A stretch of DNA of 53,914 nucleotides from a virus (Duplodnaviria; Caudoviricetes). The notes below the pieces were generated by a model. The model saw only the letters and a program-made list of their open reading frames with translations, did no database searches and had not been told where the DNA came from. Location: IMG/VR virus record IMGVR_UViG_3300036791_001299, positions 1 through 53,914 of that record; one strand, written 5' to 3'. This document shows, in pieces, positions 1 through 53,914 of this stretch. The position numbers were made by a program, and so were the translations under genes. Position 1 is the stretch's first letter, and each line of letters opens with the position of its first letter.

Positions 1-2
1 TG

Positions 3-365
3 CTGCGTCATTGTACCGGCTGACGTCACCGCTAGCGCGTGAAAGCCCCTTTCGAGCGGCGTCAGCTCCGCCTGTTCGTTGTCGAGCACCAGACGCATCA
101 GCGCGGTGTCGTCGTCCATCTCCTCGACCCAAGCCGGGATCTCCTTCAGGCCCGCGCGTCGCGCCGCCTCTGTGCGGTTATGTCCCCCGATGATCTGGTT
201 GTGTCCGTTTAATGGCCTGACGGTAATCGCATGTGAAGGGCTGAAGCCAGAAGTCCTGATCTGCAATTCGATAGCAGAGATAACCTCCTCCCGTGGGACA
301 AGGCGCGGATTTTGCGGGTGGAGCCTCAACGAGGCGATTGGGACCAGAACCGGTTTATTGTTCAT
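3..365 (-). CDS. ParB/Srx N-terminal domain protein (partial, runs off window start)
   Basis: Not in ORF track. Manual translation from ATG 365: MNNKPVLVPIASLRLHPQNPR...ITVRP...QIIGGHNRTEAARRAGLKEIPAWVEEMDDDTALMRLVLDNEQAELTPLERG, a typical ParB GHxR motif. ATGA overlap with the upstream ORF stop. Confidence 0.8.
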   Translation of the reverse strand, partial: MNNKPVLVPIASLRLHPQNPRLVPREEVISAIELQIRTSGFSPSHAITVRPLNGHNQIIGGHNRTEAARRAGLKEIPAWVEEMDDDTALMRLVLDNEQAELTPLERGFHALAVTSAGTMTQ

Positions 366-775
366 TTGGCTTTTCCTTCTGTCAAACAGTGGCAATCATG
401 ACATACTGGCTCTAAATCAGACGGTACGTCGAAAGTGCAAAACGCCGGAAATGTCCGGTCTTCATAAAGAGGCTCCAGGGGAGGGTACTCCGGGTGATGA
501 ACTTCTGATACCGGCCCTCCGCAGCGCAGGCACTTGCCTTTGGCGTCGCGGATCGCAAGCGCCCTGGCCGCGCGAAACACTGGCGAATTAAGATATTCCC
601 GGTAACTGTTGAACAACATCAGAGTGGCCTTGTCGCTGCGACGATCCTTTGCCCATGCTCTGAATTGAGGTGATGAAAGCCAAGGTTCTCGTTGTCGTTG
701 TACGGCCAATTGCGGCCAATCAGCATCACGAATGAGTCGCCGCGACCCTTCCTTTTGATTTTTCTGATTAACCAA
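362..775 (-). CDS. HNH endonuclease-like protein (true start uncertain, possibly near 619)
   Basis: CLRCG...EVHH...LEPVCHDCH zinc-binding HNH pattern. Confidence 0.65.
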   Translation of the reverse strand: MVNQKNQKEGSRRLIRDADWPQLAVQRQREPWLSSPQFRAWAKDRRSDKATLMLFNSYREYLNSPVFRAARALAIRDAKGKCLRCGGPVSEVHHPEYPPLEPLYEDRTFPAFCTFDVPSDLEPVCHDCHCLTEGKAK

Positions 776-1422
776 TATCGTCGATTCAGGAGAGCAGGAA
801 ACTCCATAATGTCAGGACAGAACGTATCAACCCACCCACTCTCTCCACGGGCAACAAGAGCGCGCGTCATTTTCATGGTGCGAACGTTAAGGTTCATCAC
901 TATGTCAATGCGCTCAAACTCGCGACAGAAATCAATGATCTCGAAAACCGGCGTCCGCGACGGCCTCTTGGAGGTCCTTGATTCAGCGAAGCATCCGTTA
1001 GGATCGACCAGTATGCTGCCCATTGCGAGTTGCGGATTTTCAGTGGTGCGAATGCGCTCGGCGAACACTTTTATTACCTCGCGATTTGTGCGGGCGAACA
1101 GGCAACACTCGCGCCCCTCTTCCATGGCCGCCCTTACACGTGGCCGACGAATGAGGGACATGATTTTGCTTTCGTCGGTATCGCAAAAGAAAGCGCGATA
1201 GCGCTTATTGAACTGTTCGACTATTTCAAGAAATGCGATTGGGCTGCCAATACAATCGGCCTTCCAATTAAAGCCCTCCCCTGCGTGCAAGTCACAGTGG
1301 TTATAAGGAAAGCTGGAGTGATATCTCCCGGGCTTCGTTAGGACCTTCATGTTCACCGTAAAAGCGTCCTGGAAGCAATGTTCCTTGTGCTGAGTGTTTG
1401 CGCCCTGTCCTTGCTGGCTCAT
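619..1422 (-). CDS. TcmP-like (three-Cys-motif partner) SAM-methyltransferase-fold protein
   Basis: DLHAGEG...GSPIAFL...FCDTD...LVDPNG motifs resemble the TcmP family. Confidence 0.5.
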   Translation of the reverse strand: MSQQGQGANTQHKEHCFQDAFTVNMKVLTKPGRYHSSFPYNHCDLHAGEGFNWKADCIGSPIAFLEIVEQFNKRYRAFFCDTDESKIMSLIRRPRVRAAMEEGRECCLFARTNREVIKVFAERIRTTENPQLAMGSILVDPNGCFAESRTSKRPSRTPVFEIIDFCREFERIDIVMNLNVRTMKMTRALVARGESGWVDTFCPDIMEFPALLNRRYWLIRKIKRKGRGDSFVMLIGRNWPYNDNENLGFHHLNSEHGQRIVAATRPL

Positions 1423-1547
1423 GAAATCCTCACGTGATGTCCACGCTCCGCCAGCGTCGCTCCCGGCACGCCCGGCGCGTCGACAGCTTTAGACAGACAG
1501 AAGTGGGTAATCGATCCGGTGACCATGGTCATGTGCTTGGTCTCCGC

Positions 1548-2168
1548 TTACGCTAACGTCCGGGCGTGGCTATTGACATAGGCATCAATTAAGTCGACAC
1601 AGTTCCATATGCCATGCTCAAAGTTTTTCAGGGCGAAGTAGACCACCTCGGTTCCGTTACACGTCGTCGACGTGTTAAGGCTGGTCTCTAATGCGGCCAG
1701 CCACTGCGTATAAACGTTATCCGGGCAAGTAAGCCGAGCGACTCGCTGTTCAGCTTTCCAAAGTTTTTGGACCTCCGGGTTGGCTAAGATCCGCGCCGCG
1801 ACATCGTTTTTGTATTCGACAAAAACCAAAAGAACAGGCGTTCCTGTTTCCCGTTCATAGTCTTTGTAGTCACACCATTTCCGGTAATCAATTCCCGTTT
1901 CAACGTCGCCCGTATAGCGTCCTCTGGTGCGGTCGGTTTTTGTTTTGATCTCAGCGGCAATCGAAACCCCTCGCCTTGACAACGTAAAGTCAGGCCGGGG
2001 GATCTTGCCGTGTGCAGTTATCATGGATGGCCCGCGCCCATCCCGGGCCATCGCATCGGCGTTGTTTTCAAAACTGTAGCCGTGACGCCCCAGGAGTTTC
2101 TCAATGGCGTACTCACCCACCGTTCCCAGTAGCCGGTTTTCGTCAAACGTTCGCTGCATTGACTTCAT
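1548..2168 (-). CDS. PD-(D/E)XK nuclease-like protein
   Basis: GE...RPDF...AEIKTK catalytic-like motif. Confidence 0.55.
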   Translation of the reverse strand: MKSMQRTFDENRLLGTVGEYAIEKLLGRHGYSFENNADAMARDGRGPSMITAHGKIPRPDFTLSRRGVSIAAEIKTKTDRTRGRYTGDVETGIDYRKWCDYKDYERETGTPVLLVFVEYKNDVAARILANPEVQKLWKAEQRVARLTCPDNVYTQWLAALETSLNTSTTCNGTEVVYFALKNFEHGIWNCVDLIDAYVNSHARTLA

Positions 2169-3195
2169 GCCCCCATACGCGCCATCCCTCCCTTGGCTGG
2201 CGCGCGAAGATGTCTATCTTTCCGCTGGGAGGGGTAGGACAAAGACTTTCAACCAACGCATAAAACTGATCCGGTTTACGTGAGTGGTCGAGGACGTCCG
2301 CGACTAATGCCGTGCTTTGAGCCTTCAATGTGATAACGGGTTTGCCGCGACTCGCAAATAAACAATGCTCGGTTTGCCCGCGCAGCCAGTCACCCAACCC
2401 GATGCGGTTTTTCACCCATGTCAACGTTGTGCGGTATTTAAACCCCCACGCCTCCAAAACATTAAAACCTTCTTTGAGGAAGGCGTTGGTCGTCCATAGC
2501 CATAGGACTGCATCATCGGCGGCGAGGTCTTGAATAGGCAAGGCTTCGATGTCAGCCAGAGCCATCCCGGCGTAGTCCGGATACCCTCGCGCATCATTGA
2601 CCGTTGGCCGCCGCAACGCATAAGGCCATGGGGGATCTGCCACAATGACACGAAATGGCCCCTCTGGTAGTGCTGCAGGCTCGGCTTTGATCTCTTCGGC
2701 CTGTTCATCCCGCCGCGCGAATTTGGCCGACGTCCGCAAGCCTGACGTCGTCAGCTCGTGGGACTCCTTTTCTTTGCCCTCGGCTATATAGGCCTCGAAG
2801 ACTTCTTCCGGCACAGCAGCGATCTGCTGCCAGCGGGAAGACTGCATCGGTTCGACGCCGTAGTCAGCCAAAGTTTTCCCCGAAGTAACATTGTGTGATT
2901 TCGGGGAATTGCCGACACGCAGGTTATCTTCGCGTCTTACCAACTCGCCGTTCATCTGCATTCCGACGATCATCTGGCCCGCGCGGCGCTCTGCTCGTAG
3001 CCGGATCTCAGCCGCATATTTGGCAGCGTCATGAGCATGGAGAGCGGCCTGGAAGTAATGCTGAGCGGACTTCGCCGCCGCGCGGATATTCAACACGTCG
3101 GACAGTGTCCTGGCTTCCTTTAGCAGGACCTCCGCGCGCCCGCCTAGGAATGAAAGTGCGGTGTCCTCTTTCGTTTGCTCGCTATTTTTTCTCAT
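2143..3195 (-). CDS. MT-A70 family N6-adenine DNA methyltransferase
   Basis: VIVADPPW, LWLWTTN, WGFKY, WVK, GQTEHCLFA, HSRKPD, DIFAR motifs; likely start MRKNSEQ at 3195. Confidence 0.9.
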   Translation of the reverse strand: MRKNSEQTKEDTALSFLGGRAEVLLKEARTLSDVLNIRAAAKSAQHYFQAALHAHDAAKYAAEIRLRAERRAGQMIVGMQMNGELVRREDNLRVGNSPKSHNVTSGKTLADYGVEPMQSSRWQQIAAVPEEVFEAYIAEGKEKESHELTTSGLRTSAKFARRDEQAEEIKAEPAALPEGPFRVIVADPPWPYALRRPTVNDARGYPDYAGMALADIEALPIQDLAADDAVLWLWTTNAFLKEGFNVLEAWGFKYRTTLTWVKNRIGLGDWLRGQTEHCLFASRGKPVITLKAQSTALVADVLDHSRKPDQFYALVESLCPTPPSGKIDIFARQPREGWRVWGHEVNAANV

Positions 3196-3284
3196 GAGAT
3201 TCCTACTTGTGCCATTGGCACCCACACCGAACCTTGCCTTGCCACACCTAGCCCGACCGTGCCGAGCCCTACCGCGCCCATCTC

Positions 3285-3974
3285 TCATGAAATCCGCACG
3301 TGATGTCCGCGCTCGGCCAGTGTCGCTCCCGGCACGCCCGTGAGCCCGCTGTCGCCGCAGCTGGCGCAGGGTGCATCTGGCTGTTTAAACCTGCCTCCCT
3401 GGCAGGCGAGACACGGCTGTGCTAAAGACTCGCGGACCAGACGGGTGTCGACTATTCGCTCCGCACCCCTGATGGCTGGCGATCCCAGCAATTCGACCAT
3501 CCGTAAATACTCGTCGTACCCGACCTCGATCCGGTACCGAAAAAATTCGCCGGGCAGGAGCTGCTCGTTGACGTCGATCCGTTGCTCTCCGCCATTCGCC
3601 CAGAGCGAGATGGTGGCGCTGCGGCCTTCGAGCCGACGCAATCCGCGCTTTGGTATGGGCAGCAGTTCGAGCACTCGGGCGAGATAGCCGCGCAGTCGTT
3701 CACGCGCGTTCTGGAGGCGCGCTTTGCGCCTGCGGAGACGCTGTTCTTCTTCCTCGGCGAGCTTGACCTGCGACTCCAGATACCGGACCATGTGCGCGGC
3801 GGCGTCCACGCGCTCGGGGATGCGCTCGCCGAGATACTCCGCGATCTCGCGGTCGACATCCGAGGTGTCTTCCTGGCTGTCAATCATTTCCATCTGTAGC
3901 GTGACCAGCTGCGCGAGATCACCAGCCAGCGAGTAGAGTGCCAGCGGTTGTGGTTTATCCTCGGCAGGTGTCAT
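3285..3974 (-). CDS. Siphovirus Gp157-like protein with C-terminal CxxC motifs
   Basis: LYSLA N-terminus, coiled coil EEQRLRRRKARLQN, C-terminal VPGATL...HVRI; adjacent to bet. Confidence 0.7.
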   Translation of the reverse strand: MTPAEDKPQPLALYSLAGDLAQLVTLQMEMIDSQEDTSDVDREIAEYLGERIPERVDAAAHMVRYLESQVKLAEEEEQRLRRRKARLQNARERLRGYLARVLELLPIPKRGLRRLEGRSATISLWANGGEQRIDVNEQLLPGEFFRYRIEVGYDEYLRMVELLGSPAIRGAERIVDTRLVRESLAQPCLACQGGRFKQPDAPCASCGDSGLTGVPGATLAERGHHVRIS

Positions 3975-4918
3975 TGCTGCTCTCCTGAGCGATCCCATAC
4001 TTCCCATTCGTCTGCGGCGGGTGTGGCGGGTGTCTCTGGCACCGGCGCGGCGGGTTCCGGTGCCGGAGCGGCGGCGGCAACGCCAGCCGCCTTCATCTCG
4101 TTGTAAATCTGGCGGGCCAATTCCCGGCTGCGAATCTGATTTGAATGCTTGAGCCCACGGGCCGCGAGAACCTTGTAATAAAGCTCTTCGCCTATCTCTG
4201 ACTTAAGTGCCGCGAAGGCATCCAGCATCACCTTGTAGGCATTCTTCTCCGGCTGCGCGGGGGGTGTGACTAAAGGACCCGGTTGCATCAAGGGCGCGCC
4301 TCCGTCGACGTCCTGGCGGTGCATTTCCTCGGGAACATACATGCCGCCGCACTCGTCGGGGAAGGCCTTGCGCAGAGCACCCGCCTCAGCACATTTGATT
4401 AATTGGTTAGCGGGCATCCTTTTCCACATGGGGACCAAGTCAAAGCCGCCTTCTTTGCGTTTGTACCTGGGCGCGTATTCCTTGAACACGGCAATGGAAT
4501 AAAGCGGAGCCTGAAAGTCCTTGCGGTAGACTCCGACGCGGGCGGCTGCGGGCGGAGTGTCAGCCAGCCAGACTGGCAGCCATCGACCGCTGGCGTCGCA
4601 CCATTCCGGCGGAGTCTGGCCCGCGTATTTGCCACTGCGCTCGGCTTGCAGCCGGAAACCGTCAATGCCGGTTTGAATGGTCATGACATACTTGCCAGCC
4701 TCCTGGTCGTAGCGTTTGATGCAATAGATTTGTTTGGCGAACGGGTCAAGCCCTTTGTGCTTGCAAACCTCAATAAACAGCGAGAATTCGTCGTCGGTGG
4801 TATCCTTGGCGATGGTTTGCTTGAGCAGGTCGAGCTGGTCGCGATTGGGATTGAAACCACGGGGAAGGGTCTCAGCCTTCGGCGTTTCGATAATTTCAGT
4901 TCCAGGTGTCGGTGTCAT
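3971..4918 (-). CDS. bet: Phage recombination protein Bet/RecT (single-strand annealing)
   Basis: GLDPFAKQIY, IQTGIDGFRLQAERSGKYAG, WKRMPANQLIKCAEAGALRKAFP, GMYVPEEM. Confidence 0.92.
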   Translation of the reverse strand: MTPTPGTEIIETPKAETLPRGFNPNRDQLDLLKQTIAKDTTDDEFSLFIEVCKHKGLDPFAKQIYCIKRYDQEAGKYVMTIQTGIDGFRLQAERSGKYAGQTPPEWCDASGRWLPVWLADTPPAAARVGVYRKDFQAPLYSIAVFKEYAPRYKRKEGGFDLVPMWKRMPANQLIKCAEAGALRKAFPDECGGMYVPEEMHRQDVDGGAPLMQPGPLVTPPAQPEKNAYKVMLDAFAALKSEIGEELYYKVLAARGLKHSNQIRSRELARQIYNEMKAAGVAAAAPAPEPAAPVPETPATPAADEWEVWDRSGEQQ

Positions 4919-4933
4919 TGTCGTATTCCTCGG

Positions 4934-5389
4934 TTAAAATTGCTCAGTAGGTTTCAATGCCTGCTCAGCGGCTTGGTAGCTGAGACTGGTAGCTGAGACC
5001 AGAGCCATGCGCATAGCGATGGTCATGGCCAGACATTGCTCCACGTTTAAATTCCACTGCCGCACCATAATCTCGACGCGGCCATCGCGCACGTAGAGAG
5101 TGGCGGGAATCCAGGTCATGCCTTCCATCGGCGGTTGCGAGCAGAAGAATTCGATGCGCGTCAATTTGCCGTTCTGCGTCTCCGTAGGCTCGATACGGCA
5201 GAGCACCCGCTTCGCGTCTTTCAACTCGGTCTCGTGCTGCCGGTCGAGGTCGAAGGCGTCGATTACCGAATGGCATTGCTCGCACACCGCGTAGTCCTGA
5301 GAGCTGGGACCCGTTTCAGAGTCGTAGTCGAGGCGTGTCAGCATGCGGAATTCGGACGGCTGGCCGCAGGACGGGCAATTGAGTGTCAT
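4934..5389 (-). CDS. Hypothetical zinc-ribbon protein; C-terminus encoded by a CRISPR repeat copy
   Basis: CPSCG...CEQC; 3' end overlaps the solitary repeat. Confidence 0.6.
   Translation of the reverse strand: MTLNCPSCGQPSEFRMLTRLDYDSETGPSSQDYAVCEQCHSVIDAFDLDRQHETELKDAKRVLCRIEPTETQNGKLTRIEFFCSQPPMEGMTWIPATLYVRDGRVEIMVRQWNLNVEQCLAMTIAMRMALVSATSLSYQAAEQALKPTEQF
4951..4999 (+). repeat. Solitary CRISPR repeat plus 13-nt tandem duplication of its 3' end
   Basis: GTTTCAATGCCTGCTCAGCGGCTTGGTAGCTGAGAC (4951-4986) then TGGTAGCTGAGAC; 4 mismatches to the array consensus. Confidence 0.9.
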
Positions 5390-5592
5390 TTGGACGCCTT
5401 CACCTTTCCGGAGCGTTGGGCCTGCAGCCACGCCATGGCATCCGCGCGAACAAGCCAGACGCGCCCGTGAATTCTTTTAACTGGCAGTTCGCCGTCCGCG
5501 ATCAAATGCCGGACCAGCCTTGGTCCAAGCCCGGCCATGCGCGCAAATACAGCAGTCGCTATAAAAAGAGGGTCGTTCTGTTTTTGAGGCAT
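5386..5592 (-). CDS. Excisionase-like/HTH_17 DNA-binding protein
   Basis: FARMAGLGPRLVRHLIADGELPVKRIHGRVWLVR. Confidence 0.7.
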   Translation of the reverse strand: MPQKQNDPLFIATAVFARMAGLGPRLVRHLIADGELPVKRIHGRVWLVRADAMAWLQAQRSGKVKASK

Positions 5593-5668
5593 AGTTGTCA
5601 CCAGCACACCTTGGTGGCCTTCGCATTCTTTGTGTTATACTTGGCCGACGAGTGCGTCGTGTAACTTC

Positions 5669-5686
5669 GTAGCATTATGATGCTAC
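5669..5686. promoter_or_regulatory. Palindromic operator candidate in the divergent control region
   Basis: GTAGCAT-TATG-ATGCTAC; related sites at 26671, 26694, 29360, 33352. Confidence 0.6.
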
Positions 5687-5736
5687 CACCAACTTACTCG
5701 GTCAAGAGTTTTTTTAAGAGAGGCGGAACGTATTGT

Positions 5737-6213
5737 ATGAACGGGAACACACCAGAAGAAAACGAATTATTAGTGGATGCGGAAACCGTGCGCACCAGCA
5801 TCTACCTGCCGCGGGAACTCCACCGGCAACTAAAGATGCGGCTTCTCGATATGGCCATGGGCACCCGTATGAACTCGTTGATCGTCGAGGCTATCGATCA
5901 ATACCTAAACCGGCAGCCAGCTCGCCGAAAAAATATTAACTCCACTTTCACAGAATCACATCAAGAGTCGGTCCAAACTCTGGTGGAGATGCTGAACAGC
6001 AATTCTCCTGAAGTGGTGTCGGCTTTTCAGACACTACTGAGCGCCGCCTGCGATTTGATTGAATTGAAAAGGACCGCTGAGAATGACAAAGCCATCAACG
6101 AGGCCGAAACAACCATTCGCTCAGCAGACGCAATACTTGCAGATGCTGAAGACGTTATTCGAGAAAATGAGCCAGTGCGCCAACACCGGCCAAAAACTCG
6201 TTCTGTTGCTTGA
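5737..6213 (+). CDS. Ribbon-helix-helix (Arc/CopG-like) regulator, putative repressor
   Basis: VRTSIYLPRELHRQLK...MNSLIVEAIDQYL; divergent from the early operon. Confidence 0.7.
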   Translation: MNGNTPEENELLVDAETVRTSIYLPRELHRQLKMRLLDMAMGTRMNSLIVEAIDQYLNRQPARRKNINSTFTESHQESVQTLVEMLNSNSPEVVSAFQTLLSAACDLIELKRTAENDKAINEAETTIRSADAILADAEDVIRENEPVRQHRPKTRSVA

Positions 6214-6312
6214 GAGTCAAATCGAGCCAGACGATACCGAATTGCCCCTGCCGATTCCCATCAAACCGGAGAAAGCCCCGCCGCATCTGAAGTACGGTAC
6301 GGCGGGTTGACC

Positions 6313-6663
6313 TCAGTTTCTGCTGCTCTCGAAAAACTTCCGCGCCCGCGCATTCTCGGCCTGTAGCCGTGCAATCTCACGCTCTGCCTCTTCCCATTGC
6401 TCCGGAGTGTATTTAGTCGCGCCGTCCTCATAGCGGAACTGGCGTGAATGGCAGATGCCGCACCAGGGATCGATCTGTTTATTACCGATCATCCGCTCGG
6501 TGATTTTACGAAGATACCCGGGTGCGTTTTGCGGAGTCATAACGCGGGAGTCCCGGCCATTGCCCTGAGCTGCGGTGATGTGAGGAATATAGGCAAGGCC
6601 TAAAATGCAGTGCCGCTGCGGACAGAGACACTGCACAATGTGAATCTTTGGTAGTACGTGCAT
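6313..6663 (-). CDS. Hypothetical Cys-motif protein
   Basis: CLCPQRHC...WCGICHS. Confidence 0.5.
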   Translation of the reverse strand: MHVLPKIHIVQCLCPQRHCILGLAYIPHITAAQGNGRDSRVMTPQNAPGYLRKITERMIGNKQIDPWCGICHSRQFRYEDGATKYTPEQWEEAEREIARLQAENARARKFFESSRN

Positions 6664-6719
6664 TATGTGAAATTTACTCCAATGGGGTGCATTATATACG
6701 CTCATTGGAGGAAGAAACA

Positions 6720-6772
6720 AAAACAAAAAGGGCCGCAACTGTCCGGCGAATTGGCTTCCGGCTGCGGCCCTT
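6720..6772 (-). terminator. Putative intrinsic terminator ending the tail operon
   Basis: AGGGCCGCA...TGCGGCCCT stem followed by a U-rich tract on the minus strand. Confidence 0.45.
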
Positions 6773-6847
6773 GGATCGGGATCAGCGTAATGGAGTAATC
6801 ACCTGGAAAGTGGTGATCCCGTACATTTAGCCCGATAGTATCACGCT

Positions 6848-7225
6848 TCAGCTGGCCCGGTGCTTCTTGATGTCGACTGCGGCGGAACCGTTCTCCAGGT
6901 CGCGCTTGAGCGGCAGCAGCCACTCCACGTCCGACGTCCGGATCTTGGCGGTAGAGAGAAGCTTTTTGAGTTCCTCGATCTGACTGTCCGGCATCTCGCG
7001 TACGATGGCGGGCTCTTTCTCTACCAGCTCTTCATTGACCATCACCGCGCCGTCCGGACGCCGCAGGAACAGTTTCTCCTTCTCCTGGCGGTCCATGCGG
7101 ACGCTCTTTAGCAGCTCGTAGGCAACGATCTGCTCGTCCAGCGTCTTTAGTTCCCGCGCGCTGATCAGGGCCTCGATATTGAGGCGTTGCAGACAAGTGA
7201 GTGTGATTTTCATAAGAAAACCCAT
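6848..7225 (-). CDS. Hypothetical protein (possible tail-fibre chaperone)
   Basis: ORF at the end of the tail operon. Confidence 0.55.
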   Translation of the reverse strand: MGFLMKITLTCLQRLNIEALISARELKTLDEQIVAYELLKSVRMDRQEKEKLFLRRPDGAVMVNEELVEKEPAIVREMPDSQIEELKKLLSTAKIRTSDVEWLLPLKRDLENGSAAVDIKKHRAS

Positions 7226-7226
7226 G

Positions 7227-8051
7227 CTACCCTACATCGCACCAGAAACGGTAATCGTCAAAAGCCGAATCCATCCCCGGCCAGTTGGTGTACACCTTGA
7301 GCACCTGCACATTGGGCAGACTGGTCACGGTGGTAACCGGCCCGGGCTCGAGCTGGATCATGTTGGTCGGACTGCCGGTGGCCGTAACCAGCGCCGGGTC
7401 GTACAACGGCACCGGGACCGCCGCTGCGGCATTCGCGATGCTTCCGCCCGACCACCATGGCAGATATCCGTCCGGATCGTACGCGATGCTGCCGGTCGCG
7501 CCGAGCACCCGGCAGAAGTCGTATACGTCGTTATTCGACTGGGTGAGGGCGCGAATGAAGCCGATATTCGTCAGCGAAAAACCGGAGCCCTGGTAGTAAA
7601 ACGAGAGGTAAGCCGACAGCGAAGCGTAAATGAGCTTGATGTATTCGACCGACGTGGCCGGGTCCGAATGGCTATTAAGGAAGATGCCGTTGACGTGGGT
7701 GGCATCCACCACCTTGACCTTGGCGATCTCCACATTGGCCGTACCGTAACCAATGAGAATATAGTTGTCGCCGGTCTGGTCGAAAAACAGAGTGCTCGAA
7801 ATCTGGACATCCTGCGGCGAAGGACTGGCTGTGATGGCCGCCAGGAGGGGCAGGGGATTGCCTCCGCCCCGCAAGTCGGCGATGAAGGGCGCGCTCATCG
7901 CTTGCTTGATGGAGAACGACACATAGCTGCTGCCGGACGCCGTTAAGGTCGCAACATTGGCCATGACAAAGGGGGTGGGATGCGCGGTCTCGCCGAGAAC
8001 GCTCCCGGCGACTCCTCCTACTACGTGGGCCAGATACGGGTTAAGAGCCAT
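7227..8051 (-). CDS. Hypothetical virion-associated protein
   Basis: AAGGAG RBS; beta-rich composition; follows the tail fibre. Confidence 0.6.
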   Translation of the reverse strand: MALNPYLAHVVGGVAGSVLGETAHPTPFVMANVATLTASGSSYVSFSIKQAMSAPFIADLRGGGNPLPLLAAITASPSPQDVQISSTLFFDQTGDNYILIGYGTANVEIAKVKVVDATHVNGIFLNSHSDPATSVEYIKLIYASLSAYLSFYYQGSGFSLTNIGFIRALTQSNNDVYDFCRVLGATGSIAYDPDGYLPWWSGGSIANAAAAVPVPLYDPALVTATGSPTNMIQLEPGPVTTVTSLPNVQVLKVYTNWPGMDSAFDDYRFWCDVG

Positions 8052-8072
8052 TTTTTCTCCTTGTCGTTTGGT

Positions 8073-11000
8073 TTATGCCCAGCCGGTGATAATCCCGCCG
8101 GTGATGGTCACGGTCTGAGTGCCGCTGGGCGTTGTCACCGCCATGGAGGCATTCATCCCGGGAATACTGCGGCAGACAAACCTGCCGCTGGGCGAAGCGG
8201 ATGTGATCGTGATGTTCCCGGCATTAACCGTTATGCTGCCGCAGCCCAGGTTGCCGATGTTGGTCAGATTCTGGTTGATGTCGATCACCTGAATGCCATT
8301 CGAATAGTAGCCGTTGGCGTTGACATAGTTGGCGGCCACTGAAAAGCCGGGCCCGTTGAAACTGGCTGCTCCGAAAAAGGTGGCCCCGCCCGAGCCGACC
8401 GTCAGCGCGGCGAAATTTGCCTGCGAGGAATTATTGATAACCAGCGTGCCGGAAGTGGAGGTGCCGATGGTTACTGAATGGCAGAATACGTTGGCGGCGG
8501 AATCGATGACTGTGCGCAAGGTTCCGCCATGGGTGCCGATCTGAAAGCCGGTGCTCGCGGCGTAGACATTGGCACCCACGTTACCGTCGGGGAAAAACGC
8601 GATAGGGTTGGACATCACGTCGGCGTTCCCGGTATTGGGGAAGATAATAAACGTTCCGTCCGACGCCGAATAGAGCTTGCAGAGGTACTGCGCGGAAGTA
8701 CCCGACCGGAAGTCGATGAACTGCGAGTTTACACCGATGGCGGAAGGACAGCGTCCGATCTGAATGCCGATATCGCAGGACCCGTCCGCGAAATAGATCC
8801 CGCGGCTGAACCAGTTGTGCGAGCTGGCGTAGGCGTCGGGGCCTCCGGTCAGCTGGATGCGGATGGCGTCGACGGGGATGGTAAAGAGGTCGCGGGACGG
8901 CTTGTCGACGGCACTTGGCATGTAGACGCCCAAATTGATTCCGCTGCAATCCGAGCCCGTGTTGTTGAGCTTCATATCGATCTCGCAGCCGATCACCGTG
9001 GAGCGATAATTCTGGCTCGGATCGAAGTTGTCGTAATCGGTAACATACCAGTTCTGCGCCCACGCATAGCCTCCGTCGGTCGCGGACACGGCAAAGAAGG
9101 AGCCCGCCACCGAGGCCTTCTGGCTCTTGTTGACGATGGTCGAGACGATGCCGTCCGTCTCCCAGTTGGTGGTATTAGCCGGTACGATGGTGCCCGCCAT
9201 GAGCGCGGCTTCGCGGCTCACCACGCCAGTCGTCGGGTAGGGATAAACGTGATTCTCGACCACGCGCATGCTGGTGGCTTCCGGGCCCAGCAAAAAGACG
9301 GCGGGCGAAAGGTTGTCCTGGTCGTTCATCGCGCCATCGCTCTGCGCGGTGATGTGGTGGGACTCGATAGGCGCGGTGGTGGAGAGCGATACATTGCCCA
9401 TGGTGATGTCTCCCACCCAGCTGCCGCCGTTGTTGATGATGAGCGTGTCGCCCACGTAATAAGACTGCGCCGAGAAAGACCCATCGCCGCGCGCATACAC
9501 CACGTCGATCCCGGCGACATTCAGCGTGAGGACGCGGCTCGAGACATCCTGGTTGGCGATCCTGACCAGCAGTCCATTCGACTTGGCTAAATCCGCATTG
9601 GAGTTTTCGAGGCCCATCATGTAGCCGGTGGACGCCGCGCTCCAGGTGATGCCGGTGAAGCCGGTGGTGCCGGTGCCTCCCTGGTCCTCGATGTTCTGAT
9701 TTGTATTGCTGAATTTGTCGAATGGCGGGTTGTTGATACTCAGTGACAGCTGGCCAGCAACGAAGGTGTTCCCCTCGAAGTCGATGGAAAATTTCTGCGA
9801 TCCGCTATTCAGAAACGTGGCGTAATTGCCGTCGAATGTCCCGCTGCCATTCTGCATGGCGAGGACCAGACAGTTGCCATGAAAGTCGCTCGTGTCCTGC
9901 GTGAATTGCAGCATGTTGCCCGAGACCCGGACGCTGGTGGCGTAACCGTAGCCGGTGCCAGCCGTCGACGCCGCGCTGTCGTTGATCCGTATTCCGTAGG
10001 CATTGGCTGCCCGGTCGACAGTGAGGCCGGTCCCGTCAATAGTGGCCACCATGGGCGACTGGGAAGTCAGGTTGCCCAGCCAGAAGCGATGAGTCTGCGC
10101 CGTGAAATCGATAGCGTTGCCTGAAGCAAGCGCAAGAGTATTGAAATGATCCGATGAAATGGACCCGGTGAACGTTCCGGCATTGTAAAGGTCGAGATAC
10201 ACGGTACTGCCGGAGCTGGTGTTTTCGAGGACCAGCGCGGGACCGCTCGCACTGGTTTGCGCCACCGTCAGGATGCCGAGACCTTGCGTGGTCCCAATAC
10301 TGGCTTGGCCGCCGACCTCGAAGATGGCCGAGTCGCCGATACTCTTGCCGTCGGGCGTATTGAATTTGGCGACGTAATTTTCAGATCCGGAAACCACGCC
10401 CCCGGAAACAATCTGTCCATTCCACAGTAAGTTGGTTCCGTCGCTGTAGAGGGCATTGACGGTGGTTGCCGGAACGCCAGGATTGATAATCAAGCCGCCA
10501 TCGTTGTTTACCTCCAGGCGCAGCGAGAGCGCCGCCACGGCGTCCGCAGCCCCCTGCGCGGCGGTGTAGAAATTGATCCTGCCTGACGTGTCCTGGTTGA
10601 TCGCCGACGCATAGCCGTTTTCGATGTAGTGATACTGGCTCGCTGCAGGGTCGTAGTAGAGGTTGTTTGCAACGGTCGGGAAGCCTTCATTGCCGGGATC
10701 GAATAGACCCATGACGGAGCCTACCTGCAGCGCAACCTTGGGCACCGCAGTGCCGATCCCGACGTTGCCATTCGAATCCTGGAAGATGGTTGAATCGCCC
10801 AGAACGGTGGTGTCGGTGAAGAATGGAATGTAGCCGGGGGTGCCAGCCATGCCGCCAACCGGCTTGCCATTCCATGTCAGCACGCCGTTGTCGTTATAGA
10901 TCGCGTCGATGACGTTGCCCGGCACGCCGGGCGCGACGTGAATGCCGCCCTGGTTGTCGCTGCCGTCCGGCTGCGTACCCGTGGTGAAGCCGACGTCGAG

Positions 11001-11447
11001 CTGGTTGACCGGCGGATTGTCGGAGCTGTATCCGGCTCCCACGCCCACGTTGCCATTCGGCCCCTGATAGATCACCGATCCGATCAGGGTCGAGCCGTCG
11101 TCCGAATAGATGGGCACCTGCCCGGGAGTGCCGGGAGGAACATTGCCCCCGACCGCGCCGCCCGACTGGCAGAGCGCCGGGGATTCGCCATTCTGCGGGA
11201 TCTTGATCAGCGTCCAGAAGGTGGCATCGTTGAGCATGATTGACTTGGTGCCGTCCGGCAATAGAAAGTCGGTGGTCGAGGGATCGACGCGGATGATGAC
11301 CTTGTGGCCGTCGCCGGTGGTGACACGTTGCAGCTCGAAGGGCGCGTTGGGCGTTTGAGCAAACGGCAGCAGCGTGACGGTGATGTCATCCTGCGAGGTG
11401 TCGAAGCGCAGAAACCGGTCGATCTTGCGAACCGTGTAGCTCGTCAT
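8073..11447 (-). CDS. Tail fibre / receptor-binding protein
   Basis: 1124 aa, G/S/T/N-rich, repeated GNVG(I/V)G motifs, position after the tail tip gene. Confidence 0.8.
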   Translation of the reverse strand: MTSYTVRKIDRFLRFDTSQDDITVTLLPFAQTPNAPFELQRVTTGDGHKVIIRVDPSTTDFLLPDGTKSIMLNDATFWTLIKIPQNGESPALCQSGGAVGGNVPPGTPGQVPIYSDDGSTLIGSVIYQGPNGNVGVGAGYSSDNPPVNQLDVGFTTGTQPDGSDNQGGIHVAPGVPGNVIDAIYNDNGVLTWNGKPVGGMAGTPGYIPFFTDTTVLGDSTIFQDSNGNVGIGTAVPKVALQVGSVMGLFDPGNEGFPTVANNLYYDPAASQYHYIENGYASAINQDTSGRINFYTAAQGAADAVAALSLRLEVNNDGGLIINPGVPATTVNALYSDGTNLLWNGQIVSGGVVSGSENYVAKFNTPDGKSIGDSAIFEVGGQASIGTTQGLGILTVAQTSASGPALVLENTSSGSTVYLDLYNAGTFTGSISSDHFNTLALASGNAIDFTAQTHRFWLGNLTSQSPMVATIDGTGLTVDRAANAYGIRINDSAASTAGTGYGYATSVRVSGNMLQFTQDTSDFHGNCLVLAMQNGSGTFDGNYATFLNSGSQKFSIDFEGNTFVAGQLSLSINNPPFDKFSNTNQNIEDQGGTGTTGFTGITWSAASTGYMMGLENSNADLAKSNGLLVRIANQDVSSRVLTLNVAGIDVVYARGDGSFSAQSYYVGDTLIINNGGSWVGDITMGNVSLSTTAPIESHHITAQSDGAMNDQDNLSPAVFLLGPEATSMRVVENHVYPYPTTGVVSREAALMAGTIVPANTTNWETDGIVSTIVNKSQKASVAGSFFAVSATDGGYAWAQNWYVTDYDNFDPSQNYRSTVIGCEIDMKLNNTGSDCSGINLGVYMPSAVDKPSRDLFTIPVDAIRIQLTGGPDAYASSHNWFSRGIYFADGSCDIGIQIGRCPSAIGVNSQFIDFRSGTSAQYLCKLYSASDGTFIIFPNTGNADVMSNPIAFFPDGNVGANVYAASTGFQIGTHGGTLRTVIDSAANVFCHSVTIGTSTSGTLVINNSSQANFAALTVGSGGATFFGAASFNGPGFSVAANYVNANGYYSNGIQVIDINQNLTNIGNLGCGSITVNAGNITITSASPSGRFVCRSIPGMNASMAVTTPSGTQTVTITGGIITGWA

Positions 11448-14400
11448 GATGCCAGTATCGTATTCCGCCTGAGCGGCGGCGGCACCGTCGTCACATTGGT
11501 CGTCCCCTGCACGCCGGGGATATAGAGCATGCGGACCAGTGCGTTGGTGTCGTCCACGATATCGCCCTGGCTGGCAATGGTCACGCCTTCGCAGAGCAGC
11601 TGCGTCTGCAGATAATTGTTGATCGGGATCTCGGATAGCGTGGTCCGTAATGCATCCACATTGTCCACGATTACGTCCTTCGAGTAGGCCCAGCCGGGAT
11701 CGGTCACCACCCAGACTGAGGTCGCGTCGATCACCAGAGCACGGTCGAGCGTATAACTGGTCTCGTCGTTGTCGACGATCTTGGCGGAAAGCCCGCGCCC
11801 GGTGCCCGCGATAATGCGCACCATCTGGCCGATGCGGCTGGGATCATGCGGCGTCTCGGCGCTATGCGGCGGAGTGTTGTTGGCGTTGGCGAGGCCGGGG
11901 TCGCCGATGACGGTAGGCGTCGCGCTGTTGTCGTAGCCCTTGAAGCAGATCACAAACGTGTCGCCGACATTCACCTGCCCCTCGGCGATGGGATCGCGGT
12001 CGAGCGTGTACTCGCCGGTGGATGCGTCCCAGCCAGCTACATTGAAGTGCTGGAACCGCGTGACACCATCCGTCATCTGTCTGCCGATGATGGCGAGCAC
12101 GCGCCCGGTCCAGTTGTCGGTGCCCGCGACATCGATAGTGTCCCAGCTGGTAATGCTGTTGTGTGAAATGTCCTGTACCGCAGCGCCCAGCACGCCGCCG
12201 TGGATCATGCGCGTGGCGCGCAGACGGAGGATATGGACATCGTGGTCGGGCACCGCATAGGTCTGCCGCAGAAGCGGTCCGTTGAACGTGATGGAAGCGG
12301 GTGATCCGGTGCCGGTGGCTTGCTGGCAGATCAGATCCTCGGTGGTGCCCGCGAATAGCGCCCAGCCGGTCAGGCCGGTGACCGGCGGCCAGTGGATGTT
12401 GTTGATGGTGATCGAGTGCGAGTTGCCGTCCGGCGGCACCTGCAGCACCAGGATCTCGGACGGCGGACTGTAGCTGACGCTGCCGGTGGTGCTGTTGGTG
12501 ATGGCCGCGCAGATCTGGACGTACATCGTGGTGCCGCCCGGGATCGAGCCGCCAGGAGCCCAGCTGACGCCGCCCTTTTTGATATCGGGCGATCCGCAGT
12601 TGGGAATGAATTGATTGACCGGCAATGCTCCGCCGAGCCACGCCGAGGTCAGCAGACTGCCATCCCCGGCGTGGTCGAAACTCTGCGACAGACTGAAGCT
12701 CCACTCCGCCGGATAGAGCGCATCGTATTGATCCGCCTGCACCTGATGCGGAGCCCACTGGCCCAGCGGCTCCGGGAAAAAGAGCACCGGCATGGGACGC
12801 GGGTTTGCGCCGGACACGGGAACGTTGCCGGACTCGAGATCGTACATCGAGTCAACGCAGGAGTCGGCGACAATCGTCACAGACCAGTCGGAGTGCAGCA
12901 TCCATTTCTTGATCCGGAAGGGCCATGTGTTTGCCGGGAAGGGCCCGTTGCTGCCCGCCTTCGCGCTCTTCGCGGCACCGGGATAGGTCGGCATATCCGG
13001 ATGGGTGATGGCGATCACCTGACCGATCTCGGTGTTGAGTGCGAGCAGGGTTGTTTTGAAAGTCGCGCGCTTATTGTTGTCCCACTCGATGTAGGGGTTG
13101 GCCGTAACATCGGGGCGCAGCACGCCGCCGGTCTCCTCGCGCACGCGCGAGACCGCCACGCGCAGTCCCTGGGACAGCGTCGAGATGCCCACCGACTTCA
13201 TGGAGCTGGTCAGCGGCGCGCCGCCGCGTCCGTAATAGATGGCGTGATCCTTGTCCTGGTACTCGGCCATGTCGGCCTGGAATTGCAGCTCGACGTTGGC
13301 AAAGTTGACCTTCAAATACTCGAATTGCGCCGTGATGGGTGTCAGCGACAGCGACTGGTAGAGCATCGATCCGAGCGAGAAATTGTCGGTCGGAATGGCG
13401 TTGTAGCGAATGCCCAGGTTGAGCTTCCCGAATTCGAAACAGAAGTAGCCCAGCGAGCAGTTGAGGATCTCGGTCAGCCAGTCGCGAAACGGCTTGAACT
13501 CGCCGATGGCACCCTGGAACATAAACTGCGGTTCCTGGCCGGACGTGCTGATGGTGGCGATATAGCCCTGCTGAACCGCGGCCTCGATGGTGATGGTGTG
13601 GATGGGGCCGGTCGGCGGACCGGTCTGCCAAGTGAACGTGTCGTTGTAGTAGTCGAGGTTGGCACCGTACAAGGCCTTGCCGGTGGCCGTCATGACATAA
13701 CCAGGGATCACGCTGCCGATGACCGGGTTCACCCACAACGCGGCGATATCGGCGCATCCCGTGCCCGCCGTATTGGTTAAACTGTCGAGCACGATGGCGG
13801 ACAGCTGCGTAGCGGCATCGGCGAATTGAATACCGAGCGCCCTGAAATAGGAATTCACCGCCACCCAGAACGGGTTGATGCATCCCGGAGCGGAACTGCG
13901 CACGCCGTTGACATCGAATATGCTGGCCGTCAGTCCTTCGCGGATGGGCACCTGCATATTGTGCGATTCGGCGGTAGTCGGGGAGACGCCGGTGCCCCCC
14001 GATTTCGAGTAGCGGATCTCGCAAAGCGCCGTGCCTGCGGCATAGGGGATGATCTGGTTGGCGATCCCGATATTGGTAAACTTCGGATCATGTTCAGCCC
14101 ATACCTGAGGATCTCCCTGACCCAATGAAAAAGCGTCCTGGCCCTGCTGTGGCGACGTACTGCGCGCCACCGGATCGTTACCGACTGACCATCGCAAACC
14201 AGCGGTGTTGATGCTCGTGATATTGAGGTTGCTGTCGAGTTGCAACCCCTGCGGGAAAAAACCGTCAGCGATAGGCGAAACGACAAATTTATAGCCGTCG
14301 GAATTGGTCTGGATGCTCATGCCCTCGAATTGAGCAATGGGACCCGCTCCCACGATGCCCAGGACGTCCATGAACGTCGACTCGTCGCGCACGGCAACGA

Positions 14401-15724
14401 TCATGCCCGTCGCCCAAAAAGCCCGCTGCGGGTTGCCCAGCGAATTGCACCAGATCTCCTGCAGCGGACTGCCCCAGATGCTGTCGCTCAGAATGGAGGT
14501 CGCGAATACGGTCGTCTGGTTCCAGAAGGAACTGGCACCCAGGTCTTTGATCAGCACGGTCTGCGGTTGCGCCGGATGACCGCCGAAGTAGTTGCTCATG
14601 CCATGCGCGAGACAGCCATTGGTTGAGTCGAAATTGTAATCGCAGCTGAGGGGATCGCCGCCTTGCGGATTGAAGTGCTGCGTGGTGTAGGGGCAAGGCC
14701 GGTATCCCGGCAGAACGTCTTTATCAAACGGCTTCCAGCATTGCCTCGAGACCGTGCGCGGCGGATAGGACTGCGTTACCGGATACATGCCGTCCGAGCA
14801 CTGCACGCTCATCTGGGGGGTGCCGTCGATCTGCCAGGAGATAATCACACCTTTCCACATCTGGATCAGATAGCCGGACTGGACGTGGAATAAACTCAGG
14901 TCGATCTCCGCGAATTCGAGCGAGCAGTCGTTGATCAGCGCGGTCATGGCGCGGTCCGCGTTGCCGAAGGTGAAGCGCACGTTGTCGGAGCGGCCATCGA
15001 TGGACTGCGACAGGATGACATCGGAACTGCCCGGCTGGCCGATACCGACGACCCGCGGCAGAAACGTGGTAGCGCCAGACGTGCCCGGGAAGCCGGTCAC
15101 ACTGCAACGCCGGTCGGAGAAGTAAATGTCCGGCACTGCGGCATTGCGCACCTTGATGTGCAACAGCGGCACGATGGTCTGCACCTGATTGGCGAGCTGT
15201 TGCAGTACGGCATCTGGCGGGAAGCGGGTGACGGTAGCGCCGATGGCATAGGTGGGCGCGGCAGCGGGATCGATGACCTCGACGAACGTGATGCCGGTCT
15301 GCACACGGTTAGCCAGCTCTGTCGCGGAAAGTGGCGCAAGATCGAAGATCACCTGATAGTTGGTGAAGCCCACGGGCCATTGTCCGGCTGGCATCTGTGT
15401 GATGTCGTCATTCGGCACCGGATAGGTGAACGACTGAAACGACCCCTGTACCGAGTCGTAAAAGCTATTGAGGTAGCGCCGGTCGGCGTAGGTCAGACTG
15501 GACTTGATGAACTGGAAACGCCGCGCGCCGGAGCCTACCACATAGCGCTGGATGCCCATGGTCGCCAGATCGCCGAACCGGTGCTCGACAATTTTCCAGT
15601 CCTGCGTCATCCCGTAGCCGTACTCGGAGACGAGAGTAAACGTGAGACCGCTGCGCACCGGCACCGGCACGTTAATGCGGCCAATGGTGTCCGCCGTTTT
15701 TGTGTCGCCTTGCTTAACCATCAA
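11444..15724 (-). CDS. Tail tip / host-specificity protein (gpJ-like multidomain hub)
   Basis: 1426 aa after the tape measure and distal tail genes; Cys cluster (CWKPF...CPY...CDY...GC) like gpL/hub proteins. Confidence 0.7.
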   Translation of the reverse strand: MMVKQGDTKTADTIGRINVPVPVRSGLTFTLVSEYGYGMTQDWKIVEHRFGDLATMGIQRYVVGSGARRFQFIKSSLTYADRRYLNSFYDSVQGSFQSFTYPVPNDDITQMPAGQWPVGFTNYQVIFDLAPLSATELANRVQTGITFVEVIDPAAAPTYAIGATVTRFPPDAVLQQLANQVQTIVPLLHIKVRNAAVPDIYFSDRRCSVTGFPGTSGATTFLPRVVGIGQPGSSDVILSQSIDGRSDNVRFTFGNADRAMTALINDCSLEFAEIDLSLFHVQSGYLIQMWKGVIISWQIDGTPQMSVQCSDGMYPVTQSYPPRTVSRQCWKPFDKDVLPGYRPCPYTTQHFNPQGGDPLSCDYNFDSTNGCLAHGMSNYFGGHPAQPQTVLIKDLGASSFWNQTTVFATSILSDSIWGSPLQEIWCNSLGNPQRAFWATGMIVAVRDESTFMDVLGIVGAGPIAQFEGMSIQTNSDGYKFVVSPIADGFFPQGLQLDSNLNITSINTAGLRWSVGNDPVARSTSPQQGQDAFSLGQGDPQVWAEHDPKFTNIGIANQIIPYAAGTALCEIRYSKSGGTGVSPTTAESHNMQVPIREGLTASIFDVNGVRSSAPGCINPFWVAVNSYFRALGIQFADAATQLSAIVLDSLTNTAGTGCADIAALWVNPVIGSVIPGYVMTATGKALYGANLDYYNDTFTWQTGPPTGPIHTITIEAAVQQGYIATISTSGQEPQFMFQGAIGEFKPFRDWLTEILNCSLGYFCFEFGKLNLGIRYNAIPTDNFSLGSMLYQSLSLTPITAQFEYLKVNFANVELQFQADMAEYQDKDHAIYYGRGGAPLTSSMKSVGISTLSQGLRVAVSRVREETGGVLRPDVTANPYIEWDNNKRATFKTTLLALNTEIGQVIAITHPDMPTYPGAAKSAKAGSNGPFPANTWPFRIKKWMLHSDWSVTIVADSCVDSMYDLESGNVPVSGANPRPMPVLFFPEPLGQWAPHQVQADQYDALYPAEWSFSLSQSFDHAGDGSLLTSAWLGGALPVNQFIPNCGSPDIKKGGVSWAPGGSIPGGTTMYVQICAAITNSTTGSVSYSPPSEILVLQVPPDGNSHSITINNIHWPPVTGLTGWALFAGTTEDLICQQATGTGSPASITFNGPLLRQTYAVPDHDVHILRLRATRMIHGGVLGAAVQDISHNSITSWDTIDVAGTDNWTGRVLAIIGRQMTDGVTRFQHFNVAGWDASTGEYTLDRDPIAEGQVNVGDTFVICFKGYDNSATPTVIGDPGLANANNTPPHSAETPHDPSRIGQMVRIIAGTGRGLSAKIVDNDETSYTLDRALVIDATSVWVVTDPGWAYSKDVIVDNVDALRTTLSEIPINNYLQTQLLCEGVTIASQGDIVDDTNALVRMLYIPGVQGTTNVTTVPPPLRRNTILAS

Positions 15725-16155
15725 GCCACCTCGATCAGCGTTATATTGGGCACCACGTTGCGCCCGGGCCCCACTGTATGGGACCAGTTGCCGCGGAAGA
15801 ATACCGTGGCGCGGCCTTGCGCATTGCCGCCGGTCGGGTCGTAGTTACTGCCGTGCTTCTGCCCGGGCAGCACATCGGTCGGATCGTAGAAAAAAAACGG
15901 CTCCTGGCCGCCGTGCGCAATCACCCGCCACATTTTCAGCAGCTGCGAGAATTGCCACGTGTTGAGCCGGTGCGAGAGTACCCAGGTGCGCATGGCTCGC
16001 GGCGGATTCACGCCATCCTGTACCAGCGAGCGCTCGATAGTGCCGTCGTTATATTCGATGGTGAGGAGCGGATAGATGCGCGTCAGCACAAATGACGTGC
16101 TCAGTACCGGGTCGATCACTGCCGTCGGGTTCGCGGGATTGAGGTTATAGGGCAT
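15721..16155 (-). CDS. Distal/minor tail protein (gpM-like)
   Basis: Directly after the tape measure; GGQEPFFFYDP motif. Confidence 0.6.
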   Translation of the reverse strand: MPYNLNPANPTAVIDPVLSTSFVLTRIYPLLTIEYNDGTIERSLVQDGVNPPRAMRTWVLSHRLNTWQFSQLLKMWRVIAHGGQEPFFFYDPTDVLPGQKHGSNYDPTGGNAQGRATVFFRGNWSHTVGPGRNVVPNITLIEVA

Positions 16156-16156
16156 A

Positions 16157-19100
16157 TTATCCGCTGATGGTACCGGGCTCGTTGAGCATGAGCGCTTGAT
16201 TGACTCTGCCGTTCGACGCATACATGGCGTTTGCGTACTGCGTCGAGACGACGTCCGGAGTGACCACCTGCCCGGTCATGAATCTGGCCGCATCCTGGCC
16301 GCCGACATTGAGCGAGAGCGAGAGCGGCATATTGCCGCCGGGATTGGCGAGCTGCGTGGTGGAAGCGCCGCCGTAGACCGGCAGATTGGAGCTGTAGCTA
16401 TAGCCCTGGCCGTACTGATACGTGGCCTGCTGATACATTCTGCCGCCGGACTCGACCAGAGACGCGCCATGAGCTTCGTTGGCGCTCTGCTTGAAGAGGC
16501 TGCCCTGCCCGGTGCCCGCCGCATAGAGACCCAGCATGTGGCGCACCTCGGGCGAGCGCACCGCGAGCGAGACATGCCCGGCATAGCTCTGCTTCGCCAT
16601 GGCGACGATCTGATCGGCGACCCCGTTGTCAATGTGAATGCCGTAAACCTGCTGCACGAGACGGATGGCTTCATGGCGCGGCGACTCCGCGCCGGTGAGC
16701 ACCTCAAGGCCGCCCGCCAGTGCTCCAGCCGCAGCGCCAATGCCTGCGCCGATAGCCGTACCGACGCCCGGCATGATCATGGTGCCGATCCCGGCCCCGG
16801 TTAGCGCTCCGCCGCCCATCGACTCAAAGAAACCGCCTGCGGTGCCTCGGCGCTGTCCCGCGAGACCCGCCATACCGAGCATCAACCCCGTGGATAATTC
16901 GGCTTGCCCGGCAGCTTTGCTGGTCAATGCCCCAGCTAGTTTGCCACCGGTCGCCAATTCCACTAAACCCGGCGGCAGTTTAACCGGCGAAACCGGTAAG
17001 CCATCCGCACCGATCATTCCACCACCGCCGCCGCCGCCGCCACCACCCGCAGGTCGCCCGAATCCCCGCAGGATGCCTCCTATAAGGCCGCCGCCACCAC
17101 CCGCAGGCTGCCCGAATCCCCGCAGGATGCCTCCTATAAGGCCGCCACCGCCACCGCCTCCGCTATACCCCATGGAGCCTCCGCCGCCGGGCGATGCGAT
17201 GGATGCTGTCCCGAAGCCCGGGAAGATGCTGCCCGCGCCATAGTATCCGGTGCCGGATTCCGCCGGTGCCGTAGCGCCTCCGCCACCGCCGCCGTAAAGC
17301 AGACCTGTCGGTAACGAAATACCGCTACGAAGGACTCCGCCGCCGATAGTGCCGCCACCACTGCCAAACAAAGTAGCCAAGGCTCCGCCACCACCGCCAC
17401 CGAACAGATGAGGCGCAAAAGCCGAAAGGGGGCCGCCCCCGCCACCACCAACTCCGCCAGCTCCACCTGCGGAAACGCCGGTCACGTGTACCGGAACAGA
17501 ACCCTCTGATGTCAATTTCACGTCCGCCAGCTTCCCGTGGAATCCGCCGAACATGCCGTGGAGCATGCCCGCGATACCGCCGGTGCCCTCCGCGCCGAAA
17601 ATAGTGGGCCGCATCAACTGTGCCGCGGTTTCACTCAACCCGCCGATAATCGGCCTCATGGTGGCTTGCCTGACGGTCTGCCCCAGCTGCGAACCAAACT
17701 TGCCGGGGTGTGTGAAGAGCGTCTCGAATAGCGGTTCCAGGGTCTTGGCAATTTCCTCAGTCTGCTGCTTCTGCATTTCCATCAGTTTGACCGTGCTATC
17801 CCAATGCGCGTCGTCGATCTGCCGCTGATATTCGCCCTGCGCTTTGACACCTTCGATCTCGAGTTTATTCAGATCGATGGCTCTTTTTTCCTTGTCAGCG
17901 GTCTGCTGTTTGCTTACCCTGTAGGTTTCTTCGACCAGAATTTTCTGTTCCGCCAGTTGCTGTTGAGTTTCCGCGCGGCCCATTCCGGCTTCCTGGATAC
18001 GCAAGCCTTCGATGCCAGCAAGGGTACCGGGCCGTCCGCTCTTGAGGCCCTCGGCCTGGAGCATTTCAATCTGCCGGTGCAGCATGTCACGCTTGCGCCT
18101 GCGGCCTTCGGAAAACACTGCCTGATCCAGTTGACGCTCCCGGTCCTTCGCCGCCTGCGCGGCGTTTTTGGCCTGATCGTCGCGCTTGGCTTCGAGCGCA
18201 CTCTGCTCTGTGGTTGCTTTGGTCCTGTCTTCGGCAATGCGGCGTTCCAGTTCACGCTGGGCCTTGGCTTGCGCTTCCTCGATGGTGGCTGCATCCATTT
18301 TGGCCTTCTTCATCTCCTCGATACGGCCCATCTCATCGCGGTAGGCCATGGTCGCGAGGACTACTTGGTTGCGGTACTCGGCCTGGATGTCGACCTCGCT
18401 GTACTCCTCGCCAGCAGCCTTTCGTTTGGCCTGGAAGATGGCGTAGCTGGAACGGATAGCGCTCTCATCCCGTGAGCGCTGCGTTTCATCCCGGGTCGCC
18501 GCCCGCATCTGCGCCTGCTTCTGGTTGAAGGCTTCGATATTGGCAGCCTGGATCTGATCGATGATCGCGATGTTTTGCCGGTGGTTTCGCAGGATGGCGG
18601 GATGCTCTTTCTCTTCTTCGCGGAGCAGCCGGATGCGTTCGGTATGTGCGGCATTGATTTTGTCCATGCCGTACAACTCTTTTTCCTGCGCTTTCGCCAG
18701 TTCCTCCCGCAGGCGATTGGTGTAGGCCAGCGCTTCGTTCAGGTCCTTGAGACCGGCTTTTTGGGCATTGAGTATGTCGTTTTTCGCCTGATCTTTGGAC
18801 CCCTTCGTTATCTTTGTCTGCAGATCGGTTGACTTTTCGATATATTCGATCTCGGCGTAGCGCGCATCGATATCCTGCTGCCGGATGATTTCGCCATGGA
18901 TTGGCGTAATCCCTGGCGGAAGCGTCATGCCCCGGGTGTCGGTAACGTCTCCCGGCATACCTGTGCGCGGGCCCTTTGCCCGACGCCAAAAGCCTGTCAT
19001 CTCCTCGCCGGTTTTTCCCTCAAAGGGGTCTCCTAGCTGAGCCGCCCGCCAGAATGCAAGATTGTGTGCTTCGGCTTCCCGCTGGTCAATGACTCGCTGT

Positions 19101-20074
19101 TTCGCCTCCTCAAAGAAAACACCAGTGCCCTTCATTTGTTTGAGGTGCGCGATCTCCTCATCAAACTCCGGAGGAGCTACCAATAGGCCCATGGGTTTTT
19201 GGATCCACTCTTCTACCCAGCTCATTTTCGTCTGGTCTTTAAGAACCGTGAGCAATTTATCCAAAATATCGCCCATGGTCTTGTCGAGCTTCATGGCCGC
19301 CAGATTGGCATCGTCAATGGCCTGTGCGAAGCCATCTTCGGGCTTGTGTTCCAGTTTGGCGATGGAGTTCTCCAGTTTGTCGTTCACCACCTGTTGCTCA
19401 AGAATGGTGATCTCGATCTCCTCGTTCATCTGGCGGAAGGCGAGCCTTGCCCTCAAGGCTGCCTGCTCCATATCCCTCAATTCCTTTTGCAGCTTCATCA
19501 CGCCTTCAACCACGCGCCCGATGACTTCCAGGATGCCGACAACGGCAACCGCACTAAACGCGGCGCTCATGGCCGCGCCGACACCCGGCAATTCTGCAAG
19601 GAAACCACGGAGCTGCCGTGGTATATGGACACCGAATTCCATGCCCAGCAAGGCCATGGCGTTTTTGGCGTCCTTGGCCTGGGCCGCGACTTCCGCAAGG
19701 TTTCCGCCCGCGCGCTCCTTCTCCTTCCGGATCATCTCCTCCATGGCAACGTTGACCCGTTTGATGGCCTCTTCGTTGCCTTTGTACTTCTGGGTGAGAA
19801 ACTCCTGCCGCGCGATCAGCCGGTCGACCGGACTTCTGGCGTAGGCCGCCGCTTCGCGCTCCAGATTTTTCAGGTTGCGCTCGGTATTCTGTTCCTGCCG
19901 GTTGTTCAGCGCCGTGATGGACTTCGAGAAATCGTCGACCGCTTTCTCCGCGACCTTGAAGTCAGTAACGACCCCTTTCGACATGTCCTCGAAGACTTTC
20001 TCGACCTTCCGCACTTGCTCCAGGACGGAGCGCTCGTTGATCCTGATGTCGATGTCGATGCCGGACGGCGTCAT
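16157..20074 (-). CDS. Tape measure protein
   Basis: ~1305 aa, helical/coiled-coil, Gly-rich C-terminal part, canonical position. Confidence 0.85.
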   Translation of the reverse strand: MTPSGIDIDIRINERSVLEQVRKVEKVFEDMSKGVVTDFKVAEKAVDDFSKSITALNNRQEQNTERNLKNLEREAAAYARSPVDRLIARQEFLTQKYKGNEEAIKRVNVAMEEMIRKEKERAGGNLAEVAAQAKDAKNAMALLGMEFGVHIPRQLRGFLAELPGVGAAMSAAFSAVAVVGILEVIGRVVEGVMKLQKELRDMEQAALRARLAFRQMNEEIEITILEQQVVNDKLENSIAKLEHKPEDGFAQAIDDANLAAMKLDKTMGDILDKLLTVLKDQTKMSWVEEWIQKPMGLLVAPPEFDEEIAHLKQMKGTGVFFEEAKQRVIDQREAEAHNLAFWRAAQLGDPFEGKTGEEMTGFWRRAKGPRTGMPGDVTDTRGMTLPPGITPIHGEIIRQQDIDARYAEIEYIEKSTDLQTKITKGSKDQAKNDILNAQKAGLKDLNEALAYTNRLREELAKAQEKELYGMDKINAAHTERIRLLREEEKEHPAILRNHRQNIAIIDQIQAANIEAFNQKQAQMRAATRDETQRSRDESAIRSSYAIFQAKRKAAGEEYSEVDIQAEYRNQVVLATMAYRDEMGRIEEMKKAKMDAATIEEAQAKAQRELERRIAEDRTKATTEQSALEAKRDDQAKNAAQAAKDRERQLDQAVFSEGRRRKRDMLHRQIEMLQAEGLKSGRPGTLAGIEGLRIQEAGMGRAETQQQLAEQKILVEETYRVSKQQTADKEKRAIDLNKLEIEGVKAQGEYQRQIDDAHWDSTVKLMEMQKQQTEEIAKTLEPLFETLFTHPGKFGSQLGQTVRQATMRPIIGGLSETAAQLMRPTIFGAEGTGGIAGMLHGMFGGFHGKLADVKLTSEGSVPVHVTGVSAGGAGGVGGGGGGPLSAFAPHLFGGGGGGALATLFGSGGGTIGGGVLRSGISLPTGLLYGGGGGGATAPAESGTGYYGAGSIFPGFGTASIASPGGGGSMGYSGGGGGGGLIGGILRGFGQPAGGGGGLIGGILRGFGRPAGGGGGGGGGGMIGADGLPVSPVKLPPGLVELATGGKLAGALTSKAAGQAELSTGLMLGMAGLAGQRRGTAGGFFESMGGGALTGAGIGTMIMPGVGTAIGAGIGAAAGALAGGLEVLTGAESPRHEAIRLVQQVYGIHIDNGVADQIVAMAKQSYAGHVSLAVRSPEVRHMLGLYAAGTGQGSLFKQSANEAHGASLVESGGRMYQQATYQYGQGYSYSSNLPVYGGASTTQLANPGGNMPLSLSLNVGGQDAARFMTGQVVTPDVVSTQYANAMYASNGRVNQALMLNEPGTISG

Positions 20075-20085
20075 AGCTTTTCTCT

Positions 20086-20562
20086 TTAGGCGACCATACC
20101 AGTCTGAGTAACCTGAAGCGGCGACCGCCGCATCAGCTCCTCCCGCATTCTCCCGTAGATCGCCTCCTGGTCGGTCGGCGAGAGTCCCCACATGTGATCC
20201 AGCCGGTTACGGCTGTACATGATGATGTAGGCCTCGCGGGAAATGGGGCCGATGGTGGCCACGTTCTCGCTCGCGGCTTTCACCTTCATCGACTGAATGG
20301 TGCGTCCGCGCAATGTCCAGTCGCGCACCGGGAAGCCGCTATAGCGGCGGTTGCCGCCGAGCGCGACGAAACGCCCGTGGCGCTTCTGCTCCGCGTATTT
20401 GGTGTCGAGCGGCTTGGCCGCGCTGTCTGTCGCGTCTGTCGCCGACTGGATGCGACGGATGATGTGGCTGAGACCGGCCTGCGCGATCCCCTGCATCTGC
20501 TCAGCCGTGAACGGCGACCACGTCACCCGCGCGCGCCGTATTTTTGTCTGAAAAAAAGGCAT
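20086..20562 (-). CDS. Virion morphogenesis / neck-like protein
   Basis: Basic 158-aa protein with RDWTLRGRTIQSM motif; tail-module position. Confidence 0.5.
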   Translation of the reverse strand: MPFFQTKIRRARVTWSPFTAEQMQGIAQAGLSHIIRRIQSATDATDSAAKPLDTKYAEQKRHGRFVALGGNRRYSGFPVRDWTLRGRTIQSMKVKAASENVATIGPISREAYIIMYSRNRLDHMWGLSPTDQEAIYGRMREELMRRSPLQVTQTGMVA

Positions 20563-21065
20563 CAGAAACTCCCTTGCTTACGCTGCATTTCCTTGATCCG
20601 CGCACGCTCCTCGTGCTCCTGCCGCTGCCGCTCCCGGGTCTCCTGCTCCCACTTCCCGCGTTCCTGCTCGAGCACCTTCAAGCCTTCGCGGATCTCGACG
20701 CTGACATCGCCCGGGTCCATCCGGTAATGTTTGCAATCGAAGTCGTGCTCGAGGATGCGGTCGAGGAGCTGGCCGGTGGTGGTCGAGCGCCGCCGGTATT
20801 CGATCTCGGTCACCGCGCAGGCTTCGCAGCGCTCCGCTACCGATGCCCACTGGCCGCAGGAGGGGCACGCACCCGGCATGTTGACATCGCCCGAATCCGG
20901 CTGCCAGCGGGTCTCGCACGCTATGCAGCGTACTTGAGTGGTCAGGGGACAACTGCTCGCGCCCGCTTCCTCGCCATGACAGAGTTCGTCGGCGCGAAGC
21001 AGACGGAAGATGAGAAGCCGGAGCGGTAGGGGAAACGGCCAGACGTCCGGCTCTATCCGTTTGGG
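20562..21065 (-). CDS. Tail assembly chaperone, -1 frameshift extension (gpT-like, Cys-rich)
   Basis: Frame is open from the slippery site CCCAAAC through ORF 20562..20879. Confidence 0.7.
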   Translation of the reverse strand, partial: PKRIEPDVWPFPLPLRLLIFRLLRADELCHGEEAGASSCPLTTQVRCIACETRWQPDSGDVNMPGACPSCGQWASVAERCEACAVTEIEYRRRSTTTGQLLDRILEHDFDCKHYRMDPGDVSVEIREGLKVLEQERGKWEQETRERQRQEHEERARIKEMQRKQGSF

Positions 21066-21757
21066 TCGAGCTGCGGGTCGAGATCATAGAGCGCGCCAGA
21101 AACCTCGGCAGCCACGCTGCGCTTGTGGTGCGGCGGGATCTTGCCCAGGAAGGCCTTCAGCTCCACGCCTTCGATCACATGCCGGTTGCCGTTCACGGTC
21201 CCGGCGGGCACGTTAAAGCTCGGCGCATATCCGTCCACCGACACGACGATGGCATCGTACAACGCGGTGGGAACTTCCGGCGGATAGCGTTGTTCCTCGG
21301 CACCATGACGCAAGCCCCGGGACTTGATCACGTTATCGCGGTACGCCTGGATCTCGCGCGTGATGGGCATACGGCAGCGGTGAATCGTCCTGCCCCAAAG
21401 CGTCTTCAGCGCGACCACAAACTCGTCGGCATCGCGGTCGCAGGAAACCGTATTGTGCTTGAGCACGATGTTAAGCGCATAGGTGACCTCGGCTTCGTCG
21501 AATTCCGTACCCGACTTGTCGAGCCGGATGGCGTCAAACAGCTTGCGCTCCGCCTCGTGGTTGGGCACATTCTGGTCTTCGGTCTGGCCGCGTCCGGTGC
21601 GGTATAACAGCGTGCGGATACTGCCGGTGTAGGCGGCGATCTCTTCGGACGTCGGCAGCCGCAGTGCCGCCACTTTGTGCGGATTCGGGATGGCGATGGG
21701 AATCGCCGGGATGCTGTTGCCGTCAGCCGTTTCGATGGATGGTAGTTCTCCGTACAC
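21053..21757 (-). CDS. Tail assembly chaperone (gpG-like)
   Basis: Follows the tail tube; GTG start with AAGGAG RBS; ends DPNG* over C CCA AAC slippery heptamer (21059-21065). Confidence 0.75.
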   Translation of the reverse strand: MYGELPSIETADGNSIPAIPIAIPNPHKVAALRLPTSEEIAAYTGSIRTLLYRTGRGQTEDQNVPNHEAERKLFDAIRLDKSGTEFDEAEVTYALNIVLKHNTVSCDRDADEFVVALKTLWGRTIHRCRMPITREIQAYRDNVIKSRGLRHGAEEQRYPPEVPTALYDAIVVSVDGYAPSFNVPAGTVNGNRHVIEGVELKAFLGKIPPHHKRSVAAEVSGALYDLDPQLDPNG

Positions 21758-21767
21758 GTGGTTCTCC

Positions 21768-22910
21768 TTATTGATGCGGCTGCGGCGGCTGTTGCGGCGG
21801 ATGCGGTGGTGCCGGTGGCGTGTGCGGGGGAGTCGTAGGCTTGCCACTTTTGGCTTCCTTCGCCGCCTTGGCCTCTTTCGCGCCAGCGCTCAGCTGGCCA
21901 ATGCCCGCGATACCGCATTGCGCAGTCACGATCAGCGGACCGCCTTGCACCGGGTCAAGTTTGGTGGCGACCGTCACCGTAACGCTCACGATGCCGTCCT
22001 GCTCGCCGTTGACCACCGTCTCATACTGGATCGACGGATAGTTAAACGTCACCGTATGGGTGGCGTCAAAGGTGGCGGTCAGCGAGGCCTTCGCCGTGCC
22101 CGCAGGAGGCGGAGTAATCAGCATCTGATACTCTTGCGAGCTTTTCAGCAGACGTGCCGTGAAAGTGAACGTCGAGGCGCGCGCGCCCATCTCGAGACGA
22201 CCGCGAATGGCCGCGCCGTTCTGCATGCCACTGCCCGGGAAAAAGCCGGGGCCCACCAGCAGATTATTTTTCCAGCCGATGGTGCCGGACAGAATAGTGG
22301 CCGCGGCAACGTAGTCGACACCGTTGATCGTCAGCGCCATACTGGCCGATAACAGATAGTGCTCGGACACCGGCGCAGGGACTGTGACACCGGAGGGTGT
22401 GACCATCTTGCCGCTGCCCACCCAGTTGACGGTCATGCTCCCGGACTGACGGCCAGGGCCGTAGTTGAAGGTGTACTCGACATCTTCAATGGCGCATCCC
22501 ACAAACTCGTTATCCAGAGCGGTCGCACCGGCTTCGCACACCTGCTCGACCACCGAGAAATACGGCAACTCGAGACCATCGGTGCAGGGGTCGATAGGCT
22601 TGATCGTGTACGTCCCGGCGGCTTCCGTCACTTTGCCCAAAGCGAAGGCGAACGCCCAGGTGGCGAATTCCGCCGAGGCATATTTGTCGATGCGCGCCAG
22701 CGGGTTGTAGCTCACCGGGTAGACGCCATCCACCGAGATAAATTCAGTCCCCTTGCCGATCTCCGCCGCGTCGTTCTCGGTCATGAATCCGGACGGTGCC
22801 AGCTCGGGGTTATTCTGCCGGAAGCGCAAAAACGTCTGAGAGGGCGTGTGGATATCCGCCTGCGCGTCCTGCCCCAGGCCGAGGATCTTATTCTGTATAC
22901 GAGCGGCCAC
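21768..22910 (-). CDS. Major tail (tube) protein with Pro/Gln/Lys-rich C-terminal extension
   Basis: 380 aa beta-rich protein upstream of the chaperone and tape measure genes. Confidence 0.7.
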   Translation of the reverse strand: MAARIQNKILGLGQDAQADIHTPSQTFLRFRQNNPELAPSGFMTENDAAEIGKGTEFISVDGVYPVSYNPLARIDKYASAEFATWAFAFALGKVTEAAGTYTIKPIDPCTDGLELPYFSVVEQVCEAGATALDNEFVGCAIEDVEYTFNYGPGRQSGSMTVNWVGSGKMVTPSGVTVPAPVSEHYLLSASMALTINGVDYVAAATILSGTIGWKNNLLVGPGFFPGSGMQNGAAIRGRLEMGARASTFTFTARLLKSSQEYQMLITPPPAGTAKASLTATFDATHTVTFNYPSIQYETVVNGEQDGIVSVTVTVATKLDPVQGGPLIVTAQCGIAGIGQLSAGAKEAKAAKEAKSGKPTTPPHTPPAPPHPPQQPPQPHQ

Positions 22911-23442
22911 TTTTTAGTCCCCCTTCTTTTCCCGGTCCGATACACATGAAGTTAACGCCGTCGGGACCGGCGTCACCCATCTCGTCAAACAAAAGCAATA
23001 GCGACCAGAAATCCTGGCCCAGTTCATCGTTGGCGCGCGGCTCGGTCAGCGAAAACAGCCACAGATTGTGGTTGCAGAGATCCACATAGCGGATGTTGGG
23101 CGCTGTCTCCGGCACCGTGATCGGATAATTGACCGCCATTGCCAGCAGATCCGGCGCACTCAACGCGCCGCCGTTAACCTTCGCATTCCTGGCGCGCACA
23201 TATAACGCCACGCGATGCTTCCACATCGTCTGCCCGTCGAAGTTGCCCATCATGATGTCGTTGTAGGCGATCAGCATGCTCGGCTCGCGCATCTGGCCAA
23301 GCGCGCGCATGAGGGAATTTTCTTCGCCGGAATAGGAGTAATGCGCGGTGATGAACTGGCTGCCGCCCAGTTCAGCCGTCAACTGAGGGATGGACTGCAG
23401 CGATGCGAGCACCGCGTTGAGGACTGTGGTCGAAGTGAGCAT
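22888..23442 (-). CDS. Putative tail terminator / head-tail completion protein
   Basis: Position and size. Confidence 0.5.
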   Translation of the reverse strand: MLTSTTVLNAVLASLQSIPQLTAELGGSQFITAHYSYSGEENSLMRALGQMREPSMLIAYNDIMMGNFDGQTMWKHRVALYVRARNAKVNGGALSAPDLLAMAVNYPITVPETAPNIRYVDLCNHNLWLFSLTEPRANDELGQDFWSLLLLFDEMGDAGPDGVNFMCIGPGKEGGLKSGRSYTE

Positions 23443-23451
23443 TTTGGGCCA

Positions 23452-23796
23452 CTACGAAAGCGCTCTTAACCGGATGTGCAGACCGCCGCACCGGTCGCCG
23501 TCCGACTGCACGACGTTGTACACGACACCGTTGTAACTCGCGGTGTCGCCGCGCACCGCCATAACGCCAGCTGACGCCGGAATGAAGAGCATCAGCATGG
23601 CCGTACCCGTCAGGCTGCCGGGTACATAATCCTCTTCCATCGCCGGATTCTTCACGACACAGGAAACCGGGATGTCCGGATCCCCGTTGGTGGGATGGAG
23701 AATCAGCTGAAGAGTTCCCGCGTCTGGGTCAACTTTTTGAAACGTGGAAACGACGATATTGTCCATCTGGCCGACCAGGGAATCGAAGTCCATCAC
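23452..23796 (-). CDS. Head-tail joining protein (gpFII-like)
   Basis: RGDTASYNGVVYNVVQSDGDRCGGLHIRLR pattern; position. Confidence 0.6.
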   Translation of the reverse strand: MMDFDSLVGQMDNIVVSTFQKVDPDAGTLQLILHPTNGDPDIPVSCVVKNPAMEEDYVPGSLTGTAMLMLFIPASAGVMAVRGDTASYNGVVYNVVQSDGDRCGGLHIRLRALS

Positions 23797-24185
23797 TTCC
23801 TCCCCGGCGGCTTTTGCCGGAACCCGCGTACCGTCTCTTCGACCGGCACATCCACCTGCGGCAGATCCGCGACAATCCGCGATGCCACCGGAACAACCGG
23901 CTCGACCAGCGGCTCGACGGCAAGAGCCGCAGTGGCTTCGCGTGCTTTCTGCTCGCGAAGATACTGGCGTGTATTGGGCAACGGCTCGACCGGCTCCAGA
24001 CGCCGCATTTCGTAAAACTGGCGCAAGCGTTCACGGCGAATCTGCAGGGGAAACACCTCCGGGTTAATCGTCTGGCCGACCGGAATCGTGACCTCGCCGA
24101 GCACCAATGGACGCAGCGCTACCTTGAGCGCCGGAATGCCGGTGCGGGTGAGATCACGCCATGGAGTCAGCTCGCGAAACAACAT
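23793..24185 (-). CDS. Hypothetical head-module protein
   Basis: Likely start MLFREL at 24185; packed in the operon. Confidence 0.5.
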   Translation of the reverse strand: MLFRELTPWRDLTRTGIPALKVALRPLVLGEVTIPVGQTINPEVFPLQIRRERLRQFYEMRRLEPVEPLPNTRQYLREQKAREATAALAVEPLVEPVVPVASRIVADLPQVDVPVEETVRGFRQKPPGRK

Positions 24186-24189
24186 GGGT

Positions 24190-24480
24190 TTACCGGGGCT
24201 TGGGCTTTTCCACCGCAGCAGGGTTATGATGCTCGCCGGTGTGGGTCTGGGACGCAGTATGCTGCTCACTGCGCGCCGCCTTATCAACTCCGGCGATAAA
24301 CTCCTCGCACACCGCGCGGATTTCAGGCGCGCGAAAGTCATTCCGCAGATAGTAGGAGACCGCTTCGCGGATAATCTGGTCCTTCTCCGACTGCGACTTT
24401 TCCGGCTTTTTCTCTTCGGGTTGGGTGTGCTGTACCGGTTCGTCCTTGGGCATTTTCTTTTTCCTCTTCGTCGTCGCCAT
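24190..24480 (-). CDS. Hypothetical charged protein
   Basis: TAATG coupling to the capsid gene stop. Confidence 0.5.
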   Translation of the reverse strand: MATTKRKKKMPKDEPVQHTQPEEKKPEKSQSEKDQIIREAVSYYLRNDFRAPEIRAVCEEFIAGVDKAARSEQHTASQTHTGEHHNPAAVEKPKPR

Positions 24481-25559
24481 TAAATGCAGTTGGTGAGAAA
24501 CCCGCCCATGTCGGCGCTGACCACTTTATGGACGTAAGCCGACTCAATTTCCACATGCGTCGAGCGATCCTGCTGCAGGTAGTAGCTCGAGATCCGTTCG
24601 CCCGCCGGAGTCGCGCCGAAGTACCCGTTCCAGGTGAAGGTATAGCCGCATGCGGCAGTCATGATGCCGGGCGCGGGAGGCGTGTAGCCGATCCAGACAT
24701 TGGGTCCGGCGACAAACTGGTTAGCTTCACCGGCGTTCACGCCGACGTTGTAGCCGGGCGGAACGTAAGTGGCACCACTGTCTGGACCGGCCAGCTCGGG
24801 GGCGCTATTGTAAATCGCGTCGGAGACAAACACTTTGTCCATCTCGAAAATCGCGGCCAGCGTATCGAGGATGACCTGCGCGGGACGCGGCGCGGTCTGG
24901 CCGTATTTCACGCGGTCGACGAATTCCGGATGGTCGAGCAACACGTCGAAAACAGGGCGTCCGATCACCATGCGGTTGGCGCGGTAGGTGCTCGTGAGCT
25001 GCACGATCTGTTTCAGCTTGCGCACGTCCTGGATGGGCGTCGAGGCGGCGTTTGACCAGAGCATGAAGTTGTAACTCGATGCGCTGGACGGAGGCGGTGC
25101 TGTCGGATACGCGGGGCTGGCCGCAGCCGCGCCGGTCCACAGATTGGTCCACACGCCCGGCTGGAAGAAGGTGGTCATCCAGGCCATCTCGCGGTTGATC
25201 AGCGATTGCATGGTCAACAGGCGCGTGGCTTCGAGGTCGAGATTGAAGATCGAGTCGGCGTTGCCGCGGGTCTGATCGTCAATGGGTTTGCCGAGGGCCC
25301 AGACATCGCACAGATACGAGGCATTCGTGTCGGTGCGGTAGCCGATGTTTTTTACCATCGTCCCGGGCGCGCGCTTCTGCATCTGGTTGCGGTTGAAATC
25401 GGCGCGCGAATAGGTGAGATACCGGTCGGAGATCTTGGGGACCGGCACGATGGGGAACACATCCCGCGCGATGAAGTTGGTCTGGTCCTGCGAAAACATG
25501 ACGCTCATGTCGGTGAGTAGCGCGTTTACGTGGACGTCGGATAGTGTCGGCTGAGCCAT
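24480..25559 (-). CDS. Major capsid protein
   Basis: 359 aa; LTDMSV...FIARDVFPIVPV N-terminus; follows the protease and decoration genes. Confidence 0.88.
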   Translation of the reverse strand: MAQPTLSDVHVNALLTDMSVMFSQDQTNFIARDVFPIVPVPKISDRYLTYSRADFNRNQMQKRAPGTMVKNIGYRTDTNASYLCDVWALGKPIDDQTRGNADSIFNLDLEATRLLTMQSLINREMAWMTTFFQPGVWTNLWTGAAAASPAYPTAPPPSSASSYNFMLWSNAASTPIQDVRKLKQIVQLTSTYRANRMVIGRPVFDVLLDHPEFVDRVKYGQTAPRPAQVILDTLAAIFEMDKVFVSDAIYNSAPELAGPDSGATYVPPGYNVGVNAGEANQFVAGPNVWIGYTPPAPGIMTAACGYTFTWNGYFGATPAGERISSYYLQQDRSTHVEIESAYVHKVVSADMGGFLTNCI

Positions 25560-25579
25560 GGTCTTTTCCTCTCTTTTTC

Positions 25580-25978
25580 CTACATAGCCGCGTTATTCGG
25601 CAGGAGCCGCGCGCTGATGATGCCAATTGCCGCAGTGGATGCAAGCGGCTCGAGCGCCTGCGCCACCGCCGTGCCCGCCGCATGCGGAATAAACGTGCCG
25701 CCCACATCCAGGTCGAGCAATGCGCCCGCAGCCACTGCAGTACTGGCCGTAACCGCAATCTTGGTGGTGCCGTTGGTCTGAATGCAGGCCGCCTGCCCCG
25801 GCAGCGGGTTATTCTGCAGCACGCCGGTGATGGCCTTGCCCGCTCCGCCGAGCGCCACATGCACGCCGGGAGGAGTCGCCGCGTCGGCCACCAGCGACAC
25901 GCCGTAGAACAGCTTGCCCGACATATCCGAACCGGCGGGGTAGGAAATCGTGTTAAAAAGGCCTTCGTTGTACGCCAT
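25580..25978 (-). CDS. Capsid decoration/cement protein (DUF2190-like)
   Basis: Small Ala/Gly-rich protein with GVLQN motif between protease and capsid. Confidence 0.75.
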   Translation of the reverse strand: MAYNEGLFNTISYPAGSDMSGKLFYGVSLVADAATPPGVHVALGGAGKAITGVLQNNPLPGQAACIQTNGTTKIAVTASTAVAAGALLDLDVGGTFIPHAAGTAVAQALEPLASTAAIGIISARLLPNNAAM

Positions 25979-25990
25979 GGTTTCTCTCCT

Positions 25991-26629
25991 TTACATCGCC
26001 CTGGTGCGGACTACATCTTCAATCGCGGTGCTCAGGCCGAGCTGCATCATGTAGCGCCGCTGATGAGTGAGCACGTATTCGGTCAACATCGCGCCGCGGC
26101 CACTGGGACAGGCGGCGATCACCCGGTCGCGCTCATCCATGTAGGACTCGTAAATCTGCGGGTTATCGAGCAGCACCCGCTCGAGCGCCTGATAGCGGGT
26201 AAGCGAGTTGTTTGATCCGGCGCGCAGTGCATGTGCCTGCCGGATGGCCTGCTCGACGGAAACCTGTCCCTGCGCGGTGCTCTCACCGCTCAGGAAGGAT
26301 CCGACCGGACCGGGCTGCTCCGAGGCTTTCGCCCGGCGCTCGTTCAACTTCGTCATGACTTCGTCTTCGGTGAGACCGGCGGCTATGTATTCGCCGACCA
26401 ATTCCCGGCAACCAGCGAGCTGGCAAAGCTCATCGATACGCTTTGCAACGTCATTCGGTCTCGACACCTGCGTCACTCCTTTGGCTTTTGACTTCGACTT
26501 GGACTTGGCTTCTTCTTCATCCTCGTCATCGTCGTCATCGTCCTCACCCGGCTTTTTCGCGTCATCGTCGTCCAGGTCCTCATCGTCCTGTTTCTTCTTC
26601 GACTCTTCGGTTTCAGACTTCTTTGCCAT
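25991..26629 (-). CDS. Nested in-frame scaffolding protein (Nu3-like)
   Basis: Internal ATG (MAKKSET) preceded by AAAGGAG; acidic/charged sequence. Confidence 0.65.
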   Translation of the reverse strand: MAKKSETEESKKKQDDEDLDDDDAKKPGEDDDDDDEDEEEAKSKSKSKAKGVTQVSRPNDVAKRIDELCQLAGCRELVGEYIAAGLTEDEVMTKLNERRAKASEQPGPVGSFLSGESTAQGQVSVEQAIRQAHALRAGSNNSLTRYQALERVLLDNPQIYESYMDERDRVIAACPSGRGAMLTEYVLTHQRRYMMQLGLSTAIEDVVRTRAM

Positions 26630-27652
26630 GTCTTCAGCTCCTTTTTCGTCCGCAGTGTCCGCTAACGTCCCAGCATCTGGATGCTGTAATGCCGTAACGT
26701 CATGATGCTGTGCATTGAGTGCATTATTATCCATAACTCCCGGCAGTGCAAGAGTCTTGGATGTCAAGGTATTAATGCGCACAGTGAGTGCGGCCAGTGC
26801 ATCGTCGAAAGTGCCCACCTCATCCGCCAGCTTGTTGAGCGCGTTGGTGCCGAAGAATACCTCCGCTTCGGTGTTGCGGACGGCCTGTTTCGAGATGCCG
26901 CGGTTGCGCGCCACGCAGCCCACAAAGATCTCGTACTCGCGGTCGACTTCGGCCTGAATGTCGGCTTTGGCCGCCTTGCTCAACGGCTGATGCGGGTTGC
27001 CGTCAGTCTTTTTCTCACCCGCGAACACGTAGGTGTAGTTGACCCCGGTCTTTTCGTCGAGCACCGACTGATCCATGTGCAACGCGAAGACGCCGATGGA
27101 CCCGACGCCGCCGGTGCCGGTGACAAACACCCGGTCGGCGGCGCTGGCGAGCGCATAAGCCGCGCTGGCCGCCAGATCGTTGGCAATCGCCCAGACCGGC
27201 TTGCCGCTTTCAGTGCGCATGGTATAGAGCGCATCAGTCAATTCGAAACAGCCGTGGGTTGTACCGCCCGGCGAGTCGACGTCGAAGAGCACGGCTTTCA
27301 CGGCTGGATCTTCGATGGCTTGCCGCGCGGTCTTCGCCAGTCCCTGGTAAGTGGTCAGTCCGCTGGCGGAAGAGAGAAACGAAAACCGCTTCATCAGCGT
27401 GCCCCGGATGGGAATCACCGCGATACCCTCCGGCGTCAGCCGGTACGGTTTCTGATCGGGTTTCTGCGCATCGCCCGCCTGCGCGACAACCAGCCCTCCC
27501 GCGCGGGGAAACAATTCCTCGATGACGGCCTCATTGAGCATGAGGCGGGGTCCCAGAACGCGCAGAATAACGCCCAGCTTCTCGGGCAGAATGGCATGCG
27601 GCTGGTCGAAGATCATCTGCGCCAGATGCGGCCAGTGTAAGTGTTGCTCCAT
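25991..27652 (-). CDS. S49 family prohead protease (lambda gpC-like) with C-terminal scaffold
   Basis: DVDSPGG, AASAAYALASAA, GSIGV, KTDGNPH motifs. Confidence 0.92.
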   Translation of the reverse strand: MEQHLHWPHLAQMIFDQPHAILPEKLGVILRVLGPRLMLNEAVIEELFPRAGGLVVAQAGDAQKPDQKPYRLTPEGIAVIPIRGTLMKRFSFLSSASGLTTYQGLAKTARQAIEDPAVKAVLFDVDSPGGTTHGCFELTDALYTMRTESGKPVWAIANDLAASAAYALASAADRVFVTGTGGVGSIGVFALHMDQSVLDEKTGVNYTYVFAGEKKTDGNPHQPLSKAAKADIQAEVDREYEIFVGCVARNRGISKQAVRNTEAEVFFGTNALNKLADEVGTFDDALAALTVRINTLTSKTLALPGVMDNNALNAQHHDVTALQHPDAGTLADTADEKGAEDMAKKSETEESKKKQDDEDLDDDDAKKPGEDDDDDDEDEEEAKSKSKSKAKGVTQVSRPNDVAKRIDELCQLAGCRELVGEYIAAGLTEDEVMTKLNERRAKASEQPGPVGSFLSGESTAQGQVSVEQAIRQAHALRAGSNNSLTRYQALERVLLDNPQIYESYMDERDRVIAACPSGRGAMLTEYVLTHQRRYMMQLGLSTAIEDVVRTRAM

Positions 27653-27670
27653 TGCTTTTGCTTCCTTTCG

Positions 27671-29344
27671 TTACGGCTTGGGCGGCTCGCTGCTATCGTC
27701 CGTTTTCGCGGCGTCCTGCGACTCCGGTTCACCCTCTTCCTCGGCTTGCGGCGACGCCTCTTTTCCGACCAGAATCTTGCGCGGATCGATGTCGTAAACC
27801 AGCTCGAGCGCGTCGGTCCGGGCATTGTCCGCGACCTGCTGCTGGTCGATAGTCTCCGCATCCTCGCCGAGTTCCGCGCATACGGTCTGGCGCGACGTGA
27901 ACCCGCAACGGACCATGGTCTGCTTGGCCTCGATGTCCTTCGCCGGGTCGATCCACTGCCACGCCGACGGCATCCACGCAACCTCCAGGTATGGCTCCGG
28001 CTCATCCGCGTAACCCGGGAGGCTGAGGCGGCCACTCAGCACCGCTTCATCCATCCACCAGCGCAACAGCGGCTGGCAGAGTTGAGTGATCAGCACGTTG
28101 TAGATAAACTGCTCGGCCTTGCGGTGGGCGTCCTGCACGCCCGCGCGAATGGAGGAGAGGTTAACGCCACGCAGATCGCCGGTCACCTGCTCGTAGGTCG
28201 CGCCGATGGCCGCCGCAAACTGATGCAGCATGATCGACATGAAACTGCTGAGATCGTTGTTTTGCGGCAGCGACGGGAACTTGATTTCCTCGCCCGGGTA
28301 CAAGTAATTAAACGAGCCGGGCTCCACCTCGGTGAACCCGACAGGCTGGGGCGGAACATAGCCACCAACGGGAGCCGCCGTGCCGCCCGTCCAGGCCGTG
28401 GGTAAAACGTCGGTCTCCGGCACGGTCTTTGAGATGAAGCCCGCAAACATCGACTGCACCTCTTTGGCGACTACCGTGGCATCGGTATACTTGCCCAGCT
28501 CATGCAACAGCACCAGCACGCTCGCCAGATGCGGCTGTCCACGCAGCAAACCGGCGCGAAACGGCTTGTAGGCGTGGATCATCCGGTCGGACGGCACCCG
28601 CACGAATTGCAAGGCGGACGATGTGAAGAACATAGTCTCGCCGGGGTGCTCGGCATACATGTGAAAGGCCGCCAGCCGTCCCTGCGCGTCGAATTCCTTG
28701 CCGGTGCGCACCATGGAGCCCTGCGCGGTGGGCGCAAGACCCGCCGTCGCCGTCAGATTCAGCCAGATGGGACATTGCTCGGCCTCGATCAGCTGAAATT
28801 GCACCGGCACCCGCAGCGGCTGCTTCGCATTGGGATTGGCGGACCAGCCGCGGGGCCGGATGTGCCGCCGCACGAAGACCTCGCCGCCTTCGAAGATCTC
28901 GCGCGCCGCGAGCGCCTGCAGGCCGAAGAAATCGCTGAGACCGTGATAGTCGATGGTCTTGGTCAGCATCGACAGGCGAAACTCGCGCTCGATCTCGAGT
29001 TTGAGCTTTTCGTCCTTGAGCGACCACTTCGGCTTGATGCCGTTGCCGACCACCTGACTCTCGAAGTTATCTACCGCCGACGCGGCCAGCGGGTTGTTGC
29101 GGACCTCATCGTGACACCGCGCGAGCATCAGGTCCCGCGTACCCCATAGCGATGTTGTAGGACCCAGTCGCGACGGCTGCCAGCCGCCTAAACGGCGACC
29201 GGTGCCGGTAGCTTCGTAGGGCGCGCCGGAACCGCTATAGCCGGAGTATTCGGAGGGATATTGCGCGCGCCGGTCGAGCACCGCCGTGCCGGGTGTCGAC
29301 CCTGAGAGGCCGTGGAGCCGGGCCAGACTGCGTTCCGATGCCAT
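27671..29344 (-). CDS. Portal protein, lambda family
   Basis: RNNPLA...VGNGI, QLIEAEQ, RGQPHLA, YEQVTGDL..VN.SS.RAG, WIDPAKD. Confidence 0.93.
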   Translation of the reverse strand: MASERSLARLHGLSGSTPGTAVLDRRAQYPSEYSGYSGSGAPYEATGTGRRLGGWQPSRLGPTTSLWGTRDLMLARCHDEVRNNPLAASAVDNFESQVVGNGIKPKWSLKDEKLKLEIEREFRLSMLTKTIDYHGLSDFFGLQALAAREIFEGGEVFVRRHIRPRGWSANPNAKQPLRVPVQFQLIEAEQCPIWLNLTATAGLAPTAQGSMVRTGKEFDAQGRLAAFHMYAEHPGETMFFTSSALQFVRVPSDRMIHAYKPFRAGLLRGQPHLASVLVLLHELGKYTDATVVAKEVQSMFAGFISKTVPETDVLPTAWTGGTAAPVGGYVPPQPVGFTEVEPGSFNYLYPGEEIKFPSLPQNNDLSSFMSIMLHQFAAAIGATYEQVTGDLRGVNLSSIRAGVQDAHRKAEQFIYNVLITQLCQPLLRWWMDEAVLSGRLSLPGYADEPEPYLEVAWMPSAWQWIDPAKDIEAKQTMVRCGFTSRQTVCAELGEDAETIDQQQVADNARTDALELVYDIDPRKILVGKEASPQAEEEGEPESQDAAKTDDSSEPPKP

Positions 29345-29461
29345 CTTACGGCTTACTTTACAGCATCATGACGTTACAATGCTAGCCGGTTTGACTCCAG
29401 CGAAGCTGAAGTGAGAAAATTATTGCGTTCGAGACACGACATTTTCCTTTTTGTTTGGGAT

Positions 29462-29494
29462 GGCGGCCTTCATGCGATGGGGCCGCCTTTTTTT
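29462..29494 (+). terminator. Hairpin with a + strand T-tract (terminator-like, opposite to the late operon)
   Basis: GGCGGCC...GGCCGCC followed by a T run. Confidence 0.4.
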
Positions 29495-29502
29495 GTCTTG
29501 CG

Positions 29503-29787
29503 CTACCAGAAACGCGCGTAATGCGCGTCCAGCCTGGGTGGCCAGTTTGCGCGCAGGTCGTGCGGTATTCCCTCCGCATCCAACGTTGCCGCAATTTCCG
29601 CAACAGTGAGAAGACCACAATTCTTGATATGCAGGAGATCCTGTGCGGTTGCCTTTAACAGATCTTCAAGGGTTTCAATGTCCCTCGTCCAGGCATAAGT
29701 AAGAGCTGAGATCGCTCTTCTACTCAAACATGGCCGAAGCTTCATTCCGAATTCAACCAGTTGCTTGTTCCTGTCGTCTTCCGGCAT
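29503..29787 (-). CDS. Stand-alone RNA polymerase alpha C-terminal-domain-like protein
   Basis: LSRRAISAL...IETLEDLLKATAQDLLHIKNCGLLTVAEI matches the alphaCTD pattern. Confidence 0.75.
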   Translation of the reverse strand: MPEDDRNKQLVEFGMKLRPCLSRRAISALTYAWTRDIETLEDLLKATAQDLLHIKNCGLLTVAEIAATLDAEGIPHDLRANWPPRLDAHYARFW

Positions 29788-29788
29788 T

Positions 29789-30142
29789 TCAGAACGTCCC
29801 CGTCACATGCGGCACCGCAAGCAGGAACCGCGGCTGCTCCGTCGACAGTAGTTCATTGATGGCTTCGCGCATGATGGTGGCCGGTTTCTGCTCCTTCTCG
29901 GCGGCGATCTGCGCGGCCAGCTTCCATGCGCGCTCGCCGATCTGGTTCACATCCGCGACATGCGCCAGGACGTCGCTATTGACCTGGATCTCATCGAGCG
30001 GCTTGTCCGTCTCCGCGCCGCTGACGAATGCCCAGAGGGCTTCATCGCGGTACAGGAGCCAGAGCCGCAGCGTTGAGAGCAGCGCGGCACGCGGCCCGAT
30101 GACGGCTTTTTGCCCGGCGGACACGATTGCAGGACTCGTCAT
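29789..30142 (-). CDS. Hypothetical protein
   Basis: ATGA coupling with gpW. Confidence 0.5.
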   Translation of the reverse strand: MTSPAIVSAGQKAVIGPRAALLSTLRLWLLYRDEALWAFVSGAETDKPLDEIQVNSDVLAHVADVNQIGERAWKLAAQIAAEKEQKPATIMREAINELLSTEQPRFLLAVPHVTGTF

Positions 30143-30387
30143 AGGCCCTTGTTGGTATAGGCGCGCACCTGACGCCGCGCGTTCGCGGCGTTATTACCGC
30201 CGCCTTGCAATTGAGCCAAATAATTGGCGCGGAGGATCAGGTCTGCTGCGGACGGATATCGGACCGTGCGGTCCTGAAAGCGGACTTCGGCGACGCCGGA
30301 TCCGATAGTCTGATCGAGTGCCAGCTGCTGCTGCTCAAGCGGATCGGGGTCGGGGAGGCCGGGAATGGGAGTAGGAGTCGTTGCCAT
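30139..30387 (-). CDS. Head-tail joining protein gpW-like
   Basis: GVAEVRFQDRTVRY.S..DL...KGL; upstream of portal. Confidence 0.8.
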   Translation of the reverse strand: MATTPTPIPGLPDPDPLEQQQLALDQTIGSGVAEVRFQDRTVRYPSAADLILRANYLAQLQGGGNNAANARRQVRAYTNKGL

Positions 30388-30419
30388 GTTAGGTTGTCCT
30401 TTCTATTTTGATGTTAGCC

Positions 30420-32585
30420 TCAGTTCCAGCTGGTCAGGATGCCGCCGGTGAATACCAAGTGCGTGTAGGCCGTTCCGCCGACATTAAACGTTCCGGTGAC
30501 GGTCGTTGTCTGCCCCTGCAGGTTATTCGCCCAGAAGCCATTCTGAGCATGAAAACAGCTTGTTTTCTGTGCTACGCCCCCGGCCACGACGCCTACTGTC
30601 GTCACCAGTGCGAAGTTGCAATTGTGCGAGGTGTCGATCACCACCGCGCCGCCGATAGTCAGGGTCCCGCCAAGAGTAGTATTCCCGGCTGAATCGATCA
30701 GAATCTTCGCAACCCCGGCGTTATAGCCCAGCAGAAAGTACCCGGTAAACGTACCGCTGCCCGACGCCATGTTCATGGTAAGCGCGCTACCCGCGAATGC
30801 CGACGTATCCTGATACAGACCGATGAGATCGCCGTCGGTCCGGTACGCGGTATGCAGATAGTATCCCGCACCGCCGGTTACGCCGCTGAGATCGTTGACG
30901 ACCACTCCCTGGGATGATGCCGACGCCCGGTTGATGATGAGTTCCGGCGCTGTCATGGTGCCGGATGCGTTAATGCCAACGAAACTAGCGTTGCCCGCAG
31001 TATCGACAACAACCCCGAAGGCATTCACCGCGAAACTATTGCCACTCACCCTGCCATTGCAGTCGACAATAAAACTAGCTGCCCCCCCGTTGAGGCAGTA
31101 GATAAAGCTTCCGGTAAACGACCCGCTACCCTGCGCCATCGTCAATGAAAGAGCGCTGCCTGCGTAAGCCGACCCGTTCTGGTAAATACGGAGAAACTCG
31201 TCGTTTATTCGCGAGGTCGACTGGATAAGGACAGAGTCTCCTGCGGTTGCTGAATCGTTGACGGTTATTGCCGGTGTGCTTGTCGCCTTGGAGACATTGA
31301 CGCTGCCTGCCACATCCAGCTTGGCTTGCGGCGACCCGGTGCCGATACCCCAATTGCCGTTGCAATCGATGCCACCAGCAAAGACTGCGGCCCCCGCAGC
31401 GTTACGTGTGGCCCATGCGTAGCCACTGCTATTCGCATCGGCGATGCAGTACAGGTCGTCACTATCGCTGGCCATTGTCGAAGCCAAGCTCCAGTAGTAA
31501 TCAGCGGCTCCTTGCTGCACAACAAGAATAGGGCCGCTTGCCACGTTGACGGTGAGCCTCCCAGCGACGTGAACCGCGCCCGCCACATCGAGCATGGCCT
31601 GCGGCGAGGTCGTCCCGATGCCGACGTTGTGGTTGAGGAAAATCCAGTCACCGCTGAGACTGTCAAACACAAAGTTACCGGAAGAGATATCTTCACGAAC
31701 CCCAGTCAGGAAGCCACCCGACCCTGAGCTGGGCACGTGGAAAATAGCCGACTGATCGCCCTGCAATTCAATTCGTCCCCCGGAAACATGCAGCAAAGAT
31801 TGCGGCGAACTCGTCCCGATGCCGACGTTGCCGGACCCGTCGATGGTGAGGCGGGCAGTGGCTCCGGTAGCCAAGGTGAGCGGGTAAGCGCCAATCGAGC
31901 GTAGCGTCAGTTGTGTATCAGCGGAGAAGTATGCTCCGCCTGAACCCTGCATGTCGATCTGGCTGTAAGTTTGTCCATCCATCGGGGGGATGGAAATGTA
32001 TCCCGATGCATCAATCACCACCCGCTGCGTAGCGTTAGTGGACAGGAAGAGCGGTGAGGCTCCCATTGTCCGCAGCGTCAGCGCGCTGTCAGCCGAGATG
32101 TACCCCCCGCCTGAACCCTGCATGTCGATCTGGCTGGAAGTTTGTCCATCGACCGGGGCAATATAAACGAGTCCCGATGTATCGATCACGAGACGTTGAG
32201 TCCCGTTAGTCCTCAGGCTAAGAGCGGCACCCGCCAGTCCGGAGACATATCCCGCAAGGACTCCACCGGATGCCTGGATGTTGCCCGCGACATCGAGCGC
32301 CACTTGCGGCGATGCCACACCGACGCCGATTCTTGACGCATTGTAGAGCTGGAATCCGGCGGCATCCACGTCCGCCACCCAGGGACTGACCATCCCTGGA
32401 GGCCCCTGAGGACCCGGAGGGCCAACAGGACCCGGAGGTCCGATATCCATGTAGAGCGGATTCTCAGTTAATACGTCGACGCTGATCACGGCAGCCGGAC
32501 TGTTGGTTGCGTCGACCACCACGCCGTCCTGGTCCTCGATGACGATGACCGGCGGCTCCGTCGTCCTCATTTCAACTTCGGGCAT
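30420..32585 (-). CDS. Second fibre-like protein with a short collagen motif
   Basis: GPPGPVGPPGPQGPPG, repeated GNVGIGTxSPQ, C-terminus similar to 8073..11447. Confidence 0.7.
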   Translation of the reverse strand: MPEVEMRTTEPPVIVIEDQDGVVVDATNSPAAVISVDVLTENPLYMDIGPPGPVGPPGPQGPPGMVSPWVADVDAAGFQLYNASRIGVGVASPQVALDVAGNIQASGGVLAGYVSGLAGAALSLRTNGTQRLVIDTSGLVYIAPVDGQTSSQIDMQGSGGGYISADSALTLRTMGASPLFLSTNATQRVVIDASGYISIPPMDGQTYSQIDMQGSGGAYFSADTQLTLRSIGAYPLTLATGATARLTIDGSGNVGIGTSSPQSLLHVSGGRIELQGDQSAIFHVPSSGSGGFLTGVREDISSGNFVFDSLSGDWIFLNHNVGIGTTSPQAMLDVAGAVHVAGRLTVNVASGPILVVQQGAADYYWSLASTMASDSDDLYCIADANSSGYAWATRNAAGAAVFAGGIDCNGNWGIGTGSPQAKLDVAGSVNVSKATSTPAITVNDSATAGDSVLIQSTSRINDEFLRIYQNGSAYAGSALSLTMAQGSGSFTGSFIYCLNGGAASFIVDCNGRVSGNSFAVNAFGVVVDTAGNASFVGINASGTMTAPELIINRASASSQGVVVNDLSGVTGGAGYYLHTAYRTDGDLIGLYQDTSAFAGSALTMNMASGSGTFTGYFLLGYNAGVAKILIDSAGNTTLGGTLTIGGAVVIDTSHNCNFALVTTVGVVAGGVAQKTSCFHAQNGFWANNLQGQTTTVTGTFNVGGTAYTHLVFTGGILTSWN

Positions 32586-32588
32586 GCT

Positions 32589-32969
32589 TCAACCTACCTT
32601 TGATAGCCGCGCCGGGCGGGTTAACGGAATAGCGGAGTCGGTGACGTCGACCGTGATTCTGACAGGACCCATCAGGATCGTTCCCACGTCGCCGTTGGGA
32701 TACGTGAGCTGCAGATCCCAGTTACCGCCGGACGGCGGCAGGCTGGCACAGTCTGATGCCAACAGATCCATGGCGATGATGTTGGGCAGCGTGACTGTCA
32801 ACGTCATGGTGAGCAGCAGGGACCCCGCTGGTTTGTCGCGGATCTGCGACTTGACCGTTACGCCGGTCAGGTCGACCGGCTGCGTCCGGGCAGTGTCCTG
32901 CCAAAGGGTAAACTGCCAGTGGTAACTGTCGCCGCGGTAGAGCGCGAGCGGATAAACGCCGGGAGTCAT
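32589..32969 (-). CDS. Fibre adaptor-like protein (BppU-like), paralog 1
   Basis: LYRGDS...PVDLTG....QIR...WDLQLT. Confidence 0.6.
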   Translation of the reverse strand: MTPGVYPLALYRGDSYHWQFTLWQDTARTQPVDLTGVTVKSQIRDKPAGSLLLTMTLTVTLPNIIAMDLLASDCASLPPSGGNWDLQLTYPNGDVGTILMGPVRITVDVTDSAIPLTRPARLSKVG

Positions 32970-33322
32970 GTTTTTTTCGCTCCTCCTTGCCGGGTGATAT
33001 CCGGCGTCACGACCACGGCACCGGCCACGACCGTCCGGATCGTGCCGTCAGTGGCCGTCACCTGCAGGTCCCACTGATAACGTCCGGACATAAGTGCGGT
33101 GGTGGCATTCGGAATGGCGAGCAGGATCTGGTTGGGTGGCATGATGGTGATGCCGATCTCGACCACCACGATGGGGTTTTGATCCGCAGGACCCAGCCGG
33201 ATCTGCGCTTGCGCTTCGCATCCGGTCAGATCCGGAGTCGTGCCATCCGGGTTGACCACGGTAATCGTATCGCTGAAGTCGTCGCCTTCGTAGATGGCCA
33301 AATTGGCTTTGCCTACCGCCAT
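32966..33322 (-). CDS. Fibre adaptor-like protein (BppU-like), paralog 2
   Basis: IYEGDD...PDLTG...AQIR...WDLQVT. Confidence 0.6.
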   Translation of the reverse strand: MAVGKANLAIYEGDDFSDTITVVNPDGTTPDLTGCEAQAQIRLGPADQNPIVVVEIGITIMPPNQILLAIPNATTALMSGRYQWDLQVTATDGTIRTVVAGAVVVTPDITRQGGAKKT

Positions 33323-33474
33323 AATGGCTACCATGGTAACGCCGTGACGCCGAAACGTCATAGTGCTACCTTGCTTTTAGAGCATGCCACGTGCTAAAAA
33401 CGAGTGCGAATGGTTCCTTCAAAGGTTGCAACTGAAGCGAAACATATCTCAGAGCAAAGGAAGTGAAAAACAGC

Positions 33475-34173
33475 ATGAACGGTCCAGTTTTAGCGTGGAT
33501 CATTCCCATCTCTTCCGGTGGACATCCGGAGCACCCAATTGCACCCGGTGGACCGCCTCCATATCCGTCTCATCCCATTCCGCCAACCGTGTGGCCAAAC
33601 CCGCCGGGCGGTGGTGGTACTCCTCCTGGAATCTGGGGGGGCGCACCCATCCCGTGGCCGACGCCGCCGATCTACAACCCGCCCACGTATCCCATGCCTC
33701 CGATCTACACCCCAGTCGACCCGGGTTATGGGCAGCCCACGCCGCCGGACCAAATCTGGGGGGGTAGGCCGCCTGCGGGTTATCCGACGCATCCTATCGC
33801 TCCTGGTGGCCCGCCGCCATATCCCGCACACCCGATCCCTCCCACCGTCTGGCCAAACCCTCCTGGTGGTAATCCTCCGGGAATCTGGGGAGGCGCGCCC
33901 ATCCCAGGCTACCCAGCGCACCCTATCGCGCCCGGTGGACCGCCGCCGTACCCGAGTCATCCCATTCCGCCGAACATCTGGCCCAACCCGCCCACCAAAC
34001 CGCCAGGAGGAGGCGAGGCAGGAAGCCCCGACCATCCCATCAACTTGCCGCCCACTGATGACCTGGGCGAGCACGGCTTCTGGACGATGGTCCATTTCCC
34101 GCCCTACGGTTGGGCCTGGGTATGGGTGCCGGTGCCGAAGCCGGATGTTGCCGCTGACGAGGAAAAGAAGTAA
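33475..34173 (+). CDS. Proline-rich repeat protein
   Basis: Three HPIAPGGPPPYP.HPIPP..WPNPP units; upstream AAGGAAG and downstream terminator. Confidence 0.7.
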   Translation: MNGPVLAWIIPISSGGHPEHPIAPGGPPPYPSHPIPPTVWPNPPGGGGTPPGIWGGAPIPWPTPPIYNPPTYPMPPIYTPVDPGYGQPTPPDQIWGGRPPAGYPTHPIAPGGPPPYPAHPIPPTVWPNPPGGNPPGIWGGAPIPGYPAHPIAPGGPPPYPSHPIPPNIWPNPPTKPPGGGEAGSPDHPINLPPTDDLGEHGFWTMVHFPPYGWAWVWVPVPKPDVAADEEKK

Positions 34174-34192
34174 GCCAACACCGTGCAAAACG

Positions 34193-34234
34193 AAAAAGCC
34201 GCCGGGTTCCCGTTTGGGTCCGGCGGCTTTTTTT
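34193..34234. terminator. Bidirectional intrinsic terminator
   Basis: AAAAAGCCGCCGG...CCGGCGGCTTTTTT between convergent genes. Confidence 0.8.
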
Positions 34235-34256
34235 ATTTTGAGAGGCTGAGGAAGTT

Positions 34257-34604
34257 TTACTGCTTTTTGGTCCGCTTGTAGCACTCCCGCCAGTACTCGG
34301 AAGTTAACATGGCATAATTCAGATACTCGCCAAGCAGCATCGCTGAAGCCCTGAAATCTCTCGTGCGAGCGATGCGTTTAGCCTCTTCCATTGAGTGTTT
34401 TTCGGTGTGCAACGAACATTCATCCATCTCTTCCGCCCGCAGCTCCAGTTCAGCAACCGGTAGTTTACTCACGTCAACACTAAGAGTCTTGAGCCACGTA
34501 TCGCGAAAACCGCGGCATACCGCAAGGGGCGTTAGCGGCTTCTCCTCCGCCTTCAGCGGACTCAATACGGCTGCGGCGAGCGCAACCAAAATAATGCTTT
34601 TCAT
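34257..34604 (-). CDS. Secreted hypothetical protein
   Basis: Signal peptide MKSIILVALAAAVLSPLKA. Confidence 0.65.
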   Translation of the reverse strand: MKSIILVALAAAVLSPLKAEEKPLTPLAVCRGFRDTWLKTLSVDVSKLPVAELELRAEEMDECSLHTEKHSMEEAKRIARTRDFRASAMLLGEYLNYAMLTSEYWRECYKRTKKQ

Positions 34605-34614
34605 TGGTGTGTTC

Positions 34615-34863
34615 CTAGTTTGAAATATCAATTGTGCCGACGGCATGCAGCCCGTCGTCGTTTACTGCATCGGCTTTGGCTGCCCAAAGCATGGCCACGC
34701 GGTCATTGCGGACATCGTAGTCCGCGTCGGCATCGGCACTGGTGCGCTCAAAGCCACCGGCGTCGTAGATGACGCCCTCGGGATATTCGGCGAGAAACGC
34801 CTTTACCGCGTCCTGGATCGAGGCGTACTCCGCCTCCTGGTGGTCGAGCGTCATGGAAACCAT
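34615..34863 (-). CDS. Hypothetical acidic protein
   Basis: ORF in small-gene cluster, GGAG before ATG. Confidence 0.55.
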   Translation of the reverse strand: MVSMTLDHQEAEYASIQDAVKAFLAEYPEGVIYDAGGFERTSADADADYDVRNDRVAMLWAAKADAVNDDGLHAVGTIDISN

Positions 34864-34873
34864 GGCTCCATTA

Positions 34874-35299
34874 TCAGTGAGTGGCGGCATAGATCTCGTC
34901 CTGGCTGACGACCTTGCCCAGATTATTCTCGACTTGGGCGTGATACCACGTGGCGGAGCACGAGCCGTCGACCCGCTCGGTCTTGATCGCGAGGCATTCT
35001 GCCGCGCCCTTCAGCGTCCGGTGTTTGTGGCCGCAGTGCGCCAGCTCCTGGTGAATGCCGGTTGAGGCATTCCAAGAATTGGGGTCGCGGACGACCACGC
35101 TGTAGCTGGTGGCCTTACGCTCAAAGCGCTGGCCTTTGCGCAGGTTGATCACCCGCGTATCGATATCCACGATGTAGCCGGTGGCTCGCTGCTCGGCGGC
35201 GGCAGCCAGTGCCGCGTCGAGCGTCTTAAACATCTGTGGGCCCGGGATGTCCAGGTTGTGCAGACGGACCGGCGTGTAGACTTCTGCGATTTCGTTCAT
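34874..35299 (-). CDS. Hypothetical protein
   Basis: GGAACACACCAATG start; CGHKHRT motif. Confidence 0.65.
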   Translation of the reverse strand: MNEIAEVYTPVRLHNLDIPGPQMFKTLDAALAAAAEQRATGYIVDIDTRVINLRKGQRFERKATSYSVVVRDPNSWNASTGIHQELAHCGHKHRTLKGAAECLAIKTERVDGSCSATWYHAQVENNLGKVVSQDEIYAATH

Positions 35300-35323
35300 T
35301 GGTGTGTTCCTCTTTTTGGTGGA

Positions 35324-35581
35324 TTATTTCAGCCGCGCCGCAACGTGCTCGGCTAATTTCTCGTAATACTTCAGCATCTCAGTGAGCTGCGAGATGCGCT
35401 GCTCGTGCTCCGCAACCGCCCGCCGGAAGGCGTCCTCCGGCCTCTGGACGTAATAGTCCCTGGCATTGGGACCATTCTGGCGGAGCGTTTTGAGTGCCGA
35501 TTCGAGCGCACCGGAACAGTCAAGCGCCTGTTCCAGCAGGTCGCTCGCAGCTGTGCCGTTGAGATGGACGGTGGGCATCAT
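35324..35581 (-). CDS. Hypothetical protein
   Basis: GGAGGTG RBS; PTVHLNGT...PNARDYY phage-type motif. Confidence 0.65.
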   Translation of the reverse strand: MMPTVHLNGTAASDLLEQALDCSGALESALKTLRQNGPNARDYYVQRPEDAFRRAVAEHEQRISQLTEMLKYYEKLAEHVAARLK

Positions 35582-35772
35582 CGCACCACCTCCTGTTTCT
35601 CCGCCCAGACCACCGGCAGGAAGCCGCCCTTCCGGATCCAGCCGTTAAGAGCGGTGACCAGCTCGGCCAATTCAAGCGCATCGAGCGGGTCAATCGCCTT
35701 CTCGCGGTCTGCCTGCATCTGCAGGCGGCGCGCCAGCTCAATCTGGCGTCTGAGATTCTCGTTGGGGTCCAT
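35578..35772 (-). CDS. Hypothetical protein
   Basis: MDPNENL...WIRKGGFLP..W small phage protein pattern. Confidence 0.65.
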   Translation of the reverse strand: MDPNENLRRQIELARRLQMQADREKAIDPLDALELAELVTALNGWIRKGGFLPVVWAEKQEVVR

Positions 35773-36093
35773 TTACTGCTTCACCTCCGCTGCCGGTCCG
35801 ACTTCGATGTCCTTCACCGGCACCCAGCGGCCAGTGCCAGCCTGTCGGCCCCAGGGGCCCTTGCAGCCGCGCATGGTGACCTTGTAGGCCGTGATCCTCA
35901 CGCGAGTGCCGCTACTCTGCTCCAGAGTTGCAAAGACTTCGCGGCCAGCCCGCAGCGAGGCGTTTACGGAATGGGCGGAAGTGTAAATTTTCAACGTCAT
36001 TGGTGTGTGTGCTCCCGACGCCTTGCGGCGTTTCGCCCGGATTCCACGGGCTCCGTTTTCGGTGAGCTGATTTGTTGCGTTGGTGTGTTCCAT
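35773..36093 (-). CDS. Hypothetical protein (leaderless start 36093 or internal start 36000)
   Basis: ORF directly behind the promoter. Confidence 0.5.
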   Translation of the reverse strand: MEHTNATNQLTENGARGIRAKRRKASGAHTPMTLKIYTSAHSVNASLRAGREVFATLEQSSGTRVRITAYKVTMRGCKGPWGRQAGTGRWVPVKDIEVGPAAEVKQ

Positions 36094-36100
36094 GACCATA

Positions 36101-36130
36101 AGAATAGCGCAATGGAAACTATTGTGTCAA
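36101..36130 (-). promoter_or_regulatory. Sigma70-like promoter TTGACA-N18-TATTCT
   Basis: Perfect -35; ATG 7 nt after the -10. Confidence 0.65.
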
Positions 36131-36148
36131 CAGACACGCGAAATTATT

Positions 36149-38206
36149 TTACCGGCGGCGGAATCCGCCCCGCTGCGCGCCCAGACCCGGGTAGGCTGGC
36201 TGCGCAGTCACCGGTGCCGTCCAGGCGGCTTGAGTGGGCTGTGGCACCGGTGCCGGACGTGGCGGCGCTGCGCCTTCGATGGCAATAGCCGCCTCGAAAT
36301 GACGCCAGTGGTCTTCCCCAAACCGGTCCGCGCCCACAATCGAATAGGCCGCCCGGTTGTACACCGCGAGATCGATGGGCTCATTGCGCGGCGCGCGCTT
36401 CTCGTAGACGACGTCGCCGTTGGGCTTGACGATCTTCACCTCGGAGCATAAGCCTTCGAAGTACGTCATGTCATACATCGGCCAGTGATAACAACCGGTC
36501 ACCGGCGTATCGTCCACCGTAGGCACCGCGTGCCGCATCAAATCAAACAATTCAGCCTTGCAGCAGTTCACCCCGACACCCACAATGCGCGTCCCCTGCC
36601 GCTTGCGCGCCGCATCTTCCTTCGAAATGCTGGCAATGACCCGCAGCTGGTCCGGCGTACCCTTGATAGGCACCACCGTGCGCGCCGCGATCAACTTAAT
36701 ACCTTGCGGTCCGTAATGCAGCTGATGCCCCCGCCGCGTAAACTCGTATACCGGCTTCGGGTTTTTGCCGGTGTCGATGGTCATGCAAAGGATCGGCAGA
36801 CTCTTACCCGAGTTGTGCGCCCACTCGCGTCCCAATAACTCATACAGCTGGTCCCACAATTCCCGCGCGCTCACCGGCAACTCCTGGCCATTCTCGCTGA
36901 ACGCTTGCAGCACCCAGTAGCCCATCGACCAGTTTTCGCGGTTTCTACCCCAGGCCTTCACTTCAACCTCGAGACGCGCCGGATGCTCCTGGACGTCAAC
37001 CGCCGCCGTCAGGAACAGACCCCGCTGCGGCACCACCGCAGTATCCCCGAACGGATAAGCCTCCCGCCGCGCAAACAACAGATCCTTCTCCGGCGCTTCG
37101 CCTTCTTCCACCCATTCCTCGGCGAGCACCGTATTGATAAACGTTTTGAGACTCTGCCGGTCGTCTTTGGCATTCAGAAACTGCTGCGAAATGGACGCCG
37201 CCGACTTCCAGCTCGGTGGCACATACAAGTGGTTCAGCCAGAATCCAGCCGTGCGATTGCCCGCCTGCGGACGATCCGCGCGCCACTCGACATAGTGATC
37301 CACCGCATCCCAGCGCTCCCGCTCCGTCCACGGCTTATCGCAACTGATGCAGTAATAGCGCGCCGTCGCCGCCTGCAGCTCCCGCGCCACGGCGGTAGAC
37401 CACTTGACGTGATACCCGTCCCGGTCGCGGAATCGCAACACCTGCATGGTGCCGCAATGCGGACACGGCACGTAGGGGCGCCGCTGGTCGGACAACGCAA
37501 ATGCCCTGCCGATCCGGCTGCGCCCGGCCACCGTCGGACTGCACGCCAGGATACGCTTGCGGCGCGTCCCGAAGGTCATGGCGCGTTCCCACGCAAGGTC
37601 GATAGGATCACCTTCTCCCTGACGCTCCTGGCTGCCGCCGACATCCTGGTCGTACTTGTCGATCTCATCGCACACCAGATACCGGATGGTGTGCTGCGCC
37701 AGATCCACCGGCGTGCGCGCACTGATGATCAGCAGGTTGCCGCCCGGGAAGGTCTTGCTCTGGATGGTATTCGAGCCATCGTGGATGCCGTCCAGCACCT
37801 TATTGCGCAGGATCTGGCAATCCCGCACCATGGGCATCAACCGGCGCTTCGAGAAATCGCGCGCGGCGTCTTTTTTGGGCTCGACCAATAAGATGGGCCC
37901 CGGCTCCTCGGCGATCCAATACGCAATCGCCAGCATGATCGCGAGACTCTTGATCACCTGGGTGGACGACATGATCACCACGGTCTCGATGGTGTCGTCC
38001 GTTATGGCGTCGAGAATGCCCCGCTGCCAGCCGTACAACCGCAAGGGACCGGTCGACGAGCTGTACTCCGGCGACAGCACCACGTTGGCTTCCGACCATT
38101 GCGAAAGCGGCACCCGGGGACGCACCCGGAAGATCTCAGAGTGCAAGCTCTGAAATACCGGCGGCGGCCAGTCCCAGCCTGGAACTAAGAAAGATGGCGT
38201 TTCCAT
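36149..38206 (-). CDS. terL: Terminase large subunit (lambda gpA family)
   Basis: variant Walker A SSTQVIKS, LVCDEIDKY, CSPT, CPHCG, AAVDVQ, IDTG, RNEPIDL. Confidence 0.95.
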   Translation of the reverse strand: METPSFLVPGWDWPPPVFQSLHSEIFRVRPRVPLSQWSEANVVLSPEYSSSTGPLRLYGWQRGILDAITDDTIETVVIMSSTQVIKSLAIMLAIAYWIAEEPGPILLVEPKKDAARDFSKRRLMPMVRDCQILRNKVLDGIHDGSNTIQSKTFPGGNLLIISARTPVDLAQHTIRYLVCDEIDKYDQDVGGSQERQGEGDPIDLAWERAMTFGTRRKRILACSPTVAGRSRIGRAFALSDQRRPYVPCPHCGTMQVLRFRDRDGYHVKWSTAVARELQAATARYYCISCDKPWTERERWDAVDHYVEWRADRPQAGNRTAGFWLNHLYVPPSWKSAASISQQFLNAKDDRQSLKTFINTVLAEEWVEEGEAPEKDLLFARREAYPFGDTAVVPQRGLFLTAAVDVQEHPARLEVEVKAWGRNRENWSMGYWVLQAFSENGQELPVSARELWDQLYELLGREWAHNSGKSLPILCMTIDTGKNPKPVYEFTRRGHQLHYGPQGIKLIAARTVVPIKGTPDQLRVIASISKEDAARKRQGTRIVGVGVNCCKAELFDLMRHAVPTVDDTPVTGCYHWPMYDMTYFEGLCSEVKIVKPNGDVVYEKRAPRNEPIDLAVYNRAAYSIVGADRFGEDHWRHFEAAIAIEGAAPPRPAPVPQPTQAAWTAPVTAQPAYPGLGAQRGGFRRR

Positions 38207-38351
38207 TTACCACGCGCCTTATTGGCTCTGCCAAACTTCGGATCCAATGCCCGCCGCATGTCAATCGCCTCGCGCAGCCGACGCCAATACTCACACCACG
38301 CCCGAAACGCTGAGGCCGACATCTCTGGCATCTGTAAACCCATATTTTAAA

Positions 38352-38618
38352 GTCTCACCTATCAAGCCGGTGAACAGGCATTGCGTAGCTTTTCTCCATA
38401 ATAATTTCTCCGTAGGTCTCACCAACCAAGCCGGTGAACAGGCATTGCGACTTTAGTGCATGATAGTCTCAGTTACCAGGCCACCAAGCAGGCATTGCGT
38501 CTCCCTCATCCTCGTCCCGGCTACCAAAGCCGCCGAGCAGGCATTGCTTGGTTCCGGCCCCATCTCGACTAGAGCCTTCTGCGTTTCAGCTACCAAGCCG
38601 CTGAACAGGCATTGTGGA
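38352..38618 (-). CRISPR. Distal array segment: 5 variant repeats
   Basis: Repeats at 38352, 38416, 38466, 38514, 38583; spacers about 28, 14, 12, 32 nt. Confidence 0.8.
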
Positions 38619-39263
38619 CTCCTCGGCAATCGCGCGCTGCGCCAATACTAACAGGTCCACGCTGTCAGGCAGCGCCGCGGCCCGTACTGCCACATATGCT
38701 GCCTCCGCCACCCTCCTCATTACCGTAATCTCTATTTGCTGGCACGCCGCGCAGGCCGCACACGTGGCGCACCACGCTGCTTTGGCCGCTCCCCTTGCCT
38801 CCTTCGAGCGATGCTGAACTGCCCGGACTGATGCCGCCATCCCGGCTGCGACTGCCTTTTCGTGAGAACGATCCGTACCGTTTAGCCACCCATACGCCCA
38901 GCCCACAAAGGACGGATCGCGGTCCACCGCCATCGCGCACATAACCGCAAACCGCACCCTCGCGCTTGCCGCAACCTCCGGCATCTCGATGCGCCGGATG
39001 GTGGTCAGCGACCTACACCCACACTTGAGTTGTCCGTCACGCAGTCCTATTTCGCCCTCAGCCTCCCAGAGCAGTATGTTTCGGGGATCAACGTATATTG
39101 CCGGGATCAATAAAGCCGCCAGGAGCGGATGCTCGTGAGCATGTATCCACCCGTCCGTAAAAAGCTCCTTGCCGGTGCCGGTCGCGGCGTGGGTGACATT
39201 CTCCCCCCACTCGATCCCGTCTCCCGACTGGTCATTGGCGTCAGCCACTTTATAGAGGGTCAT
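38586..39263 (-). CDS. Phage hypothetical protein embedded in the CRISPR array
   Basis: 225 aa, AAGG RBS, flanked by repeats on both sides; stop codon lies inside a repeat. Confidence 0.75.
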   Translation of the reverse strand: MTLYKVADANDQSGDGIEWGENVTHAATGTGKELFTDGWIHAHEHPLLAALLIPAIYVDPRNILLWEAEGEIGLRDGQLKCGCRSLTTIRRIEMPEVAASARVRFAVMCAMAVDRDPSFVGWAYGWLNGTDRSHEKAVAAGMAASVRAVQHRSKEARGAAKAAWCATCAACAACQQIEITVMRRVAEAAYVAVRAAALPDSVDLLVLAQRAIAEESTMPVQRLGS

Positions 39264-39325
39264 TTGGTTTTTACCTTACCTTTCCGGGTAGACTAATGCG
39301 CACGGGCTTACTGTGCTCGGCGCTG

Positions 39326-39362
39326 GTCGGCAATGCCTGTTCAGTGGCTTGGTTACTGAGGC
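39326..39362 (+). repeat. Inverted CRISPR repeat copy
   Basis: GTCGGCAATGCCTGTTCAGTGGCTTGGTTACTGAGGC, opposite orientation to the array. Confidence 0.85.
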
Positions 39363-39380
39363 CGTCAACACACATCGCGC

Positions 39381-41379
39381 GTCCCGGCTACCAAGCCGCC
39401 GGGCAGGCACCTCGGATTACTTCACGGATGTCTCAGCTACTAGGCCGCCGAGCAGGCGTTGCGACAGACCATAAGATCTTCGCGTCACACCAACTAAGCC
39501 GGTGAACAGGCATTGCAACGCGGAATGCGACGTGCGTTGGCGTCCACCCGAAGAGTCGCGTCTCAGCTACCAAGCCGCTGAGCAGGCACCGCGACTATCG
39601 CTAAAGGCTAATGTCCCAGCTACCAAGCCGCTGAACAGGCGTTGCAACGCAGCTTGCTGACCCAGATCAAGACCTCCAGATCCATCCCGTCTCAGTAACT
39701 AAGCCACCGAGCAGGCGTTGCGACCCCATGTCTCTATCAACGGACGTCACGACAAACAAGTCTCAGCTACCAAGCCGCTGAACAGGCGTTGCGACGCACG
39801 GCGGCGGCGATCCGCACCAGGAAGTCCACGTCTCAGCTACCAAGCCACCGAGCAGGCGTTGCGACACCACGAAAGGATCGGGAGCAATGACGTCTCAGTA
39901 ACCAAGCCACTGAGCAGGCGTTGCGACGGAGGGTGGCGTGATCGCTCATGAAACCAGTATGCGCTGTCTCAGCTACCAAGCCACTGAGCAGGCGTTGCGA
40001 CGCTGCATCCTTCGGTTGTTCCCATCGCACCTGCCACGTCTCAGCTACCAAGCCACTGAGCAGGCGTTGCGACGATTTAAACCCTGGTATATGCTCATGC
40101 ATAATAGTCGGGTCTCAGCTACCAAGCCACTGAGCAGGCGTTGCGACTGCCAGCCATTTTTCGAGCGCCGCCGTTGGGACGCGTCTCAGCTACCAAGCCA
40201 CTGAGCAGGCGTTGCGACGATTTAAACCCTGGTATATGCTCATGCATAATAGTCGGGTCTCAGCTACCAAGCCACTGAGCAGGCGTTGCGACGCTGTTAA
40301 AGTAGCGCGGTGCCGTTTGTGCGGTTAGTTGTCTCAGTAACCAAGCCACTGAGCAGGCGTTGCGACCACGTCGACAGATCTCTTTCACGGCGATGACGTC
40401 CTGTCTCAGCTACCAAGCCACTGAGCAGGCGTTGCGACGGGGTCGAGTATGACGCCGATATTCAGCCTCGAGCCGTTGTCTCAGCTACCAAGCCACTGAG
40501 CAGGCGTTGCGACGTTCGAAAACTGGCCGGAGATCGCCACCACTGACCCTGTCTCAGCTACCAAGCCACTGAGCAGGCGTTGCGACAGGAGCCGCCCTTG
40601 CAGGCGGATGATCTGGCGCTTGTCTCAGCTACCAAGCCACTGAGCAGGCGTTGCGACACTGCGATCCGGTGCGACCGGCGGGTATCAGCAGTAGTCTCAG
40701 CTACCAAGCCACTGAGCAGGCGTTGCGACGTTGTATTTCGGACAATACTATCCGTTGGAATTTGTTGTCTCAGCTACCAAGCCACTGAGCAGGCGTTGCG
40801 ACATCCGTGGTCCGCGTACTGCGGGTGCCGACATCGTCGTCTCAGCTACCAAGCCACTGAGCAGGCGTTGCGACGTCCAGGTCAAAATCATCAAGCACGG
40901 ACGGTTTAGCGTCTCAGCTACCAAGCCACTGAGCAGGCGTTGCGACCTAAACCCCGGAAAAAGTTCGAAGCACCCTACCCTGTCTCAGCTACCAAGCCAC
41001 TGAGCAGGCGTTGCGACGCGGTGACATCGCCGAGCGCCGCGCCCCAGATGTAGAGTCTCAGCTACCAAGCCACTGAGCAGGCGTTGCGACACGGAAACTG
41101 GTCGGGCTGGAGGAAATCGAGCAGTAGGGGTCTCAGCTACCAAGCCACTGAGCAGGCGTTGCGACCGCGGTCCGGCCTCCGGTCTCCTCTTTCTCGGAGC
41201 GTCTCAGCTACCAAGCCACTGAGCAGGCGTTGCGACAACCCGGACCTGCTCGCTCGATACCGGAACCGTCTTGTCTCAGCTACCAAGCCACTGAGCAGGC
41301 GTTGCGACCATTCGGCAGGGGTAGATACCCCCCAACTACCTACGTCTCAGCTACCAAGCCACTGAGCAGGCGTTGCGAC
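39381..41379 (-). CRISPR. CRISPR array, 29 repeats of 36 nt (21 near-identical, 8 variant)
   Basis: Minus-strand repeat GTCGCAACGCCTGCTCAGTGGCTTGGTAGCTGAGAC; mostly 34-40 nt spacers; divergence increases away from the cas gene. Confidence 0.98.
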
Positions 41380-41382
41380 AGC

Positions 41383-43191
41383 CTAGTCGCCAGCTGCCAT
41401 GTTTTCATCAGGTTCCAGACCGGTTTGCGAGCGGTCTGGTTTTGCGCCCTCTTCCACCTCCGTAACTCGTTGTTTCTTATCAGATGCCACCTCTGGCATC
41501 GCCCCACCGCTCGCACGCATCTGCCCCCACGCCTTCAACAGATTCTTCGCCGCATTCAAATCCTGGTCCCACAACATCCCGCACCCACCGCACCGGTGCA
41601 TGATACTCGCCGCTTGATCCCACTCATGCGCATACCCGCACGCATGGCACTCCCGCGTCGTATACGGCGCAGGCAGCTCAACCACCGCCACCCCTTCCCG
41701 GCTGCACGCACTCTTAATCGCCAGCCGCAACGTCCCCGTACTGGCCATAAACCGGTACGTCCCCGACCCCGTGACAACCGCCGCCGACTCCGGCTGAGGA
41801 TGCTCCACCACCGAGCGCAAATCAAATTCCTCCACCACCACCACGTCATAATCCCGCGCCAGCCCTGCCGCGAAATCCCGATACCGCGCCAGCCTCCGGC
41901 CCGTCATCTGATGCTGCAGATTCCGCCACCAGTCCGTCAAATGCAGAAACTGCTTGCGCCACCGGACCGCCTCCGCAAACATTCCCTCATCACCCGGCAG
42001 CCGGTTATCCGCCCACCAGCGGATCAACGCCGCCACACGTTCCCCGGACCGCCACTGATACAGATACGCCGACCGCGTCCGCCACTCCTCCGCCAACTCC
42101 CGCTGGCCCAGCCACTCCACTAGCTCCGGGTGAAACTGCTCCCGGCTCTTATCGCAGATCGACCGCAGATCCGCGACCTTCTGGAACTGCGCGATATCGG
42201 AGCCCTCAATCCGCAATTCACCATGGCCGCCCAGCGAGTCAGCCCAGTATCCCACCCGCACCGCGCCCTCCGGCTTCAATCGCCAGCCCAGATCGAGCGC
42301 CAATACCCGGCTGCCGGTCTTCTCACTAGGCCGCGGCAAGCTGATGCTCACATTCAGCTGCCAGTGCGTCTTCCCCGCCAGGATGCGGCGGCTGGCGCTT
42401 ACACTCTTGATACGCGCCTCCGGAGGCAGATCCCGATGGTAAACAATCGGAATCTCAACCCACACCGGCGACCGATCCGCATTGCTGCCGATCCGCACGC
42501 GCGCATACCGCCACTTCCGGCCCGGCGTCGGTGGATCCACCTGGAACAGCGTGTTGGTGCCGCCTACGCAGTCGCTGACGCACGCGCCACCCTGCACCTG
42601 CGCGGTAACCGTCCCTTCGCCGCGGAAGCCGTGATAACGCAGCTCGCTATCCCCCTTGCCCTTGCGCGCCAGCTGACGCGCCGTCTCCGCCCGCTGAATG
42701 ATGTCGTTATAGGAGCCCCAATAGAGCCCCAGACCCGCCGCCGCTTGCCGCGCCTTAATCGTGCGCCGGTACGCCCGCTCCGTATTGGCATCCAGCTGCT
42801 GCCGCTTGGCCTCATGCCGCGATTCCTTGGTCGCCTTCCGCTCCGCGATCAACGGCTTTCGCTCCGCCTCCGCCGCCGCAATGCGCTCCGGCAGATCACC
42901 AAGATCCGCGCCCTTGCGTTTACGCGCGGACTGGCGAGCCTTCTTGATCAACTCCCGGCACAAACTGATCTCCGCCGACAGCTCATCGATCCGCGTTTGC
43001 TGGTCATCCCGCATGATCCGCCGGTACGCCGTATCGCGCGTACGCTCGATGGTGACCAGGACATTCCATAGCCGGTTGCCCAGCCGCATCTGTCCTCGAG
43101 CCGAATCTTCATTGATCACCGGTGCGATCCGCGCCGGTACCGTGCCATAGGAGTACACCCGGCTGGCTGTATCGTCTGTTTTACGCTGCAT
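41383..43191 (-). CDS. cas12m: Type V CRISPR effector, Cas12m-like (V-M/V-U1, TnpB-derived), ~602 aa
   Basis: LYWGSYN, LRYHGFRGEGTVTAQVQ, PIVYHRDLP, RuvC-I ALDLGWR, RuvC-II VVVEE, TTRECHACG...CGGCG zinc finger, RuvC-III DQDLNAAKNL; abuts the array. Confidence 0.85.
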   Translation of the reverse strand: MQRKTDDTASRVYSYGTVPARIAPVINEDSARGQMRLGNRLWNVLVTIERTRDTAYRRIMRDDQQTRIDELSAEISLCRELIKKARQSARKRKGADLGDLPERIAAAEAERKPLIAERKATKESRHEAKRQQLDANTERAYRRTIKARQAAAGLGLYWGSYNDIIQRAETARQLARKGKGDSELRYHGFRGEGTVTAQVQGGACVSDCVGGTNTLFQVDPPTPGRKWRYARVRIGSNADRSPVWVEIPIVYHRDLPPEARIKSVSASRRILAGKTHWQLNVSISLPRPSEKTGSRVLALDLGWRLKPEGAVRVGYWADSLGGHGELRIEGSDIAQFQKVADLRSICDKSREQFHPELVEWLGQRELAEEWRTRSAYLYQWRSGERVAALIRWWADNRLPGDEGMFAEAVRWRKQFLHLTDWWRNLQHQMTGRRLARYRDFAAGLARDYDVVVVEEFDLRSVVEHPQPESAAVVTGSGTYRFMASTGTLRLAIKSACSREGVAVVELPAPYTTRECHACGYAHEWDQAASIMHRCGGCGMLWDQDLNAAKNLLKAWGQMRASGGAMPEVASDKKQRVTEVEEGAKPDRSQTGLEPDENMAAGD

Positions 43192-43198
43192 GCTTAAA

Positions 43199-43228
43199 AT
43201 TGTATTTAAAGGTGGGCCAAATTGCGAA
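43199..43228 (-). promoter_or_regulatory. Candidate leaderless promoter for cas12m (TTCGCA-N18-TACAAT-N7-ATG)
   Basis: No SD before ATG 43191; -10 box 7 nt upstream. Confidence 0.5.
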
Positions 43229-43250
43229 AACAACGGCGGGTGGTTTTGTT

Positions 43251-43709
43251 TTATCGTCGCGGCTCGAAAACGATAACCTGGACGGACTCCATCGAGCCAA
43301 GCGCCTGCTCTATTTCCGGACGCACATCACCCCAGCTCAGCCCGCCATTGCCGCATCCCAGCGCAGGTATTGCTAGGGACCGAATATTTTCCTCTTCAAT
43401 CACACGGCGAAGATCCCGCAGTCCGTCGACAATCCATTTCAGCTGGGAGGGATGCCGCCAGTGCTCCTTCGTGGGAAAGTTGATCACCCACTGCGGACCG
43501 TGAAGGTCGTTGGTCTTCGTAACAAACATGCGCCCGATTCTGACTTCATTGCGGTTGCACGCTAATACGTAGGCGCGATAATTCTTCGGATAAGCATATC
43601 TGAATTTGAACGCAATCCCCGCGCCCATCGTGCCGACCGTGTTCACGGTATTGACCAGCGCTTCCACTGGCTCTCTCAAGAGATCCCCGTCTACCCGAAA
43701 TGTGATCAT
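43251..43709 (-). CDS. DarG-like macrodomain (ADP-ribosyl hydrolase)
   Basis: GDLL...ALVNTVNTVGTMGAGIA..F, INFPTKEHWR, SLAIPALGCGNGGLSW. Confidence 0.88.
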   Translation of the reverse strand: MITFRVDGDLLREPVEALVNTVNTVGTMGAGIAFKFRYAYPKNYRAYVLACNRNEVRIGRMFVTKTNDLHGPQWVINFPTKEHWRHPSQLKWIVDGLRDLRRVIEEENIRSLAIPALGCGNGGLSWGDVRPEIEQALGSMESVQVIVFEPRR

Positions 43710-44248
43710 GCCACCTTCTGTGCGTCGAGATCGGCGTTGAGTATCCGGTTAATGTTTTCCCACTTCGCCAGTACCCGCAGCATGGCGGCCTCCAGGACAG
43801 CGCGGATCTTCAGCGGCTCGGTCTCGGACGCCAGCGAGTCAGCCAGCTCGGAAGGCAGCCTCAGCAATTCATCGCGCCCATCGACCAGGAACTTTGCCGC
43901 CCACCGCGACACATAGCCGACCGGCAACAATTCCCCGCGCCGCACCATATTCTCAATCTCTTGCTTCTCGGCGAGCGCCCTCGCCCGGCGCAGCTTCGCG
44001 GACTCCAGCGCATCGGTACGCTCCGCCGCCGCGATCACCATCTCGTATTCCGAGCGCGGAGTCTCTTTCTCCGCCACCGCCTTCTCCGGAATAGGTGGCA
44101 CCGGCGTTGTACCATGCCGCTGCGCCGCAAACGCACGTATCTGCTCGACCGTCTTGCCCGCCCGCATCATATTCGATACCGTCTTGGGCGGCAGATTCAC
44201 ATCGCGCGCGAGCGAATTAACGCCTACATAGGTGACCCGTTGCATCAT
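43706..44248 (-). CDS. terS: Terminase small subunit (Nu1-like)
   Basis: N-terminal HTH; AKLRRARALAEKQEIENMVRRGELLP coiled coil typical of Nu1. Confidence 0.75.
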   Translation of the reverse strand: MMQRVTYVGVNSLARDVNLPPKTVSNMMRAGKTVEQIRAFAAQRHGTTPVPPIPEKAVAEKETPRSEYEMVIAAAERTDALESAKLRRARALAEKQEIENMVRRGELLPVGYVSRWAAKFLVDGRDELLRLPSELADSLASETEPLKIRAVLEAAMLRVLAKWENINRILNADLDAQKVA

Positions 44249-44251
44249 AGG

Positions 44252-44593
44252 TCAATCGTATTCGATCCAATTGATCAACGTCGGCGTCCCCGCTTGCACC
44301 CGGCACTGATAGTAATGACCGGCCAGCACCACGCAGACCAACTGTTGGATCGACGATTGCGGTTGATTACCCGCGATTCGCGCCACTTCTGTTCCCGGCG
44401 GGTTAGCCCCATCACTGAAGAAACTCAGCGTCGAGGCCTTACCCCCTAGATCCCAGCAAGAAAAAACCAGTATCGTTTTGCCGGTGGTGTTTTGGTAAAC
44501 GACATCTGCAGTGCGCTCCGCGGTCACAATGGTCTGCCGCTGTAACACGGTTGGAATACCGTGACGATAGAAAGTACCAGTGCTGTTGGGCAT
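44252..44593 (-). CDS. Hypothetical protein
   Basis: 113-aa ORF upstream of terS. Confidence 0.55.
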   Translation of the reverse strand: MPNSTGTFYRHGIPTVLQRQTIVTAERTADVVYQNTTGKTILVFSCWDLGGKASTLSFFSDGANPPGTEVARIAGNQPQSSIQQLVCVVLAGHYYQCRVQAGTPTLINWIEYD

Positions 44594-44626
44594 ATCTCAT
44601 TAAACTACCCCCAAATGTAGCTAACA

Positions 44627-44665
44627 AAGTTATCTATCAAAGTTATCTATTTAAGTTATGTATTT
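44627..44665. repeat. 3 x 13-bp AT-rich direct repeats
   Basis: AAGTTATCTATCA / AAGTTATCTATTT / AAGTTATGTATTT. Confidence 0.75.
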
Positions 44666-44817
44666 AAGCCAACTTGTGTGTTTTCATATACATAGAGCAT
44701 TATGAAGGCGTTTTACATCCGCCATTCATTCGCGCAGGCCGCACTGCGCCCACCCGCGCGCGGCGACCACCCCATGACCTAGGACCCATTTGCTGCCGTA
44801 GCGAGCCCGTAGCGGCC

Positions 44818-44945
44818 TTTGTTTTCAATGACTTACAGTGGATCTTTGCTGTCAACGGCTTACAGCTCGGCTCTTTGTTTTCAATAGTTTGCAGACTATG
44901 TTTGTTTTCAATTGTTTGCGAGCAAGTCCTTTGTTTTCAGCAGAG
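44818..44945 (+). promoter_or_regulatory. Five phased IHF-like motifs (TTTGTTTTCAAnnnnTT)
   Basis: Copies at 44818, 44845, 44874, 44901, 44930 (27/29-bp spacing). Confidence 0.55.
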
Positions 44946-45269
44946 CGCCGGCATTGGCGCGGTATCAATCCGCTAAGTGCAAGCGTATCAACGCGATACG
45001 CTGGTCGACCCACGCGAAACCCGCATAAACATTGGCCAAAACGCATATTACGAGCGAATACGACCACGAGCGCAAAACGCCGTGCGATGCTGGACTCATC
45101 AGAATACTTGACAGCGCCCTATACGCATTACGCCATGAGACGTGGACGTCAAGGGTACATACCTCAGCGACGCGCGTCGTTTTCAACGCAATCACTCAAT
45201 TACATAAACAGAAGCTTCAACTCGCTGATGAATTTTACTCTCACTAAGCCCGAAACCAAGGAACACACC

Positions 45270-46049
45270 ATGAAACACACCAAAGCAACCCGTAAACGTA
45301 AGATCAAATTCCCCGCACGTCGTAAGCCTGTGGGATACCGCAAACTGATCAATATCGATTCCGACGCTAAGACCATCAAGGGTCGCAAACAGAATTACCT
45401 AACGGGGATCATGTACCTTGCGCCTCACACGTCTAGCGGGGTTATCGACACATGCGGAATGGCAAGTGCGGGTTGTATTGCAGCATGCCTTAATCTGTCG
45501 GGACGTGCGGAAGTTTTCCCCGATATCATCGAAGCGAGGATAGACAAAACGCGGTTCATGGTGTCGAATCCCGACGCATTCCGAGCATCTCTTGTGTATG
45601 ACGTCGAAACCGTCCGCCGTCGTGCTCTGAAACAAGGAATGAAACCCGCGGTAAGGATCAATGGGACATCCGATCTACCAAAGCTTGTTACTGCGGTTGC
45701 GGGCCTATTTCCTGATGTCCAGTTTTACGACTACACGAAGCTTCCTAACCCGTGGCTCCGGCAATTGCCGAATTACAGTCTGACGTTCAGCCACTCCGAA
45801 ACAAACCTACAGGCGTGCCTTGACGCACTAGCGCATGGCGTCAACGTCGCAGTGGTTTTCGGGCTTAAGAAGGGCACGCCGATGCCTGCAACGTGGCATG
45901 GATACCGCGTTGTCAATGGCGACGATACCGACTTGCGCTTCACGGATCCGAAGGGCGCTGTGGTCGGCTTGTACGCCAAGGGACGCGCGAAAAAAGACTG
46001 CAGCGGATTCGTCGTACGCGATTTGATCCAAATCGCGCTAGTAGCCTAG
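45270..46049 (+). CDS. Gp88-like phage protein (three-Cys motif)
   Basis: YLAP...CGMASAGCIAACL, VRINGTSD, QFYDYTK, YSLTFSHSE, GDDTDLRF, GFV. Confidence 0.7.
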   Translation: MKHTKATRKRKIKFPARRKPVGYRKLINIDSDAKTIKGRKQNYLTGIMYLAPHTSSGVIDTCGMASAGCIAACLNLSGRAEVFPDIIEARIDKTRFMVSNPDAFRASLVYDVETVRRRALKQGMKPAVRINGTSDLPKLVTAVAGLFPDVQFYDYTKLPNPWLRQLPNYSLTFSHSETNLQACLDALAHGVNVAVVFGLKKGTPMPATWHGYRVVNGDDTDLRFTDPKGAVVGLYAKGRAKKDCSGFVVRDLIQIALVA

Positions 46050-46130
46050 GTTTGAGTCCTGACAAGGACGGTATACGCGACGCCTATACCGTCAAGTCTG
46101 AATTTAAACCACACCCAAGGAACACACCAA

Positions 46131-46235
46131 ATGATCATCGGAACATCTTACTTTGTCTCAAAATCAAAGGCCATACGCTACTATCGCGCATACGAAGGTA
46201 ACTTACTCGCACTAGGACGAATCCTATTTTTCTAA
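46131..46235 (+). CDS. Small 34-aa ORF
   Basis: Preceded by AAGGAACACACCAA; MIIGTSYFVSKSKAIRYYRAYEGNLLALGRILFF. Confidence 0.45.
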   Translation: MIIGTSYFVSKSKAIRYYRAYEGNLLALGRILFF

Positions 46236-46255
46236 CTAACGCAAGGAACACACCA

Positions 46256-46510
46256 ATGAACACACTATCGAAAAAACAGCGCAAAGCAATCCTGAAGTCT
46301 GCAGACGCAAAGTATATCCGCATTCGGATTATACCTGGAATCGCACTTGCACCCAAGGAAACCGGTGAATCGTGGTATTACACTACACGTGGCGGTGCTC
46401 GCATCCTACATCCGAGCGCCTACAGCAAACGCGGGTTTTCCAACATGGTCTATCATGCGTCGACGCGTAGGATTGAAGTAGGTCAACAATGGGTCGACCA
46501 CGTAAGCTAG
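46256..46510 (+). CDS. Hypothetical basic protein
   Basis: AAGGAACACACCAATG start. Confidence 0.6.
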   Translation: MNTLSKKQRKAILKSADAKYIRIRIIPGIALAPKETGESWYYTTRGGARILHPSAYSKRGFSNMVYHASTRRIEVGQQWVDHVS

Positions 46511-46634
46511 CGTGCGCATGCGGGCACCCCGCGACAAAGTATGGTCTCTGCATTGGATGCCAGTACCGCGAGACCATACGCGCGATACCGCGCGCAGTAT
46601 TGGCACACTGGAGAAAACGTCAAAAGTGAAAAAT

Positions 46635-46664
46635 AAACCCACGCTAAACTAGCGTGGGTTTTTT
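46635..46664 (+). terminator. Intrinsic terminator
   Basis: AAACCCACGCTA-AAC-TAGCGTGGGTTTTTT. Confidence 0.8.
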
Positions 46665-46669
46665 AGTTT

Positions 46670-46825
46670 GCGGTCGGCAGCCGTGCTGGCGGTCGGCAGC
46701 CGTGCTGGCGGTCGGCAGCCGTGCTGTGCGGTCGGCAGCCGTGCTGTGCGGTCGGCAGCCGTGCTGTGCGGTCGGCAGCCGTGCTGTGCGGTCGGCAGCC
46801 GTGCTGTGCGGTCGGCAGCCGTGCT
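46670..46825. repeat. Tandem repeat, 8 x 19-20 bp
   Basis: GCGGTCGGCAGCCGTGCTG(T). Confidence 0.95.
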
Positions 46826-47147
46826 TACCAAGGAAAAGACTATTTTCGCCTTTTCTTCATTTTTATTGTTGATAACAAATGAGTTAACATTTGATCTTCG
46901 ATAGTCACACGAAAAAAGACATTTGTGGGCTAATTTCTGTCAACTGTACTGACAAATATATTTTGCGACGCGGTCAAACGGTCTCTAGCGCGCGCCATAA
47001 CCCGCGCCAAAGGCCGGTTTTTCTATTGTTTTCAATAGCTTGCAACGGTGTGACATATGACGTACGCGCTAAACTGTTGAAAACAATACTTATCCTTTGT
47101 TTTCAACAATTTAACGACTGTCACACGCCTACTGATGTGCGACACGG

Positions 47148-47375
47148 GAAGGAAAGGCGAAAACGCATGTGAAAAGGGGTCTTGGCGAAATAGTAAGGGG
47201 TCCCGGAAAATTTGAAAATTTCAGGAAAATTCTGGCCCGGCATTTTTTCCCGGCCAAAAAAGGGGTCCCCGGCTGGGCCGCCGTTCCCGGCAACACGCAT
47301 CCCTTGTTGACAAAAACTGCTCTCCTACACGATACTCATGTGTACAAGGCGGCGGTCACTGACTGCCAGCCTTAA
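47148..47375 (+). repeat. 228-bp direct repeat, copy 1, containing promoter TTGACA-N18-GATACT (47307-47336)
   Basis: Near-identical to 49087-49314 except for a short central segment. Confidence 0.92.
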
Positions 47376-47605
47376 TAGTTGAGACTCCACCGGAGTCCAG
47401 GAAGCAGGTCATCGACCTTTGAGTATCAAACCCACCTTGACGCCGCGCAATCCCGCAGTCGACCATCCCCGAATAAGCTCATCTCCCGTCGTCCACCACC
47501 GTTAAAGCCTAAAGCTCTTGACCGGCGGTGGTGATGACAGCACGGCATTGGTTTCGACCAGTGTCATGCTGCCCGCATCGCGGGAGAAGAGAGTTAACAC
47601 ACCAA

Positions 47606-48565
47606 ATGGAAGCAACAATCACCTACTTGCTCACCGAGCAAGCTCAACGCAAAGCCATGGCGGCCACTGGCCAGCCAGTTCACCGAAAGCAGACGATGGT
47701 TATCGACGTCCCAGGCGACGATCTCATGCTATTCCCGATCTCAGACGACGGGACTATCTCCGTTGACGTGAGTGGCTTCAGCTGCAGCCGCTGGGCCGAT
47801 CCCCTTAACGCTGCGGGATGGTCACCATGGAACGGTGGAACCGGCACCACGGCGGTTGCAATCAACCCGCCGTTTCTGGCCGACCTACAGCGCGGTCTAG
47901 CTGTTTTGACCGCTCGCAAAGAAGAGCAAAGGCAGCTCACCGCCAGCAATGATAAGTACAACCGGCAGATGACCGAGGCCGCCTATTTGCTGTTTTTTGC
48001 CGACCGCGACGCGCGAATCAACACTACCGCGCTTCGCGGACTCCGCGAATATGTGGGCAATCTGCACTCACCAGCCGACTGGTGGCCAGAGCAACATGCT
48101 GAATTTGTCGCGGAAATCAACCGCCGGAATGCCGCTGACGTGGCGGCGAAGAAAGCCGCCGAGCAAGCCAAGGAAGATGCCAAGTCGCGCTACATCGCGG
48201 ACTGGGCGGCCCATGCGGCTGCTAATATCCGCGAGCAATTCAACGATGGGCTGCTATCGCGCAGCCAGATACTCGAGTTGATCGCGGACGAATTTTTCTC
48301 CAAGCTCAAGCTGCCGGAGCACACCCCCCACACGTGCTCCAACCGGCAGTGTCCATGCAGCGATGACCGGGTGGAAATTGTGTCCATCGAAGCTTATGCC
48401 GCATGGCGCGAGATTAAGGCCAACGTCCCCGAAGGAGCAACGGTCAAATTTTCTAAAGTTACCAGCGATGATAATCTACTAGAGCCCTATTACACGGCTG
48501 ACTTGAGCCTACCGTGTGGTCCGTTCACATTCGACCGCCGCATCCAGCTGAATCTCCAAGACTAG
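47606..48565 (+). CDS. Hypothetical protein (319 aa)
   Basis: AACACACCAAATG start; long ORF with a coiled coil and CSNRQCPC. Confidence 0.75.
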   Translation: MEATITYLLTEQAQRKAMAATGQPVHRKQTMVIDVPGDDLMLFPISDDGTISVDVSGFSCSRWADPLNAAGWSPWNGGTGTTAVAINPPFLADLQRGLAVLTARKEEQRQLTASNDKYNRQMTEAAYLLFFADRDARINTTALRGLREYVGNLHSPADWWPEQHAEFVAEINRRNAADVAAKKAAEQAKEDAKSRYIADWAAHAAANIREQFNDGLLSRSQILELIADEFFSKLKLPEHTPHTCSNRQCPCSDDRVEIVSIEAYAAWREIKANVPEGATVKFSKVTSDDNLLEPYYTADLSLPCGPFTFDRRIQLNLQD

Positions 48566-48598
48566 TCTTCAAAGCGGCCAGGATATATAATGCGCACG

Positions 48599-48730
48599 AT
48601 GAACCTTCATCTGGCGTTTATGGTCCTGGCCGCATTTTGCTTTGCACTAGCGGCGCTCGATGTCACCGTGCCGCGGGTCAATCTGATGGCGCTGGGACTC
48701 TGCTTCGCGGCGATTTCGGCGTTGCTCTAA
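48599..48730 (+). CDS. 43-aa two-helix membrane protein
   Basis: MNLHLAFMVLAAFCFALAALDVTVPRVNLMALGLCFAAISALL; TATAAT 7 nt upstream. Confidence 0.6.
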   Translation: MNLHLAFMVLAAFCFALAALDVTVPRVNLMALGLCFAAISALL

Positions 48731-48797
48731 ATGTTGGAATGGCAAAACGACGCCAGTTACCTACCATCGCCACTGAGGATTTTATGACCGCTATCGA

Positions 48798-48835
48798 GCC
48801 CACATTGCGCCACTGAGCGAATGTGGGCTTTTTTG
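48798..48835 (+). terminator. Intrinsic terminator
   Basis: AGCCCACATT...AATGTGGGCT followed by a T run. Confidence 0.7.
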
Positions 48836-48846
48836 TTCGTGGAGCC

Positions 48847-49063
48847 GTGGTGCCCGTGGTGGTGTCGGCGTGCCCGCGGTGGCATCGGCGTGTCCGCGGT
48901 GAGCATCGGCGTGCCCGCGGTGGCATCGGCGTGCCCGTGGTGGTGTCGGCGTGCCCGCGGTGGTGTCGGCGTGCCCGCGGTGGCATCGGCGTGTCCGCGG
49001 TGAGCATCGGCGTGCCCGCGGTGGCATCGGCGTGCCCGTGGTGGTGTCGGCGTGCCCGCGGTG
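48847..49063. repeat. Imperfect tandem repeat, ~10 x 20-21 bp
   Basis: (G)GTGG(CA/TG)TCGGCGTG(C/T)CCG(C/T)G units. Confidence 0.9.
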
Positions 49064-49086
49064 GAGCACGTTAAGAGTCCGAGGTT

Positions 49087-49314
49087 GAAGGAAAGGCGAA
49101 AACGCATGTGAAAAGGGGTCTTGGCGAAATAGTAAGGGGTCCCGGAAAATTTGAAAAATCCCAGGAAAAACCGGCCCTGGAAAATTTCCCGGCCAAAAAA
49201 GGGGTCCCCGGCTGGGCCGCCGTTCCCGGCAACACGCATCCCTTGTTGACAAAAACTGCTCTCCTACACGATACTCATGTGTACAAGGCGGCGGTCACTG
49301 ACTGCCAGCCTTAA
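49087..49314 (+). repeat. 228-bp direct repeat, copy 2, with promoter TTGACA-N18-GATACT (49246-49275)
   Basis: Near-identical to 47148-47375. Confidence 0.92.
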
Positions 49315-49318
49315 GCCG

Positions 49319-49354
49319 GTCTTAATGCCCGTTCAGTGGCTTGGTAGCTGAGAC
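49319..49354 (+). repeat. Solitary CRISPR repeat
   Basis: GTCTTAATGCCCGTTCAGTGGCTTGGTAGCTGAGAC; last 22 nt identical to the array consensus. Confidence 0.9.
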
Positions 49355-50287
49355 CCCTATCTTAATTCGGATCTCGCGTGGAGCCGGTGTATTGCCGCGT
49401 GGACCGCGCACAGTTTGCGGCGACCAGAATACGCCATGCAGTTTGCCAAACAAGCCACGGCCTTCGCGATAGTCGCGGAAGTGGCCGCGGCAGATATGGA
49501 GCGACTTCTGGATGCTGCCGCCGGGATCATGCGACCGGCCTTCGCGGCGAAGAATCTGTTTCAGCGGCTCGATCACCAGCGTCTTCGGCACGACCGGCTT
49601 AACACCGTGGTTGCGCTCGTACTTTTTGGCGAGTTTGGGCGGCACCGGACCGTCGACCACCGCCACGTTTTTGCAATGCAGAAATGAGATGGCGAGCAAT
49701 GCCGGATGCAAGTAAGTGATGAAATTGTGCATCTCGTTTTTATAGTCGTCCGCGCAGTAAATCACCATTGCGGGTTGCTGCAGCAGGTGTCCATCAGCAT
49801 CGATAAACAGCACAATTGAGCCGATGGGTCCGGTTGCCGTGACACTGCGGAAACCGTAATCGTGAAATTGCTCGCAGTGCAGAATCCACCGCGTGCCGTC
49901 CGGAATCGGCATGGCTTTACGCACATGGTCCGGGTTGGCGACGATGCAAAGCGCGCCTTGACGACCGTTAGGCATGAACGCCGTCACGTCGGTGTCGCCT
50001 TTCTCTTTCGAGTGGATACGCCGGGGCATTTTACACTCCAGCCAAAACATCGGATAGGGTGGTGCTAAATTCGGGAAATCATCCCGCAGATCCCAATACT
50101 CCTGGTCGCTCGAATAGTAATAATCAGCAACGTTGTCGATTAGTAGCACCGGCAGCTGCGGGTCGTGTAGGCATGTCCACACACGAGCGCCCAGCTCATT
50201 CCAGCGCTCTTGAAGCTGCGGCGCGATAAACCACGGCATGGCGATTTTGGCTCCAGGTGCGCGGATGTCGTCGATTAAACGCGGCAT
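49322..50287 (-). CDS. Hypothetical phage protein; C-terminus encoded by a CRISPR repeat copy
   Basis: 321 aa, HICRGHF...LFG...FW...VRG motif; ends VSATKPLNGH. Confidence 0.75.
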   Translation of the reverse strand: MPRLIDDIRAPGAKIAMPWFIAPQLQERWNELGARVWTCLHDPQLPVLLIDNVADYYYSSDQEYWDLRDDFPNLAPPYPMFWLECKMPRRIHSKEKGDTDVTAFMPNGRQGALCIVANPDHVRKAMPIPDGTRWILHCEQFHDYGFRSVTATGPIGSIVLFIDADGHLLQQPAMVIYCADDYKNEMHNFITYLHPALLAISFLHCKNVAVVDGPVPPKLAKKYERNHGVKPVVPKTLVIEPLKQILRREGRSHDPGGSIQKSLHICRGHFRDYREGRGLFGKLHGVFWSPQTVRGPRGNTPAPREIRIKIGVSATKPLNGH

Positions 50288-50553
50288 GGTTTCTCCGACT
50301 CAATCTCGTAGTGGCCGCCACCCGCGATTTCGCGCCAGGGACCAAAGCTCTCGCGCATGAGCAGCATGACAATGCCGCCGGGACCCAGGAGCACACCATC
50401 TTCGAGCACGCGCACCCACTCTGGTTTGTCGGCGAGTGTGAGTCCGATGGACTTCTGATTGGCGGAGATAACCTCCACCGTGGCTTGTGCGGCTTGTGCG
50501 GGTGATCCATGCGGATGCACCCAAACGACGTCGCCTTTGTTGATCTGTGCCAT
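50275..50553 (-). CDS. Hypothetical protein
   Basis: Likely start MAQINKGD. Confidence 0.55.
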   Translation of the reverse strand: MAQINKGDVVWVHPHGSPAQAAQATVEVISANQKSIGLTLADKPEWVRVLEDGVLLGPGGIVMLLMRESFGPWREIAGGGHYEIESEKPCRV

Positions 50554-50557
50554 TGGC

Positions 50558-51064
50558 TCAGTCCTCCGGCTCCAGCTTCGGCTTGAGTATTTTGCGCAGA
50601 AACTCTTGCAGGTTGCCTTCGAATTTCCCCAGTGGTATCGCGCCAAGCTGGAATTCCGGCTCTGACTCTTTCTCGTCGCTGATGTCGACCAGCACCCAGT
50701 CGCGGCGCACTCCCACGCACGCCACGTGCAGCGCATGCAATTCAGAGCGCGCCGAATACCAGAAGAGCTCCTTAGTCAGATCAGTGATATGGTCCAGCTT
50801 GTTGAACTGGTCTTTGAGCACCGCCTTTTCTTCGTGCCCCAACATGAAGTCACCTTCGATTCGCGACTCGAGCAGTTTCAGCTCGAGCATATACTTGCGG
50901 TGCAGGCAACCCACGGCGCGAGTGGCGCGGTCGATAATGACGCCGAGCATCTTCTGGGTGTCCTTGGGTGGCTCGAGCGAATCACCCGCCTTGCGGATCT
51001 CCTCGTCAGTGACCTTCGCGACCGCCGTGATCAGGTCTTTAAGTACTATTGGCATTCCTTCCAT
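50558..51064 (-). CDS. Hypothetical protein
   Basis: AAGGAG RBS, 168 aa. Confidence 0.65.
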   Translation of the reverse strand: MEGMPIVLKDLITAVAKVTDEEIRKAGDSLEPPKDTQKMLGVIIDRATRAVGCLHRKYMLELKLLESRIEGDFMLGHEEKAVLKDQFNKLDHITDLTKELFWYSARSELHALHVACVGVRRDWVLVDISDEKESEPEFQLGAIPLGKFEGNLQEFLRKILKPKLEPED

Positions 51065-51479
51065 TTAGTGAATCTCCTTTTTGATTGGTGGTAAGCTCAT
51101 GCGAATCTAATGCCCGTCCGGCGGCCTTTGTAGTCGGGGCGACCAGGACATAGTGTGGTTTGCCCAGCCGTTTCATCTGGTAAATCATATTGCGTGTGCC
51201 GGGTGATTTGCCGTCCCAGATAGCGACCAGACCTTCTGCGGCTGCGGCCATCTCCGCGTTGCGAATAGGGCCCGCAGCTTTACCGTGCTTGGTCCAATTG
51301 GCGGGATATCGTTCAATTGGAATATGCTTCGCCTTCGCCCATTGCGCGCCTAAGTGGTCGATGCCGTCCGGCGCGCAGCCACTGATGACTGCGGTGACGT
51401 TGAAACCAGAGCGCTCGACAGCTATTCCGATGAGCGAGTAATCGGTAATGGAGCGGCTGCCCGCAATGATGACTTTCAT
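51039..51479 (-). CDS. SLOG family (DUF2493/YspA-like) protein
   Basis: MKVIIAGSR, VISGCA.DG.D, ANW..HGKAAGPIRN.EM, WDGKSPGT. Confidence 0.85.
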   Translation of the reverse strand: MKVIIAGSRSITDYSLIGIAVERSGFNVTAVISGCAPDGIDHLGAQWAKAKHIPIERYPANWTKHGKAAGPIRNAEMAAAAEGLVAIWDGKSPGTRNMIYQMKRLGKPHYVLVAPTTKAAGRALDSHELTTNQKGDSLNGRNANST

Positions 51480-52075
51480 GCCGTCACCGGCGGCTTCCAT
51501 GGCGCGCCCATAACGCCACGCACCAGGGCTTCGCCTTCGGCACGGTCGAGCTGCGCGCCATGCCGCCAGTACTCGATGGCAATGATCGGCTTTATGGGTC
51601 CGACGCGCGGCAACTGCGCGGGGAACTTTGCCATGTCGACCATCACGCCGGTTGATGCAATGGCCACGAATAAGACTGGCCTATCCGGGATCTGGGTCTC
51701 GTCAACCAAGACCCGCGACGGCGGCAACACGCGCGACTCCGCCGGACGTCCGGTCTCGTGATAGTGAGGTGCGGCCAGCCAGGGGCAGACGCGCAGCGCG
51801 AATTGCGCGCACTCATAATGCATGGGTAGATCGATGTAGCAACCGCGCGGGTCGAATGCGGAGCGCGGTCCGCCGACAAACCACTTGGTGCGAGCCAGCA
51901 GCTGGCCGCATATCGGACATAGTCCGCCGAATAGAGCGGTCATGTGACGCCGGTCGTCATTGACAACAAAATACGGCTTGCCGTCTTCGCGAAGCACATT
52001 CCAGGGGATTGGATAGCCGCGCGGATCGCGGTCGAGACGTGCAATACGTGGAGGTATGTCGGGTGGCAGGGTCAT
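51476..52075 (-). CDS. Hypothetical Cys/His phage protein
   Basis: RGYPIPW, CPICG, FVGGP, MHYECA...CPWL. Confidence 0.7.
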   Translation of the reverse strand: MTLPPDIPPRIARLDRDPRGYPIPWNVLREDGKPYFVVNDDRRHMTALFGGLCPICGQLLARTKWFVGGPRSAFDPRGCYIDLPMHYECAQFALRVCPWLAAPHYHETGRPAESRVLPPSRVLVDETQIPDRPVLFVAIASTGVMVDMAKFPAQLPRVGPIKPIIAIEYWRHGAQLDRAEGEALVRGVMGAPWKPPVTA

Positions 52076-52317
52076 ACGATGCGCCGCTCGGTCTCCATGC
52101 GGCTGAGCCGGGTATCGAGTTCCGAGTGGTTTTTCTCGAGTAGCACGCGCAGCTCTGCGATGTCCTTGGACGTCTCGGCGCGGCTGGCTGTAATCTTCGC
52201 GGCCAGCAATTCCTTGATGTCATTGAGGCGCGTGTTATTCAAAAACACGCCGATCAGTACAGCCAGGAACGATGTCGAGAGCGCGATAGCAAGGGTGAGT
52301 ATCTGGGTGTCGGTCAT
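52072..52317 (-). CDS. Small membrane-anchored coiled-coil protein
   Basis: N-terminal hydrophobic helix plus heptads. Confidence 0.65.
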   Translation of the reverse strand: MTDTQILTLAIALSTSFLAVLIGVFLNNTRLNDIKELLAAKITASRAETSKDIAELRVLLEKNHSELDTRLSRMETERRIV

Positions 52318-52580
52318 TGGATCTTTTCTGGGTGAATGCGGATGGGTTGCACCATGCGGTCCGGCGTGCTGCCAAAGCGGAAGAAGCGCTGGTTGACGTC
52401 TGGCTCATCGAGAAACTCAATCTCGATGGTGAAGTTGTCCTGGTGAGCAGCGATCATCTCCATGTGCTCTTCGGCAATATCCGTCAGGAGAGTGTCCATT
52501 TGCTCGGTCTCGATAACAAGGTTGTCGCGGAATACCAGAGTGTCACCGGCATAACCGCGGATCGCAAGACGAATGGTCAT
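52314..52580 (-). CDS. Hypothetical protein
   Basis: ATGA-coupled on both sides. Confidence 0.6.
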   Translation of the reverse strand: MTIRLAIRGYAGDTLVFRDNLVIETEQMDTLLTDIAEEHMEMIAAHQDNFTIEIEFLDEPDVNQRFFRFGSTPDRMVQPIRIHPEKIQ

Positions 52581-52753
52581 TTGAGCCTTTCTTCAAGGCG
52601 TGCAATCTTGCCTTCATGGATGACGAGGTAGTCGATCAGCCGTTTGACATCGGCGGCTATCGGGTCGATCTTGGCGTCGATGTAGTACTTCAAAAAACCG
52701 AAGCCAGCGATCAATAATCCCGCTACTGCGAAAAATAGCTGGCTGGTGGTCAT
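52577..52753 (-). CDS. Small membrane-anchored coiled-coil protein
   Basis: MTTSQLFFAVAGLLIAGFGFLKYYIDAKID...ARLEERLK. Confidence 0.6.
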   Translation of the reverse strand: MTTSQLFFAVAGLLIAGFGFLKYYIDAKIDPIAADVKRLIDYLVIHEGKIARLEERLK

Positions 52754-53130
52754 TTGGTCAACTCCAGCGCGCGGTCGAGCAGATCGCGGTATTGCGGTCG
52801 CTTTTTGCGCTTGCGTTGTTTGCGCTGCGGCTTTTCTGTTTGCTGCAGAGCTGAAACGTCGACACCCAGCGCGCGGCAACATTCGAAGCCCCGGGTGCGC
52901 GCACGGGTGAGTGTATTCGCGCAGCAGGGGCAGCGCTCCTTGTCGCTGAACGGTGGGCCGATATGGCGTGGCTCCCAATTGTCGACGGCGGCGGCGGACA
53001 CCATCCAGCTTCTGCCGAATGGCGTGGCGGGGATATCGCCGCGGCGGATAGCGACACGGACGCCGCATGCGGTCATGCCGAGGCGGCGCGCGGCTTCGGC
53101 GGTGGTGATGAATTCTTCGGTAGTGGGCAT
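52750..53130 (-). CDS. HTH_17 DNA-binding protein
   Basis: ITTAEAARRLGMT..GVRVAIRRGDIPA.PFGRSWMV. Confidence 0.75.
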   Translation of the reverse strand: MPTTEEFITTAEAARRLGMTACGVRVAIRRGDIPATPFGRSWMVSAAAVDNWEPRHIGPPFSDKERCPCCANTLTRARTRGFECCRALGVDVSALQQTEKPQRKQRKRKKRPQYRDLLDRALELTK

Positions 53131-53140
53131 AGCTTCGCCC

Positions 53141-53170
53141 ATAGTACCGCAAGCGCAAGAGTTATGTCAA
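53141..53170 (-). promoter_or_regulatory. Sigma70-like promoter TTGACA-N18-TACTAT
   Basis: Perfect -35, near-consensus -10, heads the 49.3-53.1 kb operon. Confidence 0.65.
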
Positions 53171-53388
53171 TTGAAGAGCTGGGTTTGATCCGGGTCTGGA
53201 CCCGGCGCGCCCTTTTTCTCGCGGACTGGCAGGGAGACGGCGGGTGTCGGAGTTTCCGGCTCGGACGGTCTTGTGAACCTTTTCCAATGATGCACCAGCA
53301 TCCAGACGTACCACTCGCGGTAGCGCATGCGGCGCGGCGGTGGTGCGTTTTCGCTTGCGGACGGATGAGCCTTCGCGTTGTGTGACAC
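53167..53388 (-). CDS. Hypothetical protein
   Basis: 73-aa ORF, weak support. Confidence 0.35.
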   Translation of the reverse strand: MSHNAKAHPSASENAPPPRRMRYREWYVWMLVHHWKRFTRPSEPETPTPAVSLPVREKKGAPGPDPDQTQLFN

Positions 53389-53914
53389 TTGCGAAATTCC
53401 GTATTACACTCACGCTGTTTTACACTTTTTTTTGTGTTTTACGCTTTTTCGTACAATTCTCTTTAAAAATTGGCGTGTACACTAACTTCCACGGTCGTAG
53501 AAACGACGGTTGCAAGGTGTCTACGACCGTTTCAGTGTCGCCCCACCAACTTCAGCGGGAACCCCTTTTGGCCCCGCGCAGCGGCGCTCTGGAGAGCCGA
53601 CCGGGGTCCGCAGTCTCGCACGACCCACGCGCGGTTTTCCGGAGCGCCGCTTCGCGGGGAAGTACCACAATTGTCGAGGATGGCACCGTGACAGCAGGGT
53701 ACACGACAATTCGGGAACAGACCCCCCCCTACCCCCCCCGTCACAAATGCTTTACGGATAGGAGTTTACATTTTCCCCCCACCGCATAACCGCGCCACCG
53801 GTGTCCCGTTTCTTACGAAAACGAGTGTCGCTACCCCGCTCCCTCTGTGCTTCCCAGCACTTCGGTCTTGCGGACGACGTACGGATTTCCGGGTATCCCG
53901 GTAAGCTGTATCCC

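Follow-up and report, generated by a model that had tools for sequence, protein, structure and literature searches.

Lone copies of a phage's own Cas12m array repeat, antisense to its genes, as probable orphan guide RNAs

Introduction

Solitary CRISPR repeats are known from two settings: in viruses, as decoys against the CRISPR systems of their hosts, and in bacteria, as regulators encoded beside cas operons. In the window, that is, the whole stretch of 53,914 nucleotides analysed here (virus record IMGVR_UViG_3300036791_001299, Caudoviricetes), a lone repeat is found antisense to the early genes of a phage that also carries a CRISPR array and an effector gene of its own. The question raised by this locus is whether such a repeat is read out as a guide RNA, and to what effect, or whether it is a remnant of recombination. 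A preliminary description, made from the sequence alone, had proposed a crRNA-like RNA serving as a decoy, as a guide against the repeats themselves, or as an antisense RNA controlling recombination genes.

The Cas12m system of the phage

By sequence comparison, the protein encoded at 41383-43233 is the type V-M effector Cas12m. It has about 600 residues, with two CxxC pairs and a match to the Pfam family Cas12f1-like_TNB (3.9e-12), and its RuvC motifs LDLGW, VVVEEF and DQDLNAA are presumably of the D-E-D type, to judge from the shapes of the motifs. The match to a Cas12m structure (E 9.7e-89; Table 1) bears out the earlier attribution of the repeat to a Cas12m system. The array is fused to the 3' end of cas12m, its first repeat beginning 3 bases past the stop codon, and no adaptation genes were found among the 48 ORFs scanned. 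The virus record, which is 76% complete, includes portal, terminase, capsid and RecT genes; Gam-like proteins are encoded by the phage along with its own RecT.

Type V-M systems, including phage and prophage loci, have been described (PMC11013384, PMC10442227, PMC11656645, bioRxiv 10.64898/2026.09.14.751636), and the features given in these accounts, namely an effector of ~600 residues, a TNB zinc ribbon and 36-base repeats, are also those of the window; the D-E-D-type motifs described for the phage protein MvCas12m match those of the present effector. According to the main accounts, no Cas12m of the D-E-D, H-D-D or N-D-D kind cuts DNA (PMC11013384); the enzymes act instead by blocking transcription (PMC10442227, PMC11013384), require no tracrRNA (PMC10442227), and bind, rather than cut, with crRNAs that retain almost the full repeat followed by ~17-18 guide bases (bioRxiv 10.64898/2026.03.26.714355, PMC11013384, PMC10442227). 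The guide length of 18 bases used below was adopted from these published crRNAs.

Table 1. Features of the window discussed in the text (positions in the window)
Feature	Position	Strand	Remarks
RecT-family single-strand annealing protein gene	3971..4918	-	Pfam 1.8e-30; next gene downstream of ORF 4934-5431
Promoter-like site GTGTCA-17-TAAAAT	4912..4940	+	9/12 match; ends 10 bases upstream of SRU1
Zinc-ribbon-like ORF	4934..5431	-	Last ~23 residues are antisense of the duplication and SRU1
SRU1, solitary repeat unit	4951..4986	+	36 bases, 32/36 identical to array repeat; perfect 6-bp stem
Second TGGTAGCTGAGAC copy, duplicate of the repeat's 3' 13 bases	4987..4999	+	Equals guide bases 1-13
Would-be SRU1 guide, 18 bases	4987..5004	+	No window match apart from repeats
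Seven more degenerate units	38352..39416	six -, one inverted + (39327-39362)	Around ORF 38586-39263
CRISPR array	39430..41379	-	20 perfect repeats, others progressively degenerate toward 39430
cas12m, type V-M effector gene (by sequence)	41383..43233	-	PDB 23vw_A, E 9.7e-89; Cas12m2, E 1.2e-23
D3b, copy of a 228-base module	49087..49314	+	Other copy at 47148-47375, 94% identical; ends 4 bases before SRU2
SRU2, second far-off unit	49319..49354	+	5 mismatches, one U-G wobble
SRU3, third far-off unit	51104..51140	+	Model R1, 35.4 bits, E 1.5e-7; strongly diverged

The solitary repeat and its tandem duplication

The 36 bases at 4951-4986 (SRU1; + strand, GTTTCAATGCCTGCTCAGCGGCTTGGTAGCTGAGAC) are a true copy of the phage's own Cas12m array repeat, as had been claimed. 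They differ from it at positions 3, 4, 8 and 19, and contain all invariant repeat bases (G9, C10, C11, G13, G20, G21, C22, T24, T27, G32 and C36) as well as the complete stem, formed by positions 14-19 with 29-34. The substitution at position 19 replaces a G-U pair by G-C, and thus yields the perfect CTCAGC/GCTGAG stem already recognized in the preliminary description. With the covariance (structure) model R1, whose training set includes SRU1 itself, SRU1 scores 57.3 bits (E 3.3e-13), equal to the canonical repeats. The repeat pattern that its 3' 24 bases fit is matched 29 times in the window, versus 0 times in 100 shuffles, and its 3' 28 bases are identical to the array unit at 39560-39595.

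At E <= 1.5e-7 the window contains 38 units by this model, the next match having an E of 0.64. Only three of these (at 4951, 49319 and 51104) are remote from the array, each of them on the + strand and antisense to genes; the others are confined to 38352-41379. The regular repeat-spacer-repeat spacing is therefore absent at SRU1, which lies 33.4 kb from its closest neighbor, the unit at 38352, in keeping with the ~33 kb given before, and 36 kb from cas12m. That SRU1 is solitary is thus upheld, but it is not the sole such unit, given the + strand units SRU2 and SRU3. With regard to misassembly, positions 4600-5500 show 0 differences in a separately assembled contig, from the sole public DNA run containing the stretch; as the window itself may derive from that run, an assembler slip is ruled out, yet the data are not independent.

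The would-be spacer of SRU1 does open with the last 13 bases of the repeat: TGGTAGCTGAGAC occurs in tandem over 4974-4999 (2.0 copies, 100% identity), and the second copy shifts the reading frame of the minus-strand ORF 4934-5431. Slippage beside a hairpin is expected to give perfect short tandem duplications. The duplication is missing from SRU2, SRU3 and five far-off units of a related phage (see below), and is hence not a feature of the class. The 13-base self-match of SRU1 is most plausibly the outcome of duplication by slippage, not a designed guide.

Units placed where conserved coding sequence stops

SRU1 lies within a minus-strand operon, between ORF 4934-5431 and recT. It was right to say that the repeat encodes the C-terminus of the gene upstream of bet: ORF 4934-5431 reads through it, and the next gene is of the RecT family, loosely 'bet'. 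The conserved part of this ORF stops at ..MTIAMRMA(L), and the comparison of homologues of ORF 4934-5389 for a repeat-derived tail, proposed at the outset, shows that the closest one diverges exactly at SRU1. Indeed, SRU1, SRU2 and SRU3 each begin where the conserved coding sequence of a minus-strand protein stops. SRU2 provides an 11-residue tail and the TAA stop codon of ORF 49322-50287; 16 aligned homologues finish at ..KV, ..KI or ..KL, without this tail, and among 23 viral relatives the gene stops there directly with TGA (in 21) or TAA, other DNA following. In ORF 51039-51500, whose homologues have ~121 residues versus 153 in the window, SRU3 begins immediately past the conserved DUF2493/YAcAr domain. 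A word-index search with ORF 4934-5431 returned only itself among 24 candidates, and no close relatives of this ORF, cas12m or P0122 were found in viral contigs.

Conservation of the repeat stem

Among 21 distinct units, five of the six stem pairs vary on both sides, and 99.2% of the stem cells pair; when the partner is slid along, in the same units, only 22-52% do. In the off-array units alone (n=10: three from the window, five from the related phage G001 and two bacterial), all 60 of 60 stem cells pair and four of the six pairs vary on both sides. SRU3 retains 6/6 pairs, two of them compensatory and two wobbles, with 7 of its 12 stem positions changed relative to the canonical repeat in an alignment judged by eye. 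Six stem cells of the off-array units are G-U or U-G pairs, which would be A-C mismatches on the opposite strand and so suit only the repeat-sense strand; when SRU2 and SRU3 are folded as minus strands, the hairpin is lost. To judge from these alignments, compensatory change preserves the folding of the off-array units in two distantly related phages. The stem of SRU1 itself has zero informative substitutions, and the constraint on it is thus inferred from its sister units; given its 28-base identity to an array unit, SRU1 may simply be young.

Thermodynamic folding does not single out the units (z-scores of -1.4 to +0.9) and gives no support either way; the minimum-energy fold of SRU1 and SRU2 is an alternative pairing of the 5' end with the 3' end. 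A pseudoknot of positions 5-7 with 23-25 and 9-11 with 20-22 shows no covariation (three pairs invariant, three varying on one side) and is compatible with the data. Searches against Rfam and for tRNAs gave 0 families and 0 tRNAs.

Promoter-like sites

As for the candidate promoter 10 nt before the repeat, the site and its spacing are as described; it is a 9/12 match, and the region 4500-6400 has three such sites versus 1.1 +/- 1.2 in shuffles, so that this one is weak when taken alone. It overlaps both the start of recT and the stop of ORF 4934-5431. The 228-base module before SRU2 contains a further site, TTGACA-18-GATACT at 49246-49275 (10/12), with 43 bases between its -10 hexamer and SRU2, and the other copy of the module precedes a + strand ORF. 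No promoter-like site was found upstream of SRU3. A site ending <=50 bases upstream is thus present at two of the three + strand units, versus 1.3% of + strand positions, and in the related phage at one of five units, versus 0.6% of positions. This enrichment shrinks once the preference of both promoters and units for gene junctions is allowed for.

Guides and targets

The first 11 bases of the SRU1 guide match 28 sites of the window at <=1 mismatch, all of them repeat units, and at two junctions of repeat and spacer the match reaches as many as 16 of 18 bases; it is only by virtue of the 13-base duplication that the guide matches the repeats. The flank at the 28 sites is GGCT in 26 and GGCC in 2, i.e., the -2 position is C. 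Characterized Cas12m enzymes use TTN/YTN or other T- and C-rich PAMs. The idea of a guide against the repeats found no support, since it rests on the duplication and the flanks are not the TTN/YTN of studied Cas12m enzymes, from which the PAM of this one may differ.

Using the YTN PAM of other Cas12m enzymes, we found 0 flanked 11-base seeds (<=1 mismatch) for 15 orphan guides in the 76%-complete contig; with no PAM filter, the matches of orphan guides in the window were the repeats themselves or at chance level. No match of spacers and guides exceeded the null in the window, in 92 related loci (797 kb) or in G001, and a search of viral contigs for an exact 20-mer of a spacer that occurs twice gave 0 matches. 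We considered whether rival genes might provide the PAM for the SRU2 guide through their stop codon and rejected the idea: 21 of 23 relatives end in TGA, whose reverse complement, TCA, is not TTN/YTN, and at most 6 of 18 guide bases match at these sites.

A related phage

The related phage G001 (95% complete) has a Cas12m-like gene and an eroded array adjoining its terminase gene. Its five far-off units are found amid early genes, at positions that differ from those in the window, and are sense to the genes, versus antisense in the window; a single mechanism may therefore not fit both. In wider searches, a 17-mer of the repeat had four matches in viral contigs (two tRNA-like and two unrelated, by eye), and the repeat pattern had 0 matches in species genomes. 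SRU1 was also considered as an attP/attB core in common with bacterial copies; this was discarded, as the identity ends at the edge of the repeat and no integrase adjoins SRU1 in the available part of the genome.

Discussion

Orphan guide RNAs are the probable product of the lone off-array copies of the array repeat. The + strand crRNA-like RNA proposed for SRU1 draws indirect support from the covariation and repeat-sense wobbles of the stem, the promoter module of SRU2 and the promoter-like sites at two of three units versus 1.3% of positions. We give about even credence to the reading of SRU1 as an orphan Cas12m crRNA-like RNA, either a decoy or directed against some target. Transcription of the + strand would begin at the weak promoter at 4912-4940, a few bases before the unit; the transcript would fold into a crRNA handle, to be bound and trimmed by the phage's Cas12m. 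The predicted product is an orphan crRNA of ~33 handle bases and a 17-18-base guide, UGGUAGCUGAGACCAGAG. Because the 54 kb contain no PAM-flanked target for this guide, the RNA would either keep Cas12m idle or direct it to DNA outside the contig. In the former case, comparable to RNA anti-CRISPRs, Cas12m would be occupied without a target, as a decoy effect or a control of dosage; in the latter, the DNA may be that of a rival phage, of the host or of the missing quarter of the genome. A decoy role seems redundant next to an array of about 30 repeats.

Similar elements have been described. Viral solitary repeat units, or RNA anti-CRISPRs (Racr; Camara-Wilpert et al. 2023, PMC10651486), are reported there as lone repeats in phage genomes outside arrays, with a promoter-like site just upstream (for which SRU1 has a weak 9/12 candidate), giving a small RNA that is bound by the cognate Cas protein, as is predicted by analogy for SRU1. 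Racrs as reported mimic host repeats and are not cas-associated, whereas the SRU1 phage has a cognate cas12m and a full array; a decoy would thus act on the phage's own system. The crRNA-like regulators CreR/CreA, scaRNA and crlRNA (PMC10120712, bioRxiv 10.1101/2024.12.27.630466) likewise have, in those accounts, a repeat-like handle followed by a pseudo-spacer, and make the effector bind without cutting, the native mode of Cas12m. They are reported in or beside cas operons, unlike SRU1, and with pseudo-spacers that partly match a nearby PAM-flanked promoter, of which none was found for SRU1 in the window. Viral CRISPR mini-arrays, as reviewed in PMC11656645, are also minimal viral elements involved in inter-virus competition, and the guides of the present units could similarly hit related viruses, those of SRU2 and SRU3 overlapping, in antisense, the ends of phage genes that are widely conserved; however, the units have a single repeat, not two, and no guide match was found in 78 related viral loci or G001. 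The papers that full-text searching brought up contained, in the parts consulted, no description of scattered repeat copies in the genomes of Cas12m carriers.

The main rival, which we regard as unlikely, is that SRU1 is an inert scar, a by-product of recombination or of ectopic repeat generation at module junctions, that has no present function and whose intact look reflects a recent origin. Each repeat is a homology patch of 36 bases, in a phage with its own RecT and Gam-like proteins, and the exact start of all three + strand units where conserved coding ends, in genes whose homologues lack the tails, speaks for such an origin. The differing positions of the units in G001, a frame-shifting duplication that looks unconstrained, the 28 bases of SRU1 that equal an array unit and a passage of Shmakov et al. 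also count in favor of a scar. Against a scar speak the 60/60 paired stem cells in diverged off-array units, with compensatory changes and strand-specific wobbles, the full pairing of SRU3 despite 7/12 changed stem positions, and the association of units with promoter-like sites.

A bolder extension of the guide-RNA reading, which we think improbable, would make Cas12m, in addition to a weapon armed by its array, the hub of dispersed orphan guides, promoter-driven or operon-embedded and selected for foldability, that program transcription of the phage itself, its rivals or its host: a natural CRISPRi regulon, with SRU1 as one of its nodes, at the junction preceding the recombination genes.

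It is quite improbable that what matters is the minus strand or the DNA itself, i.e., that an anti-repeat in early mRNAs pairs with pre-crRNA (to which it has 32/36 complementarity in the array repeats), that it marks processing or stability of the mRNA before recT, or that the unit is a homology patch for array exchange with other phages. SRU1 does sit in a transcribed minus-strand operon, and positions 4-6 of SRU1, SRU2 and SRU3 (TCA, TTA and CTA) are minus-strand stop codons, that of SRU2 being the actual stop of its ORF. Yet only one of the three is in frame in the current assembly, the G-U pairs of SRU2 and SRU3 become A-C mismatches on the minus strand, whose folds lack the hairpin in both, and a pure homology patch should conserve its sequence rather than covary; moreover, Cas12m is described as needing no tracrRNA (PMC10442227). 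Least probable of all, and very much so, is a master guide, whereby the SRU1 crRNA would pair with the array repeats and SRU2 over their 3' part, and Cas12m, positioned on the array and at gene junctions, would throttle crRNA or operon transcription: the 28 repeat-unit sites, the 16/18 matches and the transcription-blocking mode described for Cas12m (PMC10442227, PMC11013384) fit this scheme, but just 13 of ~18 bases pair at most sites, next to C at -2, by virtue of a duplication that sister units lack and slippage would yield.

Returning to the orphan guide RNAs, viral solitary units as such are already known; what is new is that the effector concerned, a binding-only one, is the virus's own, and that the units are spread among the early genes of the virus. 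Loading by Cas12m, if it occurs, would extend the use that phages make of a nuclease-free CRISPR protein beyond array-encoded interference, and the units would then be minimal Cas12m guide cassettes of natural origin. As scars, they would point to repeat-mediated recombination as a force that shuffles modules in these phages.

Repeat units of the cas12m locus

The 53,914-base window, whose completeness is rated at 76%, carries capsid protease and capsid genes among its phage genes, together with the features listed below. The product of ORF 41383-43233 matches solved Cas12m structures (23vw_A, E 9.7e-89, residues 36-567; Cas12m2, E 1.2e-23), and includes a TNB zinc ribbon; its motifs LDLGW, VVVEEF and DQDLNAA suggest what is presumably a D-E-D RuvC triad. 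A macro-domain protein gene (43251-43709, minus strand; Pfam 2.6e-22) separates the small-terminase-like gene from cas12m; it is directly 5' of the latter and shares its orientation. Array copies are increasingly decayed toward the distal end. One identical 38-base spacer occurs at two places (40074-40111 and 40219-40256), and no match to an exact 20-mer of it was found in viral contigs. Type V-M Cas12m in phage and prophage loci is the subject of passages in PMC11656645 and bioRxiv 10.64898/2026.09.14.751636.

Coordinates of features in the window, in the related phage G001 and in metagenome contigs
Feature	Coordinates	Strand	Remarks
MT-A70 methyltransferase	2143-3288	-	minus-strand early operon
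Gam-like gene	3285-4007	-	minus-strand early operon
RecT	3971-4918	-	minus-strand early operon
Lambda-type portal	27671-29344		
Large terminase	36149-38206		
CRISPR array	3 bases past cas12m stop to ~39430	-	20 perfect repeats
ORF with Cas12m match	41383-43233	-	between both terminase genes
Small-terminase-like gene	43706-44248		
228-base module, first copy	47148-47375		94% identical to second; holds TTGACA-18-GATACT (+)
228-base module, second copy	49087-49314		holds TTGACA-18-GATACT (+)
SRU1	4951-4986	+	far-off unit
SRU2	49319	+	far-off unit (start)
SRU3	51104	+	far-off unit (start)
G001 units	21955, 22036, 23228, 25450, 50536 (50536-50571)		far-off units
Contig unit, L009	1987-2022	+	
Contig unit, L011	2001-2036	-	
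Contig unit, L008	914-949	+	
Contig unit, L010	226-261	+	

A covariance model (R1) was built from an alignment (A1) of 21 distinct units, which match it by construction, and the window was searched with filters off. This search returned 38 units at E <= 1.5e-7, the next match having an E-value of 0.64. Of these units, 35 lie within 38352-41379, including one inverted copy (39327-39362); the remaining three, the solitary repeat units SRU1, SRU2 and SRU3, are far away and all on the plus strand. SRU1, the main subject here, had been described as a solitary repeat; it is indeed far from the array, but it is not the sole such copy. Among the degenerate, irregularly spaced units at 38352-39416, which keep the stem through compensatory changes (e.g., CCCGGC/GCCGGG and TTCACC/GGTGAG), lies ORF 38586-39263, with a weak DUF7666 match and the inverted unit upstream of it.

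Four of the 36 bases of SRU1 (positions 3, 4, 8 and 19) depart from the canonical repeat, the change at position 19 converting the closing G-U pair to G-C. Searches with a 24-base pattern of the repeat gave 29 matches across the window, and 100 shuffles gave none. The would-be guide of SRU1 does open with the repeat's last 13 bases, as an exact tandem duplication (4974-4999). Misassembly had been a concern at this site; a separately assembled contig from the sole public DNA run containing this sequence shows no differences across 4600-5500. This agreement rules out an error of the assembler, but the run may be the window's source and so does not confirm the site independently.

Conservation of the hairpin outside the array

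The repeat's stem pairs positions 14-19 with 29-34. Among the 21 distinct units, two-sided changes occur in five of the six pairs, and 99.2% of stem cells are paired, compared with 22-52% after the 3' partner has been shifted 1-3 columns. In ten off-array units (three from the window, five from G001, two from bacterial contigs), all 60 stem cells pair, two-sided changes occur in four of six pairs, and the covariation score was reached by none of 500 shuffles. Six of these cells are G-U or U-G. Read from the other strand they would become A-C mismatches, so the constraint falls on the repeat-sense strand, which for SRU2 and SRU3 is the plus strand. In SRU3, 7 of 12 stem positions have departed from the canonical repeat (by eye), yet all six pairs are kept. 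The SRU1 stem carries no informative change, and its 3' 28 bases are those of array unit 39560; the constraint on its fold is therefore inferred from sister units. A proposed pseudoknot, unproven, is compatible with the data, with three pairs invariant and three varying on one side only.

Energy-based folding did not set the units apart: it gave no notable z-score, and in the minimum-energy folds of SRU1 and SRU2 pairing is instead between the 5' and 3' ends. Changed 5' bases in SRU1 (GUUUCA, 4951-4956) and SRU2 (GUCUUA, 49319-49324) are the full complement of the 3' UGAGAC (4981-4986 and 49349-49354). This alternative, absent from SRU3, competes with the covarying hairpin.

Promoter-like sites and gene ends

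The candidate promoter reported ahead of SRU1, GTGTCA-17-TAAAAT (4912-4940), is present, with a 9/12 match; the region searched around it holds three promoter-like sites, against 1.1 +/- 1.2 in shuffles. SRU2 starts 43 bases past the -10 hexamer of TTGACA-18-GATACT (10/12), and SRU3 has no promoter-like site within 50 bases upstream. The plus strand of the window has 14 such sites by the scan tool's own criteria. One ends within 50 bases upstream of two of three plus-strand units, compared with 1.3% of positions, and of one of five far-off units in G001 (TTGACA-17-AAGAAT, ending 4 bases ahead of the unit), compared with 0.6% of positions. These raw fractions overstate the enrichment, because units and promoters both favor gene junctions.

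The first copy of the duplicated module leads to plus-strand ORF 47528-48565, and the second stops 4 bases short of SRU2. The module also has a terminator-like hairpin on the minus strand, and each copy is preceded by its own 20-base tandem repeat (46669-46825, 7.9 copies; 48850-49064, 10.6 copies), which looks iteron-like. Beyond the first copy, where the second has the full SRU2, stands TAGTTGAGAC, a 9/10 match to the repeat's last 10 bases that may be a deleted unit.

All three far-off units of the window begin at the end of a conserved minus-strand protein. ORF 49322-50287 has 622 homologs; 16 aligned ones end in PREIEVKV or similar, 13 stopping there and three carrying unrelated tails of 5-6 residues. 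None of the 16 has the tail GVSATKPLNGH, which is SRU2 read backwards. In 23 viral relatives the stop of the gene (TGA in 21, TAA in 2) is followed by different DNA. With the best homolog of ORF 4934-5389 (P0122, 59% identity), conservation extends as far as MTIAMRMA and is lost exactly where the duplication and SRU1 begin. ORF 51039-51500 encodes 153 residues, compared with about 121 in homologs, which end 0-15 residues past a KPYY motif, where SRU3 starts. Thus, SRU1 does encode a C-terminus, as first described, but incidentally; the ORFs run into inserted units. Positions 4-6 read as minus-strand stop codons in SRU1 (TCA), SRU2 (TTA) and SRU3 (CTA). Only that of SRU2 is in frame; those of SRU1 and SRU3 would also be, were the 13-base duplication and a 1-base loop insertion, respectively, removed.

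Related phage and bacterial contigs

Of 78 viral loci retrieved through the ORF 49322 family, one carries the repeat family. This record, G001 (61,383 bases, 95% complete), encodes a 642-residue Cas12m-like ORF with a TNB domain, adjoining a terminase gene; array and gene span 4067-6686, and nearly all repeats of the eroded array (4067-4747) differ. Four of its far-off units (21955-25487, in locus L091) lie among early-gene minus-strand ORFs, an SNF2 helicase included, and are sense to them, whereas those of the window are antisense. Units 21955 and 22036 are tandem copies directly before a ribosome-binding site and start codon. The two phages share only four BLAST segments (1,235 bases) and both carry scattered units, which are thus a lineage trait rather than a one-off; the unit sites are not conserved.

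A single copy of a unit from this repeat family (54-55 bits) is also present in each of four metagenome contigs (up to 111 kb), which represent two sequence variants. It starts 12 bases past an HpiC1-like gene's stop and lies ~290 bases ahead of homoserine dehydrogenase, a gene context that appears to be bacterial chromosome. No array lies within 2 kb. The unit may have been left behind by a lost locus, or may serve as a host-side decoy or a recombination site.

Targets and possible roles

Guides were taken as the 18 bases 3' of each unit, in line with published Cas12m crRNAs (bioRxiv 10.64898/2026.03.26.714355). No orphan guide or array spacer matched the window above the null (13-16/18), except for one spacer matching its own duplicate array copy and the SRU1 guide matching repeat units. 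The 15 orphan guides gave no YTN-flanked 11-base seeds, and nothing convincing was found in 92 fetched loci (797 kb) or in the 61-kb G001.

That SRU1 is an inert scar is a lesser prospect, roughly one in four by our judgment: it explains the junction placement, the shifting of unit positions between phages and the unconstrained-looking duplication, but fails to explain the stem covariation. A minus-strand or DNA-level role is improbable, the wobbles marking the repeat sense as the constrained strand. A master guide against the repeats, an earlier suggestion, is the least credible reading: the would-be SRU1 guide matches 28 units through the duplicated 13 bases, but these are flanked by GGCT (26) or GGCC (2), not by the TTN/YTN PAM reported for studied Cas12m enzymes.

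We give about even chances to SRU1 being an orphan Cas12m-bound RNA. A decoy role for such an RNA would fit the precedent of RNA anti-CRISPRs (PMC10651486), but would be strange in a phage that has an array itself. The binding-only mode of Cas12m (PMC11013384, PMC10442227) would suit a guide with a regulatory or competitive role, as would the analogy of crRNA-like regulators from solitary repeats (PMC10120712, bioRxiv 10.1101/2024.12.27.630466), but no target was found in the sequences searched. Matching passages of literature joining Cas12m with solitary, single, orphan or standalone repeats contained no scattered repeats in a Cas12m carrier. For the far-off units as a class, three observations (constraint on the fold, wobbles specific to one strand, and the promoter module) speak for transcription in the repeat sense into RNA that Cas12m would recognize.

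Follow-up and report, generated by a model that had tools for sequence, protein, structure and literature searches.

A type V-M CRISPR system and a DarG2-like macrodomain gene in a 5.5-kb accessory island between the terminase genes of a soil phage

Introduction

Huge phages with Cas-phi and phage ICP1 with its type I-F system carry a CRISPR effector and an array without adaptation genes, for use in counter-defence or competition between elements; both effectors cleave DNA, at targets that are either known or inferred. The type V-M effectors MmCas12m2, GoCas12m, MsCas12m, and PmCas12m come from plasmids or prophages (PMC10442227, PMC11013384, PMC11656645, bioRxiv 10.64898/2026.03.26.714355), and their systems, as described there, have in common an effector of ~600 aa, 36-nt repeats with a pseudoknot and a stem, and often no adaptation module. 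These effectors are reported to process their own pre-crRNA and to bind DNA without cutting it (PMC10442227, PMC11013384, PMC11656645); MsCas12m processes its pre-crRNA inside the repeat, and Cas12m variants with D-E-D, H-D-D, and N-D-D triads are all described as binding without cutting (PMC11013384). A 2024 review describes V-M systems as enriched on plasmids and carried by certain prophages as well, and their presence in phages or prophages has already been reported in that review and in a 2026 preprint. MvCas12m of myxophage MV-1 is presented as the first phage Cas12m (bioRxiv 10.64898/2026.09.14.751636); according to that preprint, the protein has ~610 aa and a D-E-D triad, the adjacent array has eight spacers and one consensus repeat, cas1, cas2, and cas4 are absent, no tracrRNA is reported, and no protospacers were found.

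Here we describe a 5.5-kb accessory island between the small (terS) and large (terL) terminase subunit genes of a soil phage, represented by IMG/VR record IMGVR_UViG_3300036791_001299 (the window; 53,914 nt). As in MV-1, a D-E-D Cas12m is accompanied by an adjacent array with no cas1 or cas2 in the record, and no protospacers were found. The locus differs from MV-1 as described in having 34 repeats, 11 of them variants, an embedded gene, and inverted and solitary repeats, and in lying between terS and terL beside a DarG-like macrodomain gene. It differs from the plasmid and prophage systems, as far as these are described, in sitting inside the packaging operon of a tailed phage, in lacking a leader, and in having heterogeneous repeats and very short spacers at its distal end. 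Its array resembles that of an A. silvanus plasmid (68.8%). Unlike Cas-phi and the ICP1 system, its effector is predicted to be of the binding type.

Results

An accessory island separates terS and terL

The features of the island and its flanks are as follows, with the basis of each assignment in parentheses.

36149-38206, minus strand: terL, large terminase subunit of the lambda gpA type, 685 aa (Pfam and phrog)
38207-38351, minus strand: interval from the last repeat to the terL ATG, 145 nt (motif scan, alignment)
38352-38618, minus strand: distal block of five variant repeats (30-34) with spacers of 32, 13, 14, and 28 nt (covariance model, 34-55 bits)
38586-39263, minus strand: embedded gene orf225, 225 aa, DUF7666/Imm5-like, intact (homologues, Pfam)
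39327-39362, plus strand: inverted complete repeat copy (46.1 bits, E 2e-9 with a covariance model trained without this copy)
39381-41379, minus strand: main CRISPR block, 29 repeats of 36 nt (regular expression, shuffles, covariance model)
41383-43191, minus strand: cas12m, type V-M, 602 aa from the ATG at 43191 (PDB, PADLOC, alignment)
43192-43250, minus strand: spacer between the macrodomain gene and cas12m, 59 nt (sequence read)
43251-43709, minus strand: putative orphan DarG2/AdfM-like macrodomain, 152 aa (Pfam, NCBIfam, PADLOC, and PDB matches)
43706-44248, minus strand: terS, small terminase subunit, 180 aa (phrog_57, 2e-11)

The minus strand carries all of the island's features, in the order terS, macrodomain gene, cas12m, repeats, terL, with the inverted repeat copy on the opposite strand. 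The junctions are co-oriented and tight: the first two genes share an ATGA, 59 nt lead to cas12m and a further 3 nt to the first repeat, the embedded gene stops within a repeat, and 145 nt remain before terL. An earlier note, made from the sequence alone, had proposed these gene identities and their shared orientation, an ATGA coupling of the macrodomain gene to terS, and a separation of terS and terL by ~5.5 kb. Pfam, phrog, NCBIfam, PDB, and PADLOC matches agree with the identities; the macrodomain start overlaps the terS stop at 43709-43706, and 5,499 nt lie between the terS stop and the terL start. No cas1, cas2, or integrase gene was found in the phage record, which is ~76% complete (CheckV); the absence of cas1 and cas2 that the note had also claimed is therefore valid for the record, not for the entire phage. 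The early region is lambdoid in style, encoding RecT, Gp157, and MT-A70.

The terminase pair is of the lambda type, with a terL carrying both gpA domains (Pfam GpA_ATPase, 2.5e-62; GpA_nuclease, 2.2e-63; phrog_15, 4e-168) and a terS whose counterparts lie immediately upstream of terL in relatives. Relatives of terL occur in 14 IMG/VR loci (best-segment identity 68-78%), and in 11 of these sister loci a terS homologue, 46-53% identical, stands directly upstream. The note held that terS and terL are normally adjacent, which is strictly so in two of the 11, where the genes overlap, but not in the other nine, where 140-818 bp of unrelated small ORFs intervene; across all 11 loci with a full terS match (terL best-segment identity 71-77%) the gap is 0-818 bp, and at least five unrelated ORF sets occupy the site. 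Homology to the sisters breaks off precisely where terS stops and where terL starts, and none of the 14 sister loci has a match to cas12m, the macrodomain gene, orf225, or the repeats. Neither Cas12m nor Macro was found in five whole sister records, including one complete genome (70,797 bp, with direct terminal repeats), in a search whose Cas12m profile scored 4e-269 in the window as a positive control. The synteny comparison that the note called for thus places the cassette as an insertion relative to sister phages, and the terS-terL junction is a pre-existing hypervariable cargo (moron) hotspot inside a co-oriented packaging operon.

A chimeric assembly was named in the note as a refuting outcome, and a host or plasmid CRISPR locus wrongly joined to phage DNA was considered with it. 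Identical repeats are hard to assemble, and a 16,424-nt Logan contig, from the sole DNA run that holds the stretch, collapses them, joining 39891 to 40331 and 40402 to 41344. However, that single contig runs from terL to terS at a uniform depth of 18.7, linking terL, the distal repeats, orf225, the array edge, cas12m, the macrodomain gene, and terS, although it possibly derives from the same sample as the record and hence is not independent. The terS stop and macrodomain start share the ATGA, and terS retains the intact C terminus of its family (...QKVA*, ending ...VA* as in sister phages). With the pattern of gaps and unrelated ORFs in the sisters, which itself argues for a cargo hotspot and not a chimera, misassembly is very improbable, and assembly doubt is limited to the number of internal identical repeat units.

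The effector is a D-E-D Cas12m

The best PDB match of the effector is 23vw (1e-88), its nearest solved relative, which its depositors named "DNA-binding protein Cas12m"; further Cas12m matches are 23vu, 8hhl, and 8hio (~1e-23) and 8pm4 (1e-16). PADLOC assigns it to Cas12u1 (4e-107 over positions 10-556), and Pfam Cas12f1-like_TNB (4e-12) covers the zinc-finger TNB domain. In an alignment of 25 homologues the RuvC residues D300, E454, and D544 are invariant, the zinc-finger cysteines C515, C518, C534, and C537 are kept in at least 90%, and the N-terminal RVYxYG is conserved; 23vw has D, E, and D at the aligned sites. The V-M assignment thus reflects homology to characterised Cas12m proteins, a length of ~600 aa, RuvC and TNB domains, and the D-E-D triad. 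The triad is intact, so the sequence may leave room for nuclease activity. The reading frame is open from a TTG at 43233, upstream of the ATG.

Cas12m with a downstream array is common in viral contigs: relatives occur in 70 IMG/VR loci, and 334 metagenome stretches carry V-M systems, so V-M is far commoner there than the cited literature states. One GenBank phage record, Rctr197k, also has a relative (32% identity). Roughly five of 36 viral Cas12m loci have terL within ~6 kb, about as expected for a 13-kb window in genomes of 36-200 kb, so the placement is not a family trait.

A heterogeneous array with a conserved repeat hairpin

The 34 repeats of 36 nt (38352-41379, minus strand) comprise 33 copies found by regular expression and one with a 1-nt insertion (38514-38550); 23 copies have three or fewer mismatches, against none in 100 shuffles, and a covariance model recovers 34/34 on the minus strand. 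The count given in the note is thus correct, but the repeats do not form one array, since the 225-aa gene lies between the main and distal blocks. The first repeat begins 3 nt past the cas12m stop, leaving no leader. Repeats 1-23 match the consensus fully or nearly so and have spacers of 26-39 nt (spacers 16 and 18 are identical), and repeats 24-29 are variants with spacers of 13-40 nt; the 11 variants of both blocks, within that same range of spacer lengths, keep the hairpin.

The repeat is predicted to form a stem of 6 bp between columns 14-19 and 29-34, which stops 2 nt short of the spacer, and a pseudoknot made by an invariant GCC/GGC pair set, at positions matching the Cas12m2 and PmCas12m crRNA scaffolds as presented in PMC10442227 and bioRxiv 10.64898/2026.03.26.714355. 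Across 27 distinct repeats 97.9% of these pairs are kept, five of the six stem pairs show changes on both sides, and none of 500 shuffles reached the observed covariation score. Of 81 related loci, 34 carry similar repeats, without exception on the same strand as cas12m, and 31 of 49 viral loci (redundant contigs counted) have their array no more than 350 nt downstream of this gene. With no adaptation genes, the array would change through recombination and duplication rather than acquisition.

The embedded gene orf225 encodes a DUF7666/Imm5-like N-terminal domain, then a middle part rich in Ala, and at the C terminus a conserved DLxxIA motif, and its last codons and stop are contained in repeat 30. 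Its 122 homologues are 40-59% identical over the N-terminal ~59%; the Pfam DUF7666 match (1.2e-3) is below the cut-off. As a lead only, Atlas clusters of this gene are 90-100% viral and carry DUF7666/Imm5_like. A phage-typical gene of this kind would have recombined into the array.

The inverted repeat copy sits between repeat 29, at a distance of 18 nt, and orf225, which follows 64 nt downstream; the copy is predicted to pair with repeat 28 in a minus-strand transcript (fold of 39300-39480, -74.3 kcal/mol, z -2.1, no U-tract). With respect to a tracrRNA, the phage thus has a full inverted copy with a predicted ability to pair with its repeats. No inverted copy was found in the 81 related loci at up to 10 substitutions. 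The covariance model also identified three solitary plus-strand repeats. A plain model of defence or competition does not require the hairpin-keeping variants, the 13- to 18-nt spacers, or the inverted and solitary repeats.

The spacer search advocated in the note gave no protospacer in GenBank phages, PLSDB plasmids, 179 fetched loci, the sister phages, or the phage itself, and an IMG/VR scan with a 26-mer from one spacer had no match. Because no target was found for any spacer, a role of the array in competition or host silencing is proposed by analogy only.

A putative orphan DarG2-type macrodomain

The 152-aa protein matches Pfam Macro (2.6e-22), NCBIfam DarG (9e-73, positions 4-149 of 338), and PADLOC DarG (3e-70, positions 1-146 of 329); the DarG score of 245.4 bits is just under the full-length cut-off of 250 because the N-terminal half alone is present. 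It is closest to the macrodomain of Thermus aquaticus DarG2 (PDB 5m31/5m3e, 4e-52; 5m3i, 2.5e-47), and its conserved NTVNTVG and FPTKEHW (FPTK(E/K)HW) motifs align to identical motifs in 5m31. A figure legend in PMC13309987 gives N22 and K80 as active-site residues of the Taq protein; the motifs with the active-site Asn and Lys are kept here, with the exact PDB-chain numbering offset inferred. The DarT-binding C-terminal domain is absent, and a DarT search of the 76%-complete record gave no match, with the control genomes likewise silent. AdfM, a phage DarG2-like macrodomain that removes DarT2 marks, is described in nucleus-forming jumbo phages (PMC13309987). Our protein is AdfM-like in standing alone, in its conserved Asn and Lys motifs, and in lacking the DarT-binding domain, but it is encoded by a lambda-like phage of ~54-70 kb and is translationally coupled to terS. 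We predict that its most likely function is to remove from phage DNA the ADP-ribose added by DarT2.

Transcription signals

The only sigma-70-like site on the minus strand of the cassette (TTCGCA-18-TACAAT, 43228-43199) is weak, matching at 9/12 positions, with five such sites found in the region against 2.9 expected. A distance of 7 nt separates the end of its -10 element from the cas12m ATG, where no Shine-Dalgarno is visible, and use of the site would give a leaderless cas12m mRNA. Terminator-like sites number five in the region against 7.7 expected, and the two on the minus strand (39128-39116 and 39777-39764) are weak. A crude consensus scan, from which phage late promoters may differ, found no terminator-like or promoter-like site in 38207-38351, in agreement with the note's remark that no clear terminator separates array and terL. 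No conserved element was found upstream of terL in 12 aligned loci, where homology begins at the terL N terminus, nor was a boxA-like site seen near the array.

Discussion

All parts of the island are of known kinds. We conclude that this is probably an accessory conflict island of three modules that entered the hypervariable terS-terL slot of a lambda-like soil phage with a gpA terminase and kept the direction of the packaging operon. By analogy with characterised relatives, Cas12m most likely processes the array transcript itself, and crRNAs of ~50-60 nt would guide PAM-dependent DNA binding without cutting, which would keep competing mobile elements or host genes from being transcribed or replicated. 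Because terS and terL overlap in two sister loci, the ancestral state would be co-transcription, and with the two genes ancestrally overlapping or closely linked, late transcripts probably continue across the array as far as terL and undergo cleavage at the repeats.

The note went further, suggesting that a read-through terL transcript would carry 34 repeats cleavable by Cas12m and that crRNA maturation could thereby be coupled to packaging-gene expression. In its full form this model makes the array obligatory in a terS-terL late transcript and crRNA maturation a built-in regulator, with cleavage at the repeats timing or dosing terL and the embedded gene relative to terS. Such a coupling is compatible with the tight junctions, the signal-free 145 nt before terL, the absence of a conserved upstream terL element, the presumed ancestral co-transcription, the five intact variant repeats between orf225 and terL, and the processing of pre-crRNA within repeats reported for Cas12m (PMC11013384). 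The closest viral relative (52% identity) likewise has its array abutting terL, but there terL belongs to the Terminase_6 type and is convergent, which rules out the same logic for that locus. Moreover, an array that stays untranslated over 3 kb is likely to be a target of Rho in the absence of antitermination, a concept cited in PMC7862264, and no boxA-like site is near; sister phages package without the cassette; and terL is no more frequent near viral Cas12m genes than window size predicts. We therefore consider this model unlikely: the coupling is permitted by the architecture and unsupported, and we regard read-through and cutting as a side effect of where the island inserted, one that the phage tolerates, and not as a regulatory device. 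Similarly improbable, in our estimate, is a broader scheme in which Cas12m and its repeat form an RNA-processing and regulatory system for the phage's own operons, and perhaps for Cas12m phages generally. Variant repeats that keep their structure but have subfunctional spacers would then cut the late transcript into terS-macrodomain-cas12m, embedded-gene, and terL units, and the inverted and solitary copies at the ends of genes would supply fixed guides or define where transcripts end.

A possible though doubtful account is that cas12m and the array are expressed in a prophage from their own promoter at 43228-43199, that transcription dies in the untranslated array or at the hairpin of repeat 28 with the inverted copy, and that only antiterminated late transcription reaches terL, leaving the position without regulatory meaning. 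The location of the promoter-like site so close to the cas12m ATG, the long hairpin, the other accessory cargo at this site in sister phages, and the lambdoid-style early region are consistent with this. However, the promoter match is weak, the hairpin has a z of only -2.1 and no U-tract, and no integrase was found in the 76%-complete record, which makes a temperate lifestyle conjectural.

On the preferred reading of an accessory conflict island, the window is a clean, well-bounded case of a CRISPR system of the predicted binding type on a tailed phage, in which a predicted anti-DarT2 macrodomain, Cas12m, and an Imm5-like gene travel together, and the complete sister genome without the cassette provides a natural with-and-without pair. 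Its clade enlarges the set of compact DNA-binding effectors by ~600-aa D-E-D Cas12m variants that have 36-nt handles. If the array is truly part of the terL transcript, the locus would be a direct test case for the coexistence of long, untranslated, self-processed arrays with essential downstream genes; and if the RNA-processing scheme were true, packaging-gene dosage would depend on a CRISPR effector.

Organization of the terS-terL region

Gene order, junctions and gene identities confirm the arrangement proposed in the earlier note, in which a macrodomain gene, a cas12m gene and a CRISPR array lie between the genes for the small (terS) and large (terL) terminase subunits. Read in the direction of transcription, the region is organized as follows.

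44252-44593, minus strand: orf113, upstream of terS
43706-44248, minus strand: terS (phrog_57, 2e-11)
43251-43709, minus strand: macrodomain gene, 152 aa; its ATG overlaps the terS stop as ATGA
59 nt: interval between the macrodomain gene and cas12m
43191-41383, minus strand: cas12m, 602 aa
41379-39381, minus strand: main CRISPR block, 29 repeats of 36 nt, starting 3 nt after cas12m
39327-39362: inverted repeat copy
39263-38586, minus strand: embedded gene, 225 aa; its stop lies inside the next repeat
38618-38352, minus strand: distal block, five more repeats
145 nt: interval between the distal block and terL, which starts at 38206
36149-38206, minus strand: terL, a lambda gpA-type large terminase

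The distance from the terS stop to the terL start is 5,499 nt. For a further ORF, orf52 (38185-38343), the sister loci contain no homologue, and it is a candidate ORF only. The source is a tailed phage, with a portal (27671-29344), a head protease (25991-27652), a major head protein (24480-25559) and the gpA-type TerL, which named phages match at no more than 37% identity. Nearly all structural genes and the entire region of interest are on the minus strand, and an early region encodes RecT, Gp157 and an MT-A70 methylase. The record is linear, 53,914 bp long and 76% complete by CheckV estimate. We found no cas1, cas2 or tyrosine integrase gene in it, using searches that were positive for all three families in control genomes; because the record is incomplete, these absences hold for the record only. 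Neither Rfam matches nor tRNA genes were found.

An assembly chimera was considered and rejected, given a linking Logan contig, the shared ATGA and the intact terS C-terminus. The contig (16,424 nt, uniform depth of 18.7) derives from the only DNA run in which the stretch occurs, and connects terL, by way of the distal block, embedded gene, main-array edge, cas12m and macrodomain gene, to terS. This run is possibly the source sample itself, and does not constitute independent assembly evidence. A look-up of runs containing the stretch returned no RNA run. The contig collapses identical repeat units only, and parts of the array have no contig cover in that run; the sole uncertain quantity of the assembly is the number of identical internal repeat units.

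Several tandem repeats were also seen. The intergenic region 44594-44837, between a divergent GP88-like gene and the packaging operon, contains a 13-nt tandem of about three units (44621-44668) and one with a 27-nt unit (44817-44885); these could be operator sites or cosB-like TerS-binding sites just upstream of the operon. Others are a 20-mer present 7.9 times (46669-46825), a 20-mer present 10.6 times (48850-49064) and a 54-mer present 2.3 times (17033-17155) inside a 1,344-aa ORF.

The insertion site in sister phages

A terL gene encoding a product of 68-78% identity is present in 14 IMG/VR loci, 11 of which have a full terS match with a terS-terL gap of 0-818 bp. The expectation that terS and terL are normally adjacent stands in part: the genes overlap in two of the 11 sister loci, and are separated in nine by 140-818 bp carrying at least five unrelated sets of small ORFs. 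Relative to the sister phages the cassette is an insertion, with no match to cas12m, the macrodomain gene, the embedded gene or the repeats in any of the 14 loci. Cas12m and Macro are also absent from five whole sister records, including a complete 70,797-bp record with direct terminal repeats; as a positive control, the profile used for Cas12m matches the window at 4e-269. Between window and sisters, homology ends exactly at the terS stop and restarts at the TerL N-terminus, and no conserved element upstream of terL is shared between them. Because unrelated small-ORF cargo occupies this position in sister loci, we conclude that the site is a cargo hotspot inside an ancestrally co-transcribed gene pair, and the cargo in the window is by far the largest found there. 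In one sister phage (L014) the terL match is itself split by ~1.07 kb (1538-1789 and 2864-4540), which may reflect an intron, intein or homing-endonuclease insertion.

The effector and its companion genes

Among solved structures, the Cas12m protein matches 23vw best (1e-88), followed by 23vu, 8hhl and 8hio (~1e-23) and 8pm4 (1e-16), and it matches the PADLOC Cas12u1 model at 4e-107. We assign its start to the ATG at 43191, giving 602 aa, because the N-terminal RVYxYG is conserved; alternatives are the TTG at 43233, from which the frame is open, and the 568 aa of a database call. When it is aligned with 24 homologues (47-58% identity), residues D300, E454 and D544 do not vary, and four zinc-finger cysteines are kept in at least 90% of the same sequences. 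In 23vw, its nearest solved relative and one that the depositors name a DNA-binding protein, the aligned sites are also D, E and D. The available text of PMC11013384 describes D-E-D, H-D-D and N-D-D Cas12m variants that bind dsDNA, none of which cleaves it, and reports that pre-crRNA cleavage by MsCas12m takes place within the repeat and does not depend on RuvC.

The macrodomain covers just the N-terminal half of the DarG antitoxin models that it matches (NCBIfam, 9e-73; PADLOC, 3e-70), and also matches the solved DarG macrodomains 5m31 and 5m3e (4e-52) and 5m3i (2.5e-47). The motifs carrying the active-site Asn and Lys, residues named in a figure legend of PMC13309987, are identical to those of the solved proteins. 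The same source describes AdfM, a phage DarG2-like macrodomain that strips DarT2 marks from DNA, and by homology the macrodomain gene would most simply be another orphan anti-DarT2 factor. A DarT search of the record, run with no positive control, gave no match.

The gene embedded in the array is a real gene: it has 122 homologues, and its product combines a conserved ~133-aa N-terminal domain with an Ala-rich middle part and a DLxxIA motif that is conserved at the C-terminus. It matches Pfam DUF7666 below the cut-off, and its atlas neighbours, which are 90-100% viral, are labelled DUF7666/Imm5_like, a lead only. It looks like a third accessory gene, recombined into the array.

Structure of the repeats

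The count of 34 repeats was upheld: a covariance model recovers every one of them on the minus strand, with scores of 34-58 bits, and 23 show three or fewer mismatches to the consensus, compared with none in 100 shuffles. Read on the minus strand, columns 14-19 pair with 29-34, and GCC (9-11) pairs with GGC (20-22). We evaluated this pairing with 27 distinct repeats (14 array variants, two solitary copies and 11 repeats from L081, the locus of the closest viral Cas12m relative), excluding two copies with 1-nt insertions. Pairing is kept in 97.9% of cells, both sides change in five of the six stem pairs, and the observed covariation score was reached by none of 500 shuffles; shifting the partner by ±1-3 columns reduces pairing to 16-58%. 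Because pairing is kept across variants, the repeats that appear 'degenerate' are structurally intact. The stem (-3 to -8 with -18 to -23) and three-pair pseudoknot are as described for Cas12m2 and PmCas12m in the available published text, and since the repeat structure matches these scaffolds, the transcribed strand of the array is that of cas12m.

Repeats of the same family occur in 34 of 81 related loci, on the cas12m strand every time. By an exact-word detector, 31 of 49 viral loci, a count that includes redundant contigs, have an array no more than 350 nt downstream of cas12m. An unannotated array on a plasmid of Allomeiothermus silvanus, given as the source species of MsCas12m in the portion of PMC11013384 available, has 68.8% resemblance to the window array. 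In three metagenome relatives (L186:105-176, L188:518 and L242:683) repeat copies are likewise present a short way upstream of cas12m, on the strand of that gene, and may be gene-flanking or autoregulatory. The inverted copy in the window can pair with repeat 28 to form a long imperfect hairpin (-74 kcal/mol), with a z of only -2.1 and no U-tract after it.

Two solitary intact repeats lie on the strand opposite the array, at 4951-4986 (plus strand, 57.0 bits, four mismatches) and 49319-49354 (plus strand, 47.8 bits, five mismatches). Both were in the training set of the covariance model, and a regex search compared with shuffles recovered them independently. The first overlaps the 3' end of ORF 4934-5431 and the second that of ORF 49322-50287, both ORFs being on the minus strand; the stop of ORF 49322-50287 falls within the second copy. 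After the first copy comes a 13-nt duplicate of its own 3' end (TRF 4974-4999), and this copy encodes the C-terminus of the 165-aa product of ORF 4934-5431, which lies upstream of recT and has a weak GpA_ATPase-like stretch (E 8e-4, below cut-off) and a hint of a zinc ribbon.

Spacers and target searches

Of the spacers in the array, 27 are 26-40 nt long (mean GC 0.57) and five are 13-18 nt long; a further interval, of 762 nt, contains the embedded gene. The optimal heteroduplex for Cas12m2 is reported, in the text available, to be 17 bp; by analogy, the 17- and 18-nt spacers could be functional, and those of 13-14 nt are probably non-functional. A 111-nt repeat-spacer-repeat unit is duplicated at 100% identity (40037-40147 and 40182-40292), so spacers 16 and 18 are identical. 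The duplicated spacer is AT-rich (GC 0.39) and has a promoter-like TTTAAA-18-CATAAT on the plus strand, which would fit a promoter-derived guide.

No convincing target emerged from any of the collections searched. Whole-array blastn gave a single 26-nt match (E 0.9) among 50,697 GenBank phages, and repeat-like or chance matches only among 72,556 plasmids. With blastn-short, the best match of the 32 spacers in 179 fetched loci was 19/19, GC-rich and judged to be chance. Seeds of 17 nt matched the phage itself at best at 14/17 (shuffled seeds, up to 15/17), seeds of 20 nt matched the 14 sister loci at best at 17/20 (shuffled seeds, up to 16/20), and one 26-mer of the duplicated spacer had no match in IMG/VR. 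The seed comparisons also gave no spacer match to the phage's own terS.

Transcription and packaging-gene expression

A consensus scan of the minus strand from the macrodomain stop to terL identified one weak promoter-like site (43228-43199), with 7 nt separating the end of its -10 element from the cas12m ATG, and two weak terminator-like sites, one within the embedded gene and one formed by a repeat hairpin and T-rich spacer; neither kind of site is present in the 145 nt before terL. Terminator-like sites in the whole region are rarer than in shuffles (5 versus 7.7), and boxA-like motifs (four matches, 2.0 expected) are all away from the cassette. This architecture permits terS-to-terL read-through, and the ancestral terS/terL overlap suggests it. 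Cas12m would then cut the read-through RNA at the repeats, and the earlier note proposed that crRNA maturation could thereby be tied to terL expression. That crRNA maturation controls packaging-gene expression is a fair reading of the anatomy, and one that we consider improbable; the sister phages package without the cassette. Rho would probably also act on a long untranslated array in the absence of antitermination, an idea cited in the text available from PMC7862264. Such susceptibility agrees with a model in which a promoter within the cassette is used in the prophage and transcription extends to terL only when late and antiterminated.

Cas12m among viruses

An alignment-based scan identified Cas12m relatives in 70 IMG/VR loci, 29 genome contigs and 334 metagenome stretches (80 kept); a single-protein scan of IMG/VR found none. 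The sole GenBank phage record found, KX853510.1 ('Virus Rctr197k', 197 kb), has a full-length relative at 112366-114174 (32% identity, 98% query coverage) whose sole annotation is similarity to a transposase. From 36 distinct viral loci we examined 97 ORFs of at least 340 aa located up to ~5 kb upstream or ~6.5 kb downstream of cas12m, leaving out one 1,725-aa ORF for its size. These include matches to Terminase_6C (three), GpA_nuclease (two), GpA_ATPase (one) and portal families (three). If the Terminase_6C and GpA_nuclease matches are all in different loci, terL is nearby in roughly five of the 36, about what the size of the surveyed interval predicts for 36-200-kb genomes. In L081 (52% identity) the array (11743-12428), with 11-12 repeats, all mutually different and 47-98 nt apart start to start, extends to 19 nt from the 3' end of a terL (12446-14062) that is of the Terminase_6 type and in convergent orientation. 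Short contigs of closer Cas12m relatives have one methyltransferase, one PHROG family of unknown function and no terminase, and neither the macrodomain gene nor the embedded gene is beside any other Cas12m locus among those examined.

A September 2026 preprint (bioRxiv 10.64898/2026.09.14.751636) describes, in the part available, a myxophage Cas12m with eight spacers, called the first in a bacteriophage. The portions of the Cas12m and phage literature available mention no terminase-flanked locus, array-embedded gene or variant-repeat array. The parts of the cassette are of known kinds: a phage-borne V-M CRISPR system without adaptation genes, an AdfM-like macrodomain and a moron hotspot. What is new, and real, is that the cassette lies within the packaging operon, that its array starts without a leader, that variant repeats with short spacers preserve their structure, and that both a gene and an inverted repeat are present inside the array.

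Follow-up and report, generated by a model that had tools for sequence, protein, structure and literature searches.

Diverged repeats at the cas-distal end of a phage Cas12m array keep the pairing of the crRNA handle

Results

A cas12m Gene and Its Array Lie between the Terminase Genes

The window analyzed here, the whole stretch of DNA under study, is an entire viral record (IMG/VR IMGVR_UViG_3300036791_001299; 53,914 nt, or 53.9 kb; 76% complete). It carries a cas12m gene and, downstream on the same (minus) strand, 34 repeat units at 38352-41379. The gene and the array are located between terS and terL, with all of these elements on the minus strand (Table 1). A gap of 3 nt separates the cas12m stop from the first repeat, so the array adjoins the gene, as in type V-M systems. 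The match of the effector to PDB 23vw spans residues 36-567, and the protein also matches Cas12m2 (8hhl, E 1.2e-23) and the Pfam family Cas12f1-like_TNB; it is thus a Cas12m homologue of the size expected of type V-M effectors (about 550-620 aa). Because a public gene call of 568 aa (P0001) is 100% identical to the Cas12m of the window, the true start may lie further in than the start of the 616-aa ORF. When aligned to 23vw, an entry titled as a DNA-binding protein, Cas12m shows D, E, and D at three motif positions that we take to be the catalytic sites of RuvC; the residues of 23vw are identical at these positions. No close relatives came up when viral_contigs was scanned with this single protein, and relatives with 50-57% identity exist on long contigs (P0002 and others).

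Table 1. Features of the array locus and solitary repeat copies in the window
Feature	Position	Strand	Description
terL (large terminase gene)	36149-38206	-	array end 146 nt upstream of terL
Tail part B	38352..38618	-	5 variant repeats
Embedded protein gene	38586..39263	-	225 aa, DUF7666-like
Inverted repeat copy	39327..39362	+	crRNA-sense on + strand; 49.9 bits
Tail part A	39381..39865	-	8 variant repeats; covariance model 47-61 bits
Young cas-proximal array	39892..41379	-	21 repeats of 36 nt
cas12m	41383..43233	-	longest ORF, 616 aa; PDB 23vw 'Cas12m', E 9.7e-89
terS (small terminase gene)	43706-44248	-	phrog_57
Solitary copy	4951..4986	+	perfect stem CTCAGC/GCTGAG; 58.1 bits; opposite orientation to array
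Solitary copy	49319..49354	+	stem TTCAGT/GCTGAG, two pairs G.U; 50.4 bits
Solitary copy	51104..51140	+	weak, strongly diverged; 17.6 bits, rough E 0.003

No match to Cas1 (PF01867) or Cas2 (PF09827) was found in the 76%-complete record, and type V-M loci often lack cas1, cas2, and cas4. The sole promoter-like site on the minus strand lies inside the start of the cas12m ORF; the promoter scan gave none on that strand inside the array or its tail, and terminator-like sites were no commoner than in shuffled sequence. A look-up for RNA data sets containing the array returned none. The assembly of the region is supported by a 16,424-nt contig of run X1, which shows 0 differences across 37900-39891 and also encodes a protein identical to the Cas12m of the window; as X1 is possibly the run behind the window, this match is an assembly check, not an independent sample.

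The Array Consists of a Uniform Part and a Diverged Tail

In the young, cas-proximal part of the array the 19 youngest repeats are identical, with no diversification among them, and the repeats at 39892 and 40331 have a common 2-nt variant. The spacers in this part measure 35-39 nt, except for a 26-nt spacer (39866-39891) after repeat 39892, and one spacer occurs twice. The remaining stretch, 38352-39865, holds 13 variant repeats, an inverted repeat copy, and a protein gene. The tail part A repeats, each of which has a different stem, start at 39381, 39430, 39484, 39560, 39613, 39689, 39760, and 39830 and are followed in the RNA, in the same order, by spacers of 18, 13, 18, 40, 17, 40, 35, and 34 nt. 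The 18-nt spacer after repeat 39381 runs up to the inverted copy, which thus faces that repeat across 18 nt and might, within the transcript, base-pair with repeats of the sense orientation. The tail part B repeats start at 38352, 38416, 38466, 38514 (a 37-nt copy with one additional loop base), and 38583, separated by four spacers of 28, 14, 12, and 32 nt.

The embedded gene, whose stop codon falls within repeat 38583, is on sequence grounds a real protein gene, having 121 homologues besides its own protein (best E 1e-43). Its similarity to Pfam DUF7666 is weak (E 0.0012, below the cut-off), and a comparison with PHROGs gave no match. Four solitary repeat copies are present elsewhere in the record. 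The copy at 4951..4986 has 4 mismatches to the consensus repeat, and the copy at 51104..51140, examined by eye, has the stem TCCGGC/GTCGGG, with 6/6 pairs including two G.U. Within the window, the putative guides of these four copies match no further site.

Paired Changes Maintain the Stem of the Tail Repeats

Read as minus-strand RNA, the commonest stem of the array, found at its younger end, is CTCAGT/GCTGAG. The first-pass annotation of this DNA had named four variant stems in the tail, and all of them are located where it placed them: TTCACC/GGTGAG at 38352 and 38416, CCCGGC/GCCGGG at 39381, and CTCGGC/GCCGGG at 38514. Altogether, the 13 tail units carry 12 distinct 6-bp stems and the whole array 14 different stems. 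Pairing is nearly complete, with 77 of the 78 stem cells in the tail paired in the minus-strand RNA, compared with 60.8 +/- 2.9 in simulations matched for the numbers of transitions and transversions, none of which reached 77 (0/20,000). Similarly, 99.4% of 162 cells pair, and five of the six stem pairs have changed on both sides. The observed paired fraction and covariation score were reached by none of 500 shuffles, and slid-partner controls gave only 24-58% paired. These tests bear out the earlier statement that neutral decay does not explain the paired changes. Shared ancestry could inflate such counts, and its most conservative handling is to count each non-consensus pair state once. When this is done, pairs make up 10 of the 11 states (P = 0.006 on the assumption that half of all changes were tolerated and 1e-4 at one third).

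Every one-sided change leaves a G.U pair when read as minus-strand RNA but C.A, a mismatch, when the opposite strand is read, which makes the signal strand-specific and RNA-like. The lone unpaired cell, with U.U, belongs to repeat 39484, and one pair has undergone a G-C to C-G double transversion of which no one-sided intermediate was seen. Minimum-free-energy folds of the tail transcript did not single out the hairpins: a 291-nt tail fold was no better than shuffles (z +1.09), and a 571-nt fold was dominated by pairing with the antisense copy. That the fold was kept while the sequence changed argues that selection on the fold, and not plain decay, shaped the tail repeats. "Degenerate," the term first applied to these units, is thus a misnomer, as they are diverged with their structure intact and the pattern is widespread in Cas12m arrays.

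The Invariant Positions Match the Pseudoknot Handle of Cas12m crRNAs

In addition to the stem, two short segments, GCC at repeat positions 9-11 and the loop GGC at positions 20-22, are unchanged in 19/19 aligned copies. Among the 13 tail repeats there are 0/130 changes at the pseudoknot arms, the linker, and the 3' AC, compared with 26/104 in the 5' flank and 39/156 in the stem relative to consensus (Fisher P about 1e-10), and the positions that never vary read GCCTG, GGC, and AC. The retention of GCC and GGC had been noticed from the sequence at the outset; the two segments correspond to a real second helix that covaries across the family, in which 37/44 consensus repeats pair 3/3 in register. 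Thus, the 3' part of the repeat contains the two-helix pseudoknot handle characteristic of type V-M.

Structural reports allow this handle to be placed on known crRNAs (PMC10442227, PMC11013384, bioRxiv 10.64898/2026.03.26.714355). In the PmCas12m crRNA, nucleotides -28..-26 pair with -17..-15 and -23..-20 with -6..-3, while in the Cas12m2 crRNA -22..-17 pairs with -8..-3 and the 5' seven nucleotides are disordered (same sources). Both array helices coincide with the PmCas12m positions, and the long helix equals that of Cas12m2 to within one loop base, so that the fold is one already known. The disordered 5' seven nucleotides of Cas12m2 fit the freely varying 5' flank of the tail repeats.

Taken with the pairing data, these correspondences make it probable that the tail units function, or did so until recently, as crRNA genes and are not dead remnants, with purifying selection maintaining their recognition by Cas12m. 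The stretch 38352-39865 would then be the old, cas-distal end of a phage type V-M (Cas12m) CRISPR array, read from the minus strand either together with cas12m or directly after it, and each repeat would give rise to a roughly 28-nt crRNA handle gripped by Cas12m. In this handle, the 3-bp helix (9-11 with 20-22) and the 6-bp helix (14-19 with 29-34) would form the pseudoknot, to be followed by AC and the guide. The tail units would have diverged singly, with selection for recognition, processing, or loading by a single Cas12m removing helix-breaking or invariant-site changes and letting G.U intermediates and their compensations pass. We infer that this selection acts on Cas12m binding or processing at the present sites of the units, and that the units are expressed. 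The tail spacers would meanwhile have shortened toward the size of the mature Cas12m crRNA, which in PmCas12m is about 33 + 17 nt with a 17-bp heteroduplex, as given in the structural studies (PMC10442227, PMC11013384, bioRxiv 10.64898/2026.03.26.714355). The first-pass annotation had raised the prospect of several effectors or several repeat classes. Neither is supported: a single Cas12/TnpB-type gene was found in the 76%-complete record, and all variants, keeping the same invariant positions, resemble a single class handled by one protein.

The Same Pattern Recurs in Related Arrays

Across 40 related arrays, whose 338 units were delimited with anchors that lie outside the stem, 1974/2009 stem cells pair. 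Counted once each, 69 of the 101 different non-reference states form pairs (P 1.5e-4 at p = 0.5), a result that weakens with looser anchors (93/162 states; P 0.035). Up to 14 stem variants occur within a single related array (L157). The start-to-start spacing in the relatives has two modes, one at 70-75 nt and the other at 46-54 nt, and units <46 nt are rare; in the window, 5 units measure 49-54 nt (core-register spacings); given a mature crRNA of 33 + 17 nt, the short units are about the size of a mature crRNA. Two related arrays have distal spacers in common and different cas-proximal ends. Closely similar pairs provided no stem substitutions to polarize: a single unit and a single base distinguish L123 from L128, and L124 and L129 are the same except for the spacers that they contain.

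Array Order and the Origin of the Variants

The distance of the repeats from consensus grows away from cas12m (rho 0.80, P 4e-4). Such an age gradient is also expected if the tail variants are historical or imported and lack present function. In that case, they would be past leader-proximal repeat states copied at spacer acquisition, or sister-array repeats brought in by recombination; the compensation would have been selected elsewhere or earlier, and the tail merely carried along. This account has a substantial minority chance of being correct. Several observations agree with it in addition to the gradient. The distal copies mostly have T at position 8, whereas the younger copies have C, and in relatives such as L183 and L096 the repeat states form blocks, among them a progression from A-U through G.U to G-C from one end of the array to the other. 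The same derived stems are found at sites that are not neighbors (38352 and 38416 with 39484; 38514 with 39381), which implies that rearrangement, gene conversion, or import took part. Moreover, short X1 contigs join tail-type repeats to other spacers or carry them in another order, at depths of 3.7-9.5 compared with 18.7 for the main form, which points to mixing between co-occurring arrays.

However, array order adds nothing beyond the gradient. The core changes number 69 along the array order vs. 26 on a free tree, and 11,801 of 20,000 permuted orders were as short as or shorter than the real one. A simple record of past leader-repeat states is therefore a poor description of the tail, and only the overall gradient agrees with such a record. 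Further, 12 stems in 13 units would require almost as many donors or leader states, and the variant-core scan of viral_contigs recovered no donor array, only two contigs with one solitary copy each. The contrast between a flank that is 25% changed and invariant positions with no changes needs later selection if the flank changes post-date the laying down of the units. Finally, the spacers were shortened after they had been acquired, but the handle is unbroken in every unit that remains. These points count against historical or imported variants without present function. The exact runs that tail repeats have in common with any other repeat are 12-29 nt long vs. 36 nt among the uniform repeats, and resistance of the tail to recombinational loss, as had been proposed from the sequence, would be a possible by-product of this divergence.

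Spacer Content and Roles Other than Guiding

None of the 34 spacers gave a target in the window, about 190 loci, or 50,697 phage records. Searches by blastn-short against the array-masked window and the loci returned only 11-21-nt matches at chance level, besides one self-match to the flank taken for 38352, and the whole array gave a single 26-nt match (E 0.9) against the 50,697 phage records. Three tail spacers have only 12-14 unique nt, less than the optimum of 17 nt that has been reported for PmCas12m, and may be poor guides though their repeats keep the fold.

These short spacers are compatible with handles kept for a non-guiding role, for example, Cas12m-dependent cutting or protection of a terS-cas12m-array-gene-terL transcript, a Cas12m-titrating sink, or an autoregulatory crRNA-like element. 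The position of the locus between terS and terL on one strand, the protein gene that ends within a repeat, and the four solitary copies could be read in the same way, as could two related loci (L118 and L150) that scatter single units over kilobases of GC-rich DNA, whose ORF listings are too noisy for placing these units relative to genes. We nevertheless regard such a role as unlikely. A gpA-type terminase was absent from 5/5 related phage records searched, so the terminase setting is not common to them; the array and tail have no minus-strand promoter-like site and their terminator-like sites occur at shuffle frequency; and most tail units retain guide-like spacers of 17-40 nt, as would befit working crRNA genes. 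Neutral decay combined with chance or mutation bias, leaving dead repeats that pair by coincidence, is highly improbable, for although trailer-end degeneration is common in CRISPR arrays and the changes are mostly transitions, and one in two transitions yields G.U in one orientation or the other, it is opposed by the matched simulations, the paired non-consensus states, the double transversion, the invariant positions set against the changed flank, and the recurrence of the pattern in 40 other arrays, with misassembly disfavored by the second assembly.

Discussion

The leader-distal terminal repeats of ordinary arrays show a divergence that grows with distance from the leader, and they are thought to decay freely. 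The phage tail resembles them in its leader-distal site and growing divergence but differs in that 13 successive units keep both helices and all invariant positions. Paired changes that keep the stem of a repeat were treated as evidence of RNA folding by Kunin et al. 2007 (PMC1896005); that study compares arrays of different organisms, whereas here the compensation is found within a single array.

The Cas12m2, GoCas12m, and PmCas12m systems resemble the phage system in their 36-nt repeat, whose handle precedes the guide on the 5' side, in the free 5' repeat end, and in an array beside the gene (PMC10442227, PMC11013384, bioRxiv 10.64898/2026.03.26.714355). The phage repeats have the helices of the published scaffold, a 3-bp helix of -28..-26 with -17..-15 and a long helix ending at -3, and by analogy may likewise act with a single crRNA and a 17-bp heteroduplex. 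In contrast to the one repeat per system described in the published work, the phage array has 14 stems, compact units, an embedded gene, and a location between terminase genes. Literature searches turned up no account, for Cas12m arrays, of compensatory variation among the repeats of one array or of compact units, a negative on which published repeat tables could bear. There is an artificial parallel: designed Cas12a arrays use stem-compensated repeat variants of low mutual homology that keep crRNA activity (PMC11919711). That design was meant explicitly to limit lentiviral recombination (PMC11919711), while low homology in the phage array is not evidently the selected trait. Virus-borne mini-arrays and single repeat units that use or inhibit host Cas proteins, as covered in a review (PMC11656645), are alike in being phage-carried CRISPR parts without an adaptation module, with solitary copies in the same genome, and unlike in that this phage has its own effector and a 34-unit array.

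A broader and more tentative idea, which we hold to be doubtful though worth stating, is that the old part of phage Cas12m arrays is a standing set of guide-RNA genes and not a fading immune memory. Its units, trimmed over time to about mature crRNA size (a 28-nt handle plus roughly 17-22 nt), would each be kept by selection, so that the copies would covary like paralogous structured RNAs. The fixed, possibly regulatory, targets of phage-borne Cas12m, for example, host or rival-element genes, would be silenced by an effector whose relatives, where tested, bind DNA but do not cut it. The handles may also punctuate the packaging-operon transcript, as a protein gene is situated among them and terL directly after them. 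Selection on CRISPR units long after their acquisition, should it be borne out, would change how "degenerate" array ends are read.

The 14 natural stems and the invariant positions constitute a mutational map of the Cas12m handle, distinguishing fixed bases from those at which only pairing matters. Such a map could be used for low-homology multiplex arrays of Cas12m repressors, base editors, or epigenome editors, with the Cas12a designs as precedent (PMC11919711). Because their repeats are non-identical and their spacers only 12-20 nt, such arrays may be missed by standard CRISPR finders, and we suggest that the CRISPR content of phages is perhaps under-counted.

Stem Changes in the Tail Repeats Are Compensated

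The array holds 34 minus-strand repeat units by distance scan and again by covariance-model search (table). Read as minus-strand RNA, the consensus repeat comprises a 5′ flank (positions 1–8), GCC (9–11), UG, a stem arm (14–19), a loop opening with GGC (20–22), a second stem arm (29–34) and then AC. The 13 cas-distal repeats of the tail contain 12 different stems, and their changes are paired, as the first-pass annotation had claimed: 77 of 78 tail stem cells (one base-pair position in one repeat) form pairs, the sole exception being a U.U in repeat 39484. The intermediates are C-G, U.G and U-A at pair 14/34, U-A, U.G and C-G at pair 15/33, and A-U, G.U and G-C at pair 17/31, while at pair 18/30 G-C gives way to C-G and no state altered on one side only is seen. 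All one-sided stem changes are G.U on the minus-strand RNA; on the opposite strand they are C.A mismatches.

A covariation check, as suggested in that annotation, gave the same picture. Across 19 aligned copies, of which 16 are array rows and 3 are solitary (18 distinct sequences), 99.4% of 162 cells are paired and two-sided changes occur in five of the six stem pairs. Neither the paired fraction nor the covariation score was reached in 500 shuffles, and a slid-partner control gave 24–58% pairing. When every non-consensus pair state is scored a single time, 10 of the 11 states pair (P 0.006 at p = 0.5).

Features of the Cas12m locus, its repeat variants and the solitary repeat copies
Feature	Position	Strand	Description
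Small-terminase-like gene	43706-44248	minus	phrog_57
Macro-domain gene	43251-43709	minus	
cas12m gene	41383-43233	minus	PDB match
CRISPR array	38352-41379	minus	Between cas12m and large terminase gene
Young array part	39892-41379	minus	21 units: 19 identical, 2 with a common 2-nt variant
Tail part A	39381-39865	minus	8 variant units
Inverted repeat copy	39327-39362	+	Between tail parts; opposes repeat 39381 across 18 nt
Embedded gene	38586-39263	minus	225 aa, DUF7666-like; between tail parts, array strand
Tail part B	38352-38618	minus	5 variant units
Large terminase gene	36149-38206	minus	gpA ATPase and nuclease domains, E ~1e-62
Repeat stem	38352, 38416	minus	TTCACC/GGTGAG
Repeat stem	38466	minus	CTTGGT/ACTGAG
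Repeat stem	38514	minus	CTCGGC/GCCGGG
Repeat stem	38583	minus	TTCAGC/GCTGAA
Repeat stem	39381	minus	CCCGGC/GCCGGG
Repeat stem	39430	minus	CTCGGC/GCTGAG
Repeat stem	39484	minus	TTCACC/GGTGTG
Repeat stem	39560	minus	CTCAGC/GCTGAG
Repeat stem	39613	minus	TTCAGC/GCTGGG
Repeat stem	39689	minus	CTCGGT/ACTGAG
Repeat stem	39760	minus	TTCAGC/GCTGAG
Repeat stem	39830	minus	CTCGGT/GCTGAG
Solitary repeat copy	4951-4986	+	Far from array, opposite orientation, stem intact
Solitary repeat copy	49319-49354	+	Far from array, opposite orientation, stem intact
Solitary repeat copy, weak	51104-51140	+	Very diverged (17.6 bits), stem intact

The Repeat Matches the Known Cas12m Fold

The effector matches PDB entry 23vw ("Cas12m," titled as DNA-binding) with an E value of 9.7e-89 and Cas12m2 (8hhl) with 1.2e-23. 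The D, E and D of the window protein, which we take to be the RuvC catalytic sites, align with the same residues in 23vw. The annotation's suggestion of several effectors gained no support: in the record, which is linear, 53,914 bases long and an estimated 76% complete, no Cas12/TnpB-type gene other than cas12m was detected, and neither Cas1 nor Cas2 was found.

In the structural sources (PMC10442227; PMC11013384; bioRxiv 10.64898/2026.03.26.714355), PmCas12m crRNA helices pair −28..−26 with −17..−15 and −23..−20 with −6..−3, Cas12m2 crRNA pairs −22..−17 with −8..−3 and has seven disordered 5′ nucleotides, and GoCas12m crRNA forms a triplex and a pseudoknot, with repeats marked "stem I" and "stem II." Both window helices occupy the PmCas12m positions, and the long helix matches that of Cas12m2 to within one loop base. 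Thus the fold is already known, including the pseudoknot that had been suspected from the retained GCC and GGC, and the window system is a type V-M member with a solved fold. Because the short GCC/GGC helix is invariant in the window, its covariation is readable only across the family, where it pairs 3/3 in 37 of 44 parsed consensus repeats (slid registers, 0–8), with the variants GCC/GGC, CCC/GGG, GGC/GCC, ACC/GGU, CGC/GCG and others.

The Tail Is the Old End of the Array

Divergence from the consensus rises with distance from cas12m (rho 0.80), and two related arrays have distal spacers in common and differ at their cas-proximal ends; this polarity marks the tail as the array's old end. The most economical account is that its units diverged singly while selection preserved the Cas12m handle. 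Some reshuffling of units also took place, as identical derived stems are non-adjacent and contigs of DNA sequencing run X1 show other spacers or order at lower depth. Spacers must also have shortened after acquisition. No broken handle was seen among the remaining units, a count subject to survivorship bias because units with a hit handle would escape recognition.

Alternatively, the tail might record past states of the leader repeat. Block-wise records do occur in some relatives (arrays L183 and L096), and in the window repeat position 8 is T in old copies and C in young ones. However, a plain record would require 69 core changes along the array, versus 26 on a free tree, and the real repeat order performed no better than random orders. 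Neutral decay, which the first-pass annotation had judged insufficient, does not fit: simulations holding each repeat's stem transition and transversion numbers fixed gave 60.8 ± 2.9 paired cells, none of 20,000 runs reached the observed 77, and the 13 tail repeats differ from the consensus at 39/156 nucleotide positions in the stem and 26/104 in the 5′ flank, versus 0/130 at GCC, UG, GGC and AC. Nor is the tail an assembly artefact, because a 16,424-nt contig of X1, which may be the window's own source run, shows 0 differences over 37900-39891. Short, low-depth X1 contigs over 39380-39830 carry tail-type repeats with other spacers, altered order or skipped units, a mix that suggests several related arrays in one sample.

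Setting and Possible Roles of the Tail

No target was found for any of the 34 spacers in the window, about 190 other loci or 50,697 phage records. The handles could instead be kept for a non-guide role, in transcript processing, as a Cas12m sink or in autoregulation. Favoring this are the packaging-operon setting, the embedded gene (a real protein gene, with 121 homologues, not counting the window's own copy), whose stop codon falls within repeat 38583, and the inverted and solitary copies. Since the locus (36149-44248) has the small terminase gene on one side and the large one on the other, with all of it on a single strand, the array may be transcribed with the packaging operon. The gpA-type terminase was absent from all five related phage records searched, and the terminase setting is therefore not conserved; every array found in a related locus shares the strand of cas12m and is situated downstream of it. 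Resistance to recombinational loss, also raised initially and with a counterpart in designed Cas12a arrays (PMC11919711), is possible as a side effect only; exact runs common to tail repeats span 12–29 nt, versus 36 nt among uniform repeats.

The inverted copy would be an antisense repeat in the minus-strand transcript and the MFE fold pairs it with sense repeats; possible readings are an anti-repeat, a block to processing or a rearrangement scar. The 13 nt following solitary copy 4951 repeat its own 3′ end, and the would-be guides of the three solitary copies have no second site within the window. Spacers in the young part measure 35–39 nt, except one of 26 nt; a 38-nt spacer is present twice (40074-40111 and 40219-40256), within an exact 111-nt duplication (40037-40147 and 40182-40292).

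Compensated Stems and Compact Units in Related Arrays

Compensated stem variation is not peculiar to the window array. When units are recognized through anchors that leave the stem out (GCCYG, GGY, RC), 1974 of 2009 stem cells are paired in 338 units from 40 other distinct arrays. Cells unlike their own array's commonest state pair in 112 of 147 cases. They represent 101 distinct states, and 69 of these pair (P 1.5e-4 at p = 0.5); looser anchors, which let in spurious units, gave 93 of 162 (P 0.035). Individual arrays reach 14 stems in 33 units (L157), 9 in 27 (L117) and 7 in 10 (L150).

Start-to-start spacing in the relatives is bimodal, at 70–75 and 46–54 nt, with few units below 46 nt; many of the short ones come from L157. 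The window has five short units, all in the tail, spaced 49–54 nt in core register, with unique spacers of 12, 13, 14, 17 and 18 nt, and three tail spacers fall below the length of a good guide. Mature PmCas12m crRNA is reported to be ~33 + 17 nt with a 17-bp heteroduplex, approximately the size of the short unit class. Phage-borne Cas12m is barely in print: a 2024 review mentions prophages, and a 2026 preprint claims the first phage case. Type V-M and its fold are known already; in the literature searched, we found no earlier account of compensation inside a single Cas12m array or of compact units in such arrays.

In the metagenome contig L157, 33 compact units (2853-4535) directly follow cas12m, spaced 39–96 nt (mostly 44–50), with 14 stems and without any conserved 5′ flank; we expect ordinary CRISPR finders to miss such an array. 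A solitary Cas12m-type repeat with stem CTCGGC/GCCGAG, identical in both, is present in two other viral contigs (L199 654-689; L200 5511-5546), with no other unit within the stretch examined. In a related viral contig (L118 1-4000), single units lie beyond an array at intervals of 468, 1280 and 527 nt, and a 584-aa ORF that begins just past one unit and stops just short of another could be a second cas12m-sized gene.

Follow-up and report, generated by a model that had tools for sequence, protein, structure and literature searches.

A Cas12m Locus Between the Terminase Genes of a Tailed Phage

The window, by which we mean the whole stretch of 53,914 nucleotides that was analyzed, is a fragment of a tailed-phage genome with a phage-borne Cas12m array. 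Between the genes for the terminase small and large subunits (terS and terL) there is an insert of ~5.5 kb composed of a DarG-like macrodomain gene, cas12m, an array of 34 repeats and an ORF that encodes the 225-residue protein P0001. From terS to terL the features are:

43706..44248, minus strand, terminase small subunit-like gene (terS), first gene of the operon segment (phrog_57, E 2.2e-11)
43251..43709, minus strand, DarG-like macrodomain gene, 152 aa, macrodomain only (Pfam Macro, E 2.6e-22)
41383..43233, minus strand, cas12m, type V-M effector (PDB 23vw_A 'Cas12m', E 9.7e-89, residues 36-567)
39381..41379, minus strand, CRISPR array part 1, 29 repeats (R6-R34), upstream of the ORF in the sense of transcription
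39326..39362, plus strand, inverted repeat copy separating R6 from the ORF, an 'anti-repeat' on the minus-strand transcript
39264..39325, minus strand, untranslated leader of the ORF, in which an AAGG resembling a Shine-Dalgarno motif precedes the ATG by 10 nt
38586..39263, minus strand, ORF for P0001, 225 aa, ATG start, DUF7666 N-domain and helical C-domain
38583..38618, minus strand, repeat R5, encoding the last 9-10 residues of the ORF and its TGA stop
38352..38618, minus strand, CRISPR array part 2, degenerate repeats R1-R5, spacers of 13-32 nt, downstream of the ORF
38185..38343, minus strand, 52-aa ORF, starting 8 nt past R1 and overlapping the start of terL
36149..38206, minus strand, terminase large subunit gene (terL, gpA type), downstream of the entire array

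The terL product is matched by Pfam GpA_ATPase (E 2.5e-62), Pfam GpA_nuclease (E 2.2e-63) and phrog_15 (E 4.2e-168), and the 52-aa ORF had no family match in Pfam, PHROGs or PADLOC. Homologs of terS adjoin terL in 11 related phage loci, and in 11 of 11 close relatives having both genes the gap between them measures 0-818 nt, versus about 5,500 nt here; the embedded ORF is missing from the gap in those 11 relatives. A megablast of positions 36000-44600 against the phage collection gave no match. A scan for the sigma-70 consensus, the only kind of promoter sought, detected no site on the minus strand between 38100 and 41600, and no sigma-70-like promoter was found for the ORF or for the inverted copy at 39326. 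Since it has no sigma-70-type promoter of its own, the ORF is most likely carried on a late transcript that runs through terS, the macrodomain gene, cas12m, the array and terL, and as terS and terL flank the array, its transcription would be needed for terL production. A look-up of RNA runs listed none for this DNA.

The macrodomain product resembles the antitoxin DarG in both NCBIfam (antitoxin_DarG, E 9.2e-73, 245.4 bits against a cut-off of 250) and PADLOC (DarG, E 2.9e-70); judging from these matches, the gene beside cas12m probably has a counter-defence role. The cas12m product is homologous to characterized Cas12m proteins, as expected of a type V-M effector, with a further match to Cas12m2 (8hhl, E 1.2e-23) and the Pfam domain Cas12f1-like_TNB. 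A database record of 568 residues (P0122) is 100% identical to it, and the true start of cas12m is probably internal, as on that record. No adaptation genes were found near the array, cas1 and cas2 included.

The 36-nt repeat occurs in 34 copies of one orientation from 38352 to 41379, and the co-oriented repeats of this length with a 3' stem are those of a type V-M array. The array begins 4 nt past the cas12m stop codon (41383) and runs in the same direction as cas12m and the ORF; read in this sense the repeats end with the stem and ..GAGAC, like those of related loci, where the array is downstream of cas12m. Part 1 is uniform near cas12m and degenerate at its far end, where the spacers are 13-18 nt. 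Comparison of spacers with the window yielded only chance-level stretches of 12-19 nt, the sole real match being a duplicated spacer, and no spacer matched the cassette over 12 nt or more.

The type V-M locus of the myxophage MV-1 is also phage-borne; its published description gives eight spacers and no gene within the array (bioRxiv 10.64898/2026.09.14.751636). Both loci have a compact Cas12m followed by a co-oriented array, with neither cas1/cas2 nearby nor identified targets. The array here, unlike that of MV-1, occupies the space from terS to terL and is interrupted by a protein-coding gene, with repeat copies scattered in the genome.

A Protein-Coding Gene Within the Array

The ORF is flanked by 29 repeats upstream and five downstream, and shares the orientation of the array, in agreement with the preliminary description of a 225-aa ORF between repeats. 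That description also proposed a ribosome binding site, which we identify with the AAGG motif, and a stop codon supplied by the downstream repeat: the TGA is at 38586-38588, within the 3' part of R5, so that the repeat encodes the ORF's tail, ..(S)TMPVQRLGS*. A stop inside a repeat is to be expected by chance, because two of the three repeat frames carry one in the crRNA sense. The description overlooked two aspects of the array, the inverted copy at 39326-39362 and the setting in a phage late operon. The GC content of the ORF by codon position (0.65/0.52/0.68) is coding-like.

The earlier statement that the ORF has no transposase signature was borne out in Pfam, PHROGs, NCBIfam and PADLOC. 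No target-site duplication was seen at the cassette junctions, nor terminal inverted repeats of the cassette's own, the only inverted sequences being CRISPR repeat copies; on these three grounds the cassette was not classed as an insertion sequence or transposon. IS6110 interrupts the DR locus of M. tuberculosis, and one of our comparison loci (L169) has an IS1-like transposase between array halves. As in such interrupted arrays, an insert of gene size here separates repeats that belong to one array. The cassette is unlike them in having neither transposase nor target-site duplication, and in its cargo, a co-oriented phage accessory gene that ends in a repeat and is bracketed by an inverted copy.

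P0001 Is a Divergent Member of the DUF7666 Family

A search with P0001 returned 121 homologs at E ≤ 1e-3 (best E 1.2e-43; up to 59% identity), which occupy 68 viral loci. PF24703 (DUF7666) matched 88 of the 120 aligned family members, and the matches of P0001 in BFVD and the Atlas are named DUF7666; its two-domain build is common to an Atlas cluster of 2,232 members, 98% of them viral. P0001 itself scored 19.8 bits against the Pfam model (E 0.0012, residues 1-98), below the gathering cut-off of 27, and we assign it to DUF7666 by its similarity in sequence and fold to proteins that carry the domain. It shares the N-terminal domain of 95 residues with the DUF7666 proteins of phages and giant viruses, and differs from the other members in being the only one seen beside a CRISPR array. 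P0001 had no family match in PHROGs, NCBIfam or PADLOC, and our search of the literature found no mention of 'DUF7666'.

The start of P0001 and its last conserved helix (DLLVLAQRAI) align with those of full-length homologs, from which it follows that only the tail is repeat-derived. The suggestion that repeat sequence might have replaced the native C-terminus would thus apply to the tail at most. Of the 53 strongly conserved columns, 10 are altered in P0001 (family median two), making it the fourth most deviant of 120 sequences. The changes include the near-invariant sites C35F, Y43H and H57Y; the invariant residues H41, W66, G82 and T88 are retained.

An AF2 model of P0001 had a mean pLDDT of 86.9, and a model of the N-domain 89.7. 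VIA-align of the N-domain matched Arr (Z 6.8, rmsd 3.5, 84 aligned), KptA (Z 5.7) and PARP13 (Z 5.4), and by title the 50 matches listed are mostly ADP-ribosyltransferases, Tpt1/KptA phosphotransferases and related NAD-using toxins, all at Z < 8. Foldseek gave no match at E ≤ 0.001 either for the N-domain or for the whole model against the PDB, generic helical bundles dominated VIA-align of the whole model, and a profile of the family alignment retrieved nothing meaningful from PDB sequences. The VIA-align matches of the model suggest an ADP-ribosyltransferase-like fold for the N-domain. From strand positions one may guess at a His-Tyr-Glu site formed by H25, Y43 and E67 or E69, in which the candidate tyrosine is a histidine in P0001.

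Repeat Hairpins and Copies Outside the Array

The repeat stem is 99.1% paired over 18 distinct copies that include R5 and R6 (39381-39416), with changes on both sides in five of its six pairs. None of 500 shuffles reached the observed paired share, the count of cells changed on both sides or the covariation score, and 27 of 500 reached the number of pairs changed on both sides. A proposed pseudoknot helix is 94.4% paired, with no both-sides change. The two repeats that flank the ORF retain the hairpin via compensatory changes. Published work on Cas12m2 places the cut in pre-crRNA upstream of a ~29-nt scaffold and describes crRNAs of 50-60 nt and a disordered stretch of 7 nt at the 5' end of the repeat; self-processing and PAM-dependent DNA binding without cleavage are known from other Cas12m proteins (PMC10442227, PMC11013384). 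If the enzyme encoded here behaves alike, processing would clip the last codons of the ORF, which agrees with this biochemistry and with the kept flanking hairpins.

The inverted copy is separated from R6 by 18 nt and from the ATG of the ORF by 62 nt, and over 34 nt its complementarity to R5 is 85% (81-88% for other repeats), so that inverted repeat copies bracket the cassette. In the predicted fold of 881 nt it pairs with R5 and the ORF is enclosed in the loop, in the MFE and in the centroid structure. The z-score of this fold is -1.75, and that of the local fold of R6, the inverted copy and the 5' untranslated stretch is -1.33, a stability that is not unusual. Candidate origins of the inverted copy are an inversion or a head-to-head junction of arrays. 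Two further solitary copies are found outside the locus:

4950..4986, plus strand, solitary repeat copy, sense opposite to the array, 31 nt upstream of the ATG of recT
49318..49354, plus strand, solitary repeat copy, sense opposite to the array

The copy at 4950 overlaps the 3' end of an ORF (4934-5431, minus strand) and has a promoter-like site nearby on the plus strand (4912-4940). That at 49318 likewise overlaps the 3' end of an ORF (49322-50287, minus strand) and is preceded by a near-consensus plus-strand promoter (TTGACA-18-GATACT, 49246-49275). Stand-alone repeats and mini-arrays give rise to crRNA-like regulators (bioRxiv 10.1101/2023.03.03.530964), and solitary repeat units act as RNA anti-CRISPRs (PMC10651486). 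The copies at 4950, 39326 and 49318 are like these in being single repeats outside an array and in having promoter-like sites at two of the three. They are unlike them in mimicking the phage's own repeat, in being antisense to the array and in their location at gene boundaries; no target for them was detected in the window.

Gene-Bearing Arrays in Other Phages

None of the 68 loci of P0001 homologs has a CRISPR-like array, 11 that were flagged being coding repeats or iterons, and none has this repeat or relatives of cas12m, terL, terS or the macrodomain gene. At 18 of them the neighbors are mixed replication and accessory genes without a common partner. Conversely, the P0001 gene is absent from the related Cas12m loci G001, L154 and L155 and from 111 loci, mostly around Cas12m relatives; a macrodomain gene and DUF7666 occur together in none of these 111 or of the 68 DUF7666 loci. 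The related loci were obtained with wider alignments, as a single Cas12m protein retrieved nothing from viral contigs, nor did a two-sequence alignment from genome contigs, and a pattern scan of viral contigs for the repeat returned two loci only.

The layout itself recurs, as repeat-bracketed genes are present in three or more further type V lineages of phages. In L218/L220 an ORF of 110 residues with a GGAGG ribosome binding site takes the position of a spacer, with repeats on both sides (GC by codon position 0.57/0.33/0.71); in L182 several small co-oriented ORFs are followed by two more repeats, and the last ORF ends at a TAG within the downstream repeat; and in L203/L204 four ORFs lie between the array and a terminal repeat. 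Repeats also bracket cas12m itself in L155, L200, L203 and L243. A literature search on protein-coding genes inside arrays, or on arrays flanking cas12, retrieved only IS interruptions and CreTA-type modules, a result that is not proof of absence.

CreTA and CreAP are modules of CRISPR-repressed toxins that guard cas loci, CreP being a known CRISPR-repressed protein toxin; in CreA, two repeats enclose a spacer that matches the promoter of the toxin beside a PAM (bioRxiv 10.1101/2024.01.05.574328). The locus here resembles them in having a phage-derived protein gene in a CRISPR-cas locus beside degenerate repeats and, in idea, in that loss of the effector would release the gene. It is unlike them in having no promoter-matching guide, and any coupling would be via RNA processing, not transcriptional repression. 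With up to one mismatch allowed, no PAM-proximal 12-mer of any spacer matched either strand of 38100-39460, and a CreTA/CreAP-type module was rejected for want of a spacer seed match there.

Origin of the Embedded Gene

We consider it probable that an accessory gene of the DUF7666 family was captured into the array, and that the layout is an evolutionary by-product, not a dedicated CRISPR-controlled switch. That the ORF is captured cargo follows from the 68 homolog loci without an array and the related Cas12m loci without the gene, and the absence of the gene from the terS-terL gaps of relatives is likewise in keeping with the 'captured gene' of the preliminary description. In outline, an accessory island of ~5.5 kb would have been inserted between the terminase genes, and recombination at repeats would have brought the ORF into the array at its end that is old and eroded; one junction falls in a direct repeat copy and the other in an inverted one. 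The ORF would be translated from its own start on the late transcript. Phage arrays without adaptation may evolve by recombination, erosion and the scattering of repeats between genes, which would leave an ORF between repeats.

Metagenome assemblers can mis-join at repeats, and the Logan contig of the probable source run collapses the uniform part of the array (skipping from 39891 to 40331 and from 40402 to 41344), but a chimera, with repeat copies linking an ORF from elsewhere to the array, is highly improbable. R5, R6 and the inverted copy each have a sequence of their own, the longest exact stretch shared with other copies being ~25 nt, and this second assembler reproduced 35500-39891 with no differences at an even depth of 18.7, as in the flanks, which rules out an assembler artefact, the sample being the same and the agreement thus not independent biology. 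In runs X1 and X2 no contig joined the array across the ORF, although contigs cannot show such a variant to be absent, and nothing closely related to the cassette was found. That the ORF is instead a decaying relic in the array's dead end, unselected and yet to acquire a stop, is favored by the deviation of P0001 at conserved columns, its Pfam score and its place among eroded repeats, at a GC content (59%) where long open frames are common. We rate this as quite unlikely: the frame is unbroken for 225 codons and homologous along its full length, with a correct start and the C-terminal helix, the invariant residues are kept, the model is of high pLDDT, the codon-position GC is coding-like, and a contig of 151 nt from another study's run is identical to 38702-38852.

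A rather unlikely proposition, to which we nevertheless give some weight, is that Cas12m, by cutting the polycistronic transcript ahead of every repeat scaffold, affects how the embedded gene is expressed. A cut in R5 would deprive the ORF of its stop and of the 9-10 codons before it, leaving a non-stop mRNA to be rescued and degraded. Full-length protein would then arise chiefly if Cas12m ran short or were inhibited, or if R5 (or R6) were hidden by pairing with the inverted copy; the protein, a possible NAD-using enzyme, would serve as a reserve effector or toxin, to which the DarG-like macrodomain might be the antidote. The reported cleavage upstream of the scaffold, with the TGA in the 3' part of R5, is consistent with this proposition, as are the stem covariation, the predicted pairing of the inverted copy with R5, the ADP-ribosyltransferases (many of them toxins) among the fold matches and the CreP precedent. 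Against it stand the absence of a CreA-like guide, an arrangement unique to this phage, macrodomain and DUF7666 genes that do not occur together elsewhere in the loci compared, an inverted copy that matches R5 no better than other repeats, weak fold z-scores, and a protein that lacks C35, Y43 and H57 and has no PADLOC family. The toxin or regulator gated by Cas12m that was proposed earlier accordingly gained no direct support, there being no spacer seed match, an unconserved arrangement and a protein divergent at conserved sites. Under the capture that we favor, some coupling of the gene's expression to Cas12m would still be hard to avoid, because the hairpins of R5 and R6 are kept and Cas12m should cut there, and the upstream inverted copy, which simple capture does not explain, could be functional.

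Implications for Phage CRISPR Arrays and the DUF7666 Family

DUF7666 is a large viral family without known function, for which the ADP-ribosyltransferase-like fold predicted here would be a first functional lead. CRISPR arrays are usually viewed as pure guide-RNA factories. The Cas12m array of this phage lies within an essential late operon and carries a protein-coding gene, and several unrelated phages share the theme of repeat-bracketed genes. It is conceivable, if doubtful, that phage Cas12m repeats also punctuate operons, where cleavage or binding by Cas12m would set the ends, stability and translation of mRNAs. The 'giant spacers' would then be the DUF7666 gene, the 52-aa ORF with terL after the last repeat, the cargo of L218, L182 and L203, and cas12m itself, and the embedded gene would lose its stop codon unless the inverted copy masks R5. 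If Cas12m processing does shape mRNAs in this way, a CRISPR effector would double as a viral mRNA-processing or regulatory factor.

The embedded ORF and its phage locus

Repeats of the CRISPR array had been described preliminarily as flanking a co-oriented 225-aa ORF on both sides, the downstream one supplying its stop codon, and both statements are correct. The ORF, P0001 (38586-39263, minus strand, ATG start), occupies a 762-nt gap between repeats R6 (39381-39416) and R5 (38583-38618), which lie upstream and downstream of it, respectively, in the sense of transcription, and its TGA (38586-38588) falls within R5. A repeat-supplied stop is unremarkable, as two of the three reading frames of the repeat in the crRNA sense contain one. 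An assembly artefact is an unlikely origin for the arrangement, because a second assembler (Logan; same sample) reproduced 35500-39891 exactly. In the contig that Logan assembled from the probable source run, the uniform part of the array is collapsed.

The record (53,914 bp; class linear; completeness about 76%) has the following minus-strand order, with the first array repeat 4 nt past the cas12m stop codon:

43706-44248, minus: terminase small-subunit-like gene (terS; phrog_57)
43251-43709, minus: macrodomain gene, 152 aa (Pfam Macro)
41383-43233, minus: Cas12m, 616-aa ORF (PDB 23vw_A 'Cas12m', E 9.7e-89; Cas12m2, E 1.2e-23)
41379 down to 38352, minus: CRISPR array, 34 co-oriented copies of a 36-nt repeat
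38185-38343, minus: 52-aa ORF
36149-38206, minus: terminase large subunit (terL), gpA-type

The locus is thus phage-borne and within the packaging (late) operon. The two terminase genes are about 5,500 nt apart in the window and 0-818 nt apart in all 11 close phage relatives having both (terL 73-78% identical to that of the window), none of which has a relative of cas12m, the macrodomain gene or P0001 between them. As no sigma-70-like promoter was found on the minus strand of 38100-41600, we infer that terL is most simply made by transcription through the entire array and P0001. The macrodomain gene falls just short of equivalog level with the macrodomain of the DarG antitoxin (245 bits vs. 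a cut-off of 250 in NCBIfam, E 9.2e-73; PADLOC DarG E 2.9e-70) and lacks the C-terminal half of DarG; beside cas12m it probably represents phage counter-defence against DarT-type DNA ADP-ribosylation. One terL relative (L083:1538-4540) matched in two pieces ~1.07 kb apart (residues 4-89 and 86-637), possibly owing to an intron, intein or homing-endonuclease insertion.

Repeats of the array and dispersed copies

The cas12m-proximal repeats are identical to one another and separated by spacers of 34-38 nt; below about 39760 the repeats are diverged and many spacers are down to 13-18 nt, and in this eroded end (38352-39760) such short spacers alternate with others of 28-40 nt. The degenerate repeats still look functional, judging by their stem, which is 99.1% paired among 18 distinct copies and has changes on both sides in five of six pairs (e.g., CTCAG/CTGAG to CCCGG/CCGGG or TCACC/GGTGA). 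None of 500 shuffles matched the observed share of paired cells, the count of cells changed on both sides or the covariation score, 27 of the 500 reached the observed number of pairs changed on both sides, and slid positions were only 22-51% paired. Since the Cas12m2 guide-target duplex is given as 17 bp in passages of PMC10442227 and PMC11013384, some of the short-spacer units may still be working. One spacer is duplicated (40074-40111 and 40219-40256), within a 111-nt repeat-spacer-repeat unit copied at 100% identity.

Three copies of the repeat are antisense to the array:

39326-39362, plus: inverted copy, 18 nt past R6 and 62 nt ahead of the P0001 ATG
4950-4986, plus: solitary copy, 31 nt upstream of the recT start
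49318-49354, plus: solitary copy, overlapping the 3′ end of ORF 49322-50287

Both solitary copies are located at the 3′ ends of minus-strand genes, with plus-strand promoter-like sites just upstream (GTGTCA-17-TAAAAT at 4950, TTGACA-18-GATACT at 49318), and by these sequence features look like stand-alone crRNA-like genes with "guides" antisense to the adjoining gene; no further targets of these guides were found in the window. The sigma-70-like scan gave no such site upstream of the inverted copy. A related 61-kb Cas12m phage, G001 (L153), also has dispersed copies, all in the sense of its array: a tandem pair (21850-22150), each copy preceded by a CATAAT-containing unit and the pair lying 21 nt upstream of a gene start, and a solitary copy at 50536-50563. 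One copy resembling the repeat of the window lies between two genes of a 202-kb phage contig (L150/G002, about 1991-2024; L174), ~100 kb from the Cas12m-like gene of that contig and its array, which is built on a different repeat.

Occurrence of P0001 and of other embedded genes

P0001 has 121 homologs at E ≤ 1e-3 (best E 1.2e-43, 59% identity across the N-terminal 59% of the protein), and relatives occur in 68 distinct viral loci. In none of the 68 did we find a CRISPR-like array, the repeat of the window or a relative of its cas12m, terL, terS or macrodomain genes; 11 loci flagged as arrays by a k-mer screen proved to contain iterons or coding repeats of the Ala-rich or pentapeptide type. 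Conversely, the gene is absent from the related Cas12m loci G001 (effector 52% identical to the Cas12m of the window), L154 and L155 and from 111 loci, mostly around Cas12m relatives. On this comparison the association of P0001 with CRISPR is not conserved, which supports the earlier suggestion of a captured gene.

Related loci were gathered around Cas12m relatives (70 viral, 35 genomic), and with metagenome loci L154 and L155, 107 were scanned for repeats. Array-like repeats were present in 68, and in several of the scanned loci co-oriented copies of a single repeat are separated by a gap as long as a gene. In L218 and L220, contigs 100% identical over 5 kb, six repeats are followed by a 110-aa ORF in spacer position (strong GGAGG RBS; GC1/2/3 0.57/0.33/0.71) and at least five more repeats; this ORF (L218:7560-8200) has its own stop ahead of degenerate repeats, in a Cas12-like array on a ~150-kb phage contig. 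In L182 an eroded 28-repeat array is followed by several small ORFs in the same orientation, the final one terminating inside the next repeat, and then by two further repeats; in L203/L204 four ORFs separate the array from a terminal repeat. The effector gene itself is repeat-bracketed in L155 (1-2700), L200, L203 (with L204) and L243, with co-oriented repeats up- and downstream of cas12m. A gap in L169 was an ordinary IS1-like insertion. The embedded ORFs of related loci, including that of L218, had no family matches. Our literature search found IS-interrupted arrays and CreTA-type modules, and no account of a type V-M array that contains a gene other than a transposase; passages of one preprint (bioRxiv 10.64898/2026.09.14.751636) present a phage-encoded Cas12m whose array is plain, whereas that of the window has a gene inside.

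Family, predicted fold and integrity of P0001

Pfam DUF7666 is matched by 88 of 120 aligned family members; P0001 itself scores 19.8 bits, under the cut-off of 27. In a protein atlas it lies beside viral clusters with DUF7666 in 11-48% and Imm5_like in 15-42% of members, shares at which these names are leads only. The AlphaFold model (family alignment input) is confident (pLDDT 86.9) and consists of an N-domain rich in beta structure (1-95) followed by a helical C-domain. The N-domain modeled alone (pLDDT 89.7) retrieved, by entry titles, mainly ADP-ribosyltransferases (ARTs), Tpt1/KptA phosphotransferases and related NAD-using toxins (Arr, Z 6.8; KptA, 5.7; PARP13, 5.4; then Rhs, diphtheria, pertussis, ParT, MbcT, and DarT). 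As every Z was <8 and Foldseek gave no match at E ≤ 0.001, the predicted ART-like fold is a lead rather than a membership, and a His-Tyr-Glu site at H25/Y43/E67-69 is a guess from modeled strand positions. Homologs neighbor genes for replication and accessory functions (helicase, primase, ParB, methyltransferase, integrase, NAMPT). In one of 18 loci examined (L030:2638-4984) a DUF7666 homolog is directly 3′ of nicotinamide phosphoribosyltransferase and NUDIX/cytidylyltransferase genes (NAD salvage), a single case of interest in light of the ART-like fold.

Replacement of the native C-terminus by repeat sequence, raised in the preliminary description, applies to the tail only: the start aligns with the family start, the final conserved helix (..DLLVLAQRAI) is retained, and homologs terminate 0-16 residues beyond that helix (..LAEQAMREEI in the closest full-length homolog), so by alignment a few native residues at most would have been lost.

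Capture, coupling or decay

The preliminary description also proposed a toxin or regulator gated by Cas12m. CreTA/CreAP modules are defined, in the portion of bioRxiv 10.1101/2024.01.05.574328 concerned, by a crRNA-like guide matching the toxin promoter, whereas no such guide is present here: no spacer matched the P0001 cassette, and no PAM-proximal 12-mer of any spacer matched 38100-39460 at up to one mismatch, which speaks against gating of this type. Coupling through RNA processing is a separate proposal. Cas12m is stated in passages of PMC10442227 and PMC11013384 to cleave pre-crRNA upstream of a ~29-nt scaffold, and by analogy a cut at R5 would strip the last 9-10 codons and the stop from the P0001 mRNA; stem retention in the degenerate repeats is consistent with such cutting. 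Moreover, the inverted copy shows 85% complementarity to R5 across 34 nt, so that the cassette is bracketed by inverted repeat copies, and in an 881-nt fold the two pair and enclose P0001 in a loop, which could mask R5 or create an RNase III site. However, the fold z-scores are weak (-1.33 local, -1.75 over 881 nt) and the inverted copy fits other repeats about as well (81-88%). We consider functional coupling of P0001 expression to Cas12m improbable, though a live alternative.

That P0001 is a decaying relic, the other live alternative, seems to us a slightly poorer prospect still. It deviates at 10 of 53 strongly conserved family columns (median member, 2), including C35F (C in 117/119 members), Y43H (117/120) and H57Y (113/120), changes that on alignment speak against full function; its GC contents at the three codon positions (0.65/0.52/0.68) resemble those of a coding sequence.

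The presence of P0001 in the array is real and unusual. We favor, with some reserve, the reading that P0001 is accessory cargo: a phage accessory gene would have been captured into the eroded end of a phage-borne Cas12m array, and array and captured gene together would form part of the phage late operon.
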